This document shows positions 1-64,000 of a stretch of 64,000 bases of DNA, piece by piece (positions within the stretch are counted from its first letter, which is position 1; every line of letters begins with the position of its first letter). The stretch lies in the sequence record MN850590.1; one strand, written 5' to 3'. Below the pieces are notes generated by a model. The model did not search any database and was not told where the DNA came from. It worked only from the letters and a program-made list of their open reading frames with translations. A program made the position numbers and the translations under genes. This DNA comes from Escherichia phage moha.

Positions 1-69
1 TTCGCCGGACAGTTCATGGTAGTTCCTGAATTCCAAATCAAAGGATATAGCCAAGCATCTTTTGCATAA
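1..69 (+). CDS. 3' end of an upstream CDS (partial, runs off window start)
   Basis: Frame-1 open from window edge to TAA at 67-69; identity not determinable. Confidence 0.3.
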   Translation, partial: FAGQFMVVPEFQIKGYSQASFA

Positions 70-73
70 AGTA

Positions 74-102
74 GTTTACTTCTCCTCTGGTTTTGATATT
101 AT
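74..102 (+). promoter_or_regulatory. early (sigma70-type) promoter: -35 GTTTAC, extended -10 TGaTATTAT
   Basis: GTTTAC 74-79, 17-nt spacer, TATTAT 97-102; flanked by 10-bp inverted repeat 81-90/114-123. Confidence 0.5.
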
Positions 103-128
103 AACCATATCAACCAGAGGAGAATAAT

Positions 129-653
129 ATGTTAGTTTACCGCGTAGAACGTAGTTTTTGTACTCAACGTGAATCATTACCCGGAATTGCTATCGAAGAC
201 GGTAAAGCCGTCAGAATTTGGGAAACCTCTTGGAATAAAGAACCTCGCTCGCCGTACGGTTGGTCGGGTACCGACAACTCTGAAGAAACATGGGAGTTCC
301 TTGATAAACACGGAATACTCTCAGGTAACTTCTACCATCACGGCGACAACTATAATGTCCCTAATCGTCCTACAGTAAATGAAGACAAACTCCTTGAACA
401 AAATATCTTAAGATACTATAGAATTGAGCACACATTTGAATTGAGTGAAGATTGGGCTCAAGGGTTCTATTTTGGATTTGAAAGTGTTGACGCGGTTTAT
501 ACATGGTTTGATGACCAGGTGGATGTTGAACTCTTGAAAGCTAAAGGATACTACATCGCGGTCTATGAAGCACCTGATTTCATACTCGGAAGTTGTCAAT
601 TAATGTTCAGACGTTCATTAGCAGAACAAGTTGATTTTATTTTGCTAAAATGA
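129..653 (+). CDS. hypothetical early protein (T4 motB/cef-region position)
   Basis: 174-aa ORF with GAGGAG RBS 8 nt upstream, preceded by early-type promoter; protein-like composition; synteny upstream of gene 39. Confidence 0.55.
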   Translation: MLVYRVERSFCTQRESLPGIAIEDGKAVRIWETSWNKEPRSPYGWSGTDNSEETWEFLDKHGILSGNFYHHGDNYNVPNRPTVNEDKLLEQNILRYYRIEHTFELSEDWAQGFYFGFESVDAVYTWFDDQVDVELLKAKGYYIAVYEAPDFILGSCQLMFRRSLAEQVDFILLK

Positions 654-682
654 TGTACAACAACTATGGTCTATGATACTAT
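653..682 (+). promoter_or_regulatory. early promoter: -35 ATGTAC, -10 TGaTACTAT
   Basis: -10 hexamer 677-682 centred in palindrome GGTCTAT/ATAGACC (668-687). Confidence 0.45.
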
Positions 683-710
683 AGACCTATCAAAACAAGA
701 GGAGAATATT

Positions 711-938
711 ATGAAACGTCAAATCATTAAAAACGTAACTACTGATTCAAACATCGATGAGTTTGAAGATGTTCTGTTTAATCCTGATTTAGTTGTTGTA
801 CAGAAAAACTGGACTGAATTTTTATGCTACACTGAAGTGGTTTACGTTTACGAAAAACTCGGCGATGAAATGCCTATCTATGGTATCTTCCGTGAAATCA
901 CTGAAAATGGTACAACTTATTGGAAGGAAACTTACTAA
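711..938 (+). CDS. hypothetical small protein
   Basis: Listed ORF 666..938; start moved to internal ATG 711 which has GGAG RBS; the 666 start would lie inside the promoter -10 region. Confidence 0.45.
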
Positions 939-1351
939 TGGCTAATAAATTCCGCGTTAACTCACGGTACCAATTTAAAGATAAACGTGCCCAAGAAGAG
1001 TTTATTAAAGACCACACTGATAATGGGATTTATGCACGACGTCTTGGCATGGAACCATTTAAAGTATTAGATGTTGACCATCTTGGTCGTCCTACTAAAA
1101 TTGTGACATCTACCGGCATGGTTGGATACGCAACAGGCGGTGATATCCTTGATGAAAACTTTATCTGGCTCTCCACGAATGAAGCAGAATTCTTTGACGA
1201 AGTTGGAAATCCATATCAAGCGTCCGAAGAGCAAGATTCTGGTGAACTTGATGAATTGTCTGAATTTCCGGTGATGACGATTACTATCGAAAATAACGAC
1301 CAGGCATGGTCTTTGTATCAAATGTTGAAAGCTCACTTTAAGGAACAATAA
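938..1351 (+). CDS. hypothetical protein
   Basis: Listed ORF 920..1351; ATG 938 overlaps upstream stop (TAATG) and follows GGAAGGA RBS. Confidence 0.5.
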
Positions 1352-1530
1352 TGCCGTTATACGACTATAAATGTCAATCTGAAGATTGTGGTCATGAATA
1401 TGAAAAAATTAAAAGAATTTCTGAACGAGAAAACGATGTTTGCCCTGAATGTCATCGTCTGTCTACTCGTCGGGTTTCTGCTCCTAAACATGTGAACGGT
1501 GGTTTTTACGACTTACTTAAGAAGGGTTAA
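1351..1530 (+). CDS. small zinc-ribbon protein (FmdB-like, CxxC...CxxC)
   Basis: 59-codon ORF not in ORF track (below cutoff); TAATG overlap with upstream stop; N-terminus [18 protein letters not shown] plus second CPEC pair typical of FmdB-type Zn ribbon. Confidence 0.5.
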   Translation: MPLYDYKCQSEDCGHEYEKIKRISERENDVCPECHRLSTRRVSAPKHVNGGFYDLLKKG

Positions 1531-1532
1531 TT

Positions 1533-1955
1533 ATGGCTTTTAAAGGTTTTGAAGTTGGTAAGAAATATCGTATTATTAAAGGACAGGAAGATAATTTCTT
1601 GAGAATTCTTAATACGACTGGTAAACGTCTTAACACTACTCTGCATACAGTTTTATTATCAAGAGATTTTATTGTAGAAGAGATGATTGGTTATGGTGTT
1701 TCAATGATTGCCGCTGAAACCGATGGACCTGGACGTACAATCATTAGTATGCAAGGTGATATTCTAATTTACGGTGCAGAATTTAAATTCTTTGAAGAAG
1801 TTCCTGAATCAGATACAGCCGTAGATTTCAAAAAAGGCTCTATAGAATTTGTTGATGGTTCGGTGATCGTATCAGGTGATGTGGTCATTACAGTTAAAAG
1901 TGAACAAGGGCGTTTGGCTGCAATTGATGCACTTCAGAAAATTAAATTTAAATAA
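1533..1955 (+). CDS. hypothetical early protein (T4 goF-position, 140 aa)
   Basis: ORF immediately upstream of gene 39, size matches T4 goF (~141 aa); followed by hairpin terminator; identity by synteny only. Confidence 0.5.
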   Translation: MAFKGFEVGKKYRIIKGQEDNFLRILNTTGKRLNTTLHTVLLSRDFIVEEMIGYGVSMIAAETDGPGRTIISMQGDILIYGAEFKFFEEVPESDTAVDFKKGSIEFVDGSVIVSGDVVITVKSEQGRLAAIDALQKIKFK

Positions 1956-1974
1956 GGGCTTCGGCCCTTTTTGC
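1954..1974 (+). terminator. intrinsic terminator (GC stem, UUCG loop, U-tract)
   Basis: AAGGGC-TTCG-GCCCTT then TTTTTG. Confidence 0.6.
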
Positions 1975-2018
1975 TTTAGATTTCGGATGATAGAATACCT
2001 TCATAACGAGGAGACAAC

Positions 2019-3836
2019 ATGATTAAAAATGAAATTAAGGTATTGTCAGATGTAGAACATATTAAGAAACGTAGTGGTATGTATATTGGTTCTTCTGCTA
2101 AAGAAGCACATGAGCGTTTTTTGTTTGGTAAATATCAACAAGTTGAATATGTTCCTGGTCTGGTTAAATTAATCGATGAGATTATTGACAACTCGGTTGA
2201 TGAATCTATTCGTACATCATTTAAGTTTGCAAATAAAATTGATGTGCAAATTAAAAATAATCAAGTTTCGGTGGAAGATAACGGACGTGGTATTCCTCAA
2301 GGTTTAGTTACCGACCAAACAGGTGAACAAATTCCTGGGCCTGTAGCAGCCTGGACTATTCCAAAGGCTGGTGGTAACTTTGGTGATGATTCTGAACGCA
2401 AGACTGGTGGTATGAACGGCGTCGGGAGTAGTTTAACTAATATCTTCTCTACGTTGTTTACAGGCATCACGTCAGATGGCGAAAATGAAATCACTGTTAA
2501 TTGTTCAAACGGAATGGAAAACAAATCATGGTCTTCTAAGAAATCTAAATGTAAAGGCACTAAAGTAATCTTCACTCCTGATTTCTCTTCATTTGAAGAG
2601 CATAATTTATCTCAAATTTATTTAGATATTACTTTAGACAGACTTCAAACATTGGCAGTCGTTTATCCTGATATCAAGTTCACATTTAATGGTAAAAAGG
2701 TTGATGGTAATTTTAAACGATTTGCTAAACAATTTGGTGAAGATAACATCATTCAAGAAAATGATAAAGTCTCTATAGCATTCACAACATCACCAGATGG
2801 CTTCCGTCATTTAACTTATGTGAATAACATCCATACTAAAAATGGTGGTCATCATGTTGAATGTGTAATGGATGATATCTGCGAACATCTTTTGCCCGGT
2901 ATTAAAAAGAAATATAAGGGTATTGAAGTCACTAAAGCTCGTGTTAAAGAATGTCTCACAATGTTGATGTTTATTAGAGACATGAGCAACATGCGTTTTG
3001 ATTCTCAGACTAAAGAACGTTTAACGTCAACGTATGGTGATATTCGTAATCATATCCAATTAGATGCTAAGAAAATTGCTCAGGCACTTCTTAAAAACGA
3101 AGCCTTGATTATGCCTATTGTTGAAGCAGCATTAGCTCGTAAATTGGCAGCAGAAAAGGCTGCAGAAACTAAAGCAGCTAAAAAGGCAACTAAAGCTAAG
3201 GTTCATAAGCATATTAAAGCTAACCAATGTGGTAAAGATGCAGATACGACATTGTTTTTAACAGAAGGTGATTCGGCAATTGGTTATCTCATTGATGTTC
3301 GTGACCGTGAACTACACGGCGGATTCCCATTACGTGGTAAGGTGATGAATAGCTGGGGTATGTCATATGCTGATATGATGAAGAACAAAGAGCTCTTTGA
3401 TATCTGTGCTATCACGGGTCTTATTCTTGGTGAAAAGGCAGAGAATACGAACTATCGTAATATTGCAATTATGACCGATGCCGATCATGACGGTCTTGGA
3501 AGTATCTATCCGGCTTTGCTTGCTTTCTTTAGTAATTGGCCTGAATTGTTTGAACAAGGACGTATTCGCTTTGTTAAAACACCTGTAATTATTGCACAAA
3601 TTGGCAAAGCTCAAAAATGGTTTTATACTGTAGCTGAGTATGAAGAAGTTAAAGATACACTGCCTAAGCATAGTATTCGATACATCAAGGGATTAGGCTC
3701 CCTTGAAAAGTCAGAATATCGTGAAATGATTCAGAACCCTGTGTACGACGTAGTTAAACTTCCTGAAAATTGGAAAGAACTCTTTGAAATGTTGATGGGT
3801 GATGATTCAGAACTTCGTAAAGAATGGATGTCCTAA
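2019..3836 (+). CDS. 39: DNA topoisomerase II large (ATPase, GyrB-like) subunit, uninterrupted gene 39 (39+60 equivalent)
   Basis: 605 aa; GHKL ATPase motif VEDNGRGIP; N-terminus resembles T4 gp39; single ORF as in T2-type phages, no bypass element. Confidence 0.9.
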   Translation: MIKNEIKVLSDVEHIKKRSGMYIGSSAKEAHERFLFGKYQQVEYVPGLVKLIDEIIDNSVDESIRTSFKFANKIDVQIKNNQVSVEDNGRGIPQGLVTDQTGEQIPGPVAAWTIPKAGGNFGDDSERKTGGMNGVGSSLTNIFSTLFTGITSDGENEITVNCSNGMENKSWSSKKSKCKGTKVIFTPDFSSFEEHNLSQIYLDITLDRLQTLAVVYPDIKFTFNGKKVDGNFKRFAKQFGEDNIIQENDKVSIAFTTSPDGFRHLTYVNNIHTKNGGHHVECVMDDICEHLLPGIKKKYKGIEVTKARVKECLTMLMFIRDMSNMRFDSQTKERLTSTYGDIRNHIQLDAKKIAQALLKNEALIMPIVEAALARKLAAEKAAETKAAKKATKAKVHKHIKANQCGKDADTTLFLTEGDSAIGYLIDVRDRELHGGFPLRGKVMNSWGMSYADMMKNKELFDICAITGLILGEKAENTNYRNIAIMTDADHDGLGSIYPALLAFFSNWPELFEQGRIRFVKTPVIIAQIGKAQKWFYTVAEYEEVKDTLPKHSIRYIKGLGSLEKSEYREMIQNPVYDVVKLPENWKELFEMLMGDDSELRKEWMS

Positions 3837-3860
3837 GCTCCTTCGGGAGCTTCATTTTAA
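3836..3860 (+). terminator. hairpin / weak terminator after gene 39
   Basis: AAGCTCC-TTCG-GGAGCTT followed by CATTTTA; U-tract interrupted. Confidence 0.45.
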
Positions 3861-3878
3861 TTTTAATAAGGCTTAATT

Positions 3879-4979
3879 ATGAAAGTTATGTTTATCCCAT
3901 CTCGTGCAGTCCCATTTAACCCAGAACGTGTACAAGGTGGTCTTGAAGCAGTACATTTAAATGTGTTGAAATATCTTGTGTCCATCGGTGCCGATATTGA
4001 TTATATTGGTTTTGATAATGACACATTTGGTGATTGGAAGGTTAATCATCATCCTGTTGGTCATCTGACTAAATTCAGTCTAGGTATGAGTTATACTATG
4101 GCTCGTAAGATTGTTGAACTAGCCGGCATCCATGAATACGATTTTGTTGTTACTATGGAACCGACTAAACTAACCGTTCAGGCAATTAAAGACGCAGGTC
4201 TCTCTAAAGTTCATAAGAATTTTATGGCAACACCATTTGAACCGGTATCTCGTGGCATTGTTCAAATTTGGGACCAGACTATTCAAATTCATAAGAATGG
4301 TGGTAAGAGTTATGCTCCTACTAAAGCCTTCCGTGAATTTGAACGTAAATATTGTTATATGACTTCAGGTCTGACTGACAAAATTGATTATGATTATTGG
4401 CGAGCAAATCCTTTGTTTGAAGCCGAAGATTATCCGGTTATTTGTTTGACTGAAAAGCCAGAAGTTCTTCCGGCGACGGATCTGATTATTAGTGCACAAC
4501 GTTATGACACTAAAATGCGTCGTACTGATGTTGCTCTTGAAGCGATTAAAGCACTAGGCGAAAATGGTGCAGGATACTGTCCAAGCAAATGGGCGCCACC
4601 GGCTAAATATCCTGTTATTATTGATGCTCCACACAGTGAAATTATGGAACGTCTTAAAACAGCTAAAGCACTTATTAATACGTGTCCTGACACAGGTACG
4701 GTAGAGAATAGTTCTATTGAAGCCATCTCTAAAGGTGTCCCTGTAATCCAGTTAGTTTTTAAGGATTATCCTCATGCGACATTTGAATACGACCCAGATA
4801 CTGTGCGTGTAGAAATTGATTCCTCTACTCCTAAGAAAGAAGTAGTTGCGCTTTACACAAAAGCTGTATTAGAATTCACTGACACATACGAAGCTCGAGT
4901 TAAACGTGCTGAAGCAGTATGGAAGAAGTATAACCGAGATGCAGTTGTTGCGATGTGGGATAAAATCTTCACAGCGTAA
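3879..4979 (+). CDS. putative GT-B fold glycosyltransferase (GT4-like)
   Basis: 366 aa; N-terminal PFNPERVQGGLEAV (GG-x-E motif) and C-terminal ENSSIEAISKGVPVI (E-x7-E / EAxxxGxPVI motif) typical of GT4 family; occupies the gene 60/mobA locus of T4. Confidence 0.5.
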   Translation: MKVMFIPSRAVPFNPERVQGGLEAVHLNVLKYLVSIGADIDYIGFDNDTFGDWKVNHHPVGHLTKFSLGMSYTMARKIVELAGIHEYDFVVTMEPTKLTVQAIKDAGLSKVHKNFMATPFEPVSRGIVQIWDQTIQIHKNGGKSYAPTKAFREFERKYCYMTSGLTDKIDYDYWRANPLFEAEDYPVICLTEKPEVLPATDLIISAQRYDTKMRRTDVALEAIKALGENGAGYCPSKWAPPAKYPVIIDAPHSEIMERLKTAKALINTCPDTGTVENSSIEAISKGVPVIQLVFKDYPHATFEYDPDTVRVEIDSSTPKKEVVALYTKAVLEFTDTYEARVKRAEAVWKKYNRDAVVAMWDKIFTA

Positions 4980-5071
4980 ATCCTGAATAGCCTGAGGCAC
5001 TATTACACATAAGATGATAGATTATACGGTCTTTAGTAATAGTGCCCTAGGAATCTACTGAAGAGAATATT

Positions 5072-5272
5072 ATGAGAACATATAACGTGGACTTGGAACT
5101 TTTTGATAAAGCAGTGCTCCGGGAATTCCGGCTTATCCAAAGATTTTTTGATATCGAATCAGCAGAGTCCTTTAAAGAACGCTTTAAAGAAATTCGATAT
5201 AAAATACAAACCGATACAGCTACTAAAGAAGAACTTCTTGAAGTAGCAGAAATTTTTAAACGTAACTTGTGA
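5072..5272 (+). CDS. rIIA.1: rIIA.1-like small protein
   Basis: 66 aa ORF directly upstream of rIIA, same size and position as T4 rIIA.1. Confidence 0.6.
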   Translation: MRTYNVDLELFDKAVLREFRLIQRFFDIESAESFKERFKEIRYKIQTDTATKEELLEVAEIFKRNL

Positions 5273-5284
5273 TGAGAGAAAAAT

Positions 5285-7498
5285 ATGATTATTGAAACGG
5301 CTAAAGAAACGATTATTGGTTCAGGCGGTAAGAGCACAGCATTCACTATTCAAGGCAATAGCAAAGTTTATAAGATTTTGTCTAATGACCTTTATACAAA
5401 CAAAGAATTGGCTTGTGTACGTGAATTAATCACAAACTGTATCGATGGACAAATTCTTAATGGTTGCACTGATAAGTTTATTGTTCAGGCTCCAGGTCGT
5501 TTAGACCCACGTTTTGTAGTTCGAGACTTTGGTCCTGGTATGAGTGATTTCACCATTCGAGGTAATGACGAAGAGCCAGGAATCTATAACTCATATTTTG
5601 CTTCAACTAAAACATCGAGTAACGATTTCATTGGTGGATTCGGACTCGGCTCTAAAGCTCCATTAGCATATACCGATACGTTTAACCTTACGTCTTATCA
5701 CAACGGTGAAGTTCGTGGTTACGTAATCTACCAAGATGACACTGGTCCACAGATTAAGCCAACCTTCGTAGATAAGATGGGTCCTGATGACCGGACCGGC
5801 GTTGAAGTAGTTGTACCGGTTAACCCAGAAGATTTTGAAAAGTTCGCATCCGAAATTGCATATGTTATGCGTCCTCTAGGTGATATTGCAGAAGTTCGCG
5901 GTGTTAAAGATATCAAATACTTTCCTGAATTCGATGATGTTTATTTAGCCAAGGAAGCTCCATGGGGTGAACGTGGTAATATCATGGCTGTTTATGGTGG
6001 TATTGTATATCCAATCGGAAGTGTTATTAAAGAACAAACATGGATGATGACGCGATGCACTACAGCTTATATTAAATTCCCTATGGGTGAACTAGATGTA
6101 GCCCCGTCTCGTGAAGCATTGTCATTTGATAAACGTACAGTAGCAAATATCCATAAACGCGTTGCAGAAATCGATGCTAAATTGTTCGCTGAAGATTCTA
6201 AGAAATGGATTGATTGTAAATACCCACGTCATGTGTTCCGTGAAATTGATTCTCTTGGCTATACCGCTCGTAAATACATGGAAAAGGCTGGGTCTAATAT
6301 TGAATCACTGAAATACTCTAAAGAACAACTAACTTATTCCGAGTTGTACAAACGTTTTAAAATGGGACCCGAATGGTGCAACCTTGGCGTTGTATATGAT
6401 ATCGTTTCAGACCCACGACTTCGTCGTATTCGTGAAAGCGGAAGCTCGTCTGCAACTATTTCAATTAATAGCCTGCTAGGTATTAGTCGTAAGCATATTG
6501 ATATCGTTATTGACGATGTGAAAGGCCGCGTACCAATGATGCGTGCTCTGAACGATGCTTTGACTTCCACCGATGCATCAACACTCGTTGATAAGGTTCC
6601 TTCCGGATGGGGTAGTAGCGTATTATTCATTAACCCGGAAGATGAAGTTGCAATGAAACTTCTGGAACGATTAAAGGTTATTTTCGCTGGTGATAGCCTT
6701 AAATTTTATAAGACCTCTGAAATTCTTGCATTAGTTAAACCATGGATTGAAGTTAAAGAACGTTCATCGCAGCCTCGTCCTAAATCCCCAAGTGCTCATC
6801 GGTTCTTTAAGAATGAAAACGATGTTTGGGTATCGGAAGATCTCTTTATTCCAGCGAGTGAAGCTGGTGAAATCCAAGGTTATGCTATAGTTCGTAATCG
6901 TTCTAATGCTGAATGTCTTGACGCAGATAAAGGTTGGTTGAACTATGACTCTAATTTCTTGACCCGTATTGCTGATTTGTCAGATATTAAAGAGTTCACT
7001 GTAGTCCGTCCACAGATTGCTAAGAAAGTTCGTAAACTTGGTGAAGTAGAATGCTTGTTCGAAAAATCAATTAATGACTATATTACGCTAATCGATAAAG
7101 TAGATTATGATGAGTATGTATCACCAAGTCGTAGAGCACAGCCCTATCTAAACCATATTACTCGTAATGAAGAGCTTAACTTCCTTAGTAAGTATTTTAG
7201 CTCTAAGAACAAAGAAATCAGTAAAGATTTTGCAAAACTCTCCACAGTAAATAATCGCTGGGGATGGAATCGATTCGCAGGTGCTACTAATACAGACCTG
7301 AATAAGAAGTTAGAATTGTGTGCTAAAATTTTCGATAAGCTTAAAGATAATGCTTACGATAATGATGATAAAATGATTATTGAATTCGAAACCAATTATC
7401 ATATTGTGTCAGAATACATGGGACGACGTGGTACTCTTTCAAAAGAACAGGTCGCTCAAATCGTTAAATTCATGAAGGCCGTGGAAGCGGCCAAATAA
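5285..7498 (+). CDS. rIIA: rIIA protein (membrane-associated, GHKL-type ATPase fold)
   Basis: 737 aa (T4 rIIA 725 aa); followed by rIIB; recalled similarity to T4 rIIA. Confidence 0.9.
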   Translation: MIIETAKETIIGSGGKSTAFTIQGNSKVYKILSNDLYTNKELACVRELITNCIDGQILNGCTDKFIVQAPGRLDPRFVVRDFGPGMSDFTIRGNDEEPGIYNSYFASTKTSSNDFIGGFGLGSKAPLAYTDTFNLTSYHNGEVRGYVIYQDDTGPQIKPTFVDKMGPDDRTGVEVVVPVNPEDFEKFASEIAYVMRPLGDIAEVRGVKDIKYFPEFDDVYLAKEAPWGERGNIMAVYGGIVYPIGSVIKEQTWMMTRCTTAYIKFPMGELDVAPSREALSFDKRTVANIHKRVAEIDAKLFAEDSKKWIDCKYPRHVFREIDSLGYTARKYMEKAGSNIESLKYSKEQLTYSELYKRFKMGPEWCNLGVVYDIVSDPRLRRIRESGSSSATISINSLLGISRKHIDIVIDDVKGRVPMMRALNDALTSTDASTLVDKVPSGWGSSVLFINPEDEVAMKLLERLKVIFAGDSLKFYKTSEILALVKPWIEVKERSSQPRPKSPSAHRFFKNENDVWVSEDLFIPASEAGEIQGYAIVRNRSNAECLDADKGWLNYDSNFLTRIADLSDIKEFTVVRPQIAKKVRKLGEVECLFEKSINDYITLIDKVDYDEYVSPSRRAQPYLNHITRNEELNFLSKYFSSKNKEISKDFAKLSTVNNRWGWNRFAGATNTDLNKKLELCAKIFDKLKDNAYDNDDKMIIEFETNYHIVSEYMGRRGTLSKEQVAQIVKFMKAVEAAK

Positions 7499-7507
7499 GG
7501 AAACATT

Positions 7508-8455
7508 ATGTACAATATCAAATGCTTGTCCCAAGAAGAACAGTTAGAAGCTTACGGCCTGGTTGAATCAGGCAAATGGACTCGTAAAGAAATTGCCGAT
7601 TACTTCGACATTTCAACAGATACTCTTCGTAAGATTGTTAAGAATTTTAAAGCAGAAGGCGTTGTCCCTGAAGCAAACGATGCCTCTTATGTAATCGAAG
7701 AAGTTCCAGAAAATGATGAACCTATTATCGGCGGCCATCGTCCTGAAATCGTATGGAACGCGTCATCTAAATTTATTTCAATTATTGAAGGACGCGTAGC
7801 ATACAATGCGACTCCATCAAGTCATGCAAATTTTGAAGAAATTAAAGCTAATCTGGTCGCAGGAAACCTTAGTAAAGCTGTCGAACTTATTAACATCAAG
7901 AAAGCTATTAGTAAGTTTGTTGACGGTAATGTTGTTATTGAAGGTGGTAGTTTATTTTATCAAGGTATAGAAATTCGTTCAGGACTGGTTAATCGTATTA
8001 TTGATTCCATGGAAAAAGGCGAAGACTTTAAATTCTATCTGCCGTTCCTTGAAAACCTGTTAGAAAACCCAAGCGAAAAAGCTGTACAACGTTTATTCGA
8101 CTTCTTGGTTGCAAACGATATTGAAATCACTGAAGATGGTCATTTCTATGCGTGGAAAGTAGTTCGTAAGGACTATTTAGACTGCTATAGTGGTACATTT
8201 GATAACTCCCCAGGTAAAGTTGTTTCAATGCCTCGTACTCGAGTTAACGACGATGATACTCAAACCTGTTCTCGCGGTCTCCACGTTTGTGCTAAATCTT
8301 ATATTCGCCACTTTGGTTCAAGCTCAGATAAAGTTGTGAAAGTTAAAGTTCATCCACGTGATGTTGTATCCATCCCGGTTGACTATGGTGATGCTAAGAT
8401 GCGTACATGTCGTTATGAAGTAATTTCAGACGTTACTGAATTATTTGCAGAATAA
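7508..8455 (+). CDS. rIIB: rIIB protein
   Basis: 315 aa; N-terminus MYNIKCL and C-terminal region match recalled T4 rIIB; followed by GGGGAC-UUCG-GUCCCC terminator. Confidence 0.9.
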   Translation: MYNIKCLSQEEQLEAYGLVESGKWTRKEIADYFDISTDTLRKIVKNFKAEGVVPEANDASYVIEEVPENDEPIIGGHRPEIVWNASSKFISIIEGRVAYNATPSSHANFEEIKANLVAGNLSKAVELINIKKAISKFVDGNVVIEGGSLFYQGIEIRSGLVNRIIDSMEKGEDFKFYLPFLENLLENPSEKAVQRLFDFLVANDIEITEDGHFYAWKVVRKDYLDCYSGTFDNSPGKVVSMPRTRVNDDDTQTCSRGLHVCAKSYIRHFGSSSDKVVKVKVHPRDVVSIPVDYGDAKMRTCRYEVISDVTELFAE

Positions 8456-8460
8456 TAATT

Positions 8461-8483
8461 GGGGACTTCGGTCCCCTTTTTTC
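8461..8483 (+). terminator. intrinsic terminator after rIIB
   Basis: GGGGAC-TTCG-GTCCCC then TTTTTTC. Confidence 0.7.
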
Positions 8484-8496
8484 TTTAGGGGTAATT

Positions 8497-8784
8497 ATGA
8501 TTCATCCATTTGACGTATCAGAATCCAAAATCGCTAATCTTCGTGGCCATCATAAATGTAAATCAGTGTATTGCGCTAAATTGGTAAAACACCCAGGTGA
8601 TGCACACTATGGCTGGTTAGAATGTGACGAAGTTGTTATTGAAATCCCACCGGTAGATGCAGAATATCTTGAAGAAGGTGACCGCATTTATTTTGGCGAA
8701 CTACACATTAGAGGTATCTATGGTAAAGACGAACTTGGGACTGTTGAGGCTGAAGAGTCTTCCGACATTTATCCTGTCGAATGA
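8497..8784 (+). CDS. hypothetical protein
   Basis: 95 aa ORF after rIIB terminator with AGGGG RBS; protein-like composition. Confidence 0.5.
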   Translation: MIHPFDVSESKIANLRGHHKCKSVYCAKLVKHPGDAHYGWLECDEVVIEIPPVDAEYLEEGDRIYFGELHIRGIYGKDELGTVEAEESSDIYPVE

Positions 8785-8800
8785 GTTTTTGACTAGCGAA

Positions 8801-9277
8801 ATGAAGGTTAAGATCGCTGATACTGCTCGGTACTCGTTGAAACAAGATCCAGGTCAAATAAAAGAAGACGTTGTTCGACGTTGTAAGGTTGCAGTCTTTG
8901 CAGAGTATGTAGTAGCAAATTGGCTAGACGGATATGTTAATAAAGGTAATGAAGACGTAGAAGACCCGTACACGTATGCATGGGACGTTTTAGCTCATCC
9001 TAAGTACTGTGGTCTACGCGTAGAAGTAAAGACCCATCAGATGGATTCGAAATGGATTTCGGTTACCACAGGATACGGTGGTGATTATCCGGGTGGCAAC
9101 GGAATAAACATAGGGCCCTTCCTTAATCATCGAGTCGCTGACTGTATTATTATATTGAATGTCAAAGAAACCTCACCTGACGTCTTCTCTTATTCTATAA
9201 AGTTTGTGGGAGACCATGAAGACCTAAAGAAAATCGTCCGCAAGAGCAACTACAACGGGTGGTATCTTCATCTTTAA
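8801..9277 (+). CDS. hypothetical protein (T4 denB-position; identity unconfirmed)
   Basis: Listed ORF 8657..9277; N-terminal 48 codons look out-of-frame-like and overlap the upstream ORF, so start placed at ATG 8801 (159 aa). Confidence 0.45.
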   Translation: MKVKIADTARYSLKQDPGQIKEDVVRRCKVAVFAEYVVANWLDGYVNKGNEDVEDPYTYAWDVLAHPKYCGLRVEVKTHQMDSKWISVTTGYGGDYPGGNGINIGPFLNHRVADCIIILNVKETSPDVFSYSIKFVGDHEDLKKIVRKSNYNGWYLHL

Positions 9278-9289
9278 TTTCATAAAAGT

Positions 9290-9319
9290 GTTTACAACTA
9301 AGTAGGACTATGATATATT
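9290..9319 (+). promoter_or_regulatory. early promoter: -35 GTTTAC, -10 TGaTATATT
   Basis: GTTTAC 9290-9295, TATATT 9314-9319; palindrome TAGGACTA/TAGTCCTA 9303-9326. Confidence 0.5.
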
Positions 9320-9345
9320 AGTCCTATCTAAAAGAGGATAACATC

Positions 9346-9609
9346 ATGAAATTTAAATTTTTCTACGCAAAACATAAAGTAACAGGCGAATTTGTTTCAA
9401 TGTACAACACTGCAGATGACGAAGGGATGATTTATACCCATTTGGGTCTATCTCATTGGGACTCAGACGTGCCTTATATGTCATCTGAAGCCGAAATAAC
9501 TCGTTTAGTTAACGGACATATGAACGACCATTTTAGTGTTATTCTTTCTAAAGACCTTAAAGAGGTTATCAACAAAGGATATATGGAACTTGCGGAAGTT
9601 GAGATATGA
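9346..9609 (+). CDS. hypothetical protein
   Basis: 87 aa ORF with GAGGA RBS downstream of early promoter. Confidence 0.55.
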   Translation: MKFKFFYAKHKVTGEFVSMYNTADDEGMIYTHLGLSHWDSDVPYMSSEAEITRLVNGHMNDHFSVILSKDLKEVINKGYMELAEVEI

Positions 9610-9692
9610 GCTCTAAAATGTGGATCGGAATATGGTTGCTTAGTATCCCTATGATTTGTATAATATTTTCAATTGCATTGAGGTACTTATGA
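9606..9692 (+). CDS. hydrophobic micro-protein (28 aa)
   Basis: ATGA start/stop overlap with upstream ORF; MSSKMWIGIWLLSIPMICIIFSIALRYL is a plausible single TM helix; below ORF-track cutoff. Confidence 0.35.
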   Translation: MSSKMWIGIWLLSIPMICIIFSIALRYL

Positions 9693-9796
9693 AAAATGCA
9701 CTTATTGTATTAAGAACAATTTGTGATACGGGTTTTTACATTGCATGTTCGTTCACTGGAACATGGATGGCTTTAACATATTTTAATGTAATTTAA
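9689..9796 (+). CDS. hydrophobic micro-protein (35 aa)
   Basis: ATGA overlap with preceding micro-ORF; MKNALIVLRTICDTGFYIACSFTGTWMALTYFNVI. Confidence 0.3.
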   Translation: MKNALIVLRTICDTGFYIACSFTGTWMALTYFNVI

Positions 9797-9798
9797 TT

Positions 9799-9828
9799 GT
9801 TTACATCACGGTAGGATTATGGTATAGT
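9799..9828 (+). promoter_or_regulatory. early promoter: -35 GTTTAC, -10 TGgTATAGT
   Basis: GTTTAC 9799-9804, TATAGT 9823-9828; palindrome GTAGGA/TCCTAC 9811-9836. Confidence 0.5.
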
Positions 9829-9856
9829 AGTCCTACTGAAACATGAGGAACACAAA

Positions 9857-10057
9857 ATGGCTAAGCTTTTTAAAGATGTTGAAATTGGTGAAAAATTTGT
9901 TCTGAATAATGGTCAGCAGCTTATTCGTGTAGCTTCTATCGCCGGACAAACTCATAACTGTATCGCCCCAACGTGTTGGACTCGATTCTTTATTGAAGAT
10001 GACACTGAATGTTTAACTGTTGAAGAGCTTTTTGAACGTTCTGATATGACCGAATAA
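9857..10057 (+). CDS. hypothetical protein
   Basis: 66 aa ORF with GAGGAA RBS after early promoter. Confidence 0.55.
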   Translation: MAKLFKDVEIGEKFVLNNGQQLIRVASIAGQTHNCIAPTCWTRFFIEDDTECLTVEELFERSDMTE

Positions 10058-10060
10058 AAT

Positions 10061-10089
10061 TGTACAAACTCTTGAGAGCAGAGTATAAT
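10061..10089 (+). promoter_or_regulatory. early promoter: -35 TGTACA, -10 TATAAT
   Basis: TATAAT 10084-10089; palindrome GAGAGCA/TGCTCTC 10074-10095; upstream of ndd. Confidence 0.5.
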
Positions 10090-10133
10090 GCTCTCATGGA
10101 TTACAAAAACATTAATCAATTGAGGAAATTAGC

Positions 10134-10580
10134 ATGTCCAAATATTTAACTCGTAAAGACCTTCTGGCAGTTGGCGGTGAAGTTGTTGCAGTAGTTCGTA
10201 ATGGCGAATACGGTTCTGAAGTTTCTAAAGAGTTTCGTTCTCGTGAAGGTTTTTACTTCTTCGTTAAAGGTTCATCTGATTGGCGACAAGTAGCAGCACG
10301 ATTCTTTGTAGGACGTCAACGTTCTAAACAAGGGTTGGATGCAATTCTTTCTCACATTCGTCAAGGCCGTTCGCAACTAGCCCGTACCATGGGCACTAAC
10401 AATATTGAATATGATGTAATCTTTGTTGCAGCTAAGAACATGAAACCACTGACCACTGGTTATGGTAAAGGTCAATTGGCTCTGGCATTCACTCGCAATC
10501 ATACATCAGAATATCAAACACTCACCGAAATGAACCGTCTTCTGGCCGATAATTTCAAATTCATTCTGCAGAGTTACTAA
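10134..10580 (+). CDS. ndd: nucleoid disruption protein Ndd
   Basis: 148 aa; strong recalled similarity to T4 Ndd ([11 protein letters not shown]...[14 protein letters not shown]...LADNFKF); position between rIIB and 52. Confidence 0.85.
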
Positions 10581-10632
10581 TTTATACGGACCTATTAAGT
10601 TGGGCCTTTAATTTATTTTTGAGGTAATTAAA

Positions 10633-10779
10633 ATGGTAGCATGGATTATTGCATTGCTGTGTTGGTCGTTTTTATTCGTTAACACTTTAGTTACGGGCGA
10701 AACAACAGTATTTCAACAGGCCGTATCACAAGGTACCTTAGCGGTCTTAGCTCTTATTAACGTGTTAAAAGGCGAGTAA
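10633..10779 (+). CDS. small membrane protein (T4 ac-position)
   Basis: 48-codon ORF, hydrophobic (MVAWIIALLCWSFLFVNTLV...); not in ORF track. Confidence 0.35.
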   Translation: MVAWIIALLCWSFLFVNTLVTGETTVFQQAVSQGTLAVLALINVLKGE

Positions 10780-10920
10780 TGATTAAGAAAATCTTAGCAG
10801 GAGCCTTCGGGCTCTTGTTGTTGCTTACGGTTCTGTACTACGGTGTGATGTTTGGACTAATCCAAGTAGTGCTTTTCATTTCAGATGTTATAATGGTTAT
10901 TCGTTCATTAATATGGTGAA
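10780..10920 (+). CDS. small membrane protein
   Basis: 46-codon ORF immediately following, hydrophobic (MIKKILAGAFGLLLLLTVLYYGVMFGL...); ends 3 nt before gene 52. Confidence 0.35.
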
Positions 10921-10923
10921 AAT

Positions 10924-12249
10924 ATGCAATTGAATTCTCGTAATCTAAAAAGTATTATTGATAACGAAGCCTTAGCATATGCGATGTACACCGTTGAAAA
11001 CCGTGCAATCCCAAACATGATTGATGGATTTAAGCCGGTTCAACGTTTTGTGGTCCATCGTGCGTTAGATTTGGCTCGTGGTAATAAAGAAAAATTTCAT
11101 AAACTTGCGTCAATTGCAGGCGGTGTTGCAGATTTAGGTTATCACCATGGTGAATCTTCTGCACAAGATGCAGGTGCATTGATGGCTAACACATGGAACA
11201 ACAACTATCCACTGTTAGATGGCCAAGGCAACTTTGGTTCTAGAACAGTCCAAAAAGCTGCAGCATCTCGTTATATTTTTGCTCGTGTAAGTAAAAATTT
11301 CTATAACGTATATAAAGATACTGAATATGCTCCAGCTCATGAAGATAAAGAACACATTCCACCAAAATTTTATCTTCCTATTATTCCGACAGTTCTTTTG
11401 AATGGCGTCTCTGGTATTGCAACCGGTTACGCAACAAATATTCTGCCTCATAGTTTTAAATCAGTCAAAAAGGCTGTATTACAAGCTCTTCAAGGTAAAA
11501 ATGTCACTAAGCCAAAAGTTGAATTCCCGGAATTCCATGGCGAAGTACATGAAGTTGATGGGCGTTATGAGATTCACGGAACATATAAGTTCACATCTCG
11601 CACTCAAATGCAGATAACTGAAATCCCATATAAATTCGACCGTGAAACGTATGTGAGTAAGGTTCTTGACCCATTAGAAGATAAAGGTCTAATCTCATGG
11701 GAAGATGATTGTGGTGAACACGGCTTTGGGTTTAAGGTGAAGTTCCGTAAAGAGTACTCGCTTCCAGATGACGAAGAGCTACGTCATGAAAAAATCATGA
11801 AAGATTTTAGTCTCATCGAACGTCGTTCACAAAACATCACAGTGATTAATGAAAAGGGTAAATTAGCGGTCTACGATAATGTAGTAGACTTAATCAAAGA
11901 TTTTGTTGAAGTCCGTAAGACTTACGTTCAGAAACGTATTGACAACAAAATCCTTGAATCTGAAAAAGCATTTAAACTGGCTTTTGCTAAGGCGCACTTC
12001 ATCAAAAAAGTTATCAACGGTGAAATTGTGATTCAGGGCAAGACTCGTAAAGCTTTGACTGAAGAGCTAGCACAAATCGAAATGTATAAAGAACATGTCG
12101 ATAAACTGGTAGGTCTTAACATCTTCCATATCACTTCCGACGAAGCACGTAAACTAGCAGAAGAAGCTAAAGCTAAGAAAGAAGAAAATGAGTATTGGAA
12201 GTCTACTGATGTTGTGACAGAGTACACTAAAGACTTGGAGGCACTTTGA
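10924..12249 (+). CDS. 52: DNA topoisomerase II medium (GyrA-like) subunit
   Basis: 441 aa (T4 gp52 442 aa); GyrA-like N-terminal motif RAIPNMIDGFKPVQRF. Confidence 0.9.
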   Translation: MQLNSRNLKSIIDNEALAYAMYTVENRAIPNMIDGFKPVQRFVVHRALDLARGNKEKFHKLASIAGGVADLGYHHGESSAQDAGALMANTWNNNYPLLDGQGNFGSRTVQKAAASRYIFARVSKNFYNVYKDTEYAPAHEDKEHIPPKFYLPIIPTVLLNGVSGIATGYATNILPHSFKSVKKAVLQALQGKNVTKPKVEFPEFHGEVHEVDGRYEIHGTYKFTSRTQMQITEIPYKFDRETYVSKVLDPLEDKGLISWEDDCGEHGFGFKVKFRKEYSLPDDEELRHEKIMKDFSLIERRSQNITVINEKGKLAVYDNVVDLIKDFVEVRKTYVQKRIDNKILESEKAFKLAFAKAHFIKKVINGEIVIQGKTRKALTEELAQIEMYKEHVDKLVGLNIFHITSDEARKLAEEAKAKKEENEYWKSTDVVTEYTKDLEAL

Positions 12250-12326
12250 GTGCCCTAGCCTTAGGATTTCTCGGTGCAATAGCTGTACTAGTGATTTGGC
12301 TGTATTGGTTGGACAAACATGATTAG

Positions 12327-12347
12327 GGAGCTTCGGCTCCTTTTTTG
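12327..12347 (+). terminator. intrinsic terminator after gene 52
   Basis: GGAGC-TTCG-GCTCC then TTTTTTG. Confidence 0.65.
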
Positions 12348-12367
12348 TGCATTTTTCTCACAAAACA

Positions 12368-12396
12368 GTTTACATGTGCTTCAAACATGATATTAT
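12368..12396 (+). promoter_or_regulatory. early promoter upstream of motA: -35 GTTTAC, -10 TGaTATTAT
   Basis: GTTTAC 12368-12373, TATTAT 12391-12396. Confidence 0.5.
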
Positions 12397-12435
12397 AGAC
12401 CTATCAAAACAAAACAACCAAATTGGAGAAATAAA

Positions 12436-13068
12436 ATGTCTAAAGTTACTTACATCATCAAAGCTTCTGAAAACGCTCTGAATGAAAAAACTGCTGCAAT
12501 AATGGTTTATATCATTAAGAACAACTTCACCACTGCTGCCAATGTCCGTGAAGCTCTGGAAGCGGAATACAATGCATCAGTTGTTAACTCTAACATTGGT
12601 GTATTGATTAAGAAAGGTTTAGTCGAAAAATCCGGTGATGGACTTATAGCAACAGGCGAAGCAATGGATATTATCCAAAAAGCTGCAGACCTATTTGCTC
12701 AAGAAAATGCTCCAGAACTTCTTCAGAAACGTAACACCAGAAAAGCACGTGGAGTTACTCCTGAAATGCATGAACTAGCAAACTTTGTTTTTGAAAATAT
12801 TAAAGATAAAGTTGAAGTTAAAGAAATTGGTGAAAACCGTAGTAACTTAGAAGTTCGATTTGCAAAACGAGTTCTAGGTATTCGTCAGATCGAAATTCGT
12901 CGAGATGGCGCTCTTAGAATCTTTGCATACAACATGTCAGAAACTGAATCAAAACTGTTTACTTCTCTTGAAAATGATGTTAAGATTAAGATCGGTGGTA
13001 AATATACTTACATTGACTTCCCTAATGTGTCCAAAGAAATCATTACCCTTGTAACTAACGTACTGTGA
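12436..13068 (+). CDS. motA: middle-transcription activator MotA
   Basis: 210 aa (T4 MotA 211 aa); N-terminus MSKVTYIIKAS and NIGVLIKKGLVEKSGDGLI match recalled T4 MotA. Confidence 0.9.
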   Translation: MSKVTYIIKASENALNEKTAAIMVYIIKNNFTTAANVREALEAEYNASVVNSNIGVLIKKGLVEKSGDGLIATGEAMDIIQKAADLFAQENAPELLQKRNTRKARGVTPEMHELANFVFENIKDKVEVKEIGENRSNLEVRFAKRVLGIRQIEIRRDGALRIFAYNMSETESKLFTSLENDVKIKIGGKYTYIDFPNVSKEIITLVTNVL

Positions 13069-13078
13069 GGAATACATA

Positions 13079-13408
13079 ATGAATAAGCTGAATATTATTA
13101 ACGAACTTCGTAAATGTGCAGAACCTACTCAGGAAGGATGGGATATTTGGTACCACGGGGCTTATTTAGGGACAATTGTAAAGATTAAAGCAGGCCAATA
13201 TACGGTTATTCGTGAAAATAATGACGCGCCATTTGGCCTTCGTAAAAACTACATGGCCGCGATCAGTTCATTTGTTGATGCAGCTTATGAAATCTATAAA
13301 GAAGATTATAAAGAATATCAGCAGTCACAACCGGTTATTCGTTCAATTGGTGTTAACAAAGCTCAGCAGAAAACTTTGTGGCAACGTATTAAAGGATGGT
13401 TTAAATGA
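13079..13408 (+). CDS. hypothetical protein (motA.1-position)
   Basis: 109 aa ORF, translationally coupled chain. Confidence 0.5.
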
Positions 13409-13866
13409 AAACTTTTAAAGAACGTTTAGCTCTGTTAGATAAAGCTTTGTCGCGTGAGACTCCGGAAAGTCTGGCTGCTAAATTAGCTTCTTACGGTGGT
13501 GAATATACAGAACAAAATGTTTTAGATGAAGTTCCTGAAATCTGTTGGCAGACTCTGTATTGGGATGAAAACCAAAAGTATCAACGACGAATTGTCTGCG
13601 CAGCCAACCGTTTTAAATTAAAAGATGGACGAACTCTTATTATTCCAGGTGCTCGTCATTATTCTAAAGATATGGCAGAAGTTTTAGATGTAGTTAAACC
13701 TCAATTAGTTACTCAACAAGTTTGTGATGATGACCAAGGGTTTATTGACCAGTATAGTAATTATTGGACACGTGAAGAAGCAATGATTATTGCAACTTAC
13801 GCTGGACAAGTACGTATTGAACGTGGTGGTAATGAAAAAGAACTTTACTCTGAGGACCTTTACTAA
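13405..13866 (+). CDS. hypothetical protein
   Basis: 153 aa ORF, ATGA overlap with upstream ORF. Confidence 0.55.
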
Positions 13867-14147
13867 TGAATCTTAAACAACTCCAGATTGATGCTATTGA
13901 AGCCCACATTAATCATATCAAACGCCTGAATGCTATGATGGAAGAAAATTATGGTATGTATGCTAATCAGCCTGGTTGGGATGCTTTAGACCATCCTTAT
14001 TTGGTTAATTTATGTAAAGGTGATACGTTAGCAATTATTCGTGATGGGTTAAAACCTTTCTTGCGCGACATGTATATTAAAATGAACGAAGAAATTATTA
14101 GCTCGTTTCAATATCAATTAAGGAAATTAGACGATGAGAATAATTGA
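13866..14147 (+). CDS. hypothetical protein
   Basis: 93 aa ORF, overlapping start/stop. Confidence 0.5.
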   Translation: MNLKQLQIDAIEAHINHIKRLNAMMEENYGMYANQPGWDALDHPYLVNLCKGDTLAIIRDGLKPFLRDMYIKMNEEIISSFQYQLRKLDDENN

Positions 14148-14358
14148 TTCTAAAGCAGATTATTTTAATTCTGTTAATGATAAGAATAAAGCTTTAATTC
14201 GTCACTTTATTACTGAGATGGGATATACTGACTCTAAAGATTTGAAAGAGCACATTATCGAATGTTCTGTGGCTAAAAAGTTTTCTTTCACAGACAAATG
14301 TTTAAATGAGGTTATAAATCATTATGAACAATCTTGTAGCAAAACACGATTTCAATAA
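14134..14358 (+). CDS. hypothetical protein
   Basis: 74 aa ORF. Confidence 0.45.
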   Translation: MRIIDSKADYFNSVNDKNKALIRHFITEMGYTDSKDLKEHIIECSVAKKFSFTDKCLNEVINHYEQSCSKTRFQ

Positions 14359-14432
14359 GGCTTCTGTCCATAAGGACAAAAAGAAATCAGAACTTCAATC
14401 TAAACGTAAACAAAAACATAAGGGTAAAGACT

Positions 14433-14732
14433 ATGCTTACTAAAATCAAAGAAAATCCTGCCACTGAACTTGTTATTCGATGTGAAGAACTTGCAGAGCT
14501 TTATCAGGTTAACCGAGAAGTGTGTCGTAGTGTTATCGTAGATATGGAAGATGAAGTCTGTTCTCGTATTCCTTTTAGTGTCGATTTCAATCACATGAAG
14601 CCCGGTGAAATCACTATCGTCTTTGGTTCTGACTATACTGAAGAACGGGCTCTTAACGTCCTAGAATATGAAATGTCGTTTTTCGACATACAGGACTATA
14701 TTGATAGTTATAAGGAACGATATGAGTCATAA
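14433..14732 (+). CDS. acidic small protein (possible Arn-like DNA mimic)
   Basis: 99 aa, strongly acidic; position near asiA where T4 carries arn; assignment tentative. Confidence 0.45.
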   Translation: MLTKIKENPATELVIRCEELAELYQVNREVCRSVIVDMEDEVCSRIPFSVDFNHMKPGEITIVFGSDYTEERALNVLEYEMSFFDIQDYIDSYKERYES

Positions 14733-14883
14733 TCTTCAGAACGTAGTAGAGGCCGAACGTGAGCGTGAGGCTTTAGTCTATAATGAACTATTAGTTCAAT
14801 TCTTGGTCTTACACTCGTATGAACAGGAAGACTATACCAATTACGTTAAAAGCGTAGAAAAAGCCGTTTACAATCAACACTGA
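14722..14883 (+). CDS. hypothetical small protein
   Basis: Listed ORF 14668..14883; internal ATG 14722 avoids the long overlap with the upstream ORF. Confidence 0.35.
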   Translation: MSHNLQNVVEAEREREALVYNELLVQFLVLHSYEQEDYTNYVKSVEKAVYNQH

Positions 14884-14929
14884 TAATGGTACTATATCCA
14901 TATCAACTAAGTGGAATGAATAAAACGTT

Positions 14930-15202
14930 ATGAATAAAGATATTGAAATCGTACGTGAAATTATTACTATTGCTTCTATTTTGATTAAATTCTCTAGGGA
15001 AGATATTGTTGAAGACCGAGCAAGTTTCATCGGATTCTTGAATGAGATTGGAATTAAAAAAGATGGTCGGCAGCTAAATCAGAATTCGTTCAGAAAACTA
15101 ATTACAAATTTAACTGCCGAAGAAAAGAAAACACTGATTAGTGAATTCAATGAAGGTTTTGAAAATATTTATCGTCATTTAGCGATGTATTCTAACAACT
15201 AA
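14930..15202 (+). CDS. asiA: anti-sigma70 factor AsiA
   Basis: 90 aa; near-identity over recalled T4 AsiA (VREIIT.ASILIKFSREDIVE.RA.FI.FLNEIG...LNQNSFRK). Confidence 0.9.
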   Translation: MNKDIEIVREIITIASILIKFSREDIVEDRASFIGFLNEIGIKKDGRQLNQNSFRKLITNLTAEEKKTLISEFNEGFENIYRHLAMYSNN

Positions 15203-15862
15203 TTATTTAGCCCTTCCTAGTATTCGGACCGCTTGGTTGCATATAGCCGCTAAGCGATCTTCCTCAAGTATATTATTCCCCTTATACCAATACATCGTCA
15301 CAGTTCCAGCATAGATGTTATCCAAATTAAAGTATGGACAACTATACATATAAGAAAGTTCGGCAGTCTTAGATTTTGTAGGCAAAAATGCAAATTCTGA
15401 TTTAGATGAGAAATGACGGCCACTTAAATGAATTATATATTCATTGGCCGTTTTATCCACCGGGAATCCGCCAAGGGACTTTTCAGAAATTGTGCTAGGT
15501 AGTTTGCCTTCATAAGCTATAAGGTCGACAAAATAATTTAAGTTTTTAGGTCTGAAAGAATACACAGCACTAAAATCTGCACCAGATGAGATATGAACTA
15601 TTTGCAGTTGTTCTAGAGCCGCAGATTCAAAACGTAAAGCTCGTTCTTTTTGGATTATTTCAGTATAAGTATCATACTTAGCTCTTACATAATAATCCAG
15701 CAAAATACTTCCTTTGTACCATATTAGTGCCATTAGGAACAAAAGAATAATTACCGCTACTCGGGACATTAAAACCTTTCCAGTAGCGTTATCTTTGAAA
15801 ATACGATCTAGCAACCCAAATAGAATATCACTAGGCGAAAATGACACTTTTGGTGTTGCCAT
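15203..15862 (-). CDS. t: holin T
   Basis: 219 aa (T4 T 218 aa); N-terminal FSPSDILFG..LDR.FKDNATGKVL and C-terminus match recalled T4 holin. Confidence 0.9.
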   Translation of the reverse strand: MATPKVSFSPSDILFGLLDRIFKDNATGKVLMSRVAVIILLFLMALIWYKGSILLDYYVRAKYDTYTEIIQKERALRFESAALEQLQIVHISSGADFSAVYSFRPKNLNYFVDLIAYEGKLPSTISEKSLGGFPVDKTANEYIIHLSGRHFSSKSEFAFLPTKSKTAELSYMYSCPYFNLDNIYAGTVTMYWYKGNNILEEDRLAAICNQAVRILGRAK

Positions 15863-15871
15863 AATACCTCC

Positions 15872-16423
15872 TTACTTAAAGATATTTATAATCGCTTTGA
15901 TAATAGATTTGTTTTCAAGGTCAGGGAATTTAGGGAATTCACCGCCAAGATGTTCATGTTTTTCTAAAAGGGCAAAGAATTTTTTGAGCTCTTTAAATTT
16001 TCGTTTTTCTTCTCTATTAGCAACCTCTGCGTCAATAAGAGAACTTAAAACACTGAATAATTTATAGAGTTCATGAATTTTCTTATCACGTTGAACTACG
16101 CGTTTATATGCTTCATCTTCCTTCCACCCGTCACCGGTCCAAATGTCAAATTCACCAGGTTCTTCTGTAGTAACATTTTGAAGAGCACCTGGAGTGTCAA
16201 TAACAATTTTTTGCTTATCATAAGTCCATACTGTTTTTCCACGATGGTCTTCAACATACACCCATTCTTGTTCGCGTTCATCAAATAAAACAGCATAGCC
16301 TTCTTTAGGGTCTAAAGGTTTTTTAGATGTCGAGTGAGCTGGAAGACCCATACCTTTAATCGGTTTGTAATTTTCTTCTTTGTAAAATTCTTTAGTGTCA
16401 AAATAATAATGATATATTTTCAT
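15872..16423 (-). CDS. 38: tail-fibre assembly chaperone gp38 (T4-type, not T2-type adhesin)
   Basis: 183 aa; N-terminus MKIYHYYFDTKEFYKEENYKP matches T4 gp38. Confidence 0.85.
   Translation of the reverse strand: MKIYHYYFDTKEFYKEENYKPIKGMGLPAHSTSKKPLDPKEGYAVLFDEREQEWVYVEDHRGKTVWTYDKQKIVIDTPGALQNVTTEEPGEFDIWTGDGWKEDEAYKRVVQRDKKIHELYKLFSVLSSLIDAEVANREEKRKFKELKKFFALLEKHEHLGGEFPKFPDLENKSIIKAIINIFK
15883..15890 (-). promoter_or_regulatory. late promoter for holin t, embedded in 3' end of gene 38
   Basis: tatttata on + strand inside last codons of gene 38; GGAGG RBS of t follows. Confidence 0.45.
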
Positions 16424-16450
16424 ATTTAGAAGGGGCCGAAGCCCCTCTCC

Positions 16451-19400
16451 TTATGCTAAACGAACGATATAGTTAAAAGCAACGTTTTTAACTGTGTTTT
16501 CTGTATTTCCTGTGGCATTTACAGTTATTGTATGTCCATGGGAACCAATCGCTACCGAATGAGAGTGGGCACCAATACCTACAGTATGTGTATGGGCACC
16601 GATACCCACAGTATGAGCATGGTTACCTGTGGTACTTGTAGTTCCTGACCAACTATGGGTGTGGGCACCATCTGAAGAAGTTTTGGCCATATTCGACGAT
16701 GCAGTAGCACCGCTCACGGTTGCAGTGAATTTAGCGTTGCCGTTTGGACCCGCACTATTGTATCCATCATAGAATATGCTAGTGGGTATGCCGCCTTGTA
16801 CCTGAGGACCTGAACGCGCGTGTTGGTGCGCACCAGCGGAACTAGTATTACCACTCACTGTATGGCTATGGTTGCCAGTGGTATTACTGGTCTTAGTACC
16901 ATAATCAAAGCTTGAAGTCGTTTTGCTACCGTAATCAAAACTAGAAGTGGTCTTAGTACCCAAATCTGTGCTTGATGCACTTGCACTATGGCTATGTGAC
17001 TTAACACCGTCTGCTTCTGTACTCAATACATCACGCCCAGATGGTTTACCCTTAATAGTTTGCCCACGCATATCAGGAATAGTACCTGTTGGATACGCTG
17101 CCGCTAGTTTAGGATATGCAGACTTATCAAAGGTTTGACCTTCCATTAAAGCGAACCCGGCTGGAACTGAATCACTTGGCCATGGAATCGGAGCACCGAC
17201 TGGATAAGGTATTTGAGCATCAGAATACATCATATACACTTGACCAACGAGATGACCAGCGGGTAATTCTGTTACTGGTGTTTGATATCCACCATTAAGT
17301 CCAATTACCGAAATATAACGGGTATTTTCTGTGGCGTCATATTCAACTATAAGTTTGTCTGCATAAGTCCCAGCATACAGATAAACGTCATAATCATCAC
17401 CGGAGGTATTAATTGTTGCTATATTAGTAAATCCATTACCCGTGCGCCCCCATAAAGTGGCGTTAATACCTTTAGGATTGTTATTACTGGTACGAAGAAC
17501 TACTTCAGTAATTGTAGCCTGTTCTGGTGAATTGGCATTATATCCATTACCACCTATAATCTTAAATTGGACGGTAGAAACTGATTGTGGCATAGTTACA
17601 GTAGCAAATTTATACCATCCTGCAGTTGAACTACCGGACCAAGTTCCGACCTTAACTCTACGTTCTAAAGTTGTGTTCAGGTTAGCAAAATTACCAGAAC
17701 CACCTGTGATGTTACCATCGGTTCCAATCTGGGTTGAACCTATTCTAAGAGGTTTAGCTATATCAACCGTATCAGAGTTTAATGCAATACCATGGGAGTA
17801 GGTGTAACTATGCATACGAACGACGTTTCCGCCATCGCCAATACCCAAATACCATTTTGTGACATCTGCTTTACGTCCTTGGATGAAGTTAGAAGACTCT
17901 TGTGTTGGAGCATTTATTCTAATAGCATCTGATGCTGTATTTATTGTTATACGCTGACCTGCTGTAGTACCGGATGCTTCTACTTTAAATCTACCGCCAC
18001 CGATATCTACATCATGATCCATGGAAACTTTACCATTACTTAATGCAATATAGAACGGACGTAAATTAGAAATACCACCTGTTTCACCAGCGTTCTGCGG
18101 AGTTGGAATAATATAAAGCTTATCTTCAGAACGACGGAAAATAGCACCATATTCGGCATTCCAAATTCTTAATGCATCTGCTGTTCCACCAAATTTAGCT
18201 TGTCCGTTTACAGATAATCCATTATTTGCAACTAAACTTGATTCACTAACAATAGAACCGGCCGATATAATACCACCACCCACACGTAAAGCGCCGGAAA
18301 TTCTAAATTGGAGAGAACCGACAGTTTCAGAACCTGTTGGAGCTAAACGTTGAGAATAAAAATGATAGCCCTGGCCGTCATACAATTCAAATACGGTTTC
18401 ACGATTACCGGCAGTGGAGTCGAATGCATTACCCCAAGCTTTCATAGTTAAATAACTTTTATTTTGTCCTGCACGGGACCCGGCATTCCACTGGATAGTT
18501 CTCGAGCCATCAACTTTGCTAGGGGCGCCAAATTTAAGTCCTGCAGTATTATTAGAACTATTTAAAAATAATTCGTTGTCCAATTTAACAGGTTGGATAG
18601 AAGAAATAGTGCCATCAGCATAAAACTGTACATTATTAGAGCCAGTTACCAATTTCAAAATACCCGGGTTAATTTCCATACCTTCCTGTGTATTAATGTT
18701 GGTTTGGCCTTTACCACGGAAATAATGGGAAAATTTACCGCCAGAATTATATCCAATGTGGGTTTGACCATCACCTGCATTGTTTGTATCAGCCTGGGTT
18801 TGAACCGATAAAAGCGCGGCGTTGATTCCAGGCATGGTCCAGGTTCCGCCTTGGTCTTCTGAGCGTCCAAATAACGCTTTACGAGTACTACGGAAACTGT
18901 CAGGTGTAATAGAAGCAACAGAATTCCAATTACCTACTAAATCATAAACGCCTTGCTTAATATATTTTAAACCAGTTGCAGCATCGCCCAAAGCAATATA
19001 TCTTTCTCCCATTGGAGTAGGAGAGCCGTAGTTGTTAGTATTTTCGTCAGCAGTAATTGTGCCAATAGCAAGTGAACGACGTAATACCATTGCTCCATCA
19101 TTACGAAGACCCATTAATTTAGTAGTAAGTGTATTTCCGGTCCACCAAGAAATTTCATCATTCTTACCAGTTTGAGCTGAAGCGATTTCATGGTAAATGG
19201 TTCCACCTGATTTAGCTCGAACTTTACGAAGATAGTTTATACCATTTTCTTCACCTGTTCCAGGATAAACATATTGAACTAATGACTGCGAATCGTATTG
19301 TCCAAATGCTTTTGTGTCTAAAACAATGGTTTTCGTATTAACTTGTGGAGCAGAAACTATACCATTAGCGGAGTTAATATTGCCTGACGCAGAAATATTA

Positions 19401-19942
19401 CCTTTGCTGACAAATAAATCACCAGTGTCAACTTGGAAATTACCATTACGATTAAAAGTCCAATATTTCGAATCCCCAGTTTCATCAATATAATGGAACT
19501 TAAAACTGCCTTCAGCAACCAATGTACCCGCTGAAAACGTACCATCTTTATAACGTTGCTTAATGAGTGGATGATATTCTGAAATAGAAGTAGTTGAACT
19601 TAAATCTGTAAAGATAGGAGCTTTATTTAGGTGTTGATTTGCCCACGCGCCATTACCAGCTGTTTTAGGTAAAAATTCAATATATTTTCCTGCATAAACA
19701 AACTGATTTCCATTGAGATTATATGTGCCGTTTTGTAAATAATCACCATTTTGAGTTACATTACCGTTAATATCCCCGCCCTTAGCAAAGCCTAGGCTAA
19801 TAATATTACCGAGGTCATCTTTAGTAAAAAGAGTTCGATCTTTTAAGTTTATCGCTAATTCGCCTTCGGCTAATTGTGCTGCAGTAGGATTAACTCCTGC
19901 CACTTTGCTTCTTTTAAATTGTATCTGTTTTAATGTAGCCAT
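16451..19942 (-). CDS. 37: long tail fibre distal subunit gp37 (receptor-binding tip)
   Basis: 1163 aa; C-terminal HxH repeats and terminal [11 protein letters not shown] (intramolecular chaperone end) as in T4 gp37; synteny 36-37-38. Confidence 0.9.
16539..16615 (-). repeat. imperfect 27-nt tandem repeat (about 3 copies) encoding (V/A)xIG(A/S)HxH units
   Basis: Units tgggcaccaatacctacagtatg (16566-16588) and tgggcaccgatacccacagtatg (16593-16615) plus a degenerate copy upstream. Confidence 0.6.
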
Positions 19943-19950
19943 AAGTCCTC

Positions 19951-20613
19951 TTAATAATAGCCGAAATCTTGAACAGAATCTTTAATTACAATCTGGTCGA
20001 AACGAGGAACATGATTAGCCTCAGACGCCGGATTCTGTGAGAAAAAGTTTGGTGCTGTTAAAGTACCAGTCATGGTATCGCCTTTACGCAATACACGAGA
20101 ATTTGCGTTATCCGTAACAATATTTATTCGTCCATCAACATAATCTTTTCTTGTGAGATCATTTGCTGCAACCGGAGCAGTAGCGTTAGAACGGACAGGA
20201 CCAATTGCATAAAAACCGCCCTTAGTGCTGATATCACCGGTACGAGCGTTAATTACAACAGTTCGGTCTGCTGAACCTTGTGATGACTTAAAACCAATAC
20301 CATTCCACGAAACGATGTCAATATTTGCCATATCAAAAGTAGCTGCATCACCGTTACCTGGATAAACACCACACTGTTGACTACTACCTACAGTAGGAAC
20401 ATGTACTCCTCCATTAAATCGAACAGTTGCAGCGTAAGTACCACCATTAGCTTTAGAAACGAAATCGTTATCAGCCGCTTGTGGTTTATTATATTCTGAA
20501 TAGAGTTTAAACGTTTTATACAGGACGTCATCACCTGCTGGCATTAAAGGGAAATTACCTTGATGCCATATGACAGCACCGCCAGTTGTACTACCAGCTT
20601 TTAAATCGGCCAT
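19951..20613 (-). CDS. 36: long tail fibre distal connector gp36
   Basis: 220 aa (T4 gp36 221 aa); synteny; late promoter upstream. Confidence 0.8.
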
Positions 20614-20637
20614 AGTTGTCTCCTTATATGTATACCA

Positions 20638-20645
20638 TATTTATA
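20638..20645 (-). promoter_or_regulatory. late promoter for genes 36-37-38
   Basis: tatttata on + strand, ~25 bp upstream of gp36 start, just downstream of gene-35 terminator hairpin. Confidence 0.5.
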
Positions 20646-20652
20646 CAAAAAT

Positions 20653-20670
20653 GGGAGACCGAAGTCTCCC
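20653..20670 (-). terminator. terminator hairpin after gene 35
   Basis: GGGAGAC-CGAA-GTCTCCC; U-rich on - strand. Confidence 0.5.
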
Positions 20671-20675
20671 TAAAT

Positions 20676-21803
20676 TTATTCTGATGCTTCTTTAAATTCT
20701 TGTCCAAATACCTTACCAGTATCAGTTGAAGATTGAGTAGGTAGTGTCATTATGTCTGGGGCACTTAAAGATTCTGAAACATAATTTACACGAATACCAT
20801 TTATACCAAACTCCGCAGGTTTTGAAACGCTTCCATTGCATGATACTTCAGTTAATATAACGTTTCTTAATCCACCTTGCCCGACTGGAGCTGTACGATA
20901 ACAATAAATCGTGAACCCGTCAGCACCAGCAGGAATTTCTATGTAGTCTTCATATATCTTCCATTCACCTGCGGCCCCATCAAAGTTTGTATCCTTAAAT
21001 GAAATAGGTGAAGTAGAAGGAGATTTAAAGAAACGAATAGAAAGTCGTGTCGTCCCTTGTGCTAACAAATCGGCATCTGCCATTAGTTGGAATTTCATAT
21101 AAAGGAAATCTCCAGGCTTCAATTTATACCCAGCGAGAGGTGTAATAATGGACGGTGTAGGCATCCTTTTAATTTCATTATTAGTACCTCCAACGGCAGA
21201 TAAAAATGTGTCTGACGATTCATACGTACGACTAGGGAAGCCGGTAGCACCAATATCATCTATAGTGTCGTACACAACATCAAGTGGTGTACTATAGTCG
21301 GTTGAAGTTTTCTTATTACTATACTTAATATGTTCTAGTGCTATAGCATTCTTACCAGAAATATAAAATGCAGAATAAGAAATGTCCACTATATTTAAAA
21401 CTTGTTGAGCTAATGGAATAACAGAACTCCCAGCTTTAGTAAACCATGTGAGAACTTCTGGTGGAAAGTTTGTTTTAGAGTTAGTAACAAGAGCAAATAT
21501 AAAATTTGAAGCATATGTGTCCATGTAAGTAACAAATGCACTTGACGTGGCGTCGTTTTCAGTAGAGAAATTATATGTCTTAGATTCAACTACTGCACCC
21601 GTTGTAGGATTTATTACACGAACGTTTAATCCAACGGAAAAAACCTGGGACCCAAGTGGATTATCCTGGAACTTAATATAAGCAGGAGATGTTGATAGCG
21701 GACAAGAGCCCGCTATGCTTAATTTAAATCGTACTGAATTGCTTTCCGATAAAAATGGCGTTTGGACGTATCCTTGTCCAAACTTAGCCATAAATTTTTC
21801 CAT
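20676..21803 (-). CDS. 35: long tail fibre hinge gp35
   Basis: 375 aa (T4 gp35 372 aa); synteny. Confidence 0.8.
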   Translation of the reverse strand: MEKFMAKFGQGYVQTPFLSESNSVRFKLSIAGSCPLSTSPAYIKFQDNPLGSQVFSVGLNVRVINPTTGAVVESKTYNFSTENDATSSAFVTYMDTYASNFIFALVTNSKTNFPPEVLTWFTKAGSSVIPLAQQVLNIVDISYSAFYISGKNAIALEHIKYSNKKTSTDYSTPLDVVYDTIDDIGATGFPSRTYESSDTFLSAVGGTNNEIKRMPTPSIITPLAGYKLKPGDFLYMKFQLMADADLLAQGTTRLSIRFFKSPSTSPISFKDTNFDGAAGEWKIYEDYIEIPAGADGFTIYCYRTAPVGQGGLRNVILTEVSCNGSVSKPAEFGINGIRVNYVSESLSAPDIMTLPTQSSTDTGKVFGQEFKEASE

Positions 21804-21811
21804 AATACCTC

Positions 21812-24800
21812 TTATTCAATCCACTCGAATTTAACAGATTTATTCACAGGGTCCGGAATAATGCGGACGTTACCAATCCTTAAGAAATCCCTTATTGTCA
21901 AGTTTCCGATTGTTGCATTATCAGAAGGTAAAGCACCAATATCAGATGGCTGAGGAGGGTTACCCCCATCAAATACTTGAACAAAACTTGACCAAGAATT
22001 TTTAGTTTTCTGCCATGTACGAGTCCAACGGGTTGTACGTGCTTCTGGGGTTGTTGGATAAGTAATCCAATCTTGGTAAAGTGAATCAAGTGTGTTACCA
22101 AACTGAGTCAGTGTACCAGGAGATTTAACTTCTTCGCCACGTTCTAAGTATGGAAGCCCAGTCACTTCATTAGTTTTTTCAACCATTTTAAAATAACCTG
22201 GGAACTGGTTATAAGTGGCTGAATCGTTAATATCAATTGACCAGAATCCTACATTATCAGATGTTGGCGCACGGGTATATAAATCGGATGTTTTAGTACC
22301 CTGAGAACGAATTCTTGAGTTAACAGTCAAACCGCCAGAATTTATAGTAGCACCTTTGGCAATGATTAAGCTTTCACCAATCGTAACTTGACCGGATTGA
22401 TTATTAATTGATAATGGACGTAATCCATTAAATCCACCGGTCTGATCACCAGATGCAGTAAGCATAAAATATGTGCTGCCGCCATCATTGCGAATAAAGA
22501 ATCCGTAATCACCACTAATTGCTCTGAAAGCATTTGCAGACTTGCTAATGAATTCGCCATTGGCTGTAACTGAACGTCCAAATGTTGCAATGCCATTCGC
22601 ATTTAACGTGCCTGAAGCGTTAACATTTATTGGCATCAAAGTACCATTAATGCTAAACGTTATATTCCCAGCTTTATTACGTTGAGAATAAAAGTGATTA
22701 GATGTTTCATCACCAACTTCAAATACAGTAGAACGTGTTGTATCTGAACCACCACCACCAAATTCATTTCCCCAAACTCTGATAGTCATCGTCTGTGCTG
22801 GGTTAGTTCCAGTTTGAGGTCCTTTCTCAAAAATCAGACGAGTTGCCGTTCCAGTATTAGAAATAGTTAATGTACTATTTGCCGAAACTGAACCACCAAA
22901 CGTAGCAGTACTAGTTGATACAAGAGGGGCACTCAGATTCGTTTGTTGGGTTAAGGTTAGTGAACCATTAACCGTCTGTGCAATGTCCCTACGAATGAAC
23001 TGAGATGAATCTAGGCCATCTAATAAATTACTATCTACGGCTTTAGCTTTCAATGGCAAATAGTTAGCAAGTACACGGTTTAATTCATATGGTGATACTG
23101 CATAGCTATTTTTCTCATATGATTCTAAAGGTTGTGTTGAACCAACTGTATCATTACCAACAAATGTAATAGAACCGGATGAAGTTTTAACGAATCCACG
23201 AATCGCCGTAGTAGCAGCCCATGTTGGTTCAGACTGGACAATCCATTTTAAATTCTTAGGAGATACAGCAGTATTAGCAGAAGTTCCTGTTACAGTTTCA
23301 GCCTGAGTAGCAACCTTAATTACGCCTTCAGACGTTTCAGTGGACTTAGTCCCTAAAAGCTTTTTAGGAGTAATAAGAACATCATCTAAAGTTCCTGCAT
23401 TAGATTCTGCTTGGGTCGCTACACGAAGTGTACCACGTTGTGTTTCATTTGCTTTAGAAATATCAAGAGTATAATGGTTCCACAAGGTTCCTTCTTCAAT
23501 AAGTCCGGAATCAGAATTAACACTGGTACGGTCAGAAGAATCAAAATGAGTTTTAATTTTCAGTGGAGTCGAGATACGAGTATCATCAGTTCCAGTATCA
23601 AATTCAACTTGCGTAGCAAGTTCGGCTATGCCGGATAATCCTTCCGTAGCTTTCCTATCATTTAACGTCTTAGGCGTTACTGCACGTGTATAATCAGTCC
23701 CAGCATTAGTTTCTGTTTGCGTAGCAATTTCAATTAAACCAATACGTCCATCAGTAGAAGTTTTCTTATGTAGTGTTTCAGGAGTTACTACAGCGTGAGA
23801 ATAACCTGCTTGTGATTGACCGGCAATCACTTCACTATCAACAGCTAAAATTACTGCACCTTGTTGAGCATAAGTTGCTTTATATTGGTCAAGGGCTTTA
23901 GGAGAAATAGTTAAATTATTTACGGTTTTATTATAAACGTTAGTGCCTGCAGCACCACGAGTTTCAGCAGGAGTAGCAGAAGTAGTTGATACATATTTAA
24001 CTATACCTGATAGTGTTTCAGAACCCTGACGTGCCTGCAATTTCTTAGGTGTAATAATCGTTGTGTCATCAAGACCAGCATCGGTTTCAGTCTGAGTAGC
24101 AATTTCAGCAAGACCGCGGCGAGTTTCAGTTGCTGTACGCTCATTTAGTTTTTTAGGCGTAACAATAGTATCGTCCACAAATGATGCTGTGGAATTCTGG
24201 TTAACTTGTGCTGTTGTAGCAATTTTAGCGATACCACGTCGAGCTTCAGTTGCTGTACGATTTGCCAACGTTTCAGGAGTAATAGCAACTTCTTTAGCCG
24301 GAGTATTCTCTAAATCAACATTTGCTTGCGCTTGAGTAGCAAGAGCAATAACACCTAAACGAGCTCTAGTTGTATCAGTTCCAGCATCGACACGTTCTAC
24401 AGTTGGGACGTTTTGTTGAACAACCCAATAACTTGTACCAGCAACAGTGTCTTCGATATACGCTAATTCTAATACAGGAACATATGAAGTAGTGCCATTG
24501 AATTCTAGTTCAGTAACAGAGACCCATTGAGCATCAGGTGGATATTCAGAACGTTTAGGGAACTGAAGCAATGCAACAGAAGAAGCAATTGTATCACCTT
24601 CGGCAGCTTTAATTTTTACTGTTTGGCCTTTACGCATGTAGTTCATTGAAATTTTAACAGTGTCACCACTCAAAATTCCTGTAGGCAGCGTAAGATTAAT
24701 AGTTCCGGCTGTAGCGTTATTTGTGCCAAAAATAAGAACTTCTTCATTTGGACGAATATTTGAATCCGCACGGATAATACGAAGACGCGATTTCTGGTCG

Positions 24801-25690
24801 CCTTCCCATATACGCCATAAACTACTTGCAGCATCAAAAACAAAAAACGCGTCAGAGTCATTTCTGCCTTCGGCAATATGAGTCCCGACTTCACCAATAG
24901 ACGTTGTATCATCAAATGTTTTAACAATTGTATGATACAGTGGGTTTAATTTATCTAAATCAACTATGTGGATTATATCACCATTATTAGCATTACGTGG
25001 AAGTGTAATGTTGATTGGTGCTGCACTAGTAAAACGACGAACGATAAAATCATTTGCTTGTGCTTGATATGGTGTCGCAGGTGTAACAGTGATTGATTCT
25101 TTACCATAATCGGTAATATACATCTGCCACAAACGATTACTAAACACAAACAATAGTTGTGAACGCGGACGCGTCATTAAAACTGTACGAACCTGTTCAC
25201 CTCTAAAGTTTAAAATGCTCTGCACAGACGCGTTAATCTGTACTTTAACTGTCCCGGTTCTTCCACCAATATCAGCCAAAACAACAGTATCACCATCAAC
25301 CGGCGTATTTGGCAACGTGAAAACCATATCATTGCCGGCACCAGTGTTAACCGAAATAGATTCACCTGAAGAAAGTTGATAAGTCCCAGAAGCGACAGTT
25401 ATCCATTGTGCATCAGTACGAACTGCACGCCATTGTAAAAGGTTAAATGCCCCGGAAGGAGACACGATATCATTTATTGCTTGATATAAACGGTTGTCAT
25501 AAAGAACAACAAATCCTTTGTTATATCCACGCGTAGAATCATATACTTGAACGGTGTTTTCTTGTACCAGGAAGTCAACGTTTACGCCATCAGTACCTAC
25601 TGTACGGTCGGCTAATGCTACGTTAACAATCTTGTCGCCACCGGCGTCCAGACCGTCTTCGGCTCTGAACTTACGTTTGATGTCGGCCAT
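21812..25690 (-). CDS. 34: long tail fibre proximal subunit gp34
   Basis: 1292 aa (T4 gp34 1289 aa); synteny; late promoter upstream. Confidence 0.85.
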   Translation of the reverse strand: MADIKRKFRAEDGLDAGGDKIVNVALADRTVGTDGVNVDFLVQENTVQVYDSTRGYNKGFVVLYDNRLYQAINDIVSPSGAFNLLQWRAVRTDAQWITVASGTYQLSSGESISVNTGAGNDMVFTLPNTPVDGDTVVLADIGGRTGTVKVQINASVQSILNFRGEQVRTVLMTRPRSQLLFVFSNRLWQMYITDYGKESITVTPATPYQAQANDFIVRRFTSAAPINITLPRNANNGDIIHIVDLDKLNPLYHTIVKTFDDTTSIGEVGTHIAEGRNDSDAFFVFDAASSLWRIWEGDQKSRLRIIRADSNIRPNEEVLIFGTNNATAGTINLTLPTGILSGDTVKISMNYMRKGQTVKIKAAEGDTIASSVALLQFPKRSEYPPDAQWVSVTELEFNGTTSYVPVLELAYIEDTVAGTSYWVVQQNVPTVERVDAGTDTTRARLGVIALATQAQANVDLENTPAKEVAITPETLANRTATEARRGIAKIATTAQVNQNSTASFVDDTIVTPKKLNERTATETRRGLAEIATQTETDAGLDDTTIITPKKLQARQGSETLSGIVKYVSTTSATPAETRGAAGTNVYNKTVNNLTISPKALDQYKATYAQQGAVILAVDSEVIAGQSQAGYSHAVVTPETLHKKTSTDGRIGLIEIATQTETNAGTDYTRAVTPKTLNDRKATEGLSGIAELATQVEFDTGTDDTRISTPLKIKTHFDSSDRTSVNSDSGLIEEGTLWNHYTLDISKANETQRGTLRVATQAESNAGTLDDVLITPKKLLGTKSTETSEGVIKVATQAETVTGTSANTAVSPKNLKWIVQSEPTWAATTAIRGFVKTSSGSITFVGNDTVGSTQPLESYEKNSYAVSPYELNRVLANYLPLKAKAVDSNLLDGLDSSQFIRRDIAQTVNGSLTLTQQTNLSAPLVSTSTATFGGSVSANSTLTISNTGTATRLIFEKGPQTGTNPAQTMTIRVWGNEFGGGGSDTTRSTVFEVGDETSNHFYSQRNKAGNITFSINGTLMPINVNASGTLNANGIATFGRSVTANGEFISKSANAFRAISGDYGFFIRNDGGSTYFMLTASGDQTGGFNGLRPLSINNQSGQVTIGESLIIAKGATINSGGLTVNSRIRSQGTKTSDLYTRAPTSDNVGFWSIDINDSATYNQFPGYFKMVEKTNEVTGLPYLERGEEVKSPGTLTQFGNTLDSLYQDWITYPTTPEARTTRWTRTWQKTKNSWSSFVQVFDGGNPPQPSDIGALPSDNATIGNLTIRDFLRIGNVRIIPDPVNKSVKFEWIE

Positions 25691-25720
25691 TCGTTTTTCC
25701 TTTATTGTTTCAATAATACT

Positions 25721-25728
25721 TATTTATA
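25721..25728 (-). promoter_or_regulatory. late promoter for gene 34
   Basis: tatttata on + strand = TATAAATA on - strand, ~30 bp upstream of gp34 start. Confidence 0.5.
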
Positions 25729-25731
25729 CCA

Positions 25732-25761
25732 GTTTACGCTTTCAAATGAGTGTGTTACTAT
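25732..25761 (+). promoter_or_regulatory. early promoter upstream of rnh: -35 GTTTAC, -10 TGtTACTAT
   Basis: GTTTAC 25732-25737, TACTAT 25756-25761. Confidence 0.5.
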
Positions 25762-25793
25762 AGACAAGTTGACTAACTGAACAAGAGGTTCAT

Positions 25794-26711
25794 ATGGATT
25801 TAGAAATGATGTTGGATGAAGATTACAAAGAAGGTATTGCACTTGCCGACTTTAGTAACATTGCACTGGCAGCCGCATTAAACAACTTTGAAGACGGCGA
25901 TAAAATTACAGTTCCAATGGTTCGCCATGTAATCTTGAATTCAATTCGTAAAAACGTAGTGATGTTCCGTAAGCAAGGCTATACAAAATTTGTATTGTGT
26001 ATGGATAATGCTACTTCGGGTTATTGGCGTCGAGACTTTGCTTACTATTACAAGAAAAATCGTAAAACCGATCGTGAAGCTTCAAAGTGGGATTGGGAAG
26101 GATATTTTACTGCACTCCATCAAGTTGTTGATGAGATTAAGAAATACATGCCATACGTTGTAATGGATATTGACAAGTATGAAGCGGATGACCATATCGG
26201 TGTATTAACTAAATATTTGTCATTAGCTGGACATAAAGTATGTATTGTTGCATCAGATGGTGACTTTACACAATTACACAAATATCCTAACGTTAAACAG
26301 TGGTCGCCACCACAGAAAAAATGGGTTAAAATTAAGAATGGTTCTGCTGAAATTGATTGCATGACTAAAATTCTTAAAGGTGACCGTAAGGATGGTGTTG
26401 CATCTGTTCGAGTTCGTGGCGACTTCTGGTTTACCAGAGTTGATGGTGAACGAACTCCGAGTATGAAAACATCGATTATTGAAGCAATTGCCAATGACCG
26501 TTCTCAAGCTGAAGTATTATTAAGTGCAGAAGAATATAAACGGTATCAAGAAAATTTGGTTCTCATTGATTTTGATTATATCCCTGATAATATTGCTTCA
26601 ACCATTATAGAGTATTATAACTCATATAAACAACAACCTAAAGGCAAGATTTATTCATACTTTGTAAAATCTGGTCTTTCTAAATTAACAAGTGTAATTA
26701 ATGAATTCTGA
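25794..26711 (+). CDS. rnh: RNase H (FEN-family 5'-3' exonuclease)
   Basis: 305 aa, same as T4 RNase H; recalled strong similarity (YWRRDFAYYYKKNR, HKYPNVKQWSP). Confidence 0.9.
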   Translation: MDLEMMLDEDYKEGIALADFSNIALAAALNNFEDGDKITVPMVRHVILNSIRKNVVMFRKQGYTKFVLCMDNATSGYWRRDFAYYYKKNRKTDREASKWDWEGYFTALHQVVDEIKKYMPYVVMDIDKYEADDHIGVLTKYLSLAGHKVCIVASDGDFTQLHKYPNVKQWSPPQKKWVKIKNGSAEIDCMTKILKGDRKDGVASVRVRGDFWFTRVDGERTPSMKTSIIEAIANDRSQAEVLLSAEEYKRYQENLVLIDFDYIPDNIASTIIEYYNSYKQQPKGKIYSYFVKSGLSKLTSVINEF

Positions 26712-26718
26712 GGTAAAC

Positions 26719-26988
26719 ATGGCTAAGAAAGAAGCAGTTGAATTTAATCAAGATGTGCACGGTGAAGAACTGGCTAAACTAGTCAAGGAAGCTTCCGATA
26801 ACAAACTTAAAATTTCTGGTTATAATGAACTGATTAAAGACATTCGTACTCGTGCTAAAGAAGAGCTTGGTGTCGATGGAAAAATGTTTAATCGTTTGTT
26901 AGCTCTTTATCATAAAGACGCTCGTGACCAATTTGAAGCTGAAAACGAAGAGGTAGTCGAGCTTTATGACACAGTTTTCACTAAGTGA
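26719..26988 (+). CDS. dsbA: dsDNA-binding late-transcription enhancer DsbA
   Basis: Listed ORF 26701..26988; ATG 26719 has GAGG RBS and gives 89 aa = T4 DsbA length; synteny. Confidence 0.65.
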   Translation: MAKKEAVEFNQDVHGEELAKLVKEASDNKLKISGYNELIKDIRTRAKEELGVDGKMFNRLLALYHKDARDQFEAENEEVVELYDTVFTK

Positions 26989-27304
26989 TATTAAACCGGT
27001 TGATGAGGCCGGTTTATCTGAACAAGAATTAGCAGTAAAACACGATAAAGATGATATCGCTAAATTGCTTGACCGACAAGAAAACGGATTCATTATCGAA
27101 TCCATGGTTGAACAATTTGGTATGTCTTATTTAGAAGCAACAACTGCTTTCTTGGAAGAAAATTCTATTCCAGAAACACAATTTGCTAAATTTATTCCTA
27201 CAGGAATTGTTGAAAAAATTACAAGCGAAGCAATTGACGAAAACATGCTTCGCCCATCAGTTGCTCGTGGTGAAAAAACTAATACGTTAGATTTCTTATT
27301 ATGA
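26966..27304 (+). CDS. 33: late transcription accessory protein gp33
   Basis: 112 aa = T4 gp33; synteny between dsbA and 59. Confidence 0.7.
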   Translation: MTQFSLSDIKPVDEAGLSEQELAVKHDKDDIAKLLDRQENGFIIESMVEQFGMSYLEATTAFLEENSIPETQFAKFIPTGIVEKITSEAIDENMLRPSVARGEKTNTLDFLL

Positions 27305-27954
27305 TTAAAATACGCATGCCTCCTGATGGAGAACGTTATATTAACGGAAAATCGGTATACAAACTATACTTGATGTGCAAACAACATTTTAATGGTCGGT
27401 ATGACGTAATCAAATATAACTGGTGCATGCGTGTTTCGGATAATGCGTATCAAAAACGCCGAGATAAATATTTCTTTGAAAAACTAGCAGAGAAATATAA
27501 ATTGAAGGAACTCACCTTGATATTCATAAGCAACTTAGTTGCTAACCAAGACGCATGGATTGGTGAGATATCAGACGCTGATGCATTAGTTTTCTATAGG
27601 GAATATATTGGACGTCTCAAACAAGCTAAAGAGACGTTTGCTGAAGACGTACGTAACATCTACTATTTCAGTAAGAAAGTTGAAGTTAGTGCGCTTCAAG
27701 AGATATTTGATTATAATAACAACGTTCAGTCGAGCTACATATTCAAATTGCTACAAAGCAATATAATTTCATTTGAGACTTTCTTATTGTTGGACTCGTT
27801 TTTGAATATTATAGATAAGCACGACGAACTCACCGATAACTTAGTCTGGCAAAATTATTCTATCAAATTAAAGGCATATCGAAAAATACTTCAAATCGAT
27901 GGAAATGCTGCTAAGAAATTGTTCATAGAAACAATCAAATCATGTAAGTATTAA
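27301..27954 (+). CDS. 59: helicase loader gp59
   Basis: 217 aa = T4 gp59; recalled near-identity (YNWCMRVSD.AYQKRRDKYFF, LVANQDAWIG). Confidence 0.9.
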   Translation: MIKIRMPPDGERYINGKSVYKLYLMCKQHFNGRYDVIKYNWCMRVSDNAYQKRRDKYFFEKLAEKYKLKELTLIFISNLVANQDAWIGEISDADALVFYREYIGRLKQAKETFAEDVRNIYYFSKKVEVSALQEIFDYNNNVQSSYIFKLLQSNIISFETFLLLDSFLNIIDKHDELTDNLVWQNYSIKLKAYRKILQIDGNAAKKLFIETIKSCKY

Positions 27955-28071
27955 GCTTTATTTTATCTGTGTTAGAATTACCGTATAAATAAAACATACC
28001 AGCTACGAGGTATAAGTGTCGTAGCAACCGACTGTAAAATTTAATTAATAATCTAAATAAAGGCAAATAAA

Positions 28072-28971
28072 ATGTTTAAACGTAAAAGTACCGCAGACCT
28101 CGCAGCTCAGATGGCTAAACTGAATGGTAACAAAGGTTTCTCTTCAGAAGATAAAGGTGAATGGAAGCTGAAACTCGATGCATCCGGTAATGGTCAAGCG
28201 GTAATTCGTTTCCTGCCGGCAAAAACAGATGACGCACTTCCGTTTACAATTCTTGTTAACCACGGGTTCAAGAAAAATGGCAAATGGTATATTGAAACCT
28301 GTTCATCTACACACGGCGATTATGACTCTTGTCCTGTATGTCAGTACATTAGTAAAAATGACCTGTACAATACCAACAAAACTGAATATTCTCAACTGAA
28401 ACGTAAAACTTCTTATTGGGCTAATATTCTGGTTGTTAAAGACCCTCAAGCTCCAGATAATGAAGGTAAAGTATTCAAATATCGTTTCGGTAAAAAGATT
28501 TGGGACAAAATCAATGCAATGATTGCAGTCGATACTGAAATGGGTGAAACTCCTGTTGATGTAACTTGCCCATGGGAAGGTGCTAACTTTGTGCTGAAAG
28601 TTAAACAGGTTTCTGGTTTCAGTAACTACGACGAATCTAAATTCCTGAATCAATCTGCGATTCCAAACATTGATGATGAATCTTTCCAGAAAGAATTGTT
28701 CGAACAAATGGTTGACCTTTCTGAAATGACTTCTAAAGATAAGTTCAAATCGTTTGAAGAATTGAATACTAAATTTAATCAAGTTCTTGGTACTGCCGCT
28801 CTTGGTGGTGCAGCAGCTGCCGCAGCTTCTGTTGCAGATAAAGTTGCTTCTGACCTTGACGATTTTGATAAAGACATGGAAGCCTTTAGTTCTGCAAAAA
28901 CTGAAGATGACTTCATGAGTTCCTCGTCTTCTGACGATGGCGATCTCGATGACCTGTTAGCTGGTCTATAA
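28072..28971 (+). CDS. 32: ssDNA-binding protein gp32
   Basis: 299 aa; Zn-site C..H..C..C ([14 protein letters not shown]); acidic C-terminal tail; matches T4 gp32. Confidence 0.95.
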
Positions 28972-28977
28972 TAAATT

Positions 28978-29000
28978 GGGAGACTTCGGTCTCCCTTTTG
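28978..29000 (+). terminator. intrinsic terminator after gene 32
   Basis: GGGAGAC-TTCG-GTCTCCC then TTTTG. Confidence 0.7.
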
Positions 29001-29026
29001 AGTATCTGTAAATTGCCGAAAAAGTT

Positions 29027-29055
29027 GTTTACTTCTTACCTGGATGTGTTAGTAT
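29027..29055 (+). promoter_or_regulatory. early promoter: -35 GTTTAC, -10 TGtTAGTAT
   Basis: GTTTAC 29027-29032, TAGTAT 29050-29055. Confidence 0.5.
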
Positions 29056-29084
29056 AGACCTATCAACAACATGAGGAAATCAAA

Positions 29085-29477
29085 ATGGAAATCGGAAAAT
29101 CTTATATCATTAACCCTTTGTTTAAAGACGACTTTGTTCAAGAAGCACCACACAATAACGCTAAGATGTTAAAATTGATTGAACTCCACGGGCCTAGTTT
29201 TGTTGTAAACGGAATGGAACCTGATTATGATAGCGATACGCTAAACGTAGTAAGTGTAACTATGGAAGATGGTACTGTATGTTCTGCTGGTGGTGAAATT
29301 GAAACTTATTTTGAGATTTATCATGATGAGTTCAAATACTTTACTGAGGTAGATTTAGTAAAGCCTCAACCTACTAACGAAGGTGTAACTTTAGGTGTAA
29401 CAAAAATCCATTGTATCGTAGATGAAACTAACGTCGACGAAATCATCAAACTTTTGCAAAAAACTTTTAAAAAGTAG
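29085..29477 (+). CDS. hypothetical protein (frd.3-position)
   Basis: 130 aa ORF with GAGGAA RBS and early promoter. Confidence 0.55.
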   Translation: MEIGKSYIINPLFKDDFVQEAPHNNAKMLKLIELHGPSFVVNGMEPDYDSDTLNVVSVTMEDGTVCSAGGEIETYFEIYHDEFKYFTEVDLVKPQPTNEGVTLGVTKIHCIVDETNVDEIIKLLQKTFKK

Positions 29478-29540
29478 TTTATAACAAGATAGGGCTACTA
29501 TAACATAGCCCTATCAAATAAAAGTGAAGAGGAGAATAAA

Positions 29541-29789
29541 ATGAGATTGCAACGCCAGAGCATCAAAGATTCAGAAGTTAGAGGTAAATGGTACTTCAAC
29601 ATTGTCGGTAAAGACGCTGAACTCCTTGAACAAGCTGAAGAAGCTTTACGTGAAATGGGTTGGAACGAAGAATGTGATGGATGTCCACTCTACGAAGATG
29701 GTGAAAGTGCAGGATTCTGGATTTGCCACTCTGATGTTGAAATGTTCAAAGCCGATTGGAAAGTTGTTAAGAAAAATCTGAGGAAATAA
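29541..29789 (+). CDS. hypothetical protein
   Basis: 82 aa ORF, GAGGAG RBS. Confidence 0.55.
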   Translation: MRLQRQSIKDSEVRGKWYFNIVGKDAELLEQAEEALREMGWNEECDGCPLYEDGESAGFWICHSDVEMFKADWKVVKKNLRK

Positions 29790-29791
29790 TT

Positions 29792-30040
29792 ATGAATGTT
29801 GTTGTTGAATACTCTCAAGGCGCTGATGTCGGATATGAAGTTTATACTTCAGTTAATTTAGACCATCCGGATTTAGCCGAATTCATTGGTGACGCATTTG
29901 ATTTGTCTGGGCGATACACAACAAAACCCCGTGTTTGTGTTACAACATTTGACCAAACCGATGGTTTGGAAATTCAGACAGAACTAGTTTCGTCTAAATC
30001 ACAAATCCAAAAAGTTATTAAAGGACTTAAAAATGCTTAA
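29792..30040 (+). CDS. hypothetical protein
   Basis: 82 aa ORF. Confidence 0.5.
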   Translation: MNVVVEYSQGADVGYEVYTSVNLDHPDLAEFIGDAFDLSGRYTTKPRVCVTTFDQTDGLEIQTELVSSKSQIQKVIKGLKNA

Positions 30041-30620
30041 ATTAGTATTCGCATGCGCACCATCTAAAACAGTTGATGATAAACTGGAATATGCTTTTGG
30101 ATTAGGTGATGGACTTCCATGGAAGCATATCAAACAAGATATGAGTAACTTTGTTGCTCGCACTAAAAACACTGTAATGGTTATGGGTGCTAAGACTTTT
30201 GCATCATTACCTCGTCTACTCCCAGATCGTACTCATGTGGTTGTCACTGATATGGCCAGAAAACTGCCTAGGACTAAAACTGATGAACTTGCACGGTTCT
30301 ATATCACCCAATCTGAATTTATTACCTTGGTAACAGGTGGTGAAATTAACCTGTTTAGCCCTGCAACTGATGTACCGTTTAAACTTTCTACTGAACATGT
30401 TAATGTATCTGTTATCGGCGGTCCTGCTCTACTTAAACAAGCACTGCCTTATGCCGATGAAATCGTGATGACTAAAATCATTAAGAAATGTCGTGTTAAT
30501 TCCGATGTTCAACTTGATAAAGATTTCATCCAAGATATTATGCTTCAACGTTCTATGGTAGAATCTCATTACTACAGAATCGATGAACTCACCGAAATTA
30601 CTGAGAGCGTTTATAAATGA
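30033..30620 (+). CDS. frd: dihydrofolate reductase
   Basis: 195 aa (T4 Frd 193 aa); DHFR-like N-terminus, C-terminus ...LTESVYK as recalled for T4. Confidence 0.85.
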   Translation: MLKLVFACAPSKTVDDKLEYAFGLGDGLPWKHIKQDMSNFVARTKNTVMVMGAKTFASLPRLLPDRTHVVVTDMARKLPRTKTDELARFYITQSEFITLVTGGEINLFSPATDVPFKLSTEHVNVSVIGGPALLKQALPYADEIVMTKIIKKCRVNSDVQLDKDFIQDIMLQRSMVESHYYRIDELTEITESVYK

Positions 30621-31477
30621 AACAATACCAATACCTGATTAAAGATATCTTAGAAAATGGCTACGAAACAGACGACCGTACAGGTACCGGCACTATTGCC
30701 CTGTTCGGAACTAAATTACGTTGGGATCTGACTAAAGGATTCCCTGCAGTAACAACTAAGAAATTAGCATGGAAAGCTTGTATTGCCGAGTTACTGTGGT
30801 TCATGTCTGGTTCTACCAATGTTAATGATTTGCGTATTCGTACTCATGGTAGTCTTATTCAAGGTAAAACTATTTGGGACGACAACTATGAAAATCAGGC
30901 AAAAGACCTTGGATATCATAGCGGCGAACTTGGTCCTATTTATGGTAAGCAATGGCGTGATTTTGGTGGTGTAGACCAATTGGTCAAAACTATCGACCGT
31001 ATTAAAGCTCTTCCTAATGATCGTCGTCAAATAGTTTCTGCATGGAACCCTGCCGAAATTGACCAAATGGCTCTTCCTCCTTGTCATATGTTCTATCAAT
31101 TTAATGTGCGTAATGGACATCTTGATTTACAATGGTATCAACGCAGTGTAGATGTTTTCTTGGGCCTGCCGTTCAACATTGCCTCGTACGCTGCCTTGAC
31201 GCATATTGTAGCGAAGATGTGTAACCTTATCCCAGGTGATTTAGTGTTCTCAGGCGGCAACACGCATATCTACAGCAATCATGTAGAACAATGCAAAGAA
31301 GTTCTTCGTCGTGAACCTAAAGAGTTATGTTCTCTTGAAATTAATTGGCCTAGTAATTTTGAGAATTGGCCTACAAAAATCCAAATGGACTGGGTTACCG
31401 GAACGATGACACATTCTGATTTCGTTCTTAAAAATTACGAATCTCATCCAGCTATCAAAGCTAAAATGGCGGTATAA
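30617..31477 (+). CDS. td: thymidylate synthase (intron-less)
   Basis: 286 aa continuous; catalytic LPPCHM motif; no group I intron interruption. Confidence 0.9.
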   Translation: MKQYQYLIKDILENGYETDDRTGTGTIALFGTKLRWDLTKGFPAVTTKKLAWKACIAELLWFMSGSTNVNDLRIRTHGSLIQGKTIWDDNYENQAKDLGYHSGELGPIYGKQWRDFGGVDQLVKTIDRIKALPNDRRQIVSAWNPAEIDQMALPPCHMFYQFNVRNGHLDLQWYQRSVDVFLGLPFNIASYAALTHIVAKMCNLIPGDLVFSGGNTHIYSNHVEQCKEVLRREPKELCSLEINWPSNFENWPTKIQMDWVTGTMTHSDFVLKNYESHPAIKAKMAV

Positions 31478-31478
31478 A

Positions 31479-31733
31479 ATGATTTTACGTTTTATTAATT
31501 CATATGGCACCACAATTTTTGAAATGAAAAATCCAAGTGAACTGGATATCCCTTCACCAAATAGTGAAATCACAGTTAAAGGTGAACGATTCATTTGTTA
31601 TTCACATGAACGAATTTATGAATATCGTGAATTCTGTGGTGGATTCGGTATAGAAAAAGAACCGTTGGTTTATTTTAATATCACGGTCTTGACTCCTAAA
31701 GAATACGAAGAAATTATTGCAGAGGACATGTAA
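31479..31733 (+). CDS. hypothetical protein
   Basis: 84 aa ORF between td and nrdA. Confidence 0.5.
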   Translation: MILRFINSYGTTIFEMKNPSELDIPSPNSEITVKGERFICYSHERIYEYREFCGGFGIEKEPLVYFNITVLTPKEYEEIIAEDM

Positions 31734-32038
31734 TGAAAATGTGCCGCGTTGTGAATAAATATAAATCCGATTTTGATGTTAATATTCATCGTGGCACATT
31801 CTGGGGAAATTATGTAGGCAAGGATGCCTCTTCCCGAGAAGAAGCTATTGAGCTTTTCAAAAAGGATTTTATTAAGAGAATTAAGTGTGGAGAAATCACA
31901 AAAGCTCATCTAGAACCTTTACGTGGTATGCGTCTGGGATGCACATGTAAACCAAAAGCCTGTCATGGTGATATAATAGCTCTAGTGGTTAATAAACTTT
32001 TTAAAGACGAATTTAATATAGAGGACATATGCAAGTAA
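31733..32038 (+). CDS. hypothetical protein
   Basis: 101 aa ORF, overlaps nrdA start by 10 nt. Confidence 0.5.
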   Translation: MKMCRVVNKYKSDFDVNIHRGTFWGNYVGKDASSREEAIELFKKDFIKRIKCGEITKAHLEPLRGMRLGCTCKPKACHGDIIALVVNKLFKDEFNIEDICK

Positions 32039-34284
32039 CTAAGAGCAGTGGTGTATCACAAAATTTTGATGCACAGAAAATTATTCAAGTCTTAACTTGG
32101 CAATGTGAAGGAACACAAATTGACCCATATGAATTGTATGAAGAAATTAAGACCCATCTTGTCGATGGGATGAGTACCAAAGATATTCAGAAGATTTGTA
32201 TTAAAGTTGCAGCTAACTCGATTTCTGTCGAAGAACCTGATTATCAGTATGTCGCCGCCAAAGGGCTAATGTTTGCACTTCGTAAAGATGTATATGGCCA
32301 GTTTGAACCTCCTGCTTTTATCGACCATATTTCTTACTGTGTTAATGAAGGCAAATACGATCCTGAGTTGTTGTCTCAATATTCAGCAGAAGAAATCATT
32401 TATCTCGATTCACAGATTAAACATGAACGAGACTTTGACCTGACTTATGCTGGTGCTATGCAGCTTAAAGAAAAATATCTAGTTAAAGATAAAACAACTG
32501 GGAAGATTTATGAAACTCCACAGTTTGCTATCATGGCTATTGGCATGGCCTTACATCAAGACGAAACTCATGACCGTTTGAAACATATTATTCGTTTTTA
32601 TGACGCCGTTTCTACTCATCAAGTTTCATTGCCTACTCCAATTATGGCAGGTGCTCGTACTCCAACTCGCCAGTTCTCTAGTTGTGTAGTTATTGAAGCC
32701 GGTGATTCGTTAAAATCTATTAACAAAACTTCAGCATCAATTATTGAATATATTTCTAAACGAGCTGGTATTGGTATCAACGTTGGTATGCTTCGTGCAG
32801 AAGGTTCTAAGATCGGTATGGGTGAAGTTCGACATACAGGTGTTATTCCATTCTGGAAACATTTCCAAACTGCAGTAAAATCTTGTTCTCAAGGTGGTAT
32901 TCGCGGTGGTGCTGCTACAGCGTATTATCCGATGTGGCACTTAGAAGTAGAGAACCTATTAGTTCTGAAAAATAACAAAGGCGTGGATGAAAACCGTATT
33001 CGACATATGGACTACGGAATTCAGATTAATGACCTTATGATGGAACGCCTTGGTAAAAATGATTATATTACTTTATTTAGCCCTCACGAAATGTCAGGCG
33101 AACTATACTACTCGTTCTTTGAAGATCAAGATAAATTCCGTGAGCTTTATGAGAAAGCTGAAAAAGACCCGACAATCAGAAAGAAAAGAATCAAAGCACT
33201 AGAACTCTTTGAATTGTTCATGACTGAACGTTCTGGCACTGCTCGAATTTATCCACAGTTTGTTGATAACACGAATAACTACACTCCATTTATTCGTGAA
33301 AAAGCTCCAATTCGTCAGAGTAACTTATGTTGTGAAATCGCTATTCCAACTAATGATGTGAACGGTCCTGATGCTGAAATTGGTTTATGCACATTATCTG
33401 CTTTTGTATTAGATAAATTTGATTGGCAAGACCAAGATAAAATTAATGAACTTGCTGAAGTACAAGTACGTGCACTTGATAACCTGCTAGACTATCAAGA
33501 TTATCCGGTTCCGGAAGCTTTAAAAGCTAAAAAGCGTCGAAATCTTGGTGTTGGTGTTACGAACTATGCTGCATGGTTAGCTTCTAACTTTGCTTCATAT
33601 GAAGACGCTAACGATTTGACTCATGAATTGTTTGAGAGATTGCAATATGGCCTTATCAAAGCTTCAATCAAACTCGCCAAAGAAAAAGGATGTTGCGAGT
33701 ATTATTCAGACACTAAATGGTCTAGAGGCGAATTACCTATTGACTGGTACAATAAAAAGATTGACCAAATCGCGGCCCCGAACTACGTATGTGATTGGGA
33801 AGAACTTCGAGCTGAACTCAAAGAACATGGAATTCGTAACTCAACGTTGTCTGCACTCATGCCTTGTGAGTCAAGCAGTCAAGTATCAAACTCTACAAAC
33901 GGGATTGAACCGCCGCGTGGTCCAGTGAGTATTAAAGAATCTAAAGAAGGCAACTTCCGTCAGGTTGTTCCTAATATCGAACATAACATGGGTCTTTACG
34001 ACTACGCGTGGAAACTTGCTAAGAAAGGTAATAAACCTTATTTGACCCAAGTTGCTATCATGTTGAAATGGGTGTGCCAATCTGCTTCTGCTAATACTTA
34101 CTATGACCCTGCAGTATTTGAGAAAGGTAAAGTGCCAATGTCAGTAATGCTTGACGATCTGCTTTACTTCTGGTACTTTGGCGGAAAAAACCTCTACTAT
34201 CATAACACTCGTGATGGGTCTGGTACAGACGACTATGAATTAGAAACACCTAAAGCAGAAGATTGTTCTGCTTGTAAGCTTTAA
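32029..34284 (+). CDS. nrdA: aerobic ribonucleotide reductase large subunit
   Basis: 751 aa; active-site region SALMPCESSSQ and C-terminal CSACKL redox pair. Confidence 0.9.
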   Translation: MQVTKSSGVSQNFDAQKIIQVLTWQCEGTQIDPYELYEEIKTHLVDGMSTKDIQKICIKVAANSISVEEPDYQYVAAKGLMFALRKDVYGQFEPPAFIDHISYCVNEGKYDPELLSQYSAEEIIYLDSQIKHERDFDLTYAGAMQLKEKYLVKDKTTGKIYETPQFAIMAIGMALHQDETHDRLKHIIRFYDAVSTHQVSLPTPIMAGARTPTRQFSSCVVIEAGDSLKSINKTSASIIEYISKRAGIGINVGMLRAEGSKIGMGEVRHTGVIPFWKHFQTAVKSCSQGGIRGGAATAYYPMWHLEVENLLVLKNNKGVDENRIRHMDYGIQINDLMMERLGKNDYITLFSPHEMSGELYYSFFEDQDKFRELYEKAEKDPTIRKKRIKALELFELFMTERSGTARIYPQFVDNTNNYTPFIREKAPIRQSNLCCEIAIPTNDVNGPDAEIGLCTLSAFVLDKFDWQDQDKINELAEVQVRALDNLLDYQDYPVPEALKAKKRRNLGVGVTNYAAWLASNFASYEDANDLTHELFERLQYGLIKASIKLAKEKGCCEYYSDTKWSRGELPIDWYNKKIDQIAAPNYVCDWEELRAELKEHGIRNSTLSALMPCESSSQVSNSTNGIEPPRGPVSIKESKEGNFRQVVPNIEHNMGLYDYAWKLAKKGNKPYLTQVAIMLKWVCQSASANTYYDPAVFEKGKVPMSVMLDDLLYFWYFGGKNLYYHNTRDGSGTDDYELETPKAEDCSACKL

Positions 34285-34338
34285 GACTTTTTATTATAAT
34301 TTACTCATGGATGAGTTAATAACTAAGTGAGAAATATA

Positions 34339-35517
34339 ATGAGTACAGTTTTTAACACACAACAAGTCGATGTTTTGAATGAACCGATGTTCTTTGGTTC
34401 TGGTCTTGGCCTCGCACGGTATGATATTCAGCGTCATAAAGTTTTTGAAGAGCTTATCGAAAAGCAGCTCTCGTTCTTTTGGCGTCCCGAGGAAGTAAAC
34501 TTGATGTTGGATTCGGCCCAGTTTAATAAGCTTCCACAGTTCCAACAGGACATCTTTACCAACAACCTTAAGTATCAATCATTATTAGATTCTATCCAAG
34601 GTAGAGCACCATCTGCGGTACTTATGTCATTGCTTTCAGACCCTTCATTAGATACATGGGTTGCTACATGGACTTTCAGTGAAACTATTCACTCTCGTTC
34701 ATATACTCATATTATGCGAAATCTTTATACAGATCCATCGAAGGTGTTTGATGAGATTGTATTAGATGAAGCTATTATGAAGCGTGCCGAATCTATCGGA
34801 CGATATTATGATGATGTTCTGGTTAAAGCTCGTTATTGGGAAAACGCTAAAGCTGATATCGAATACCAAAAAGAAATTAATGCAGACGAAGACGTTATTG
34901 AAGATGCTATTGAGCATGAGACATATTGGAAGCGTGAGCTAATGAAATCTCTTTACCTCTGTTTGCACGTTATTAATGCCTTAGAAGCTATTCGTTTTTA
35001 TGTATCTTTCGCATGCACCTTTAACTTCCACAAGAATATGGAAATCATGGAAGGTAATGCCAAGATTATGAAGTTCATTGCTCGTGATGAACAGCTCCAC
35101 CTCAAGGGCACTCAATATATTATTCGTGCTTTACAAGATGGCGAAGACGGTGATGAATGGGTCAAAATTGCTCAAGAGTGTGAACAAGAAGCAGTTGATA
35201 TTTTCATGGAAGTTAACGCTCAAGAAAAAGAATGGGCTGAACACTTGTTTAAAGATGGTGCTCTTCCAGGTCTAAATGTTAAAATCCTAAGTGAATTTGT
35301 GGATTATCTTACCGTGTCTCGTATGCGTAGTTGTGGTCTGCCATGTCCTCTTAAAGACGTATCAACTCGTCATCCTATTCCATGGATTCGTGAGTATTTG
35401 AACTCTGATTTGGTTCAAGCAGCCCCACAAGAAGTTGAAATTAGTTCTTATCTTGTCGCACAAATTGATAATGATGTAGACCAAAATGTAATCAATTCAT
35501 ACAAAAAATATTTCTAA
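34339..35517 (+). CDS. nrdB: aerobic ribonucleotide reductase small subunit (intron-less)
   Basis: Listed 34327..35517; start at MSTVFN (34339) as in T4 NrdB; diiron ligand motifs; no intron. Confidence 0.9.
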   Translation: MSTVFNTQQVDVLNEPMFFGSGLGLARYDIQRHKVFEELIEKQLSFFWRPEEVNLMLDSAQFNKLPQFQQDIFTNNLKYQSLLDSIQGRAPSAVLMSLLSDPSLDTWVATWTFSETIHSRSYTHIMRNLYTDPSKVFDEIVLDEAIMKRAESIGRYYDDVLVKARYWENAKADIEYQKEINADEDVIEDAIEHETYWKRELMKSLYLCLHVINALEAIRFYVSFACTFNFHKNMEIMEGNAKIMKFIARDEQLHLKGTQYIIRALQDGEDGDEWVKIAQECEQEAVDIFMEVNAQEKEWAEHLFKDGALPGLNVKILSEFVDYLTVSRMRSCGLPCPLKDVSTRHPIPWIREYLNSDLVQAAPQEVEISSYLVAQIDNDVDQNVINSYKKYF

Positions 35518-35521
35518 GGAC

Positions 35522-35541
35522 GGGACTTCGGTCCCACTTTA
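35522..35541 (+). terminator. hairpin terminator after nrdB
   Basis: GGGAC-TTCG-GTCCC then ACTTTATT. Confidence 0.5.
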
Positions 35542-35543
35542 TT

Positions 35544-35954
35544 ATGAAAGATATCGCCGCCGAATATTCCTTTATTAAATATACAGAATTGGAGCTATTA
35601 GAAGATGCAACAATTAAAACAGTTGATGTCCCTAATAAGAAAAATGTCATATATGCTATTGCTATAGATGACGAACTTGTGTATATTGGTAAAACCAAGA
35701 ATTTAAAGAAACGCATTAACTATTATCGAACAGCCATAAATCGAAAAGACCAGACTTCAGATTCAAGAAAATCACTTATGATTTTGGATGCCTTAATGCA
35801 AGGCAAAAAGGTTGAATTCTGGGCCCGCCAATGTTTTGACCTTTCAGTCACCAACGAACTTGGTTCAATGACCATCGCAACAATGGACCTTGAAGAACCG
35901 CTTTTTATCAAAAAGTTCAACCCGCCTTGGAATATCCAACATAAGAAAAAGTAG
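35544..35954 (+). CDS. denA: endonuclease II (GIY-YIG family)
   Basis: 136 aa = T4 DenA; GIY-YIG-like VIYAIAIDDELVYIGKT; synteny after nrdB. Confidence 0.8.
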   Translation: MKDIAAEYSFIKYTELELLEDATIKTVDVPNKKNVIYAIAIDDELVYIGKTKNLKKRINYYRTAINRKDQTSDSRKSLMILDALMQGKKVEFWARQCFDLSVTNELGSMTIATMDLEEPLFIKKFNPPWNIQHKKK

Positions 35955-35983
35955 TTTACATACCACAAGGATTGTGGTACAAT
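35954..35983 (+). promoter_or_regulatory. early promoter upstream of rnlA: -35 GTTTAC, -10 TGgTACAAT
   Basis: GTTTAC 35954-35959, TACAAT 35978-35983; palindrome CCACAA/TTGTGG 35963-35977. Confidence 0.5.
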
Positions 35984-36002
35984 TTAAAAAAAAACTAACT
36001 GA

Positions 36003-37136
<1,134 letters not shown>

Positions 37137-37138
37137 TG

Positions 37139-37168
37139 GTTTACAAACACCAAGGATGGTGATACTAT
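37139..37168 (+). promoter_or_regulatory. early promoter upstream of alc: -35 GTTTAC, -10 TGaTACTAT
   Basis: GTTTAC 37139-37144, TACTAT 37163-37168. Confidence 0.45.
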
Positions 37169-37197
37169 GGGTTTATCAACAACACGAGGAGAAAATT

Positions 37198-37698
37198 ATG
37201 AATATGCAATTGATTACTAACGATATGGTCGTAAACGCTTTTGGAGACACAACTGACGGAATCCGGGTCTTTAAGAAAGGACGTCCAGTTGGTTATCTTA
37301 CTGACCTACGTGTTACACTGGCCAAAAATCTTAAAAAGAAAGTAAAACAAAAAGAGTATTCAACCCGATACGCTGAAGAGAAACGCGAAGCGATGCCAGA
37401 AGCAGTTAATGCTATGGTAGAATTTCTTCAAAACAATTTGACTAAATATGACGCTAATGTGTTCATTAATATTAGTCAACCAAACGTACATATCGCAGGT
37501 ATCAAATTCTATATTATTTGCGACCCTCTTACCGACAAATTCAACCGTCTCGGAATTTCAAGTCCATATCATACAGCAGAAGAGTTGTGTGTATTGTTTG
37601 AATCGTACAAAATCCAGTGTGATGGTTTGAAAACCGTTCTTATCAATGGATTATCCCGAGATGAAATCATTGAGATTATTAAAACATGCTTAAAGTAA
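37198..37698 (+). CDS. alc: Alc (host transcription unfolding/termination on dC-DNA)
   Basis: Listed 37156..37698; ATG 37198 has GAGGAG RBS and gives 166 aa (T4 Alc 167 aa); synteny. Confidence 0.65.
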   Translation: MNMQLITNDMVVNAFGDTTDGIRVFKKGRPVGYLTDLRVTLAKNLKKKVKQKEYSTRYAEEKREAMPEAVNAMVEFLQNNLTKYDANVFINISQPNVHIAGIKFYIICDPLTDKFNRLGISSPYHTAEELCVLFESYKIQCDGLKTVLINGLSRDEIIEIIKTCLK

Positions 37699-38042
37699 AT
37701 CCTATTTACGCTATAGTAGCAGCTTTTGCTCTAGTTTCTACGGTAACAATAGTTGTCTTAAACAACAAAGTTGATTCGTTGAATACTGAATTAGCTTCTG
37801 TCAAAGAGACTGCTAAAAACAATGCTAAAGTATTAGATGACTTCAAGGTTCAATATCAGTCAATCGAAGAAATGACTTATAAGAACCGTGTTTTAGTTGA
37901 CCAACTTAAGGCCGAAAATGAAAAGCTCCGTAAGGATTCGAAGAAGAAGAACGTGGTGGCAAGTAAGCCAGGATTGGTCGAAAAACAAATCAACAGGTCC
38001 TTCGATTCCTTTGCAGAAGACCTCAGGAAGCTCTCAGAATGA
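37686..38042 (+). CDS. i-spanin (inner-membrane spanin subunit, PseT.3-like)
   Basis: 118 aa; N-terminal TM helix then coiled-coil-like periplasmic domain; overlaps downstream lipoprotein gene. Confidence 0.7.
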   Translation: MLKVNPIYAIVAAFALVSTVTIVVLNNKVDSLNTELASVKETAKNNAKVLDDFKVQYQSIEEMTYKNRVLVDQLKAENEKLRKDSKKKNVVASKPGLVEKQINRSFDSFAEDLRKLSE

Positions 38043-38329
38043 TTAAATTAACTGTGGCTGTATTATCTATTGGTCTCCTAGTTGGATGTACTCAGGATGT
38101 GCCAGTAAGCCCTAAAGAAACTTTACATCCTTCATGGCCTACGCCTATTTCCGAATATAACCAGAAATGGCAAGTAAAGGTTATTGATGGTAACCCATGG
38201 GTTGGAATGCCGTTTGAAGACTCTCAAGAATTTCGTATCTGGTTAAACGACGTAAAAAGATATATACATGACCAGAAGACTATGTTATGTTATTATCGTA
38301 GTGGTTTAAAAGAGGAAAAATGCCAATGA
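38039..38329 (+). CDS. o-spanin (outer-membrane lipoprotein, PseT.2-like)
   Basis: 96 aa; signal peptide with lipobox LLVGC; start overlaps i-spanin stop. Confidence 0.7.
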   Translation: MIKLTVAVLSIGLLVGCTQDVPVSPKETLHPSWPTPISEYNQKWQVKVIDGNPWVGMPFEDSQEFRIWLNDVKRYIHDQKTMLCYYRSGLKEEKCQ

Positions 38330-38544
38330 CTAAAGAACAGCATGAATACATTAAAGGGCTTATCTATGAATCTGAAATGGCGGCTATGATTTATGGACGC
38401 CAGATTCAACGATTAGAATCTTTGCCTCCGACTAATGACCGCTTGTTAGTTCAGTCTCGTGCTAATCTGAAAAATGAATATCAGAATAAGTGGGCAGTAG
38501 CGACTAAAGCTCTTCATGAGTATATTGAATCTTTAGTAAAATAG
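38320..38544 (+). CDS. hypothetical protein (pseT.1-position)
   Basis: 74 aa ORF. Confidence 0.5.
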   Translation: MPMTKEQHEYIKGLIYESEMAAMIYGRQIQRLESLPPTNDRLLVQSRANLKNEYQNKWAVATKALHEYIESLVK

Positions 38545-38573
38545 TTTACAAACTCTCGGGAGCAGAGTATAAT
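38544..38573 (+). promoter_or_regulatory. early promoter: -35 GTTTAC, -10 TATAAT
   Basis: GTTTAC 38544-38549, TATAAT 38568-38573; palindrome GGAGCA/TGCTCC 38559-38578; near-copy of promoter at 10061. Confidence 0.5.
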
Positions 38574-38601
38574 GCTCCTATGGATAATTGAGGAAATCTA
38601 A

Positions 38602-38900
38602 ATGAAAACATTACTAGAGAATTACATCAAACGGTCTGATGAGTATATTGATATCTGCCGTGGAATGACACTTGTAGATTATGACAAAGATGCAGCAAAG
38701 GCACTAGATGAAGCAGGTAAAGCTCTTCGTAAAGCTGCTAAAGAAAAAGGGTTGGATTTGCAACAACTCAAAAGTCATATGATTAAATTTATTTCTTCAA
38801 ACGTTAGAAGTACGTCAATTAATAAAAACGTTGCTGAAATTAATAAAGACCGGCGCGAACTCAACATTCGTATTCTTGAAGCTTTCTTAGGAATCAAATA

Positions 38901-38901
<1 letters not shown>
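38602..38901 (+). CDS. hypothetical protein
   Basis: 99 aa ORF with GAGGAA RBS after early promoter. Confidence 0.55.
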
Positions 38902-39988
<1,087 letters not shown>

Positions 39989-40180
39989 ATGAAACGATTA
40001 TATGAAGTGATTGAGGCCATCGAACATCATAAAGAATATTTGTTTGTAGCCTGGCCTTTAGTAAATGGACAGTTCGGTATTGATGTGCTGGACTATGAGC
40101 ATGAAGAACGTTTGGACGGCGGTATATTTGATAACGTCGACCAGGCAATTGAATGGTTAAATGAAAACTATGTACGATAA
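39989..40180 (+). CDS. hypothetical protein
   Basis: 63 aa ORF. Confidence 0.45.
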   Translation: MKRLYEVIEAIEHHKEYLFVAWPLVNGQFGIDVLDYEHEERLDGGIFDNVDQAIEWLNENYVR

Positions 40181-40385
40181 ACATCATGAAATCGAAGATG
40201 AAGCATACAAAATGCTTCGTAAACTAGTGGGACTTAATATGAGTCCTACATTAATCAACAAACTCGCAGGAATTCGTAATGATCTGAATACTCGTTACAA
40301 AGGTGAATATCATGTAGAGTTTGTTCCTGTAGGTGAACCAACCGAGCGATTTGTTGTTCGAGTTAAAGTAAATACTGTGCACTGA
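40161..40385 (+). CDS. hypothetical protein
   Basis: 74 aa ORF; start may be the internal ATG at 40170. Confidence 0.45.
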   Translation: MKTMYDKHHEIEDEAYKMLRKLVGLNMSPTLINKLAGIRNDLNTRYKGEYHVEFVPVGEPTERFVVRVKVNTVH

Positions 40386-40392
40386 GGTAATT

Positions 40393-40668
40393 ATGTTCCC
40401 AACTTATTCTGAAATTGTAAAGGTAGTCTTCAGTCAGATTATTGCTAATAATATGTTTGAAGTGCTTGATAATGCAGCCGAACTCAGAGTTCATGCTCAA
40501 GTAACTCATGTACTTAATGCTTTGCTCCCAGACCAAGTAGATTCTATTGCTATTACTCTTCTCCCTGGATCTGCACACGTCATCGTGGTATTTGATCTTG
40601 ACGGCGATTTAGTTATCCAATGTGATATCAATTTCGGTACACAAAAAATTGAATGCAAAGCAATTTAA
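40393..40668 (+). CDS. hypothetical protein
   Basis: 91 aa ORF. Confidence 0.5.
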   Translation: MFPTYSEIVKVVFSQIIANNMFEVLDNAAELRVHAQVTHVLNALLPDQVDSIAITLLPGSAHVIVVFDLDGDLVIQCDINFGTQKIECKAI

Positions 40669-40691
40669 TGGTTTACAACGCGGTGGAGTTG
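40662..40691 (+). promoter_or_regulatory. early promoter: -35 GTTTAC, -10 TGaTATGAT
   Basis: GTTTAC 40662-40667, TATGAT 40686-40691; imperfect palindrome 40673-40701. Confidence 0.45.
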
Positions 40692-40729
40692 TGATATGAT
40701 TAACTCTACCGACAAATGAGGAAATCGAA

Positions 40730-40966
40730 ATGCTAAGTGAAAACCCAATTACAGTACACGAATTTCAGATTAAAGTAAAAGAATTTGCTCAAGCACTCAT
40801 CAATAAAGTGTCTGAACGTTTCCAAGATGCAACATTACGAGTTATTCAAGAATCTCCACGTTCTTTTCTCATAATCGTTAATCCTAAAGATGGTGACCAG
40901 ATTACTAGCCTTAAATTAGGCAGTGACGGTTTAGTTGAAGCAACTCGCGTATACGGAACACTATAA
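40730..40966 (+). CDS. hypothetical protein
   Basis: 78 aa ORF with GAGGAA RBS after early promoter. Confidence 0.5.
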   Translation: MLSENPITVHEFQIKVKEFAQALINKVSERFQDATLRVIQESPRSFLIIVNPKDGDQITSLKLGSDGLVEATRVYGTL

Positions 40967-41547
40967 TGAAAGCTAGCACATATCTTCAGATTGCTTATCT
41001 GATTTCTCAAGAATCAAAATGTTGTTCATGGAAAGTTGGTGCGGTCATCGAAAAGGATGGGCGCATTATCTCTACGGGTTATAATGGGTCTCCTTCAGGT
41101 GGTACAAACTGTTGTGACCATGCTACCGAACAAGGTTGGTTGAAGAATAAACCAAGCCCGGTCATCGTTGCTGGGCATAAAGAAGGCACTACAGCATTTG
41201 GACGGGTGGATAATTTTGTTTTGGCTAAAGAACATCGGGCCGCTCATAGTGCATGGTCTGCTAATAACGAAATCCATGCTGAATTGAATGCAATTTTGTT
41301 TGCAGCTCGTAAAGGTAATTCTATTGAAGGTGCTACGTTATATACGACACTTTCTCCATGTCCTGATTGCACTAAAGCTATCACACAGTCAGGCATTAAA
41401 AAGGTTGTATATGCAGAATTATATGACCGGTCTCCTGAAAATTGGGCAGACATTCTAAAACAAGCTGGTATTGAAGTAATTCAGTACTCTCGTAATAATC
41501 TTCGTTCTCTGAATTGGGAACAAATTCGAAACTTTTGTGGTGAATAA
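40966..41547 (+). CDS. cd: dCMP deaminase
   Basis: 193 aa = T4 Cd; Zn-binding HAELNAI and PCPDC motifs. Confidence 0.95.
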   Translation: MKASTYLQIAYLISQESKCCSWKVGAVIEKDGRIISTGYNGSPSGGTNCCDHATEQGWLKNKPSPVIVAGHKEGTTAFGRVDNFVLAKEHRAAHSAWSANNEIHAELNAILFAARKGNSIEGATLYTTLSPCPDCTKAITQSGIKKVVYAELYDRSPENWADILKQAGIEVIQYSRNNLRSLNWEQIRNFCGE

Positions 41548-41845
41548 TATGATTTTAACTGAACAAGAGACTATGGTTCTTCGTGAACGTATTAAAACTA
41601 TTCTGTCTGTAGGAGTTCATTGTGTTGTATTTGAAAAGGCTAACGGTGAGGTACGCACTATGTTTGCTTCTCGCGATGAACTTGAAGTCAAATATGAAAA
41701 TAACAATCCGGCAACAGAAGTTCGTTCTGAACCTCGTGAATCAGTTCGAGCATTCGATACCAAGTTAGGTCAGTGGCGTTCTTTCCGCCTTGATAAAGTA
41801 ATTTCGGTTGATGGTACTCCGGTAGAACGTTTGCTTCTTATGTAA
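41537..41845 (+). CDS. hypothetical protein
   Basis: 102 aa ORF between cd and 31. Confidence 0.5.
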   Translation: MVNNMILTEQETMVLRERIKTILSVGVHCVVFEKANGEVRTMFASRDELEVKYENNNPATEVRSEPRESVRAFDTKLGQWRSFRLDKVISVDGTPVERLLLM

Positions 41846-41847
41846 TA

Positions 41848-41872
41848 TGCTTTACGAATAGTATGGTATTAT
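41848..41872 (+). promoter_or_regulatory. middle (MotA-dependent) promoter upstream of gene 31
   Basis: MotA box TGCTTTA 41848-41854, 12 nt, -10 TATTAT 41867-41872. Confidence 0.5.
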
Positions 41873-41902
41873 TAATCTATCGTCAAACAACAAGGAAATA
41901 AG

Positions 41903-42235
41903 ATGTCTGAAGTACAACTCCCAATTCGTGCTGTTGGTGAATATGTCATTCTGGTTTCTGAACCCGCTCAAGCAGGTGATGAAGAAGTTACCGAATCAGG
42001 ACTTGTGATTGGTAAACGTGTTCAAGGTGAAGTTCCTGAACTATGTGTAGTTCATTCTGTAGGTCCTGATGTTCCTGAAGGTTTTGTTGAAGTCGGTGAT
42101 TTGACTCCACTACCAGTTGGACAAATTCGAAATGTTCCACATCCATTTGTGGCTTTGGGACTTAAACAACCTAAAGAAATTAAACAGAAATTCGTAACAT
42201 GCCATTATAAAGCTATTCCGTGTCTTTATAAGTGA
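41903..42235 (+). CDS. 31: co-chaperonin gp31 (GroES functional analogue)
   Basis: 110 aa (T4 gp31 111 aa); recalled near-identity; MotA-box promoter upstream. Confidence 0.9.
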
Positions 42236-42243
42236 TATAAATA
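42236..42243 (+). promoter_or_regulatory. late promoter (TATAAATA) for rIII
   Basis: Exact TATAAATA directly after gene 31 stop; hairpin GAAGAG-AACA-CTCTTC at 42251-42266 in leader. Confidence 0.5.
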
Positions 42244-42359
42244 ACTATATGAAGAGAACACTCTTCTAAGCGGTAGCCTACAACTGAGAGACTTGTCGAA
42301 AGAAGGTGAAATTCAGACGAACGTGGCTACTAAATATTATCTCGAATTGAGAATTTAAA

Positions 42360-42608
42360 ATGATTAAACAATTACAACACGCTCTTGAACTGCAACGTAA
42401 CGCATGGAATAATGGTCACGAAAACTACGGCGCGTCGATTGATGTTGAAGCCGAAGCACTGGAAATCCTGCATTATTTCAAACATCTGAACCCGGTACAG
42501 GCAGCTTTGGCCTCTGAACTGGAAGCAAAAGATGAACTGAAATATGCTAAGCCTTTGGCTTCTGCAGCTCGTAAAGCAGTACGTCATTTTGTTATTACCC
42601 TAAAGTAA
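42360..42608 (+). CDS. rIII: lysis-inhibition accessory protein RIII
   Basis: 82 aa = T4 RIII; recalled strong similarity; late promoter TATAAATA upstream. Confidence 0.85.
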   Translation: MIKQLQHALELQRNAWNNGHENYGASIDVEAEALEILHYFKHLNPVQAALASELEAKDELKYAKPLASAARKAVRHFVITLK

Positions 42609-42686
42609 GTTAAATCGAGGAGCCGTCGAACTGTCTGATTAATGATTTGCGAATCATTATAGTTTTAAGTCCCCGGCAGTTTTACG

Positions 42687-42715
42687 GTGTACCTCTTGAA
42701 TGTATTTTGTACTAT
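42687..42715 (+). promoter_or_regulatory. candidate sigma70-type promoter inside rIII-downstream non-coding region
   Basis: GTGTAC 42687-42692, 17-nt spacer, TACTAT 42710-42715; weaker match than other early promoters. Confidence 0.3.
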
Positions 42716-42871
42716 CACGCGTCAGAAAAAGGTTATCTGTCTAAGTCGTGGTTGGTATGATGACGGGTTTATGGTTATCCTGTCGTTAAATATCCAAAAC
42801 CTATGTTCCCCTTGAGGGCTTGCGCAGGCAATGTCAATAAGTCCTGCATTTTCATTTAAAGAGAATTTATA

Positions 42872-43051
42872 ATGGCAAAACAAGCTAAAGCAAAGAAAGC
42901 AGTTGAAAAGAAAGTTGATGGTACCTCTAAACGCGCTGGATACAAGCGTGGGTCGAACTCTCGTATTAATCAAACAGTTGAGAAGATCATGCGCAGAGCA
43001 CGTGCAGTTCTTCGAGATGATGCTTCTCGTTTTGGAAAGGTTGTTGCATAA
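42872..43051 (+). CDS. small lysine/arginine-rich protein (59 aa), unlisted ORF
   Basis: ATG 42872 to TAA 43049-43051; MAKQAKAKKAVEKKV...; followed by GGGAGAC-UUCG-GUCUCCC terminator; below ORF-track cutoff. Confidence 0.45.
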   Translation: MAKQAKAKKAVEKKVDGTSKRAGYKRGSNSRINQTVEKIMRRARAVLRDDASRFGKVVA

Positions 43052-43056
43052 TTTTA

Positions 43057-43081
43057 GGGAGACTTCGGTCTCCCTTTTGTG
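43057..43081 (+). terminator. intrinsic terminator after small basic ORF
   Basis: GGGAGAC-TTCG-GTCTCCC then TTTTGTG; same hairpin sequence as the gene 32 terminator. Confidence 0.7.
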
Positions 43082-43111
43082 CGTTTAGGGCAGAAAAAGT
43101 TTAAAAAAAAT

Positions 43112-43140
43112 GTTTACTCTCCTGTAGGATGTGTTACTAT
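43112..43140 (+). promoter_or_regulatory. early promoter: -35 GTTTAC, -10 TGtTACTAT
   Basis: GTTTAC 43112-43117, TACTAT 43135-43140. Confidence 0.5.
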
Positions 43141-43182
43141 AGACTTGTACCACCTAATCGATAAAACAAACCGGAGAACAAA

Positions 43183-43551
43183 ATGAAAATCAATCTGAAC
43201 TCATACATCAAATGTAAAGACCACGACGGTTATAAAGCTATCGAAATTAAAGAATTCCAGTGGATGTTATACAAAGAGCAATTTGAGTTCGTAGGTTGTA
43301 TGACCCCTGAAGGTCCTTCAGATGATTTCTCTTGGAAAATTGTGTTAGCAAACTTTTTCACAGGTGACACATATGAATTAAAAACTATTATTACCGGTAA
43401 AATTCGTTCAGAAACATATGTTGACGAAGAAACTGGTTACTCTGAAGATGTTACATGGTATCAAAATGGACGCATTACAGCAGATAACCTGATCGAAAAA
43501 ATGAAAGCCAAAGGTGTTTTAAATTTAGACAATTGGATTAAAGTTGCATAA
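43183..43551 (+). CDS. hypothetical protein
   Basis: 122 aa ORF after early promoter, GGAGA RBS. Confidence 0.55.
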   Translation: MKINLNSYIKCKDHDGYKAIEIKEFQWMLYKEQFEFVGCMTPEGPSDDFSWKIVLANFFTGDTYELKTIITGKIRSETYVDEETGYSEDVTWYQNGRITADNLIEKMKAKGVLNLDNWIKVA

Positions 43552-43555
43552 AACA

Positions 43556-43584
43556 GTTTACTTTGGTACAGGTTATGTTATTAT
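43556..43584 (+). promoter_or_regulatory. early promoter: -35 GTTTAC, -10 TGtTATTAT
   Basis: GTTTAC 43556-43561, TATTAT 43579-43584; 9-bp palindrome GGTACAGGT/ACCTGTACC 43565-43595. Confidence 0.5.
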
Positions 43585-43625
43585 AGACCTGTACCAACAA
43601 ACAACTTAAACATCTGGAGAATAAA

Positions 43626-43991
43626 ATGAACTACACCAACTTCGAACGTAAATATGTTTCTAACGGTATTGCTGGTTCTTCTGAAGTTATTTGCTTATGG
43701 AAACACGAAAACGGTACAGTTTGTGAAATCGAACAGTGCATGACTCCTAATTACGTTTATATGCGATTTGAAAATGGTATCACGGTTTCAATCACGATGG
43801 AAGGTTCAAATTTTAAAATTGCATTAGATGATGATTTCCGTCAGCGTGATTTAGGTACTCATCCTTGCTGGAATGGTGTTAATCGTAAACTTCTGGTTAA
43901 AACTTGGATTCGTCATATCCTGAGCAACCGAGCTAAACCTGAACATCTCGAAGCAATCTTTGATGTAGTTCTTAACGAATTTGATATCTAA
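43626..43991 (+). CDS. hypothetical protein
   Basis: 121 aa ORF after early promoter. Confidence 0.55.
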   Translation: MNYTNFERKYVSNGIAGSSEVICLWKHENGTVCEIEQCMTPNYVYMRFENGITVSITMEGSNFKIALDDDFRQRDLGTHPCWNGVNRKLLVKTWIRHILSNRAKPEHLEAIFDVVLNEFDI

Positions 43992-44026
43992 ATTAATTGG
44001 GAGCTTCGGCTCCCATTGAGGAAATT

Positions 44027-44641
44027 ATGTTTAAAGTTAATACTTTTTATAAAATGAATTTTAAAAATGGGGATATTACTCCACGCCTTAAAAACATGTT
44101 CTCATATGACCTTATCGAGCCTTTTGAAGTTTTAGAAGTTACTGATGCCGGCTCGGTTTGTGAAATTAGAACTTCTGAAGGTAAAATTTATCAGGCCGGT
44201 GTTGGTAAATTCAGTAATTGTTTTACTTTAATATTCTCGACCGATTTAGATGAGCATTTTATTGAATGTCCTAACCCTAAGGTCTATGAAGTTCCACATC
44301 AAGAAACTAAGAAAAATGGACCGCACGAATATACGAAGGTTGAAACTCCTCACGGCGTGATGTGGCGACATAACTCTCCTTTTGGAAGTAAAGGAACATT
44401 TGCTCAACTGGCTAAGCCCTACGACGATGAAAAATATGTAGTAGTCCTTTTATCTGAACAGGGTACTCAAGACCGTGGATGCCAGCGTTCCGGTTTATTG
44501 AGTGAACTCGAAGCTCATAACCTAGCACGTGAATTCGTTGAGAAAAATCCTGGTTCTGAAGCTCTAGTCATGAAAGCAATTACTCAATATATCACTGCTC
44601 AACCTGTTGTTCATCCGGTAGAAATTAATTTCATTAAGTAG
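44027..44641 (+). CDS. hypothetical protein
   Basis: Listed 43997..44641; start moved to ATG 44027 (GAGGAA RBS), since 43997 lies inside the upstream hairpin. Confidence 0.5.
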   Translation: MFKVNTFYKMNFKNGDITPRLKNMFSYDLIEPFEVLEVTDAGSVCEIRTSEGKIYQAGVGKFSNCFTLIFSTDLDEHFIECPNPKVYEVPHQETKKNGPHEYTKVETPHGVMWRHNSPFGSKGTFAQLAKPYDDEKYVVVLLSEQGTQDRGCQRSGLLSELEAHNLAREFVEKNPGSEALVMKAITQYITAQPVVHPVEINFIK

Positions 44642-44695
44642 TGTACATCCAAGGACGGATTAGAGTATAATGATTTCTTTAGTAAGTGGAAAAAT

Positions 44696-44893
44696 ATGAA
44701 ATTTTTAATAGCACAAACAGTCCAATTAAAAGGTGTTGGAATCCCTGGGATGATTTTTAAAGTTCTCAACGAATTTAAAACTGCCGCTGGAATTATCAAT
44801 GAAGCGTATGCTGTTCAATGGGTTGATGGGACTTCTGACATACGTATGGGTAAAGAGTTATCTCCTATTAAAGGGTTGAAACATGTTGAATAA
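44696..44893 (+). CDS. hypothetical protein
   Basis: 65 aa ORF. Confidence 0.45.
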   Translation: MKFLIAQTVQLKGVGIPGMIFKVLNEFKTAAGIINEAYAVQWVDGTSDIRMGKELSPIKGLKHVE

Positions 44894-45101
44894 ATTAATC
44901 CAGAAATTGTTTGGTACGGAAATGATTGAAGTTACTTATCGTGTAACCGACGTTTTTCCATATTACGCGGAAAACCGTTTAGAACCATACGTTACGTCAA
45001 TTAAAATGCCTAAAAATGACAGAAATTTATCTATCGAAGACCGTATACCTGGATACGGACATTGGGCTGATGTTGAAATTATAAGTGTTAAAGATGTCTG
45101 A
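44883..45101 (+). CDS. hypothetical protein
   Basis: 72 aa ORF. Confidence 0.45.
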   Translation: MLNKLIQKLFGTEMIEVTYRVTDVFPYYAENRLEPYVTSIKMPKNDRNLSIEDRIPGYGHWADVEIISVKDV

Positions 45102-45552
45102 ATTAGAAATAAGAAGTAATTTCAAATGGCCGTCATGTGCATTAAGTAACTTTGCTCAATGGCCTTTTGTTATGGATGGTATTCAATTCGGAGGTCTTGA
45201 AGGATTTCTCCAAGGATGTAAGGTGAAAAATGTTGAACAACAAAGACGTATATTTGGGCTGTCAGGACTGGCCGCACAGCAAGCTGGAAGGTCTTATGCA
45301 AGAGCTCAGGACCGTGGGACTCTCTTCTGGTTAGGAGTTCCATTTTCAAGATACTCTGAAGCGTGGAAAGAATTATACACAAATGCATATTTTGAAGCCG
45401 CGATCCAAAACAAGGGGTTTCGTGATGCCTTACAAGCCTCTAAAGGAAAAATTTTGAAGCACAGCATGGCCAGCCACCTAACAAAAGATGATACAATATT
45501 AACCGAAGCCGAATTTATTGATGTGTTAAACCTATTAAGAGACTCTTTATGA
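45085..45552 (+). CDS. NADAR / YbiA-like (DUF1768) protein, T4 30.3-position
   Basis: 155 aa; LSNF...DG...AW..LY motifs resembling YbiA/NADAR family. Confidence 0.55.
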   Translation: MLKMSELEIRSNFKWPSCALSNFAQWPFVMDGIQFGGLEGFLQGCKVKNVEQQRRIFGLSGLAAQQAGRSYARAQDRGTLFWLGVPFSRYSEAWKELYTNAYFEAAIQNKGFRDALQASKGKILKHSMASHLTKDDTILTEAEFIDVLNLLRDSL

Positions 45553-46373
45553 AGCCTACTATTTTGACTGATATTGATGGTGTATGTTTAAGCTGGCAAT
45601 CTGGACTTCCTTATTTTGCCCAAAAATATAACCTTCCATTAGAACATATTTTAAAAATGATTCAGGACGAAAAATTTATTTCTCCTGGTAAACTGTTCAA
45701 TACCGACGATAACCTTGGTAAACAATTAATAGAAAAATATAATAGCTCTGATTTTATTCGTTACTTAGCGCCTTATTCTGATGCTCTTCGAGTTATCAAT
45801 AAACTAAAAGAAGACTATAATTTTGTAGCCGTGACGGCGCTAGGTGATTCAATTGATGCTCGATTGAATAGACAATTTAATTTGAATGCTTTGTTCCCAG
45901 GCGCTTTCTCTGAAGTAATGATGTGTGGTCATGATTCTTCAAAGGAACAATTATTCGAACTAGCTAAAACAAAATATAACGTGATTTGTTACGTTGACGA
46001 TTTAGCTCATCATTGTGACCATGCAGCAGAAATTCTTAATGTACCGATTTATTGGTTGGCTCGTGGTGAACGTGATGCCATTCCTCGTACTGCACAACGT
46101 GTACACACGTGGGATGATATTGAATCTCGTTTGGTTCTGCCTAAGAATAATTCAGATTCAGATCGTGAAGACCTTTTAAAACGATTGGCGGATTTGCTTA
46201 AAGAATCTGGTGCAACAAGCCCAGGTGCATGGCCTAATCAAATTGGTGGCCCCTCGACAACACGTACTCCATATACCTGGCGAACCCCAGGACCAACTGA
46301 TATGCAGCCGTGGTGGACGATTCAAAACTTTCCTTTAGATTCGTCTAAATGGACTTGGTCTATAAATTGTTAA
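45549..46373 (+). CDS. HAD-superfamily phosphatase-like protein, T4 30.2-position
   Basis: 274 aa; N-terminal DIDGV (DxDG) motif; unusual Pro/Trp/Thr-rich C-terminal tail. Confidence 0.55.
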   Translation: MKPTILTDIDGVCLSWQSGLPYFAQKYNLPLEHILKMIQDEKFISPGKLFNTDDNLGKQLIEKYNSSDFIRYLAPYSDALRVINKLKEDYNFVAVTALGDSIDARLNRQFNLNALFPGAFSEVMMCGHDSSKEQLFELAKTKYNVICYVDDLAHHCDHAAEILNVPIYWLARGERDAIPRTAQRVHTWDDIESRLVLPKNNSDSDREDLLKRLADLLKESGATSPGAWPNQIGGPSTTRTPYTWRTPGPTDMQPWWTIQNFPLDSSKWTWSINC

Positions 46374-46382
46374 GGGTTAATT

Positions 46383-46652
46383 ATGTTTGTAGTTCATGAT
46401 ATTACAGATGGCAAAAATACCACACGTGACTACGGTCACGTTAACATGTTCTTTCGAGACTGGCCATTGTTTCGTTCAGTAAAAGACGCAGAAATATTTA
46501 AAGAGTGTGTTGAACAAGGGTTCATCTACATTTCAGAATACTATGTTGAAGGACTCGGTAAATGGATTACAACTTATCAGAAAACGCTGAAATCGCTTCT
46601 AGATGAAGTGGCTTATAATAGAACCGTAACCAAAATCGAGGACATCAAATGA
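46383..46652 (+). CDS. hypothetical protein (30.1-position)
   Basis: 89 aa ORF. Confidence 0.5.
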   Translation: MFVVHDITDGKNTTRDYGHVNMFFRDWPLFRSVKDAEIFKECVEQGFIYISEYYVEGLGKWITTYQKTLKSLLDEVAYNRTVTKIEDIK

Positions 46653-48142
46653 TTTTAGATATTTTAAACCAAATAGCTGCGATCGGTTCTACTAAAACAA
46701 AACAAGAAATCCTTAAGAAAAATAAGGACAACAAATTACTTGAACGTGTGTATCGTTTAACATATGCACGTGGTATCCAGTATTATATTAAGAAATGGCC
46801 AGGACCAGGTGAAAGGTCTCAAGCGTATGGTCTTCTTGAATTAGATGACATGTTGGATTTTATTGAGTTCACATTAGCCACTCGTAAACTCACTGGTAAT
46901 GCTGCAATTAAAGAGCTCATGGGTTATATCGCTGATGGTAAACCTGATGATGTAGAAGTCCTTCGTCGTGTAATGATGCGCGACCTTGAAGTAGGTGCTT
47001 CAGTGTCTATCGCGAATAAGGTGTGGCCTGGACTTATTCAATTGCAACCACAGATGTTAGCATCTGCATATGACGAGAAATTGATTACTAAAAATATTAA
47101 ATGGCCCGCATTTGCCCAATTAAAAGCAGACGGTGCTCGTTGTTTCGCTGAAGTTCGCGATGATGGTGTTCAATTCTTTTCTCGTGCCGGCAACGAATAT
47201 CATGGTCTTACTCTATTAGCGGATGAACTAATGGAAATGACTAAAGAAGCTCGTGAAAGACACCCTAATGGGGTTTTAATCGACGGTGAATTAGTTTACC
47301 ATTCATTTGATATTAAAAAGGCTGTGAGCTCAGGAAATGACCTGTCGTTCTTATTTGGTGATAATGAAGAATCCGAAGAAGTACAAGTTGCGGACCGTAG
47401 CACTTCAAACGGTTTAGCAAATAAATCTCTTCAAGGGACTATTTCTCCTAAAGAAGCTGAAGGTATGGTTCTTCAAGCCTGGGACTATGTTCCTTTAGAT
47501 GAAGTCTATTCTGATGGCAAAATTAAAGGTCAGAAATACGATGTTCGTTTTGCTGCTCTTGAAAATATGGCTGAAGGCTTTAAACGAATTGAGCCAATTG
47601 AAAATCAGTTAGTTCGTAATCTTGACGAAGCTAAAGTGGTTTATAAAAAATATGTTGACCAAGGTCTTGAAGGTATTATCCTTAAAAACCGTGATTCATA
47701 TTGGGAAAACAAACGTTCTAAGAACCTAATTAAATTTAAAGAAGTTATTGATATCGCTTTAGAAGTTGTAGGATACTATGAACACTCTAAAGACCCTAAC
47801 AAATTAGGTGGTGTCGAACTCGTATCACGTTGTCGTCGTATTACAACCGATTGTGGTTCAGGGTTTAAAGATACAACTCATAAAACAGTTGATGGTGTAA
47901 AGGTTCTTATTCCTTTAGATGAGCGACATGATTTGGACCGTGAACGATTAATGACCGAAGCTCGTGAAGGTAAATTGATTGGACGTATTGCTGATTGTGA
48001 ATGCAATGGTTGGGTTCATTCTAAAGGACGTGAAGGCACTGTAGGTATTTTCCTCCCAATTATTAAAGGGTTCCGTTTTGATAAAACAGAAGCGGATTCG
48101 TTTGAAGACGTATTTGGACCGTGGTCCCAGACAGGTTTATAA
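46649..48142 (+). CDS. 30: ATP-dependent DNA ligase
   Basis: 497 aa (T4 ligase 487 aa); adenylation motif KADGARC. Confidence 0.9.
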   Translation: MILDILNQIAAIGSTKTKQEILKKNKDNKLLERVYRLTYARGIQYYIKKWPGPGERSQAYGLLELDDMLDFIEFTLATRKLTGNAAIKELMGYIADGKPDDVEVLRRVMMRDLEVGASVSIANKVWPGLIQLQPQMLASAYDEKLITKNIKWPAFAQLKADGARCFAEVRDDGVQFFSRAGNEYHGLTLLADELMEMTKEARERHPNGVLIDGELVYHSFDIKKAVSSGNDLSFLFGDNEESEEVQVADRSTSNGLANKSLQGTISPKEAEGMVLQAWDYVPLDEVYSDGKIKGQKYDVRFAALENMAEGFKRIEPIENQLVRNLDEAKVVYKKYVDQGLEGIILKNRDSYWENKRSKNLIKFKEVIDIALEVVGYYEHSKDPNKLGGVELVSRCRRITTDCGSGFKDTTHKTVDGVKVLIPLDERHDLDRERLMTEAREGKLIGRIADCECNGWVHSKGREGTVGIFLPIIKGFRFDKTEADSFEDVFGPWSQTGL

Positions 48143-48330
48143 TGAAAGCTTATTTAGAAACAGTTATTGTAGCTAAGAAGGATGGTGGAGATGTTTCCAC
48201 CTCTTGCTCTCAGATTATATTAGATTTTCCTAATGAAAATTCGTATCGGGTTTTCGTAGATAACGTTAATGGGTACGAAAAAGGCCCTAATTTTGAAGTT
48301 TATCGTACTTTGCTCCCGATTGTGGATTAA
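48142..48330 (+). CDS. hypothetical small protein
   Basis: Listed 48121..48330; ATG 48142 overlaps ligase stop (TAATG); followed by terminator hairpin. Confidence 0.4.
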   Translation: MKAYLETVIVAKKDGGDVSTSCSQIILDFPNENSYRVFVDNVNGYEKGPNFEVYRTLLPIVD

Positions 48331-48351
48331 GAGCCTTCGGGCTCTTTTTGG
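48331..48351 (+). terminator. intrinsic terminator before alt
   Basis: GAGCC-TTCG-GGCTC then TTTTTGG. Confidence 0.65.
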
Positions 48352-48385
48352 CATAAATATAAATTATTACTAAAAGGAAAACACT

Positions 48386-50473
48386 ATGTCTGAACAAATA
48401 AACGAAGTGTTTGAATCTGAAGGCAGTCTTCCTGTCGTCAATTTGAACCCTAAAGCTAAAGTTCCACAAGTCTGGAAAATTGGTGATATCGATACAAATA
48501 TTGTAGTTCGTTTATTCTCTTACCTTTCCGAAGGCGACGCTGTAAAACAAGTTAAACTTGGCGACAAATACGCTCATGTTGTTATTATGAGTCTGTCTGA
48601 AAAGGGTAATCTCGCTGAATTGAAAAATGGCCTTGGTCCTGCTCCTATTGATGCAATCAACACCATTTTCAATACAGTATATGAACAAGTTAAAGCTCTT
48701 CGTATGGATGCAGTTCTGTTCCGATTCCCTACCAAGAAATTGAAAGGACGTGGACAACAGCTTCAAACTCTTCTTGCTCGTTTAGTTTCTACTAAAACCG
48801 GTGGTCGTTTTAAAGTATTGTCGGCAATGTATCAATTCACAGGTAAACACACCTATGTGATGATGGTTCGTAAAAATGCCAACATTGAAGATATTAAAGG
48901 CATCCCTAACATTAACACAGAGTTGTACACGAAAGTAGATTCTGATGTTGGCGAAGTTTATGTGAGTAAAAAGACTGGCGAAACGGTTACCAAAGAAACT
49001 GCTATCGCTGGTTCTATTGCCGCGGTAGAAGAAAAACGTAAAGATAAGCCTGTTATTGCTCGCACCAAAATTTCTCGTCGTGCTATTGCAGCAAGTCAAT
49101 CTTTAGAAGCTGACCGACAAGAAGGTGAGTTATTCCAGAAATACGAAAATTCTGCTAAAGAAGTTAGTGGCCCAGCTACAGCCGAATTACTTCCTGAAGC
49201 ATATGAAATCGTACTAGCCCAAGCATCGTCCACAGCAAAAGGCACTTTAGTTGCTGATATCGAAAATAAGATTTATAATCGTATTGATGAATCCTTTAAA
49301 TTTGCTGATGAAGTTTCTTATGGTAGTGTTATTAAGCCGACTTTAGAAAAGTTTGCTAAGAAAATTAAAACCGAAAAAACAACATCTGTTAAAGCATTAG
49401 CTGCTTTTGTTGAAGCTGCAAATGAAATTGCAGACTCTATTAAAGACGAATGGTTTGAAGATTTTAGACGTGATAATTTCCAATTGCCTGACGACGTTTT
49501 AGCTGAAGTATCTGAAAGAACTTGGAAACAACGTAAATCAGCGTTCTTGTCTAATGTGATGTATACTTATGCACGAGAATCGGCTAGAGGCACCTTTAAT
49601 ATAACAATGAATCGGGACCCTAAACAATACTCTGTTGCTGAAAAACGAGCTATTCGCGAATATGCCTCTTCTGCGTATACCGATATCAATAATATGTTGT
49701 TAGGCCGGTATAAACCGGATTTTTATGATGTTGCAGATGAAGATGAAGTTAAACGCGCTATTGATGGTCTTGATTCGGCGTTTTTAAATGGAGACCGTTT
49801 ACCTGAAGGACTAACGTTGTATAGAGCCCAGTCTATCAGAATGCCTATTTACGAAGCAATGGTTAAAAATAAGGTATTCTACTTCAGAAACTATGTTTCT
49901 ACTTCATTAGCTCCTATTATTTTTGGTGGGTTTAAAGAGAACGTTGCCCTTGGACTTGCTCCTGAAGAAGTTCGCAAAGAGCTTAACATTGACAATAATG
50001 ACGAAGGTGTTACTATTTCTCCTAGTCAAGTAAGAACAGCTATGCATGCACCAGAACAAATCCGTGTTAACGTTGGATGGGCTATCGATGGCGCCCATAA
50101 AGTTAACGTGATTTACCCGGGTCAGTTGAGTAATCACCCTAATGAGCAAGAAATTATTTTGCCTAGAGGCATTCTCTTGCAGATAAATAAAATTACAGAT
50201 GCGTCATCTGACACTGGTGCAGGTTTAGAATCCAACCTTAAATTTATTCAAGCTGAAGTCATGTCCTCGGACCAGTTGGACGAAGCTGTCATTTACGATG
50301 GTGATGTTCTCATGGAAACAGGCGAGGTAGTTGCTATGACGGGTGAAATCGAATCAGATGAGCCGGTATCTTTTGCCTCATTTGTAGAAAAAACTAGTGC
50401 ACCTAAAGGTTTGAAATTGTTAGCATCTTTAATGGATTTAGAATCAGTTCCGTTTAAATTTATCCAAGGATAG
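48386..50473 (+). CDS. alt: ADP-ribosyltransferase Alt (virion-packaged)
   Basis: 695 aa (T4 Alt 682 aa); position after ligase and before gene 54; assignment by size and synteny. Confidence 0.7.
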   Translation: MSEQINEVFESEGSLPVVNLNPKAKVPQVWKIGDIDTNIVVRLFSYLSEGDAVKQVKLGDKYAHVVIMSLSEKGNLAELKNGLGPAPIDAINTIFNTVYEQVKALRMDAVLFRFPTKKLKGRGQQLQTLLARLVSTKTGGRFKVLSAMYQFTGKHTYVMMVRKNANIEDIKGIPNINTELYTKVDSDVGEVYVSKKTGETVTKETAIAGSIAAVEEKRKDKPVIARTKISRRAIAASQSLEADRQEGELFQKYENSAKEVSGPATAELLPEAYEIVLAQASSTAKGTLVADIENKIYNRIDESFKFADEVSYGSVIKPTLEKFAKKIKTEKTTSVKALAAFVEAANEIADSIKDEWFEDFRRDNFQLPDDVLAEVSERTWKQRKSAFLSNVMYTYARESARGTFNITMNRDPKQYSVAEKRAIREYASSAYTDINNMLLGRYKPDFYDVADEDEVKRAIDGLDSAFLNGDRLPEGLTLYRAQSIRMPIYEAMVKNKVFYFRNYVSTSLAPIIFGGFKENVALGLAPEEVRKELNIDNNDEGVTISPSQVRTAMHAPEQIRVNVGWAIDGAHKVNVIYPGQLSNHPNEQEIILPRGILLQINKITDASSDTGAGLESNLKFIQAEVMSSDQLDEAVIYDGDVLMETGEVVAMTGEIESDEPVSFASFVEKTSAPKGLKLLASLMDLESVPFKFIQG

Positions 50474-50502
50474 TTTACAAACACATGGATGTGTGATACT
50501 AT
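50473..50502 (+). promoter_or_regulatory. early promoter: -35 GTTTAC, -10 TGaTACTAT
   Basis: GTTTAC 50473-50478, TACTAT 50497-50502; palindrome GGATG/CATCC 50487-50507. Confidence 0.45.
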
Positions 50503-50531
50503 CATCCAATCAACAACATGAGGAAAACGTT

Positions 50532-50825
50532 ATGAAATCTATGCTTCGCTTTAATGGTCAAGAACTAGTAGTTGAAGATGTTATCCCGGCAGATGATGTT
50601 TTTAACGAAGCTGTGATTGACGAATTGAATCGAGTATTCCCAGGTGCATTCCATATTGCTATGGAACCTCTTAAAAACTTTCGTGACCCTGAGCACACTG
50701 ATCAAATTTTTGTCGGTGTAGTGACAGGTCATTTAGAAACAGAGGTACCAATGGTCGTATTAGTTAAATACTCTAAAGATGATACTCCATTCCGAGCACC
50801 AGCATTCCTTTCATTCCGTAAATAA
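50532..50825 (+). CDS. hypothetical protein
   Basis: Listed 50493..50825; ATG 50532 follows GAGGAA RBS downstream of early promoter. Confidence 0.5.
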   Translation: MKSMLRFNGQELVVEDVIPADDVFNEAVIDELNRVFPGAFHIAMEPLKNFRDPEHTDQIFVGVVTGHLETEVPMVVLVKYSKDDTPFRAPAFLSFRK

Positions 50826-50834
50826 ACCCCTAAA

Positions 50835-50857
50835 GGGAGACAACGTCTCCCTTTTTC
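50835..50857. terminator. terminator hairpin between convergent + ORF and gene 54
   Basis: GGGAGAC-AAC-GTCTCCC then TTTTTC. Confidence 0.55.
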
Positions 50858-51820
50858 TTATAGTCCTAAAACTCTTGACGCTGAATTCACCACACCTGTC
50901 AATGTGTTTATATTAGACACGCCACCAGCAGTCCCACCTAATCTAGAAAGTCTTGATACTGCACTTCCTAGCCCAGAATCATTCTGATTATTTCCAAACA
51001 TTCCTGAAACACTACTAATAAGTCCTGATTCCAGCCATTCTAAAGCAGCCTGTCTATTTACAGCACCTGATTGCATAACGCGATAAGCAAATGTTACGTC
51101 AAAAACTGTTATCTGATTATCACCATCATACGTTAACTCAGGAGAAGAGACACTAACAGGAATACATCCAGTGAACATGACAGCGGTATGTGGTAAACCA
51201 TTTCGTGCATGTAAATTAACCTGAATATCTGCTTCGACGTCTTGTGGTAAAGCACGAAGACCTGTTACAGGGTCTTGGACCGAGTTTACCCAGTCTTGCA
51301 TTGCTCTAAAGTTAGATGCTTCAGAATCCATTCTAAAGCTTATTACTAACGGGTCCATTTCACGGCCGGTAATTCGGATGTTCGGTGAGTTATAGTTGAA
51401 ATCCGTTTCATAAGATAATCGGTTCTCAGGCATTTTTACAGAATAAATCATTAAACCTGTATTATTATATGCCATATTGAAGAAGTCTATCAGATAAGCT
51501 CCTACTGTGAACTCACCTAACAAGCTTTGTACCGTACGTTGACTCATTGCTCCAATCAGATATTTACTTATACCTGATTTTCGAATTAATTTCTGTGTTC
51601 CTGCTGTAATCAGGGTTGTTACGCCCTGATTGATATCACCTTGAGACAATCCTAGCCAATCTGAATCCAACCCTAAGTTATTATAAGCAAAACTACCAAT
51701 TGACGAAATTAGTGAAGACGATTTGGTTGATGGTGTAGTAGCAAATACACAACTAAACATATTGTTTCGTTGGAAATCTGCATTTATAGCTTGGTTATTA
51801 AATTCTTCTAAAGAGTACAT
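50858..51820 (-). CDS. 54: baseplate tail-tube initiator gp54
   Basis: 320 aa = T4 gp54; synteny. Confidence 0.8.
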   Translation of the reverse strand: MYSLEEFNNQAINADFQRNNMFSCVFATTPSTKSSSLISSIGSFAYNNLGLDSDWLGLSQGDINQGVTTLITAGTQKLIRKSGISKYLIGAMSQRTVQSLLGEFTVGAYLIDFFNMAYNNTGLMIYSVKMPENRLSYETDFNYNSPNIRITGREMDPLVISFRMDSEASNFRAMQDWVNSVQDPVTGLRALPQDVEADIQVNLHARNGLPHTAVMFTGCIPVSVSSPELTYDGDNQITVFDVTFAYRVMQSGAVNRQAALEWLESGLISSVSGMFGNNQNDSGLGSAVSRLSRLGGTAGGVSNINTLTGVVNSASRVLGL

Positions 51821-52929
51821 TAGAAAGTCCCCGCATAAAGTGAAGAACGGTTTAATGTAATAATTTCTCGCATTGTTATCTCTAACGTAAATGTTGATGG
51901 TAAGTTAGGAGCAACAGCAAGACCATTAAATTGTCCATTTGGAGTTTTATCAAAACGTACGCTTTGAATTTGGCATGGACCAAATACGTCAGTTAATCCA
52001 TCAAATTTAGACGTATAACCAAAGTTTTTAACCATCCAAATTGTAGGGTTGCTTACAACTAATACATTTGTTAATGACGCAGTAATCTTTTCAAACAATG
52101 TCTTATTTTTTACTGCATCATCCGGCGTCATAGGCTCAATAAACGTTGAACGGTACCATTCGTCTAAATAACTTTTAATCTCTTGGGCGTACTGTGATTT
52201 ACCGGTCTCACCATATGAGAAATAGTTAAAATACTGGTAAATGTTTATAATAGCCATAAGGTCTTCAGTTGAACGTGGAGTTAAATCCCATGTAAAGACT
52301 TTAGTACGGTTCTCAGCACCACCATACATACTACGAGAAGTCGTATAAATCTGTTCGTTATTATCAGCCATAAGCCCTTGAGTAATAGAATCTAATGCAC
52401 CAAAAACTGCAGTAGAAGCAATGTTACTTAAAACACCCGTAGCAGTACCTCCACCTTTAGTAATAAGGCTATCACCGATATCATTAAAACGATGTGAAGT
52501 TGTATCAACATCAGATTTGGAACGTGGCAAAAGTATATTAGCAACAGGAGTTTTGTTTATAGTAGACTTATTAGCTCCGGCAGGAAGCAAGCCATTTGAG
52601 AATTTAGTCACTGCATCTTTCACGTTATCAGTTAAATCTGATATGATACCATTAGATGAAGTCCCGGCATACGCCGGACGTAAATTCCTGAGGGATCCTG
52701 AATCGCGTGCAGACATATTGTACGCGGTAAATAATAATCCATTCTTATAAAGGTCTGTTACCTGGAAGTCTCCTGTGGAGTCATTTCCGGCTGCTCTTCC
52801 TGTAGGAAATTGAGCAACATAAGTTTTAGTAGTTGTTTCGGTTTTAGTGCTTTGCCCAGCACTTTCTGAGACTGGGATTGCTTTATTTAAATCCTTTGCA
52901 TCTACTACTATTTCTTTTACACTAATCAT
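51820..52929 (-). CDS. 48: baseplate tail-tube cap gp48
   Basis: 369 aa (T4 gp48 364 aa); synteny. Confidence 0.8.
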   Translation of the reverse strand: MISVKEIVVDAKDLNKAIPVSESAGQSTKTETTTKTYVAQFPTGRAAGNDSTGDFQVTDLYKNGLLFTAYNMSARDSGSLRNLRPAYAGTSSNGIISDLTDNVKDAVTKFSNGLLPAGANKSTINKTPVANILLPRSKSDVDTTSHRFNDIGDSLITKGGGTATGVLSNIASTAVFGALDSITQGLMADNNEQIYTTSRSMYGGAENRTKVFTWDLTPRSTEDLMAIINIYQYFNYFSYGETGKSQYAQEIKSYLDEWYRSTFIEPMTPDDAVKNKTLFEKITASLTNVLVVSNPTIWMVKNFGYTSKFDGLTDVFGPCQIQSVRFDKTPNGQFNGLAVAPNLPSTFTLEITMREIITLNRSSLYAGTF

Positions 52930-52937
52930 AATAATCC

Positions 52938-54710
52938 TTAATTAACACCGGTGGCATGGAAAATTCCAGGAGCCGTTGTACTTGTTACAGGGGTCATATT
53001 CTGGACTACGGTATTCTTTTTGACGACATTATTTGTGTTACTAATCGCCGTTACCGGTTGTTGTTGTTTAGACTCAGAAGCACGTCCTTTCTCTATTGAC
53101 TGAACTTGTTTTGCTTCCGGAGATTTAGACGAAGATTCAGGCTTAACTGTTGTCTGAGCTTTTTTGGCTTCAGCCATTTTATTATTTAGCTTTTCAAATC
53201 TAGCATCTAATTCCTTTTTAATAACAGGAGTTTTATTAAGTTCAGGGTCTTTAATAAGTTTACTTAAATCAGCATAAGACTTCTCGACGTTTTTAGCATT
53301 TTCCGGATTAGTCATATCGATTTTATCGATATAATCCTCAAATCTAACTAGTGCCGCACGAGTTTCATTAGCTTTTATATACGCCTCTTTACGCTCCTCT
53401 TCAGGTAACTCTTTTAATTTTGCTGATTCCGCAGCACGCTCATCGCTTGTACTAAACTCTTCTTTATTGTCATTACCACGAACCCAGTTAGTAACGAATG
53501 TTTTGCCGCGTTGTAACATATCAAGACCTTTAGAAACGGTTCCTAATTCCCCATCGTCACGTTTCATTTGATATTTAGCGACTTTCTCTTGGTCTTCTTT
53601 CTTTAATTTGTTCCCAGTAGTTTCTTGGAATCCTTCTAAAGCACGTCCTTCTATTTCGTCCGCGGTATCGCCAAAACCTATAGCACGCAATATAGACGCA
53701 GAGAGTTTAGCCATTCCTAATTGAATTAGTTCACCTAAGTTCATTAATGCTGTTCCTACACCTTTGACAATAGCAACGGTTAAACCACCCCAGTCTCCAG
53801 CTTCCCACAATTGTTTTATCGAGTCAATAGAAGTGAATATATCACTTAAGAATTTGCCCCACTCTTTAGCTTCATCGGAGAATTTAGTAAAGTTTTCATC
53901 AAATAAATCCCAGGCAGAAGTGAACTTGTCTGTCCAATATTTGAAATGGACTATCAATAAATCAATACCGATAACAATACCAAGAATAAGTGCGGCCATT
54001 TTTGCTGCTTCAATAGCAGCCGTTATAGTGTATTTGAAAAGCATTCCAGCAATTCTGTCTGAAATTGATATTGATTTATTAAACCCGGTTTGAACTGTTT
54101 TGGTGAGCATTGCAATTTTATCGCTCAATTTAAAGCTAATTCCGCCTTTAGAATCGGAAGTAGAATTAGCACTTTCTTGAACCGGTGCTGGGAAGAAATC
54201 TTCGTCTGGTTTATTATCAATCTTTTCAGGTGTAGGGAATGCTTTAAACAACTCATCAGAAGTTTCATTCTCAACCACTTTAACAGGTATTGCGTTCTCA
54301 ATTACTTCAAGAGAGGTGCCTCCTGTATTTTGAATAGCGGTAGATGTTTGTAATTTTTGCTCTAATAATGTAGCTAATCGGTCTAACTTAGAGCTTATTG
54401 CACTAGAAACTTCGTTTATACTTTTAGTGACTTCAGTTTGTTTTTCAATAACTTCTGCGATAAGCTCTGTGCCTTCAGCAGTATTATCTGACGAATTCTT
54501 TAAGTCTCCAATTGATTCAATAATTCCATTGCCTTTATCTTCTACACTTTGTGATGTGAGTTCAGACGCGGCTTGGACATCGTCTAGTTTTGATGAAATG
54601 TCATTCAATGCTTCTAATGAATCGGTAGCTGCTGTTGCAGCTACTTTTTGTGGTTTATTATCGGCAATGACCTTATTTCTACGCATGGATTTCATTTCTT
54701 CAGGTTTCAT
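52938..54710 (-). CDS. 29: tail tape-measure / baseplate hub protein gp29
   Basis: 590 aa = T4 gp29; synteny. Confidence 0.8.
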   Translation of the reverse strand: MKPEEMKSMRRNKVIADNKPQKVAATAATDSLEALNDISSKLDDVQAASELTSQSVEDKGNGIIESIGDLKNSSDNTAEGTELIAEVIEKQTEVTKSINEVSSAISSKLDRLATLLEQKLQTSTAIQNTGGTSLEVIENAIPVKVVENETSDELFKAFPTPEKIDNKPDEDFFPAPVQESANSTSDSKGGISFKLSDKIAMLTKTVQTGFNKSISISDRIAGMLFKYTITAAIEAAKMAALILGIVIGIDLLIVHFKYWTDKFTSAWDLFDENFTKFSDEAKEWGKFLSDIFTSIDSIKQLWEAGDWGGLTVAIVKGVGTALMNLGELIQLGMAKLSASILRAIGFGDTADEIEGRALEGFQETTGNKLKKEDQEKVAKYQMKRDDGELGTVSKGLDMLQRGKTFVTNWVRGNDNKEEFSTSDERAAESAKLKELPEEERKEAYIKANETRAALVRFEDYIDKIDMTNPENAKNVEKSYADLSKLIKDPELNKTPVIKKELDARFEKLNNKMAEAKKAQTTVKPESSSKSPEAKQVQSIEKGRASESKQQQPVTAISNTNNVVKKNTVVQNMTPVTSTTAPGIFHATGVN

Positions 54711-55240
54711 TCAAGCAATCCAATAATTTCTGCTATACCCTTAATAGGACCATTAGGGCCTGGAATAGCAATAGTTGTCGAAAGGTCTTCTGCCCATTTG
54801 ATTACAAAAGCAGGCATCTCAAGGAAAGAAATTTCTTTCTCTTCGTCATTAACTTTTATTAAGCAATTTGATAGCATTTCACTGATTGTAGCGAATTGTT
54901 CAAATTTGCCTGGGGGTCTAAAATAAAAAGTATTACCTTGAAATTGGAATTCTGTTCGTTGGCATACATAGACGTCATCTAGTTTATAAGTGAATCCATC
55001 TTTTTCAACTTCAGACTTAAGTTTGTTATTAAATTCCAATATGTGTAGACATGCAAAATCAAAATCTGCGGGACTCATATTTTTACAAATAGAATCAGCT
55101 AAGATTTTCATGTTTTCATCAGGGCCTTTAACGTCCTTTAAAAGATTATAATGTTTGAGCCCTAATTTGGGAATCATTACCTTTTTATTAGACTGTGGTA
55201 GAATTATTTTCTTTAGAGGTAGAATCAGATTTAAGTTCAT
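54707..55240 (-). CDS. 28: baseplate hub distal subunit gp28
   Basis: 177 aa = T4 gp28; synteny; start may be downstream internal Met (overlaps gp27 by 53 nt). Confidence 0.7.
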
Positions 55241-56360
55241 TTTTAACCTTAACTGGGTTAACAGGTTCTAACACCATTGAGTTGGTAAACATGTACAGAT
55301 GAGTTTGTGAGTTGTTATTTGATAACTCATGAATAACTTCATCGACGTAAAATTCGGATTTGAATTGGTTCTTTTGGTCAACAAATATAATTTTAGTAGC
55401 AGGCGTTATGTTAAAATTGCCTGTAGTAGTGCATTTAGCATATCCGTCATATTGAGCCATTGTCTGAAGACGACTTGCTTCTTCAAATCCATTACGATAG
55501 GTCATTTCGGAATATCCGCCGGATCTTGACACAAGAATAGCATTATCACCATCGCCTGTAACAATAACCGGAATAGATGTATCTAAAAATGAATGAGCGA
55601 ATATCGTGGCGTTTTTAATAGGGTCTCTTGTAAATTGGTTGGCTTTAGTCATCCAGGTAAAATCCCATACTAATGGATACTCAAGCTCTTGAATATACTG
55701 ACCTACAGTATTTGGCTCACCTACAATCATCTTAATGCCTTCCTGACCAATAAGAGTATCGTAGTCAATCATGTTTACGCCTAAAATATCTTGCCATACG
55801 AATACGAACTTATCACTCGCTGTAGCAAGTCCTAATTCTCTGACATATGCCAAATAATCATCAAATGTGCTTGTCCAAGGGATATCAGGAACATAAGCAT
55901 TAATAGTGTTTATTGGCGGAGTAATTAACGCACGGTCTTTGTATATGACACCTAACATTTCACGTATAGATTCGCCTGCATCCGGGAAGAATGGACGCCC
56001 AAATTTAAGGTTCTCTATAGAATGTATTGTTCCAAGCTCAATTGCAATAATATTGTCACCTTTTGAGTCCACAGACACAGAATAATGTCTGCATCCGTAA
56101 ATTCGAGTTCTAACTTGGAGAGGTGTGTTTGAATTTGAAACAGAGATTTGGACTATCTGTCTACCATCCATTTTAGTGTGGATGTTTTTAGTGTCATAAA
56201 ATTGAAGAATCCCTTCATTTCTTCCATATAACGAATCTCGCATGGTTAAAGTTGTTATTGTTGCCGCAAGTTCAACGTATCTATTTTCTTGCCAAGCTGA
56301 ATAATCTTGGTATAATTTAACGCTTAAGTTAGGATATCCTGGACGTTGGAATACTTTCAT
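55188..56360 (-). CDS. 27: baseplate hub subunit gp27
   Basis: 390 aa (T4 gp27 391 aa); synteny. Confidence 0.8.
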
Positions 56361-57109
56361 TTTTTATGGTCCTTTTCTACTAATGTTAAAGCAATACCAC
56401 GTTCAACAGGAATCATTTGCATAATAGAATCCAATGTGTATTGACTCTTTACCAGTGAATGGTTTATCTGATAGAATGTAAAAATCTCATCAGGGTTAAC
56501 TAACAATTTAAAAACCTCTAAGATATCAGTATATGTTTTAACATGACGTTCACAACAACCTAATCTAAGGGTCAAATTAATAGGGTTCATAGAAGCAATA
56601 ACCTTCTCGAGTGAGTCAATGTCTATTGCTTCTATTACTTGGATTTGGTTCTCTTCAGTCAAATCATTCCATGGGTACCATTCATCATTATAATATATTT
56701 CTTTTATGTTTTCACTTATCATTAATGCTTTGTTGTCATAAAACTTTTCAGGGAAAGAAAAACGTATTTTTATACCAGCAACATCAAGTTCAGGTTCGAC
56801 TAGTTCTTTTTGATATATCTCAAATGGTGCAGTTTTTTCTTTAGAGCATTTAGGGCAAGTGAAAATAACGGGAACTTTTGTTTTGCCTATAGAGCCTGCA
56901 AAAACTTGCAGGAATATAAATGGTTGCCATGTTTTAGGGTACTCGCCAAAATAATCATCAATCAGATCGGCAATTATTTCTTTTTGTTCTTGTGGCGAAC
57001 GATGTTCGATATCATTTCTAACTAGTAAAAAGTCTCTATAATCCGCCACGGTGAACGGCTTAAAACGATGAACACCATCCGGTAATTTACAACGAATTAT
57101 ATTAGCCAT
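56357..57109 (-). CDS. 51: baseplate hub assembly catalyst gp51
   Basis: 250 aa (T4 gp51 249 aa); divergent from gene 26 with shared late-promoter palindrome. Confidence 0.75.
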
Positions 57110-57126
57110 AATTACTCCTTTTCTAT

Positions 57127-57134
57127 TATTTATA
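57127..57134 (-). promoter_or_regulatory. late promoter (TATAAATA on - strand) for gene 51 and downstream hub genes
   Basis: Reverse complement of tatttata; overlaps the + strand late promoter by 4 bp. Confidence 0.5.
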
Positions 57135-57138
57135 AATA
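57131..57138 (+). promoter_or_regulatory. late promoter (TATAAATA) for gene 26
   Basis: Part of palindrome TATTTATAAATA 57127-57138. Confidence 0.5.
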
Positions 57139-57156
57139 CACAATAAAGGAGTTAAC

Positions 57157-57783
57157 ATGTACAAATATACGTTTACAGTACGTTTAGGCGATAAAGAAGT
57201 GAATTGTAGAGCCTTTACTTTAAAAGAATATTTAGGACTCATAGGTGCGCGGGCTACCGGTACTATTGAATCCGCAGTGAACAATATTATCACTAATTGC
57301 TCTAATGCTAAAAACTTGACTAAACAAGAAGCCGAGTTATTGTTGGTAAATCTGTGGGCCCATTCATTAGGTGAAGTGAATCAAGAACACACCTGGAATT
57401 GTTCCTGTGGGCATTCATTTCAAGTCTATATGAATCTATTGCACACTCAATTAGATGAACAGGCCGATCCCTGGTATTCGTTCAGCGGTATTAAAATTAA
57501 GTTCCGTCAACCTAAATTATTTGACGATAAAAATATCGCATTAATGATTGCTTCATGTATTGAGGCCGTTTTTGTCAATGGAGAGTCCATCCCTGTTGAA
57601 GATTTAACTGAAGCAGAAATAAACGACCTTTATGGCCTTATAACGGAAGATGACATGATCAATATTAAAAATCTTTTAGTATCACCATCAATTTATCTAG
57701 CAACCCCTATTAAATGTCCCAAATGTGGGGCGTCACACGTTCACACAATACGAGGCCTCAAAGAATTCTTTGAGTTACTATAA
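57157..57783 (+). CDS. 26: baseplate hub subunit gp26
   Basis: 208 aa = T4 gp26; synteny. Confidence 0.8.
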   Translation: MYKYTFTVRLGDKEVNCRAFTLKEYLGLIGARATGTIESAVNNIITNCSNAKNLTKQEAELLLVNLWAHSLGEVNQEHTWNCSCGHSFQVYMNLLHTQLDEQADPWYSFSGIKIKFRQPKLFDDKNIALMIASCIEAVFVNGESIPVEDLTEAEINDLYGLITEDDMINIKNLLVSPSIYLATPIKCPKCGASHVHTIRGLKEFFELL

Positions 57784-58181
57784 TGTCTAATATCAATAAA
57801 CTTTATTCAGATATCGACCCAGAAATGCGTATGGATTGGAACAAGGACGTTGCTCGTTCTGTAGGACTTCGTTCTATTAAAAATAGTCTTCTTGGCATAG
57901 TGACAACTAGAAAAGGCTCACGCCCCTTCGACCCTGAATTTGGATGTGATTTGGTCGATGAACTTTTCGAGAACATGACACCACTTACAGCCGATACGAT
58001 TGAGCGTAATATCCAGGCAGCTGTTCGTAACTATGAGCCACGCATCGACAAACTTTCTGTAAGTGTAACGCCAGTATATGATGACTATACGGTTATAGTA
58101 GAGATTAGATTTTCGGTCGTAGACAACCCTGACGATATTGAACAAATTAAACTTCAGTTAGCGTCAAGCAATAGAGTGTAA
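57783..58181 (+). CDS. 25: baseplate wedge subunit gp25 (lysozyme-like fold)
   Basis: 132 aa = T4 gp25; synteny. Confidence 0.8.
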   Translation: MSNINKLYSDIDPEMRMDWNKDVARSVGLRSIKNSLLGIVTTRKGSRPFDPEFGCDLVDELFENMTPLTADTIERNIQAAVRNYEPRIDKLSVSVTPVYDDYTVIVEIRFSVVDNPDDIEQIKLQLASSNRV

Positions 58182-58206
58182 TGCTTCAAGGCAACCTATG
58201 TATAAT
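58182..58206 (+). promoter_or_regulatory. middle (MotA-dependent) promoter upstream of uvsY
   Basis: MotA box TGCTTCA 58182-58188, 12 nt, -10 TATAAT 58201-58206. Confidence 0.5.
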
Positions 58207-58260
58207 GGTTTTAGGTCCTTCCGATACAGCCGGGAGATTATTAGTTAAAGAGAGAATATT

Positions 58261-58674
58261 ATGAAGCTGGAAGATTTACAGGAAGAGTTAGACGCAGACT
58301 TAGCTATTGATACGACAAAGTTGCAATATGAGACGGCGAATAATGTTAAGTTATACAGCAAATGGCTACGTAAGCACTCATTTATTCGTAAAGAAATGTT
58401 GCGTATAGAGACTCAGAAGAAAACTGCTCTAAAAGCAAGATTAGACTACTACTCGGGACGAGGTGACGGTGATGAATTCAGTATGGACCGATACGAGAAA
58501 TCTGAAATGAAAACTGTCCTGGCTGCAGATAAAGATGTGCTTAAAATAGAGACTACTTTACAATACTGGGGAATTTTACTTGAGTTCTGTAGTGGTGCAC
58601 TTGACGCAGTTAAGTCTCGTAGTTTTGCACTTAAACATATCCAGGATATGCGAGAATTTGAAGCGGGGCAATAA
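58261..58674 (+). CDS. uvsY: recombination mediator UvsY
   Basis: 137 aa = T4 UvsY; MotA-box middle promoter upstream. Confidence 0.85.
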   Translation: MKLEDLQEELDADLAIDTTKLQYETANNVKLYSKWLRKHSFIRKEMLRIETQKKTALKARLDYYSGRGDGDEFSMDRYEKSEMKTVLAADKDVLKIETTLQYWGILLEFCSGALDAVKSRSFALKHIQDMREFEAGQ

Positions 58675-58898
58675 TGCGTTATTCAATTGAAGATGCCTTT
58701 AATAATGACGAAGAATTTGAAACTGAAATTAAATTCTTAATGGAAAAGTATCATCTACGTCGTCAGGATATTCGTATCCTGGCAGACCACCCGTGTGGTG
58801 AAGACGTCCTTTATATTAAAGGAAAATTTGCCGGATATCTTGATGAATATTTTTATTCTAAAGATATGGGCATTGATATGCATATGAGAGTTGTATAA
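58674..58898 (+). CDS. hypothetical protein (uvsY.-1-position)
   Basis: 74 aa ORF, TAATG overlap with uvsY stop. Confidence 0.55.
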   Translation: MRYSIEDAFNNDEEFETEIKFLMEKYHLRRQDIRILADHPCGEDVLYIKGKFAGYLDEYFYSKDMGIDMHMRVV

Positions 58899-58930
58899 AT
58901 AGATATGTAATTTCAACTTAGGAGGCAATC

Positions 58931-59098
58931 ATGTCAGATAAGATTTGTGTTGTCTGTAAAACTCCAATCGATTCTGCATTGGTTGTTGAAACAGACAAAG
59001 GTCCAGCACATCCTGGTCCTTGTTATAACTATGTCCAACAATTGCCGGTTTCAGAAAGTTCAGAAGAGCAATTGAACGAAACCCAACTTTTACTATAG
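58931..59098 (+). CDS. small CxxC protein (uvsY.-2-position), unlisted ORF
   Basis: 55 codons; AGGAGG RBS 6 nt upstream of ATG 58931; MSDKICVVCKTP...PGPCYNY; preferred over overlapping minus-strand ORF 58929..59135. Confidence 0.5.
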   Translation: MSDKICVVCKTPIDSALVVETDKGPAHPGPCYNYVQQLPVSESSEEQLNETQLLL

Positions 59099-59124
59099 TG
59101 TTACCTTTTTTGCCTATGGTTTTT

Positions 59125-59155
59125 GGCCCTTCCAAAAAGGTCGGGCCTTTTTTTT
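59125..59155. terminator. bidirectional terminator between uvsY-region genes (+) and uvsW.1 (-)
   Basis: GGCCC...GGGCC stem with T8 run downstream and A/T run upstream. Confidence 0.55.
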
Positions 59156-59157
59156 AA

Positions 59158-59388
59158 TTAGAAGTCTTCTTCCACATCCTCATCATCGCCTTCAAGTTCG
59201 GCACGCTTACCTGCTAAGGCATCCCTGACAGAAATATCATCTGTATCTTTTAATTCCGTTTCTTTTATACGTTTCTTATAATAAGCTTCCAATTCTTCAA
59301 GCCCTTCTAGGGTATGACAACTAGCAATTTTACCCATGAATTCGTCAATAGATGCTTCGTATAAAAATTGTTTAAATTCAAGTACCAT
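59158..59388 (-). CDS. uvsW.1: UvsW.1 small acidic protein
   Basis: 76 aa = T4 UvsW.1; downstream of uvsW on same strand. Confidence 0.7.
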   Translation of the reverse strand: MVLEFKQFLYEASIDEFMGKIASCHTLEGLEELEAYYKKRIKETELKDTDDISVRDALAGKRAELEGDDEDVEEDF

Positions 59389-59413
59389 TTTTATCTCCTA
59401 AGGGCCGAAGCCC

Positions 59414-60928
59414 TTATAAATTAATTGTTTTCATTACATAGTTAAATTTCTCATCAGCGTAACGTTGGATACGATCAATACCGTGTTTTAACAAGTAATT
59501 AAGATGAGTATACTTCTTTTTAGTATTTAATGATTTAGGTTTTACACCTGCATCGTCGATGAGATCCCAAACTGTAGCAACAGATTTAGAACCATGCTTG
59601 CGAAGCACACGACCTACGGTTTGAAGTACGATAATTTTTGATTTAACACCATGGGCAAAAATAACATGATGAAGATTCTTGACTGAAATACCAGTAGAGA
59701 ATACTCCATATGATGCGACAATAATAATGCCTTTACCATTTTCTGCCATGACTTTAAGCGCGTTACGTGTTTCAGTATCAACTTCGCCTGATACGTAATA
59801 AACTTTTTCGTATCCAAGCTCTTTAATAGCTTCAAATATTTCTTTACCGTGTGTAACGTGTTTAAACATTACAAAGGCGTTCTCGTCTTTCTTAGCCAAT
59901 TTGACTGAAAGTTGAGCAATCCACTTTGTACGACGTTTTAGTCCGGTAATAATTTTAACTTCTTCTTGGTATGTTTTACCTTTTAATTTGGTGGCGAATT
60001 CGTCTGGATAACGAAGGAAAATACTATTAATCTTAAGCTCAGTTACCTGTCCATCTTCCATTAATTTAGACGTGCTAACAGGACGGAAGATTTCGCCGAA
60101 CATACCTACGTACTGCATTACATTGGCCTTTCCGTCTCTTAATGAGCCAGATAAACCGAATTTAAACATACAATTATTTAATCCTGCGATGATTGAAGAA
60201 ATACTTTTGCCTGTTGCTAAGTGGCATTCATCGTTCATCATCATACCGAACTGAGAGAACCATTCTTTAGGCTGCTTAACTACCGTTTGCCATGTGCCAA
60301 CAATAATTGGAGCGTCGTTTTTAGCTCTGTCTGCTTTATCAGCACCACCGCCAATTTTCTTAATCATCGAATGACTAAACAAGCGATAATCAACAAAATC
60401 ATTAGCCATCTGGGTTGTCAATGCTGTTGTAGGGACGATAATGAGAATTTTACCTTCATAGTTCTCTAGATAATACCGAGCTAAAAGTGCTTGGATTAGT
60501 GATTTACCTGCTGATGTCGGAAGGTTTAAAATTCGACGTCGATTAACTAGTCCTTCATATACTGCATCTTTTTGATACCAATGTGGTTCGATTTTGGAGT
60601 TGCCTGAATAAATTTCTTGTTTAGAAAGCCATGCGTCAAAATCTTCTCTGGTAAGGTCTTCGGTCTCAAAGATTTTAGGGTCAATCCATACAGAATAACT
60701 CATATTGCTACAGAACTTTTTTATTTGTCCTACAAGGCCATATGGTAACAAACGGTTGTAATCTAAAAGACGAATTCTACCATCCCATTGCCCATAGCGA
60801 TATTTTGGGTTAAATTTATACCCGTCAGCCTCAAAGCTAAAAAAGTCACGAAGTTCGTAAAACGTACTTTCGTCGCATTCAATGCGCACGTGACTAAAAT
60901 CATAAAAATGTACTTTAATGTCAGTCAT
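59414..60928 (-). CDS. uvsW: DNA/RNA helicase UvsW (SF2)
   Basis: 504 aa; Walker A PTSAGKS, motif II NDECH; late promoter upstream. Confidence 0.9.
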   Translation of the reverse strand: MTDIKVHFYDFSHVRIECDESTFYELRDFFSFEADGYKFNPKYRYGQWDGRIRLLDYNRLLPYGLVGQIKKFCSNMSYSVWIDPKIFETEDLTREDFDAWLSKQEIYSGNSKIEPHWYQKDAVYEGLVNRRRILNLPTSAGKSLIQALLARYYLENYEGKILIIVPTTALTTQMANDFVDYRLFSHSMIKKIGGGADKADRAKNDAPIIVGTWQTVVKQPKEWFSQFGMMMNDECHLATGKSISSIIAGLNNCMFKFGLSGSLRDGKANVMQYVGMFGEIFRPVSTSKLMEDGQVTELKINSIFLRYPDEFATKLKGKTYQEEVKIITGLKRRTKWIAQLSVKLAKKDENAFVMFKHVTHGKEIFEAIKELGYEKVYYVSGEVDTETRNALKVMAENGKGIIIVASYGVFSTGISVKNLHHVIFAHGVKSKIIVLQTVGRVLRKHGSKSVATVWDLIDDAGVKPKSLNTKKKYTHLNYLLKHGIDRIQRYADEKFNYVMKTINL

Positions 60929-60957
60929 GTCAAATTACCATGTAATAAATATAGTTA

Positions 60958-60965
60958 TATTTATA
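60958..60965 (-). promoter_or_regulatory. late promoter for uvsW
   Basis: tatttata on + strand 30 bp upstream of uvsW start codon. Confidence 0.4.
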
Positions 60966-60978
60966 ATGAGGAAATACC

Positions 60979-61647
60979 ATGATCGATAAAGACTATATTG
61001 AAGAGTTACGTGCTCTTTCTGATAAAAAGGAAGCCAAAGCTAAACTGTTCGAATATGCGAAACAATTTGGCATTAGTGTTAAGAAAACAAAATCATTCGA
61101 TAATATTGTTATTGATATCGAAGAAGCTCTTAACGCACTGGCTGATGAACCATTACCTGAAACCGATGGATTATCTATCACCGATTTAATTACTGCCGCA
61201 GATGATGTGGACGGTGTTAATTTCACCAACGAAGAAGTTAAAGAAGAAGCTATTCTGTTGTTTGATTCTCCAACAGAACAAGTTGAAGTATTAGAAGTTG
61301 TCGAACAAGAAAAAGAATTCGACCATGATAAATTCGAAGAAGCAATTACTCAGGTTGTTGAATCCGAAAAAGAGCCTGATCCAGAGGTAAATAAAGAAGT
61401 AAAATTTGTTCTGCCTGAAAATTTTAGTCCTACACTCATTAAATTAGGCAAAGGCCCAGGATATGTTACTGTTCCTTGGTGGATTTATCAATGGATAGCC
61501 GAAACCCCAGATTGGAAATCTCGCCCAACCAGTTTTGTGCACGCTTCTGCTCACCAAACATTATTTAGCTTAATTTATTATATTAATCGCGATGGATCAG
61601 TTCTAATTCGTGAAACTCGTAATTCTTCTTTCGTAACATTAAAATAA
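60979..61647 (+). CDS. inh: inhibitor of prohead protease (Inh)-position protein
   Basis: 222 aa (T4 Inh ~226 aa); acidic; located between uvsW and hoc; assignment by synteny. Confidence 0.55.
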   Translation: MIDKDYIEELRALSDKKEAKAKLFEYAKQFGISVKKTKSFDNIVIDIEEALNALADEPLPETDGLSITDLITAADDVDGVNFTNEEVKEEAILLFDSPTEQVEVLEVVEQEKEFDHDKFEEAITQVVESEKEPDPEVNKEVKFVLPENFSPTLIKLGKGPGYVTVPWWIYQWIAETPDWKSRPTSFVHASAHQTLFSLIYYINRDGSVLIRETRNSSFVTLK

Positions 61648-61656
61648 GGATAACTT

Positions 61657-62787
61657 ATGGCTTTTACAGTTGATATAACTCCTAAAACACCTACTGGAGT
61701 TATAGATGAGACTAAGCAGTTTACTGCTGCACCCAGCGGTCAAACTGAAGGTGGAACTATTACCTATGCATGGAGTGTAGACGATGCTCCCCAAGAAGGA
61801 TCAGCAGAAACTTTTGATTATGTGTTAAAAGGACCTGCCGGAACAAAAACAATTAAAGTTGTTGCAACAAATACTATTCCTGATACTGACGCTGAAACAG
61901 CAGAAGCTACTACAACTATCACAGTTCAAAATAAGACACAGACGACTACCTTAGCCGTAACTCCTGCTAGTCCTTCAGCTGGAGTAATTGGAACCCCAGT
62001 TCAATTTACTGCCGCCTTAGCTTCTCAACCAGCTGGAGCGTCTGCTACGTATCAGTGGTATGTAGATGATTCACAGGTTGGTGGAGAAACTAACTCTACA
62101 TTTAGCTATACTCCAACTGCAAGTGGAGTAAAAAGAATTAAATGTGTAGCCCAAGTAACCGCGACAGATTATGATGCAAAGGAAGTTACTTCGAATGAAG
62201 TATCATTAACGGTTAATAAGAAGACAATGAATCCACAGGTTACATTGACTCCTCCTTCTATTAACGTTCAGCAAGATGCTTCGGCTACATTTACGGCTAA
62301 TGTTACGGATGCTCCAGAAGAAGCGCAAATTGCGTATTCATGGAAGAAAGATTCTTCTCCTGTAGAAGGGTCAACTAATGTATATACCGTTGATACCTCG
62401 TCTATTGGAAGTCAAACTATTGAAGTTACTGCAACTATTACTGCAACTGATTACGATAGCAAAACTATTACAGCAGAAGGTCAAGTTCAGGTAACTGATA
62501 AAGTTGCTCCGGAACCAGAAGGTGAATTACCTTATGTTCATCCTCTTCCACATCGTACTTCAGCTTACATCTGGTGCGGTTGGTGGGTTATGGATGAAAT
62601 ACAAAAAATGACTGAAGAAGGTAAAGATTGGAAAACTGAAGATCCAGATAGTAAATACTACCTGCATCGTTACACTCTTCAGAAGATGATGAAAGACTAT
62701 CCGGAAGTTGATGTTCAAGAATCACGTAATGGATACATCATCCATAAAACTGCTTTGGAAACTGGTATCATCTATACATATCCATAA
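61657..62787 (+). CDS. hoc: highly immunogenic outer capsid protein Hoc (Ig-like domains)
   Basis: 376 aa = T4 Hoc; recalled near-identity over N-terminus and C-terminal capsid-binding region. Confidence 0.9.
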   Translation: MAFTVDITPKTPTGVIDETKQFTAAPSGQTEGGTITYAWSVDDAPQEGSAETFDYVLKGPAGTKTIKVVATNTIPDTDAETAEATTTITVQNKTQTTTLAVTPASPSAGVIGTPVQFTAALASQPAGASATYQWYVDDSQVGGETNSTFSYTPTASGVKRIKCVAQVTATDYDAKEVTSNEVSLTVNKKTMNPQVTLTPPSINVQQDASATFTANVTDAPEEAQIAYSWKKDSSPVEGSTNVYTVDTSSIGSQTIEVTATITATDYDSKTITAEGQVQVTDKVAPEPEGELPYVHPLPHRTSAYIWCGWWVMDEIQKMTEEGKDWKTEDPDSKYYLHRYTLQKMMKDYPEVDVQESRNGYIIHKTALETGIIYTYP

Positions 62788-62792
62788 TAGTA

Positions 62793-62820
62793 AGGGGCTT
62801 CGGCCCCTTTCTTCGTTTTT
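62793..62820 (+). terminator. intrinsic terminator after hoc
   Basis: AGGGGC-TTCG-GCCCCT then TTCTTCGTTTTT. Confidence 0.65.
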
Positions 62821-62882
62821 AAAGCATACAAAACACAACTTGAGATTGATGTATATAATGGCACAAACCAAATAGTACGGGA

Positions 62883-63083
62883 TTGATTATGAGAACTGAA
62901 GTTGAAGTTTATACATTACATGAGGCGGGATTTTCATTCGTAGAAATTGCTCAAAAAATTGGTTTACAACCTAAAGAAGTTGGATTACTATGGACTAAAG
63001 CCGAGACAGCTCGGTCAAAGTTTAAAGCAAAAGAAAAAGTTGTATACCGTAAACGTTTGATTAACAAAAAGGTGAAGAAATGA
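62883..63083 (+). CDS. hypothetical protein (24.3-position)
   Basis: 66 aa ORF. Confidence 0.5.
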   Translation: MIMRTEVEVYTLHEAGFSFVEIAQKIGLQPKEVGLLWTKAETARSKFKAKEKVVYRKRLINKKVKK

Positions 63084-63331
63084 GTTTTGCACAGGAATTA
63101 AGAGAAAGGGCACTGGCCACTAAAGCTAATTTGTTGAGTGATTTTATTACTAACTTCTCTGTGATGGCAGAGAAAGCCGCTGACAAAGGCCAGACACAAT
63201 TCACGTACTACCCGTCAAAGAACGATTTAACTATCACTGAGCAAGTTGGGCAGTGGTTACGTGATAACGGCTTTCAGTATAAAATTAATCACGACCAACG
63301 TGACGGACATTGGATAGAAATCAAGTTCTAA
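63080..63331 (+). CDS. hypothetical protein (24.2-position)
   Basis: 83 aa ORF. Confidence 0.5.
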   Translation: MSFAQELRERALATKANLLSDFITNFSVMAEKAADKGQTQFTYYPSKNDLTITEQVGQWLRDNGFQYKINHDQRDGHWIEIKF

Positions 63332-63333
63332 TA

Positions 63334-63359
63334 TGCTTTACATTTTTTGATGGTATAAT
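63334..63359 (+). promoter_or_regulatory. middle (MotA-dependent) promoter upstream of rnlB
   Basis: MotA box TGCTTTA 63334-63340, 13 nt, -10 TATAAT 63354-63359; -35/-10 spacing too short for a sigma70 early promoter. Confidence 0.45.
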
Positions 63360-63450
63360 GAATCTAGGTTCTATCCATTCAAATTAAACATCGGGTCGGA
63401 GACAGAGTCTCTGCTAATTATTTTGATATTATTATTTATAATGGTGATTT

Positions 63451-64000
63451 ATGTTTAAGAAATACAGCAGTCTTGAAAACCACTACAACTCTAAGTTTAT
63501 TGAAAAACTCTACACTAACGGTTTGACTACTGGTGTTTGGGTAGCACGTGAGAAAATCCATGGGACTAACTTCTCGTTAATAATTGAACGTGACAACGTC
63601 ACATGCGCCAAGCGCACAGGCCCTATTCTTCCAGCAGAAGATTTTTATGGTTATGAAATTGTACTCAAGAAGTATGATAAGGCTATTAAAAACGTTCAAG
63701 AAGTAATGGGTAGTTCTCGAGCTGTATCATATCAGGTCTTTGGTGAATTCGCTGGTGGTGGAATCCAGAAAGGTGTTGACTACGGTGAAAAAGATTTTTA
63801 TGTGTTCGATATCCTTATCAATACAGAAAGTGGTGATAATACGTATTTGACCGATTACGAAATGCAAGATTTCTGTAATGAATTCGGTTTTAAAATGGCA
63901 CCAATGCTTGGTCGTGGCACATTTGATGCTCTTATCATGATTCCAAACGACCTTGATTCTGTCTTAGCCGCTTATAATGCTACTGCGTCAGAAGACCTTG
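63451..64000 (+). CDS. rnlB: RNA ligase 2, N-terminal part (runs off window end)
   Basis: N-terminus [21 protein letters not shown] and nucleotidyl-transferase motif KIHGTN match T4 Rnl2; MotA-box promoter upstream. Confidence 0.85.

Follow-up and report, generated by a model that had tools for sequence, protein, structure and literature searches.

Inverted repeats at the early promoters of a T4-like Mosigvirus as predicted stem-loops of read-through RNA

Results

Early promoters of the window and the genes behind them

The window analyzed here, a stretch of 64,000 nucleotides from Escherichia phage moha (record MN850590.1), belongs to a T4-like Mosigvirus, with the region 43000-46000 sharing 99.4% identity with Escherichia phage vB_EcoM_KAW3E185 (Straboviridae, Tevenvirinae, Mosigvirus). 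Early transcription follows the + strand of the window, and all cassettes and hairpins of the window described below lie on this strand. The exact early-promoter pattern GTTTAC-N13-15-TGnTAnnAT has 12 matches in the window, all 12 on the + strand, against an expectation of 0.04. The pattern written down in an earlier, sequence-only reading of this DNA (GTTTAC-N17-TGnTAnnAT) has no match in the window when taken literally because N17 reaches to the -10 hexamer and not to the TG. A mildly relaxed promoter rule that is blind to inverted repeats gives 15 promoters, and two further promoters named in that reading carry a weaker -35 element, TGTACA, at 654-659 and 10061-10066, which brings the total to 17 in 64 kb.

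The upstream flanks of these promoters are A/T-rich, the ATG follows 26 to 42 nt after the -10 element, and at the hairpin-bearing promoters the spacing between the upstream stop codon and the -35 element is -1 to 12 nt. The T4 orthologue of the gene behind each promoter was assigned by tblastn against T4, which identifies motB.2 (P74), cef (P655), ndd.1 (P9799), ndd (P10063), motA (P12368), asiA (P14866), rnh (P25732), frd.2 (P29027), rnlA (P35954), alc (P37139), cd.2 (P40671), 30.8 (P43112), 30.7 (P43556), and alt.-3 (P50473); for the ORFs behind P9290 and P38544, this search found no T4 homologue. Rfam returned no family matches in the window.

Hairpins at about half of the promoters

The sequence-only reading had quoted eight inverted repeats, each said to bracket the extended -10 element of an early promoter, and all eight are present in the window where it placed them. 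We scored them by RNA folding relative to 200 dinucleotide-preserving shuffles, expressed as z-scores. The P43556 cassette (43556-43628), which precedes the 30.7 orthologue, is arranged as follows: the -35 element GTTTAC (43556-43561) and TGtTATTAT (43576-43584) are followed by a GGAG Shine-Dalgarno (SD) sequence and the ATG at 43626. The repeat at 43565-43595 is part of longer arms, TTGGTACAGGT (43563-43573) and ACCTGTACCAA (43587-43597), which pair with -17.9 kcal/mol (z -5.1) and are kept in relatives while the flanks diverge. In the cef cassette P655 (654-713; TGaTACTAT at 674-682, ATG at 711), the arms GGTCTAT (668-674) and ATAGACC (681-687) give z -3.8.

Four more of the quoted repeats form two paralogous pairs. 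In P9290 (9290-9348; ATG at 9346), the arms TAGGACTA (9303-9310) and TAGTCCTA (9319-9326) place the extended -10 element in the loop (z -3.2), and in its paralogue P9799 (9799-9859; ATG at 9857), the Watson-Crick core GTAGGA/TCCTAC (9811-9836) sits within a helix of 12 pairs, G.U included (9809-9820 with 9827-9838; -16.1 kcal/mol, z -5.3). P10063, the ndd cassette (10061-10136; TATAAT at 10084-10089, ATG at 10134), has the arms tGAGAGCA (10073-10080) and TGCTCTCa (10089-10096), corresponding to the quoted repeat 10074-10095 (z -3.3), and its paralogue P38544 (38544-38604; ATG at 38602) has GGGAGCA (38558-38564) and TGCTCCT (38573-38579) with one G.U pair, corresponding to 38559-38578 (z -2.8).

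Bracketing of the -10 element beyond shuffled controls thus holds for six of the eight quoted repeats and fails for the other two. The repeat GGATG/CATCC (50487-50507) of the alt.-3 cassette P50473 (50473-50534) is at chance level (z -0.5), with 47 of 200 shuffles folding equally well; the T4 orthologue of this promoter has a 16-bp helix between spacer and SD instead. At the rnlA promoter P35954 (35954-36014), CCACAA/TTGTGG (35963-35977) is significant (z -3.15) but lies wholly within the spacer, as a mini-hairpin of 35961-35968 with 35972-35979 (CCACAAggaTTGTGG) that does not enclose the -10 element. Hairpins of this spacer-internal type are also found at the T4 early promoters 2458 and 50973 and at L003:17610.

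Two hairpins had been overlooked. P40671, in front of the cd.2 orthologue (40671-40732; ATG at 40730), forms 11 pairs between 40681-40691 and 40701-40711, with a 9-bp core GGTGGAGTT/AACTCTACC that includes one G.U pair (z -5.2). P74, in front of the motB.2 orthologue (74-131; -35 at 74-79, -10 TATTAT at 97-102, ATG at 129), forms a 13-bp helix between TTCTCCTCTGGTT (80-92) and AACCAGAGGAGAA (112-124) with -23.7 kcal/mol and z -7.2, and here the SD sequence GAGGAG is inside the right arm. The count of "9-10 of about 15" promoters therefore becomes 8 of 17 with a robust hairpin enclosing the -10 element (z -2.8 to -7.2), plus the one spacer-internal hairpin at P35954; since P9290/P9799 and P10063/P38544 are paralogous, the eight represent about six independent hairpin families. 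About half of the promoters in the window lack a significant hairpin: none is detected by shuffle z-scores at P12368, P25732, P29027, P37139, or P43112, and that of P14866 is borderline (z -2.4). P43112, the 30.8 cassette (43057-43185), shows only a weak 5-bp TCTCC/GGAGA pairing between spacer and SD (z +0.18) and is preceded by a canonical terminator at 43057-43074 (GGGAGACttcgGTCTCCC plus a T-run) that is annotated as such in a relative.

Some self-complementarity is built into the promoters, with a GGA near -21 and a CC between -3 and -1 making the consensus weakly self-complementary, and the repeats could in principle be chance or a by-product of this consensus, with pairing unselected. 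We therefore used a promoter-specific control that keeps the position-specific consensus, in which each spacer is paired with its own downstream segment or with that of another promoter. For the promoters of the window, the longest Watson-Crick stem averages 5.6 with the promoter's own segment and 3.9 with another's; a stem mean as high as the observed one occurred in 0 of 20,000 permutations, and a duplex-energy test gives p = 5e-5. Non-cognate pairs still yield 47% standard pairs in the true register (see below), and GGATG/CATCC at 50487-50507 is indistinguishable from shuffles, yet cognate pairing far exceeds non-cognate pairing, z-scores reach down to -7, and orthologues differ by double compensatory substitutions. 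Chance is ruled out for the eight strong hairpins and survives for weak 5-bp cases only; as an account of the repeats as a whole, it is scarcely credible. The inverted repeats are confirmed as real at 8 of the 17 early promoters.

Geometry of the hairpins and their predicted confinement to read-through RNA

The anatomy of the hairpins was derived from minimum-free-energy folds of read-through RNA and of the promoters' own transcripts, combined with duplex mapping. The sequence-only reading took the geometry to be the same at every promoter; this does not hold, as at least three geometries are found, one that brackets the -10 element (class a), one in which the spacer pairs with the SD region (class b), and one internal to the spacer (class c). 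In class a, the left arm occupies about -27 to -15 in the spacer and carries a conserved GGA, the right arm occupies about -8 to +6, and the extended -10 element is the loop, of 6 to 13 nt; all seven class a hairpins of the window leave the SD unpaired in the minimum-free-energy folds. In class b, represented in the window by P74, the left arm begins right after the -35 element and the right arm is the SD region, ending 1 to 8 nt before the ATG, with a loop of about 20 nt. Class c, as in P35954, is a 5-8 bp hairpin entirely within the spacer. Right arms overall favor two positions, -8 to +8 or an end 1 to 8 nt before the ATG.

For classes a and b, the transcription start site, which we infer to lie about 7 nt after the -10 element, would be located either in the loop or within the 3' arm. 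Since the left arm is located between the -35 and -10 elements, a promoter's own transcript would lack the 5' arm of the hairpin, and the leaders of the own transcripts indeed fold at about 0 kcal/mol. This supports the proposal of the sequence-only reading that the left arm lies upstream of the predicted start site and that the hairpin would be absent from a promoter's own transcript.

The promoter plus stem-loop arrangement is that of PeSLs

An early promoter combined with a stem-loop was defined in phages RB49/phi1 as a PeSL (promoter-early stem-loop), with the stem-loops located mostly between the boxes or overlapping the -10 element and with G-T pairs marked in the stems (Arbiol et al. 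2010, PMC2839356). The roles proposed for PeSLs include that of a terminator/attenuator and that of a recombination linker, the latter including the formation of mini-circles (PMC2839356). Comeau et al. 2014 (PMC4122927) extended PeSLs to PST/T4 and nt-1/KVP40 and, for T-even phages, placed the stem-loops "just upstream" of the promoter.

Like PeSLs, the cassettes of the window are a repeated intergenic unit of stop codon, AT-rich region, strong sigma70-type early promoter, stem-loop, SD, and ATG; they flank small, variable ORFs and occur in 17 copies in 64 kb. A stable stem-loop in or over the promoter, a defining feature of a PeSL, is present in eight cases that enclose the -10 element and in one that is internal to the spacer. 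RB49 cassettes include both PeSL subclasses (e.g., GGGGATATagcataATATCCCC), and in RB49 GGGGATAT..ATATCCCC and GGGTGTAT..ATACACCC bracket the -10 element with the same geometry as in the window. Differences from the PeSLs of RB49 are that the promoters here are of the T-even GTTTAC type rather than TTGACA and that the stems have a higher AT content and no polyG/polyC motif; unlike what PMC4122927 describes for T-even phages, the hairpins here lie around the -10 element and not upstream of the promoter. The arrangement of promoter plus stem-loop is thus that of a PeSL, published in 2010 for T4-type phages, and in this respect is largely ordinary.

A fixed pairing register with compensatory changes in T4 and relatives

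Scanning T4 with the same promoter rule gives 34 intergenic early promoters, 41% of which form a duplex of -12 kcal/mol or lower between the promoter's own spacer and downstream segment, as compared with 8% of non-cognate pairs; 0 of 20,000 permutations are as high. The right arms in T4 occupy the same two positions as in the window. Class a examples are the T4 early promoters at 20612, 57990, 73939, 7215, 129918, and 133331. Class b geometry is found at about 10 of the 34, among them those of motB.2 (8218), regB (62797), denV (65413), nrdC.8 (53943), ndd.4 (166807), alc (136336), alt.-3 (123093), and 30.8 (130310). When the window, T4, and 20 loci from IMG/VR, a public collection of viral contigs, are pooled into 96 unique cassettes, a helix score of 7 is reached by 51% of them and by 8% of non-cognate pairs. 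The protein-seeded locus searches returned 15 to 18 close relatives each, with RB49 as the only distant T4-like genus sampled.

Pairing follows a fixed register. Among 57 non-redundant promoters with an 18-nt spacer, with or without a hairpin, column x pairs with column 51-x, which places the axis between -12 and -11. Paired cells amount to 53.5% in the true register and to 30-42% when the partner is slid by one to three columns, and the covariation score of 0.284 compares with 0.115-0.184 for the slid registers and 0.202 +/- 0.015 for shuffles, 0 of 500 of which reach 0.284.

A comparison of related promoters for compensatory changes, proposed in the earlier reading, turns up full double replacements between orthologous as well as paralogous promoters. 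The cd.2/cd.3 promoter series runs GGTAGGACT/AGTCCTACC, GGTAGAGTT/AGCTCTACC, and GGTGGAGTT/AACTCTACC, with two pairs altered on both sides and with G.U pairs as the intermediates. The 30.7 promoter has GGTACAGG/CCTGTACC in the window and in T4 and GGTGTAGG/CTTACACC in L020; in L016, an 11-bp helix between spacer and SD, CTCCGTTGTAT/ATACAACGGAG, is found in its place. Among paralogues, GAGAGCA/TGCTCTC of P10063 and GGGAGCA/TGCTCCT of P38544 stand beside GGGACCA/TGGTCCC of the T4 early promoter 7215, a compensatory series.

These data bear on a possible protein-binding function. The palindromes span the -10 element, and the mechanism by which T4 early promoters are shut off is not yet fully understood, such that they might be considered as operators at which a regulator, binding DNA as a dimer, would shut off these promoters. 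The arms, however, are wholly different between promoters and between orthologues while pairing is preserved, G.T positions destroy the dyad symmetry of the DNA, and half of the promoters have no repeat at all. With arms that vary between promoters, no common half-site can be derived, and we reject a protein operator, the likelihood of which is practically negligible. The fixed register, the covariation, and the compensated arms of differing sequence speak for a conserved structure over a shared protein site, as had been argued from the differing arms of the window.

A probable structure in sense RNA rather than in duplex DNA

In hairpins selected in a strand-symmetric way, RNA of the sense strand folds more stably than RNA of the antisense strand in 37 of 44 cases; the same is true of 27 of 31 representatives, among which the difference averages -3.7 kcal/mol (p about 1e-5). 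With G.T and A.C scored equally in the count of mismatches within stems, G.T exceeds A.C by 20:2 over all helices and by 16:1 over unique helices; counted as independent events, the ratio is about 10:1 as compared with about 2:1 for non-cognate pairs, a marginal difference (p about 0.07 in a hand estimate). We favor a structure in the sense read-through RNA, with the non-template strand of the DNA as a formal alternative, and prefer RNA over a symmetric cruciform because of the sense-strand bias, the G.T excess, and the class b arms aimed at the SD.

The sequence-only reading had also offered DNA cruciforms that modulate promoter use. In a broader form, a cruciform or single-strand hairpin would modulate promoter melting or serve recombination and module shuffling, with RNA folding incidental. 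The symmetry axis at -12/-11 is where melting nucleates, PeSLs recombine into mini-circles, and the T4 GenBank record mentions an earlier report in which the early promoter at 133.3 kb had its loop inverted. Furthermore, a mosaic block at 43557-44033, with 87-89% identity to relatives as compared with 66-78% in its flanks, begins exactly at the -35 element of P43556, although intergenic divergence could mimic such a block, and 11 of 95 distinct homology-block boundaries fall within promoter cassettes where 4.3% are expected, an excess that may merely reflect poorly conserved intergenic DNA. A symmetric cruciform, however, predicts no strand bias, and the strand-symmetric perfect repeat with a very short loop that would characterize one is not what is found: G.T positions and the sense bias break the symmetry, and loops of 6-13 nt in class a and about 20 nt in class b disfavor extrusion. 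The position of the axis is explained by arms that use the nearest free positions beside the fixed TGnTAnnAT, and right arms directed at the SD make no sense at the DNA level. Structure at the DNA level is therefore quite improbable as the main account; a role as recombination linker is compatible with a structure in RNA and does not replace it.

Predicted masking of the Shine-Dalgarno sequence in class b

The motB.2 promoters of five lineages each bury the SD in read-through RNA, and do so by different helices: TTCTCCTCTGGTT/AACCAGAGGAGAA in the window, TTCCTCGGTTAGTTGTGGT/ACCATAGCTACTGAGGA in T4, TTCTCCTCATG/CATGAGGAGAA in the L029 group, and two solutions in L027/L039 and in L028 in which the 3' half of the -10 element and the discriminator pair with the SD and AUG. 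This is strong comparative evidence that masking of the translation start on read-through RNA is a selected trait at motB.2. In T4, the SD lies in a helix at the early promoters of motB.2, regB, denV, alc, alt.-3, nrdC.8, and ndd.4.

The mean unpaired probability of the SD-AUG region is 0.43 in read-through RNA and 0.64 in own transcripts. When the cognate promoter segment is replaced by a non-cognate one, SD accessibility is 0.43 as compared with 0.37 for the cognate segment (p = 0.005), a modest cognate effect; because non-cognate segments lower SD accessibility as well, the class b effect is partly that of a generic pyrimidine-rich spacer. A ribosome that terminates on the upstream ORF might be thought to melt the class b helix, and we rejected this candidate since the left arm is located at least 9-15 nt past the stop codon, probably beyond the expected reach of such a ribosome.

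Class b hairpins are predicted to block ribosome binding on read-through RNA, so that translation of the gene would depend essentially on its own early promoter alone. It is conceivable, at somewhat less than even odds in our estimation, that about one-third of T-even early promoters use the -35/-10 spacer as an anti-Shine-Dalgarno arm and thereby as an immediate-early-only translational gate, the helix of which would have been reinvented repeatedly.

Hairpins and upstream terminators alternate

Strong embedded hairpins are found at 14 of the 32 promoters without an upstream canonical terminator and at 0 of the 10 with one (p = 0.009), and hairpin promoters mostly abut the upstream stop codon; this alternation and the proximity to the stop codon fit a role in the handling of read-through. 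Terminator-plus-promoter cassettes occur in the window at 43057/43112 and also upstream of P12368 and P29027. The embedded hairpins resemble intrinsic terminators in that they are located at the end of the upstream gene and in the sense RNA and in that the two alternate, but differ from them in their lower-GC stems and large loops and in having no U-run, the sequence after the 3' arms being A-rich. A terminator scan of 35000-51000 flagged none of the embedded hairpins, and with no T-run after the hairpin we reject class a as canonical intrinsic terminators.

Class a would form a stable hairpin 7 to 11 nt before the SD, and our guess is that it attenuates the upstream message or serves as a barrier at its 3' end, the most plausible of the functions considered. 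Another candidate function of class a was to hide a false start made up of an SD-like GGA and an ATG in the extended -10 element; we rejected it since the two are only 2-3 nt apart and many left arms have no SD-like motif.

In the published interpretation of PeSLs, the hairpins terminate or attenuate incoming RNA polymerase, such that the promoter of each cassette alone drives its gene without any need for an effect on translation. When placed in a transcriptional fusion, the RB49 PeSL211/210 stem-loop lowered lacZ expression to the same degree as rrnB T1 (Arbiol 2010, PMC2839356), and the mutual exclusion of strong embedded hairpins and upstream canonical terminators is what redundant functions would produce. 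Set against this are the class a hairpins, which have a higher AT content than their RB49 counterparts, run into A-rich sequence in place of a U-run, and went unflagged in the scan, and the class b hairpins, with loops of about 20 nt and arms that specifically target the SD, neither of which termination requires. Termination as the sole explanation is thus unlikely in our view.

Discussion

We propose that the hairpins of the window are PeSL-type stem-loops of read-through RNA that insulate each promoter-gene cassette from upstream transcription, a reading to which we assign a probability of roughly 0.65 on the basis of folding, covariation, and comparison with relatives. The cassette would read, in order, upstream stop codon, AT-rich UP region, GTTTAC -35 element, spacer, TGnTAnnAT, a short unstructured leader, SD, and ATG. 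The spacer, as the sole stretch of the promoter that is free to vary, would have been recruited as the 5' arm, with the -10 element in the hairpin loop and with a 3' arm supplied by the discriminator/+1 region in class a and by the Shine-Dalgarno region in class b. The mRNA of the cassette's own promoter would never fold the hairpin and would keep an open leader, whereas read-through RNA from the densely spaced upstream promoters would fold.

The logic of class b has precedents in T4. In e, soc, 49, I-TevI/II/III, and segB, as well as in mobE of Aeh1, a helix that forms only in long transcripts sequesters the SD or AUG; a promoter lies within the DNA of the 5' arm, so that its own transcript escapes the hairpin and is translated. 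Class b, comprising P74 here and about 10 promoters in T4, shares the features of SD in a helix and, given the inferred start, an own transcript without the 5' arm. Unlike in these genes, the internal promoter is early (GTTTAC/TGnTAnnAT) and neither late (TATAAATA) nor middle; the T4 reviews and the five-genome paper report hairpins with internal promoters for late or middle promoters only. The known cases that mask the translation initiation region result in late-only translation, whereas an early promoter in this position would give immediate-early-only translation.

Class a hairpins, in contrast to the T4 hairpins that mask the translation initiation region, do not include the SD. A parallel is found in Aeromonas phage 25, where a stable hairpin directly precedes the ribosome-binding site of seg43(25) (Edgell et al. 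2010, PMC2988022). The base of the class a hairpins is likewise just upstream of an unpaired ribosome-binding site; the seg43(25) hairpin differs in having no embedded early promoter.

The word "translation" is absent from Arbiol 2010 (PMC2839356), and the passages of Comeau 2014 (PMC4122927) considered here do not mention spacer-Shine-Dalgarno pairing. We found no description of SD masking embedded in an early promoter in the PeSL papers or in T4 reviews, the older subscription-only T4 literature having been outside the search; the spacer-SD geometry at early promoters may thus be new.

For annotation, hairpins over T4-type early promoters should not be labeled terminators or protein operators. 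Insulation of this kind would explain how strong promoters in dense tandem arrangement can individually determine how much of their small gene is expressed, with no build-up of expression through read-through, and how cassettes of promoter and gene can be exchanged by shuffling among genomes while their neighbors remain undisturbed. If the spacer-SD variant functions as we suggest, class b genes would not be translated from read-through RNA that originates at early or middle promoters upstream, and the resulting immediate-early-only gate would be the mirror image of the late-only one in e, soc, 49, and I-TevI, thus providing a simple timing device in the T4 early program, the shut-off of which is not fully understood.

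Sequence features of the early promoters

Nearly all early promoters in the window carry GG(A) at a fixed position in the spacer, about -21 to -19, and many have (T)CC directly before the start site, in the discriminator at -3 to -1; together, these two elements make the early-promoter consensus weakly self-complementary by itself. The preference for C at -3 to -1 has been recorded previously, without explanation (Nolan et al. 2006). In two hairpin-bearing, putatively early promoters, those of the cef orthologue (654–659) and the ndd orthologue (10061–10066), TGTACA replaces GTTTAC as the -35 box. A full early-promoter match (GTTTAC-N18, TGtTAAGAT) is found at 12957–12986 within the motA-orthologue ORF (12436–13068), with the next gene starting ~90 nt past it; this match has no embedded hairpin.

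The T4 early promoter Pe133295 has an inverted repeat with arms GGTAGAG and CTCTACC that bracket the -10, the extended -10 lying in the loop ttgtgaTATTATag. A GenBank misc_feature at NC_000866 133300–133313 (14301–14314 of L019, the T4 locus in our comparison) reads [quoted passage not shown] Since the 14 corrected bases are exactly this loop, the Pe133295 loop was read, or cloned, inverted in the earlier sequence.

Promoter cassettes

Many cassettes in the window have in common a near-identical leader, (ag)acctATCAACAACATGAGGAAA, 3' of the -10 and 5' of the gene, as at 29056–29084, 37169–37197, and 50503–50531; the repeat unit is thus promoter, 5' UTR, and SD rather than the promoter alone. 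The ATCAAC motif of these leaders also lies 3' of many T4 early promoters. An identical terminator, GGGAGACTTCGGTCTCCCTTTTG, is found 5' of two different promoters, P29027 (frd.2 orthologue) and P43112 (30.8 orthologue; terminator at 43057–43074), and a related one, AGGGAGCTTCGGCTCC, precedes P12368 (motA orthologue). Terminator and promoter thus recur together as a cassette, and this arrangement matches the PeSL (the promoter-early stem-loop cassette of T4-type phages) in its upstream-stem-loop type.

The 30.7 cassette (43557–44033) comprises promoter, gene, and a hairpin at 43998–44015. It is 87 to 89% identical to loci L003–L007 and L015 of related phages, with only 66 to 78% identity in the flanks, and the -35 of its promoter, P43556, coincides exactly with the left boundary of the block. 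The 30.7 cassette looks like a horizontally exchanged promoter–gene module.

Follow-up and report, generated by a model that had tools for sequence, protein, structure and literature searches.

NADAR proteins and the T-even response to DarTG1

The best described relative of the protein considered here is gp30.3 of phage T4, the anti-DarT factor NADAR or AdfN (Johannesman et al., Nat Commun 2025, PMC11825919), which is reported as a DNA ADP-ribosylglycohydrolase specific for guanine, both necessary and sufficient to counter DarTG1 (Nat Commun 2025; Toxins 2024, 2026; transposon screen). According to PMC11825919, T4 and T2 from which adfN has been deleted become DarTG1-sensitive and lose plating, RB69 is rescued on DarTG1 by ectopic adfN (only partially by the E36A and K43A variants), and the purified T4 protein takes ADP-ribose off DNA. 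The T4 NADAR is described as cleaving G-ADPr and not T-ADPr (PMC11125620), and as leaving C-ADPr unhydrolysed (PMC12945103). When T4 carrying transposon insertions is grown on DarTG1, insertions in 30.3 are lost (log2FC -7.25) and those in the preceding gene, 30.4, are mildly depleted (log2FC -1.79, adjusted p 0.014), probably through a polar effect on adfN. The T4 protein is also reported to fail to neutralise DarT1 in uninfected cells and to rescue T5 and Bas25 weakly, from which the need for a further T-even factor has been deduced (PMC11825919), so that the mechanism of AdfN is incompletely understood.

In the proposed sequence of events, the host DarT1 toxin would ADP-ribosylate guanines in replicating phage DNA, and AdfN would cut the N-glycosidic bond between guanine and ribose. 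ADP-ribose would thus be released, the DNA would return to its unmodified state, and replication could go on.

The 30.4 to alt.-3 block

The window (the whole 64,000-nucleotide stretch analysed, from Escherichia phage moha, MN850590.1) is a segment of an RB69/APCEc01-like T-even phage. The 5.4-kb stretch from 30.3 to alt is 98-99% identical to phages including vB_Eco_mar005P1 and APCEc01, and the genome is RB69/Mosigvirus-like, whereas T4 belongs to Tequatrovirus. The genes pointed out in a preliminary description were all found, on the + strand. The gene order, 30.4-30.3-30.2-30.1-30(ligase)-alt.1-alt-alt.-3, is identical in the T4 and RB69 annotation. The likeness to T4 30.3/30.2/30/alt claimed in that description is therefore real, and the spacing of about 3 kb that it gave between 30.3 and alt agrees with the measured gap of 2.8 kb (end of 30.3 to start of alt).

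Upstream, 30.4 (44883..45101, +; 72 aa, phrog_2042 at E 2e-35) encodes a protein 89% identical to its RB69 counterpart and 53% identical to that of T4, and its stop lies 8 nt beyond the ATG of adfN. Downstream of 30.2, gene 30.1 (46383..46652, +; DUF3045, Pfam PF11243, E 1.4e-26; 98% identity to RB69 gp30.1) is followed by gene 30 (46649..48142, +), whose 497-aa product is an ATP-dependent DNA ligase (Pfam DNA_ligase_A_M, E 1.9e-26) sharing 99% identity with RB69 gp30 and 64% with T4 gp30. The next gene, alt.1 (48142..48330, +; 62 aa, Pfam PF24647), starts at the ATG that overlaps the ligase stop and not at the GTG at 48121: PF24647 aligns with the 69-aa open reading frame from residue 8 onwards, and the gene measures 189 nt in the T4 and RB69 annotation. 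The final gene of the rightward unit is alt.-3 (50532..50825, +; 97 aa), for which the phrog_1739 match runs from residue 14 of a 110-aa open reading frame, with 98% identity to RB69 alt.-3. A consensus scan placed an intrinsic-terminator-like hairpin (10-bp stem, then a T-run) at 50832..50854 on the + strand, separating these early genes from the leftward gene 54, and detected no terminator-like site of comparable strength on the + strand between 43322 and 50831, which suggests that the genes of this interval are co-transcribed. Overall, the gene cluster is ordinary and already explained.

gp30.3 as an intact NADAR enzyme

The open reading frame containing 30.3 (45085-45552) opens with a GTG where T4 has GCA, while an ATG at 45094 is common to the window, T4 and RB69. 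Gene 30.3, or adfN, is therefore placed at 45094..45552 (+) and its product has 152 aa: the gene was correctly recognised in the preliminary description, its length of 155 aa was not. The protein matches Pfam Phage_30_3 (PF08010, E 1.9e-69), and 11 of the 70 gp30.3-family members match Pfam NADAR as well. The family profile matches E. coli YbiA (2b3w) across the SNF...E...K motif (E 0.007), the phage 'LSNF...DG' aligning with the YbiA motif FSNFAAWPIKVDG...E..FQ..K, and a Foldseek search with the AF2 model (pLDDT 93.5) returned as significant matches only YbiA 2b3w, PnNADAR 8bau and GlNADAR 8bat. The profile, Pfam and structural evidence thus bears out the NADAR/YbiA-type assignment made earlier from motifs, and gp30.3 is a minimal NADAR-fold enzyme.

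The window protein retains the catalytic residues E36 and K43 and the H123 of the phage clade, all three of them invariant across 70 homologues. Identity to T4 gp30.3 is 97% across all 152 residues, and the five substitutions (K11R, E89P, I120V, M125I, H128G) all fall outside the catalytic positions. The T insertion of the RB69 type is absent, leaving the C-terminal helix whole, and the dN/dS of 30.3 between the window and T4 (0.043) is similar to that of the essential gp31 (0.03). Judged from its sequence, the protein is a full-length and catalytically complete orthologue of T4 AdfN. The small gene is hence an intact copy of that of a known anti-DarTG1 enzyme, T4 30.3, and its function is published, not new. 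For the window protein itself, we observed that the NADAR fold and the key residues are there and that the protein is intact; the activity and phenotype of the T4 enzyme would carry over to this allele by virtue of the 97% identity. The counter-defence role suggested in the preliminary description accords with the T4/T2 deletions and the purified-protein assay as published (PMC11825919; PMC11125620), and the deletion mutant that it proposed to assay on DarT strains has already been reported as DarTG1-sensitive for T4 and T2 (PMC11825919).

The HAD-fold neighbour

The ATG of 30.2 (45549..46373, +; 274 aa) overlaps the adfN stop (ATGA), and the N-terminus of its product reads MKPTILTDIDGV. A HAD-superfamily hydrolase core (approximately residues 1-200; pLDDT >90 in the AF2 model) is followed by a C-terminal tail, some 70 residues long, that is variable and disordered. 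All four HAD motifs are present: among 51 homologues, D8 and D10 (DxD), K132 and D150-D151 are invariant and T96 nearly so. Foldseek gave 122 HAD matches at E<=1e-3, and among the matches listed the top target-normalised TM-scores (0.63-0.69) belong to the 5'(3')-deoxyribonucleotidases 2jao, 3bwv and 4mum. Pfam HAD_2 stays below cutoff on the window protein (E 0.014), which has no Pfam NT5C match either, while NT5C is matched by 6 of the 51 family members. The HAD-like protein first noticed by its DIDGV motif is therefore a genuine HAD-fold hydrolase, most likely a phosphatase, nearest to the 5'(3')-deoxyribonucleotidases.

Alt and the meaning of the gene neighbourhood

The product of alt (48386..50473, +; 695 aa; Pfam ADPrib_exo_Tox, E 6.6e-28, residues 413-610) is 92% identical to RB69 Alt and about 42-43% identical to T4 Alt. 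R479, S505-T-S and E587-Q-E589 align with the T4 protein, completing the R-S-ExE set, a set of motifs typical of arginine-specific protein ARTs. Alt is an ordinary, virion-packaged R-S-ExE mono-ADP-ribosyltransferase with an intact catalytic domain; T4 Alt is annotated as being injected along with the DNA and as modifying host proteins.

Does the closeness of adfN and alt reflect a shared function? AdfN could undo the ADP-ribosyl or RNAyl marks of Alt (or of ModA/ModB), tuning or confining them, and the two genes do read in the same direction within a single block, which has no strong terminator-like site separating them and is conserved in Tequatrovirus, Mosigvirus, Gualtarvirus and Lazarusvirus; the RB69 reference, damaged in both adfN and alt, would also fit, as a single case. 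Such a writer/eraser pairing, put forward in the preliminary description, is nevertheless not borne out and appears very improbable. By its motifs, Alt resembles arginine-specific protein transferases, whereas the T4 NADAR is reported to act on guanine-ADPr only, not T-/C-ADPr (PMC11125620; PMC12945103), and no NADAR activity on protein substrates turned up in the paper passages searched. Although alt is active, adfN insertions are cost-free in T4 grown on a host that lacks DarTG1 (27 of 28 sites hit, with neighbour-like read counts), and on DarTG1 insertions in alt (log2FC -0.01), modA and modB are neutral, values for alt.1 and 30.1 being 0.02 and -0.01. In our survey of 39 gp30.3-family clusters (flanks of 5 kb where the contig allows), alt was close by in only 3; in Lazarusvirus it lies on the opposite strand, and the two proteins have diverged unequally from T4 (97% identity for AdfN versus about 42-43% for Alt). 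adfN and alt lie close together because this gene order was inherited within one phage lineage, not because they form a writer/eraser module.

A link between AdfN and gp30.2 is unlikely, if somewhat less so. They might form a two-step module, in which, for example, the NADAR frees or de-ADP-ribosylates modified guanine nucleotides and the HAD protein dephosphorylates the product or modified dNMPs, or gp30.2 might be the further T-even factor that AdfN is reported to require (PMC11825919). The overlap of the adfN stop and 30.2 start, and an adjacency kept across several genera, would suit such a link, as would KVP40, where a NADAR gene is followed, in another genomic context, by an overlapping and independent NT5C-family HAD gene (Pfam E 5e-11). 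Against this, insertions in T4 30.2, scored at 71 sites, prove neutral under DarTG1 (log2FC -0.12, p 0.61), no HAD gene occurs within the fetched flanks in 32 of the 39 clusters (a gp30.2-type HAD is found in 6), and the NADAR and HAD genes of Jiaodavirus lie about 57 kb apart; gp30.2 is dispensable for the anti-DarTG1 function. In view of the KVP40 adjacency, a functional link that the DarTG1 screen would miss retains some plausibility. We consider it extremely improbable that gp30.3 acts mainly not on DNA but on a soluble molecule, be it an immune signal derived from ADP-ribose, a by-product of RNA repair or an intermediate of the riboflavin pathway. Soluble substrates have been put forward for phage NADARs from context (PMC9503650), YbiA is described as cleaving riboflavin intermediates as an N-glycosidase (PMC11125620), and YbiA is the closest structure to the window protein, but its defining Glu is replaced by His123 in gp30.3, and the T4 protein has been linked to DNA guanine-ADPr and DarTG1 by direct genetics and biochemistry (PMC11825919; transposon screen); a soluble molecule may be turned over in addition. 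The locus is thus very probably a standard T-even early block, with an AdfN orthologue acting against DarT1, a separate gp30.2, and inherited synteny between adfN and alt.

Comparison with known systems

T4 AdfN and the window gp30.3 are of equal length and flanked in both phages by 30.4 upstream and 30.2 downstream. RB69 gp30.3 is 97% identical to the window protein over residues 1-137 and has the same Mosigvirus-type flanking genes, but a T insertion creates a premature stop that removes the last 15 residues, the C-terminal helix; this natural loss-of-function allele is the reported cause of the DarTG1 sensitivity of RB69 (PMC11825919), whose reference alt also carries a 57-codon out-of-frame stretch across the catalytic R and STS motifs.

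Outside the T-even phages, YbiA comes closest in structure (Foldseek E 2e-5, TM 0.67) and shares the SNF...E..FQ..K motif at 18% identity, but is described as a housekeeping N-glycosidase of riboflavin intermediates without DarT1 protection (PMC11125620). The DarG1/BC4488-family NADAR (8bat) and PnNADAR (8bau) have the same fold and, like gp30.3, a Glu/Lys pair spaced by seven residues; guanine-ADPr hydrolysis is the activity reported for DarT1-associated antitoxins and PnNADAR. The phage protein differs in being a bare core lacking the N-terminal extension of DarG1, in carrying His at the position taken by Asp in DarG1 and by a last-strand Glu in YbiA, and in being an orphan with no adjoining DarT; T4 AdfN is reported not to substitute for DarG1 in uninfected cells (PMC11825919). 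For gp30.2, the cdN/mdN enzymes of the NT5C family share the HAD Rossmannoid core, the helical cap and the DxDGV motif I, with marginal sequence similarity (profile E 0.18), the disordered C-terminal tail being an addition of the phage protein.

Gene content and order of the locus

Between 44.9 and 50.9 kb, the window carries a co-directional run of plus-strand ORFs identified by Pfam and PHROG matches. It comprises gp30.3 (45094..45552; PF08010, E 1.9e-69), the 274-aa protein gp30.2 (45549..46373), weakly HAD-like by Pfam and PHROG, gp30.1 (DUF3045), the ATP-dependent DNA ligase of gene 30, alt.1 (48142-48330, between ligase and alt; PF24647 'Phage blade protein', a recent Pfam family, E 1.7e-28), the 695-aa Alt (48386..50473; ADPrib_exo_Tox) and alt.-3, starting at 50532. 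Genes follow the order known from the T4 and RB69 annotations. The Escherichia phages vB_Eco_mar005P1, JK42 and APCEc01 match the 5.4-kb interval at 98-99% identity, and amino-acid identities, gene by gene, reach 89-99% to RB69 versus 42-69% to T4 for most genes. Taken together, ORF content, close relatives, shared gene order and RB69-like identities confirm the cluster with T4-type arrangement noticed in the preliminary description. The ORF of 155 aa reported there is a real gene of a different length: the conserved ATG at 45094, common to the window, T4 and RB69, gives 152 aa, and the GTG at 45085 corresponds to GCA in T4. The starts of alt.1 and alt.-3 were likewise corrected, to 48142 and 50532.

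Compared with T4, window positions 41900-50900 form a pronounced mosaic at the nucleotide level: islands of 85-94% identity (gene 31, 30.9, 30.7, and 30.3 together with the 5' end of 30.2) alternate with stretches of 40-70%. In gene 30.8 (43183-43551), identity falls to 60-77% even against RB69. A 214-aa ORF (43997-44641, plus strand; phrog_17531), whose probable start at Met11 would give 204 aa, fills the slot held by gene 30.6 in T4 and RB69, a variable accessory slot located some 450 nt upstream of adfN. This ORF has no match in Pfam or NCBIfam (the latter also giving nothing useful for gp30.3, 30.4, 30.5 and 30.1), and is limited to 120 phage records, from Escherichia and Shigella phages and one Citrobacter phage, among them known Mosigvirus-type isolates such as APCEc01 and HX01. 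The internal alternative-frame ORF 30.3' of T4 (6643-6870 in the T4 record, L001) corresponds to window positions 45230-45457 (plus strand), where an in-frame stop breaks it; lacking conservation, it is probably no real gene and was left out of the locus.

gp30.3 as a NADAR protein

The assignment of gp30.3 to the NADAR/YbiA type, first proposed from motifs, is borne out by fold, family profile, Pfam matches and conserved residues. When the AF2 model (pLDDT 93.5, pTM 0.89) is compared with the PDB using Foldseek, the top three matches, which are the only ones with a probability of at least 0.96, are the three solved NADARs E. coli YbiA (2b3w), the Phytophthora NADAR with ADP-ribose (PnNADAR, 8bau) and the Geobacter DarG1-type NADAR (GlNADAR, 8bat), all remaining matches having E>2. 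Family profile and structure search were required to draw this link, since phmmer with the single gp30.3 sequence found nothing among PDB sequences; in Pfam, the window protein by itself matches PF08010 alone and not PF08719. The profile of 70 homologues matches YbiA 2b3w (E 0.007) over the catalytic motif SNF...E..FQ..K, and PF08719, the Pfam NADAR family, is matched by 11 of these 70 homologues (best E 1.5e-7).

The residues E36 and K43, seven positions apart, are kept in the window protein and invariant in the 70 homologues; they are reported as the catalytic Glu/Lys pair of T4 AdfN, equivalent to E88/K95 in the E. coli C7 NADAR (PMC11825919, PMC11543638). Equally invariant in the family is H123, located in the model strand 120-123. 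A His in the last beta-strand is described as the signature of phage NADARs, the YbiA clade having a Glu and the DarG1 clade an Asp (PMC11125620, PMC11543638), so that the window protein, with H123, differs in this strand both from YbiA and from the DarG1 clade. Sequence and model thus assign gp30.3 to the NADAR superfamily, and within it to the phage gp30.3/AdfN clade.

Published function and state of the window allele

The NADAR superfamily membership of T4 gene 30.3 was first assigned bioinformatically, as cited in later papers. In vitro, T4 gp30.3 is reported to hydrolyse guanine-ADPr and to leave thymidine-ADPr untouched (PMC11125620), cytidine-ADPr likewise being no substrate (PMC12945103). 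The name AdfN comes from Johannesman et al. (PMC11825919), who report that loss of adfN abolishes plating of T4 and T2 on DarTG1, that RB69 is rescued by adfN expression (E36A and K43A giving partial rescue only), and that purified AdfN strips ADP-ribose from DNA. In an independent T4 transposon screen, 30.3 insertions are lost on DarTG1 (log2FC -7.25, supplementary table); among the table rows examined, that of 30.4 is the sole other significant DarTG1 row. Publications from 2012 to 2025 had thus already covered the gene together with its fold, enzymatic activity and anti-DarTG1 function, and the guess of a counter-defence role made in the preliminary description was right but had been anticipated.

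The window gp30.3 is 97% identical to T4 AdfN, and its gene is devoid of the RB69-type T insertion, its frame running to ...EAEFIDVLNLLRDSL as in T4. While the RB69 allele has lost 15 residues through this single T insertion and is DarTG1-sensitive, the window allele is full length, with a C-terminal helix at 138-151 in the AF2 model; this helix is reported to be required for full activity and to be lost in RB69. Given the identity to T4 AdfN and the absence of the insertion, the window phage is predicted to possess an active AdfN and, in contrast to RB69, to resist DarTG1, its allele probably providing both guanine-ADPr glycohydrolase activity and protection.

Substitution rates relative to T4 point to strong constraint on adfN (dN/dS 0.043, compared with 0.03 for the essential gp31 and 0.12-0.25 for the neighbours of adfN). 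Could adfN be a uniquely conserved island, for example following a recent horizontal transfer between the T4 and RB69 lineages? This was rejected, as gp31, 30.9 and 30.7 form islands alike (85-94% nucleotide identity). Because of these similar islands, and of equal dS values (0.59 for adfN and 0.61 for gp31), the conservation of adfN is attributed to ordinary strong purifying selection. The locus is, in sum, correctly read, ordinary and already explained, and has little importance as a discovery, the tested protein being 97% identical to the window copy. Its practical value lies in annotation, as 'AdfN, anti-DarT1 NADAR ADP-ribosylglycohydrolase' could replace many 'hypothetical protein' labels in T4-like genomes.

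The HAD-fold protein gp30.2

The HAD-like nature of gp30.2, also proposed at the outset, is upheld by the fold and all four catalytic motifs. Foldseek with the AF2 model (core pLDDT above 90) yields 122 matches at E<=1e-3, the 50 listed all being HAD-fold proteins or designs on a HAD scaffold, and the highest target-normalised TM-scores among those listed belong to 5'(3')-deoxyribonucleotidases. Over 51 homologues, D8 and D10 of motif I (D8-I-D10-G-V), K132 of motif III and D150-D151 of motif IV are invariant, and T96 of motif II is near-invariant. The NT5C family of 5'(3')-deoxyribonucleotidases (PF06941), structurally one of the nearest, is weakly matched by 6 of the 51 family members (best E 0.002) and not by the window gp30.2; the gp30.2 profile has a marginal match to 2jao (E 0.18), and NCBIfam gives a sub-threshold HAD match. 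The C-terminal ~70 residues are variable in the alignment and disordered in the model. On these grounds, gp30.2 is placed in the HAD superfamily, with a predicted Rossmannoid fold carrying a cap. A literature search on gp30.2 found no papers.

Genomic context and a possible local helper

Ten annotated loci from phages and 80 from IMG/VR, all with gp30.3-family genes, were compared, by scanning 5-10 kb flanks with HMMs where the contig allows, and counting over 39 clusters at 80% identity. Within the fetched flanks, alt is found in 3/39 clusters, the ligase in 7/39 and a gp30.2-type HAD in 6/39. Where alt is near 30.3, it lies 2.2-2.9 kb away, with two to four genes between, and in Lazarusvirus it is on the opposite strand. 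The gp30.3 homologue is surrounded by tRNA genes in Jiaodavirus, Biquartavirus and Ralstonia phage RSP15, adjoins genes 47/46 in KVP40, and lies a few kb from rIIA/rIIB in Shewanella phage Thanatos-2.

T4 AdfN is reported to have no antitoxin action in uninfected cells and to work poorly for T5 and Bas25, which led the authors to postulate a T-even factor (PMC11825919). The locus bears on two questions, the identity of the T-even factor that potentiates AdfN and the role of the widely conserved gp30.2 HAD hydrolase. If the factor required for full AdfN activity were encoded beside adfN, as gp30.4 or through the gp30.2 HAD acting as a partner in certain contexts, the block would represent a small multi-gene anti-ADP-ribosylation module and not a lone orphan antitoxin, but we consider this very improbable. 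T4 30.4 insertions are mildly and significantly depleted on DarTG1 (log2FC -1.79, adjusted p 0.014), which could come from a genuine helper role; the stop of 30.4 (44883-45101, plus strand; 72 aa) overlaps the adfN start, in T4 as in the window, and polarity on adfN is the simplest reading of the depletion. The gp30.4 proteins of T4 and RB69-like phages share about 50% identity. A conserved small partner upstream of every gp30.3 homologue was rejected, the upstream ORFs of KVP40 and of Acinetobacter, Aeromonas, Providencia, Klebsiella, Shewanella and Ralstonia phages showing no relation either to gp30.4 or among themselves.

Concerning gp30.2, an NT5C-family HAD nucleotidase (8449-8961 in L003, the KVP40 record; PF06941, E 5e-11) follows directly after the gp30.3 homologue of KVP40, with which it overlaps, so that NADAR-HAD adjacency recurs in a different context, as a second, independent-looking case; apart from motif I, this protein has no detectable similarity to gp30.2. 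As the main reading of the missing AdfN potentiator, gp30.2 was rejected, 71 insertion sites in T4 30.2 being neutral on DarTG1. This neutrality, and the lack of a HAD in the fetched flanks of most family members, argue against a functional link between AdfN and gp30.2.

Relation of AdfN to Alt

The window Alt matches ADPrib_exo_Tox above the Pfam cutoff (E 6.6e-28), and its residues R479, STS505-507 and EQE587-589 align with those of T4, Acinetobacter and Providencia Alt, motifs by which it is classed as an R-S-ExE (ARTC-type) ADP-ribosyltransferase. This motif set is characteristic of arginine-specific protein ARTs, and Arg265, a known Alt target, together with the ExE motif points to arginine.

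The alt gene is intact in the window, unlike that of the RB69 reference (5310-7397 in L002, NC_004928, minus strand). There, one nucleotide is lost at the equivalent of window position 49798 and one is gained 171 nt further downstream, at the equivalent of 49969; the second change compensates for the first but leaves 57 codons out of frame, including those of the catalytic Arg and S-T-S. Both alt and adfN are thus damaged in RB69, unless old sequencing errors account for the differences.

The closeness of 30.3 to alt has already been remarked on (PMC9503650), and the preliminary description had proposed a writer/eraser pairing on this basis. Such a pairing is not supported. Regarding chemistry, T4 AdfN/NADAR is reported to be guanine-only (PMC11125620, PMC12945103), and the portions of the literature searched do not describe AdfN being assayed on products of Alt. 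In the T4 screen on DarTG1, insertions in alt, alt.1, 30.1 and 30.2 are all neutral (log2FC -0.01, 0.02, -0.01 and -0.12, respectively), as are those in modA and modB. Published transposon data indicate that T4 30.3 is non-essential without DarTG1, 27 of its 28 sites carrying insertions while alt is intact and active; they reveal no need for the 30.3 hydrolase when the Alt transferase is active. Across the 39 clusters, alt-30.3 adjacency is not conserved, and evolutionary rates are uncoupled, AdfN sharing 97% of its amino acids with the T4 protein and Alt 43%. On these four tests (chemistry, genetics, comparative context and evolutionary rates), the proximity of adfN and alt is inherited synteny of one lineage. 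DarT-DarG, DarT1-NADAR and YarT-YbiA constitute two-gene modules of an ART and its eraser, whereas neither the family-wide adjacency nor the genetic dependence expected of such a module is seen for alt and 30.3.
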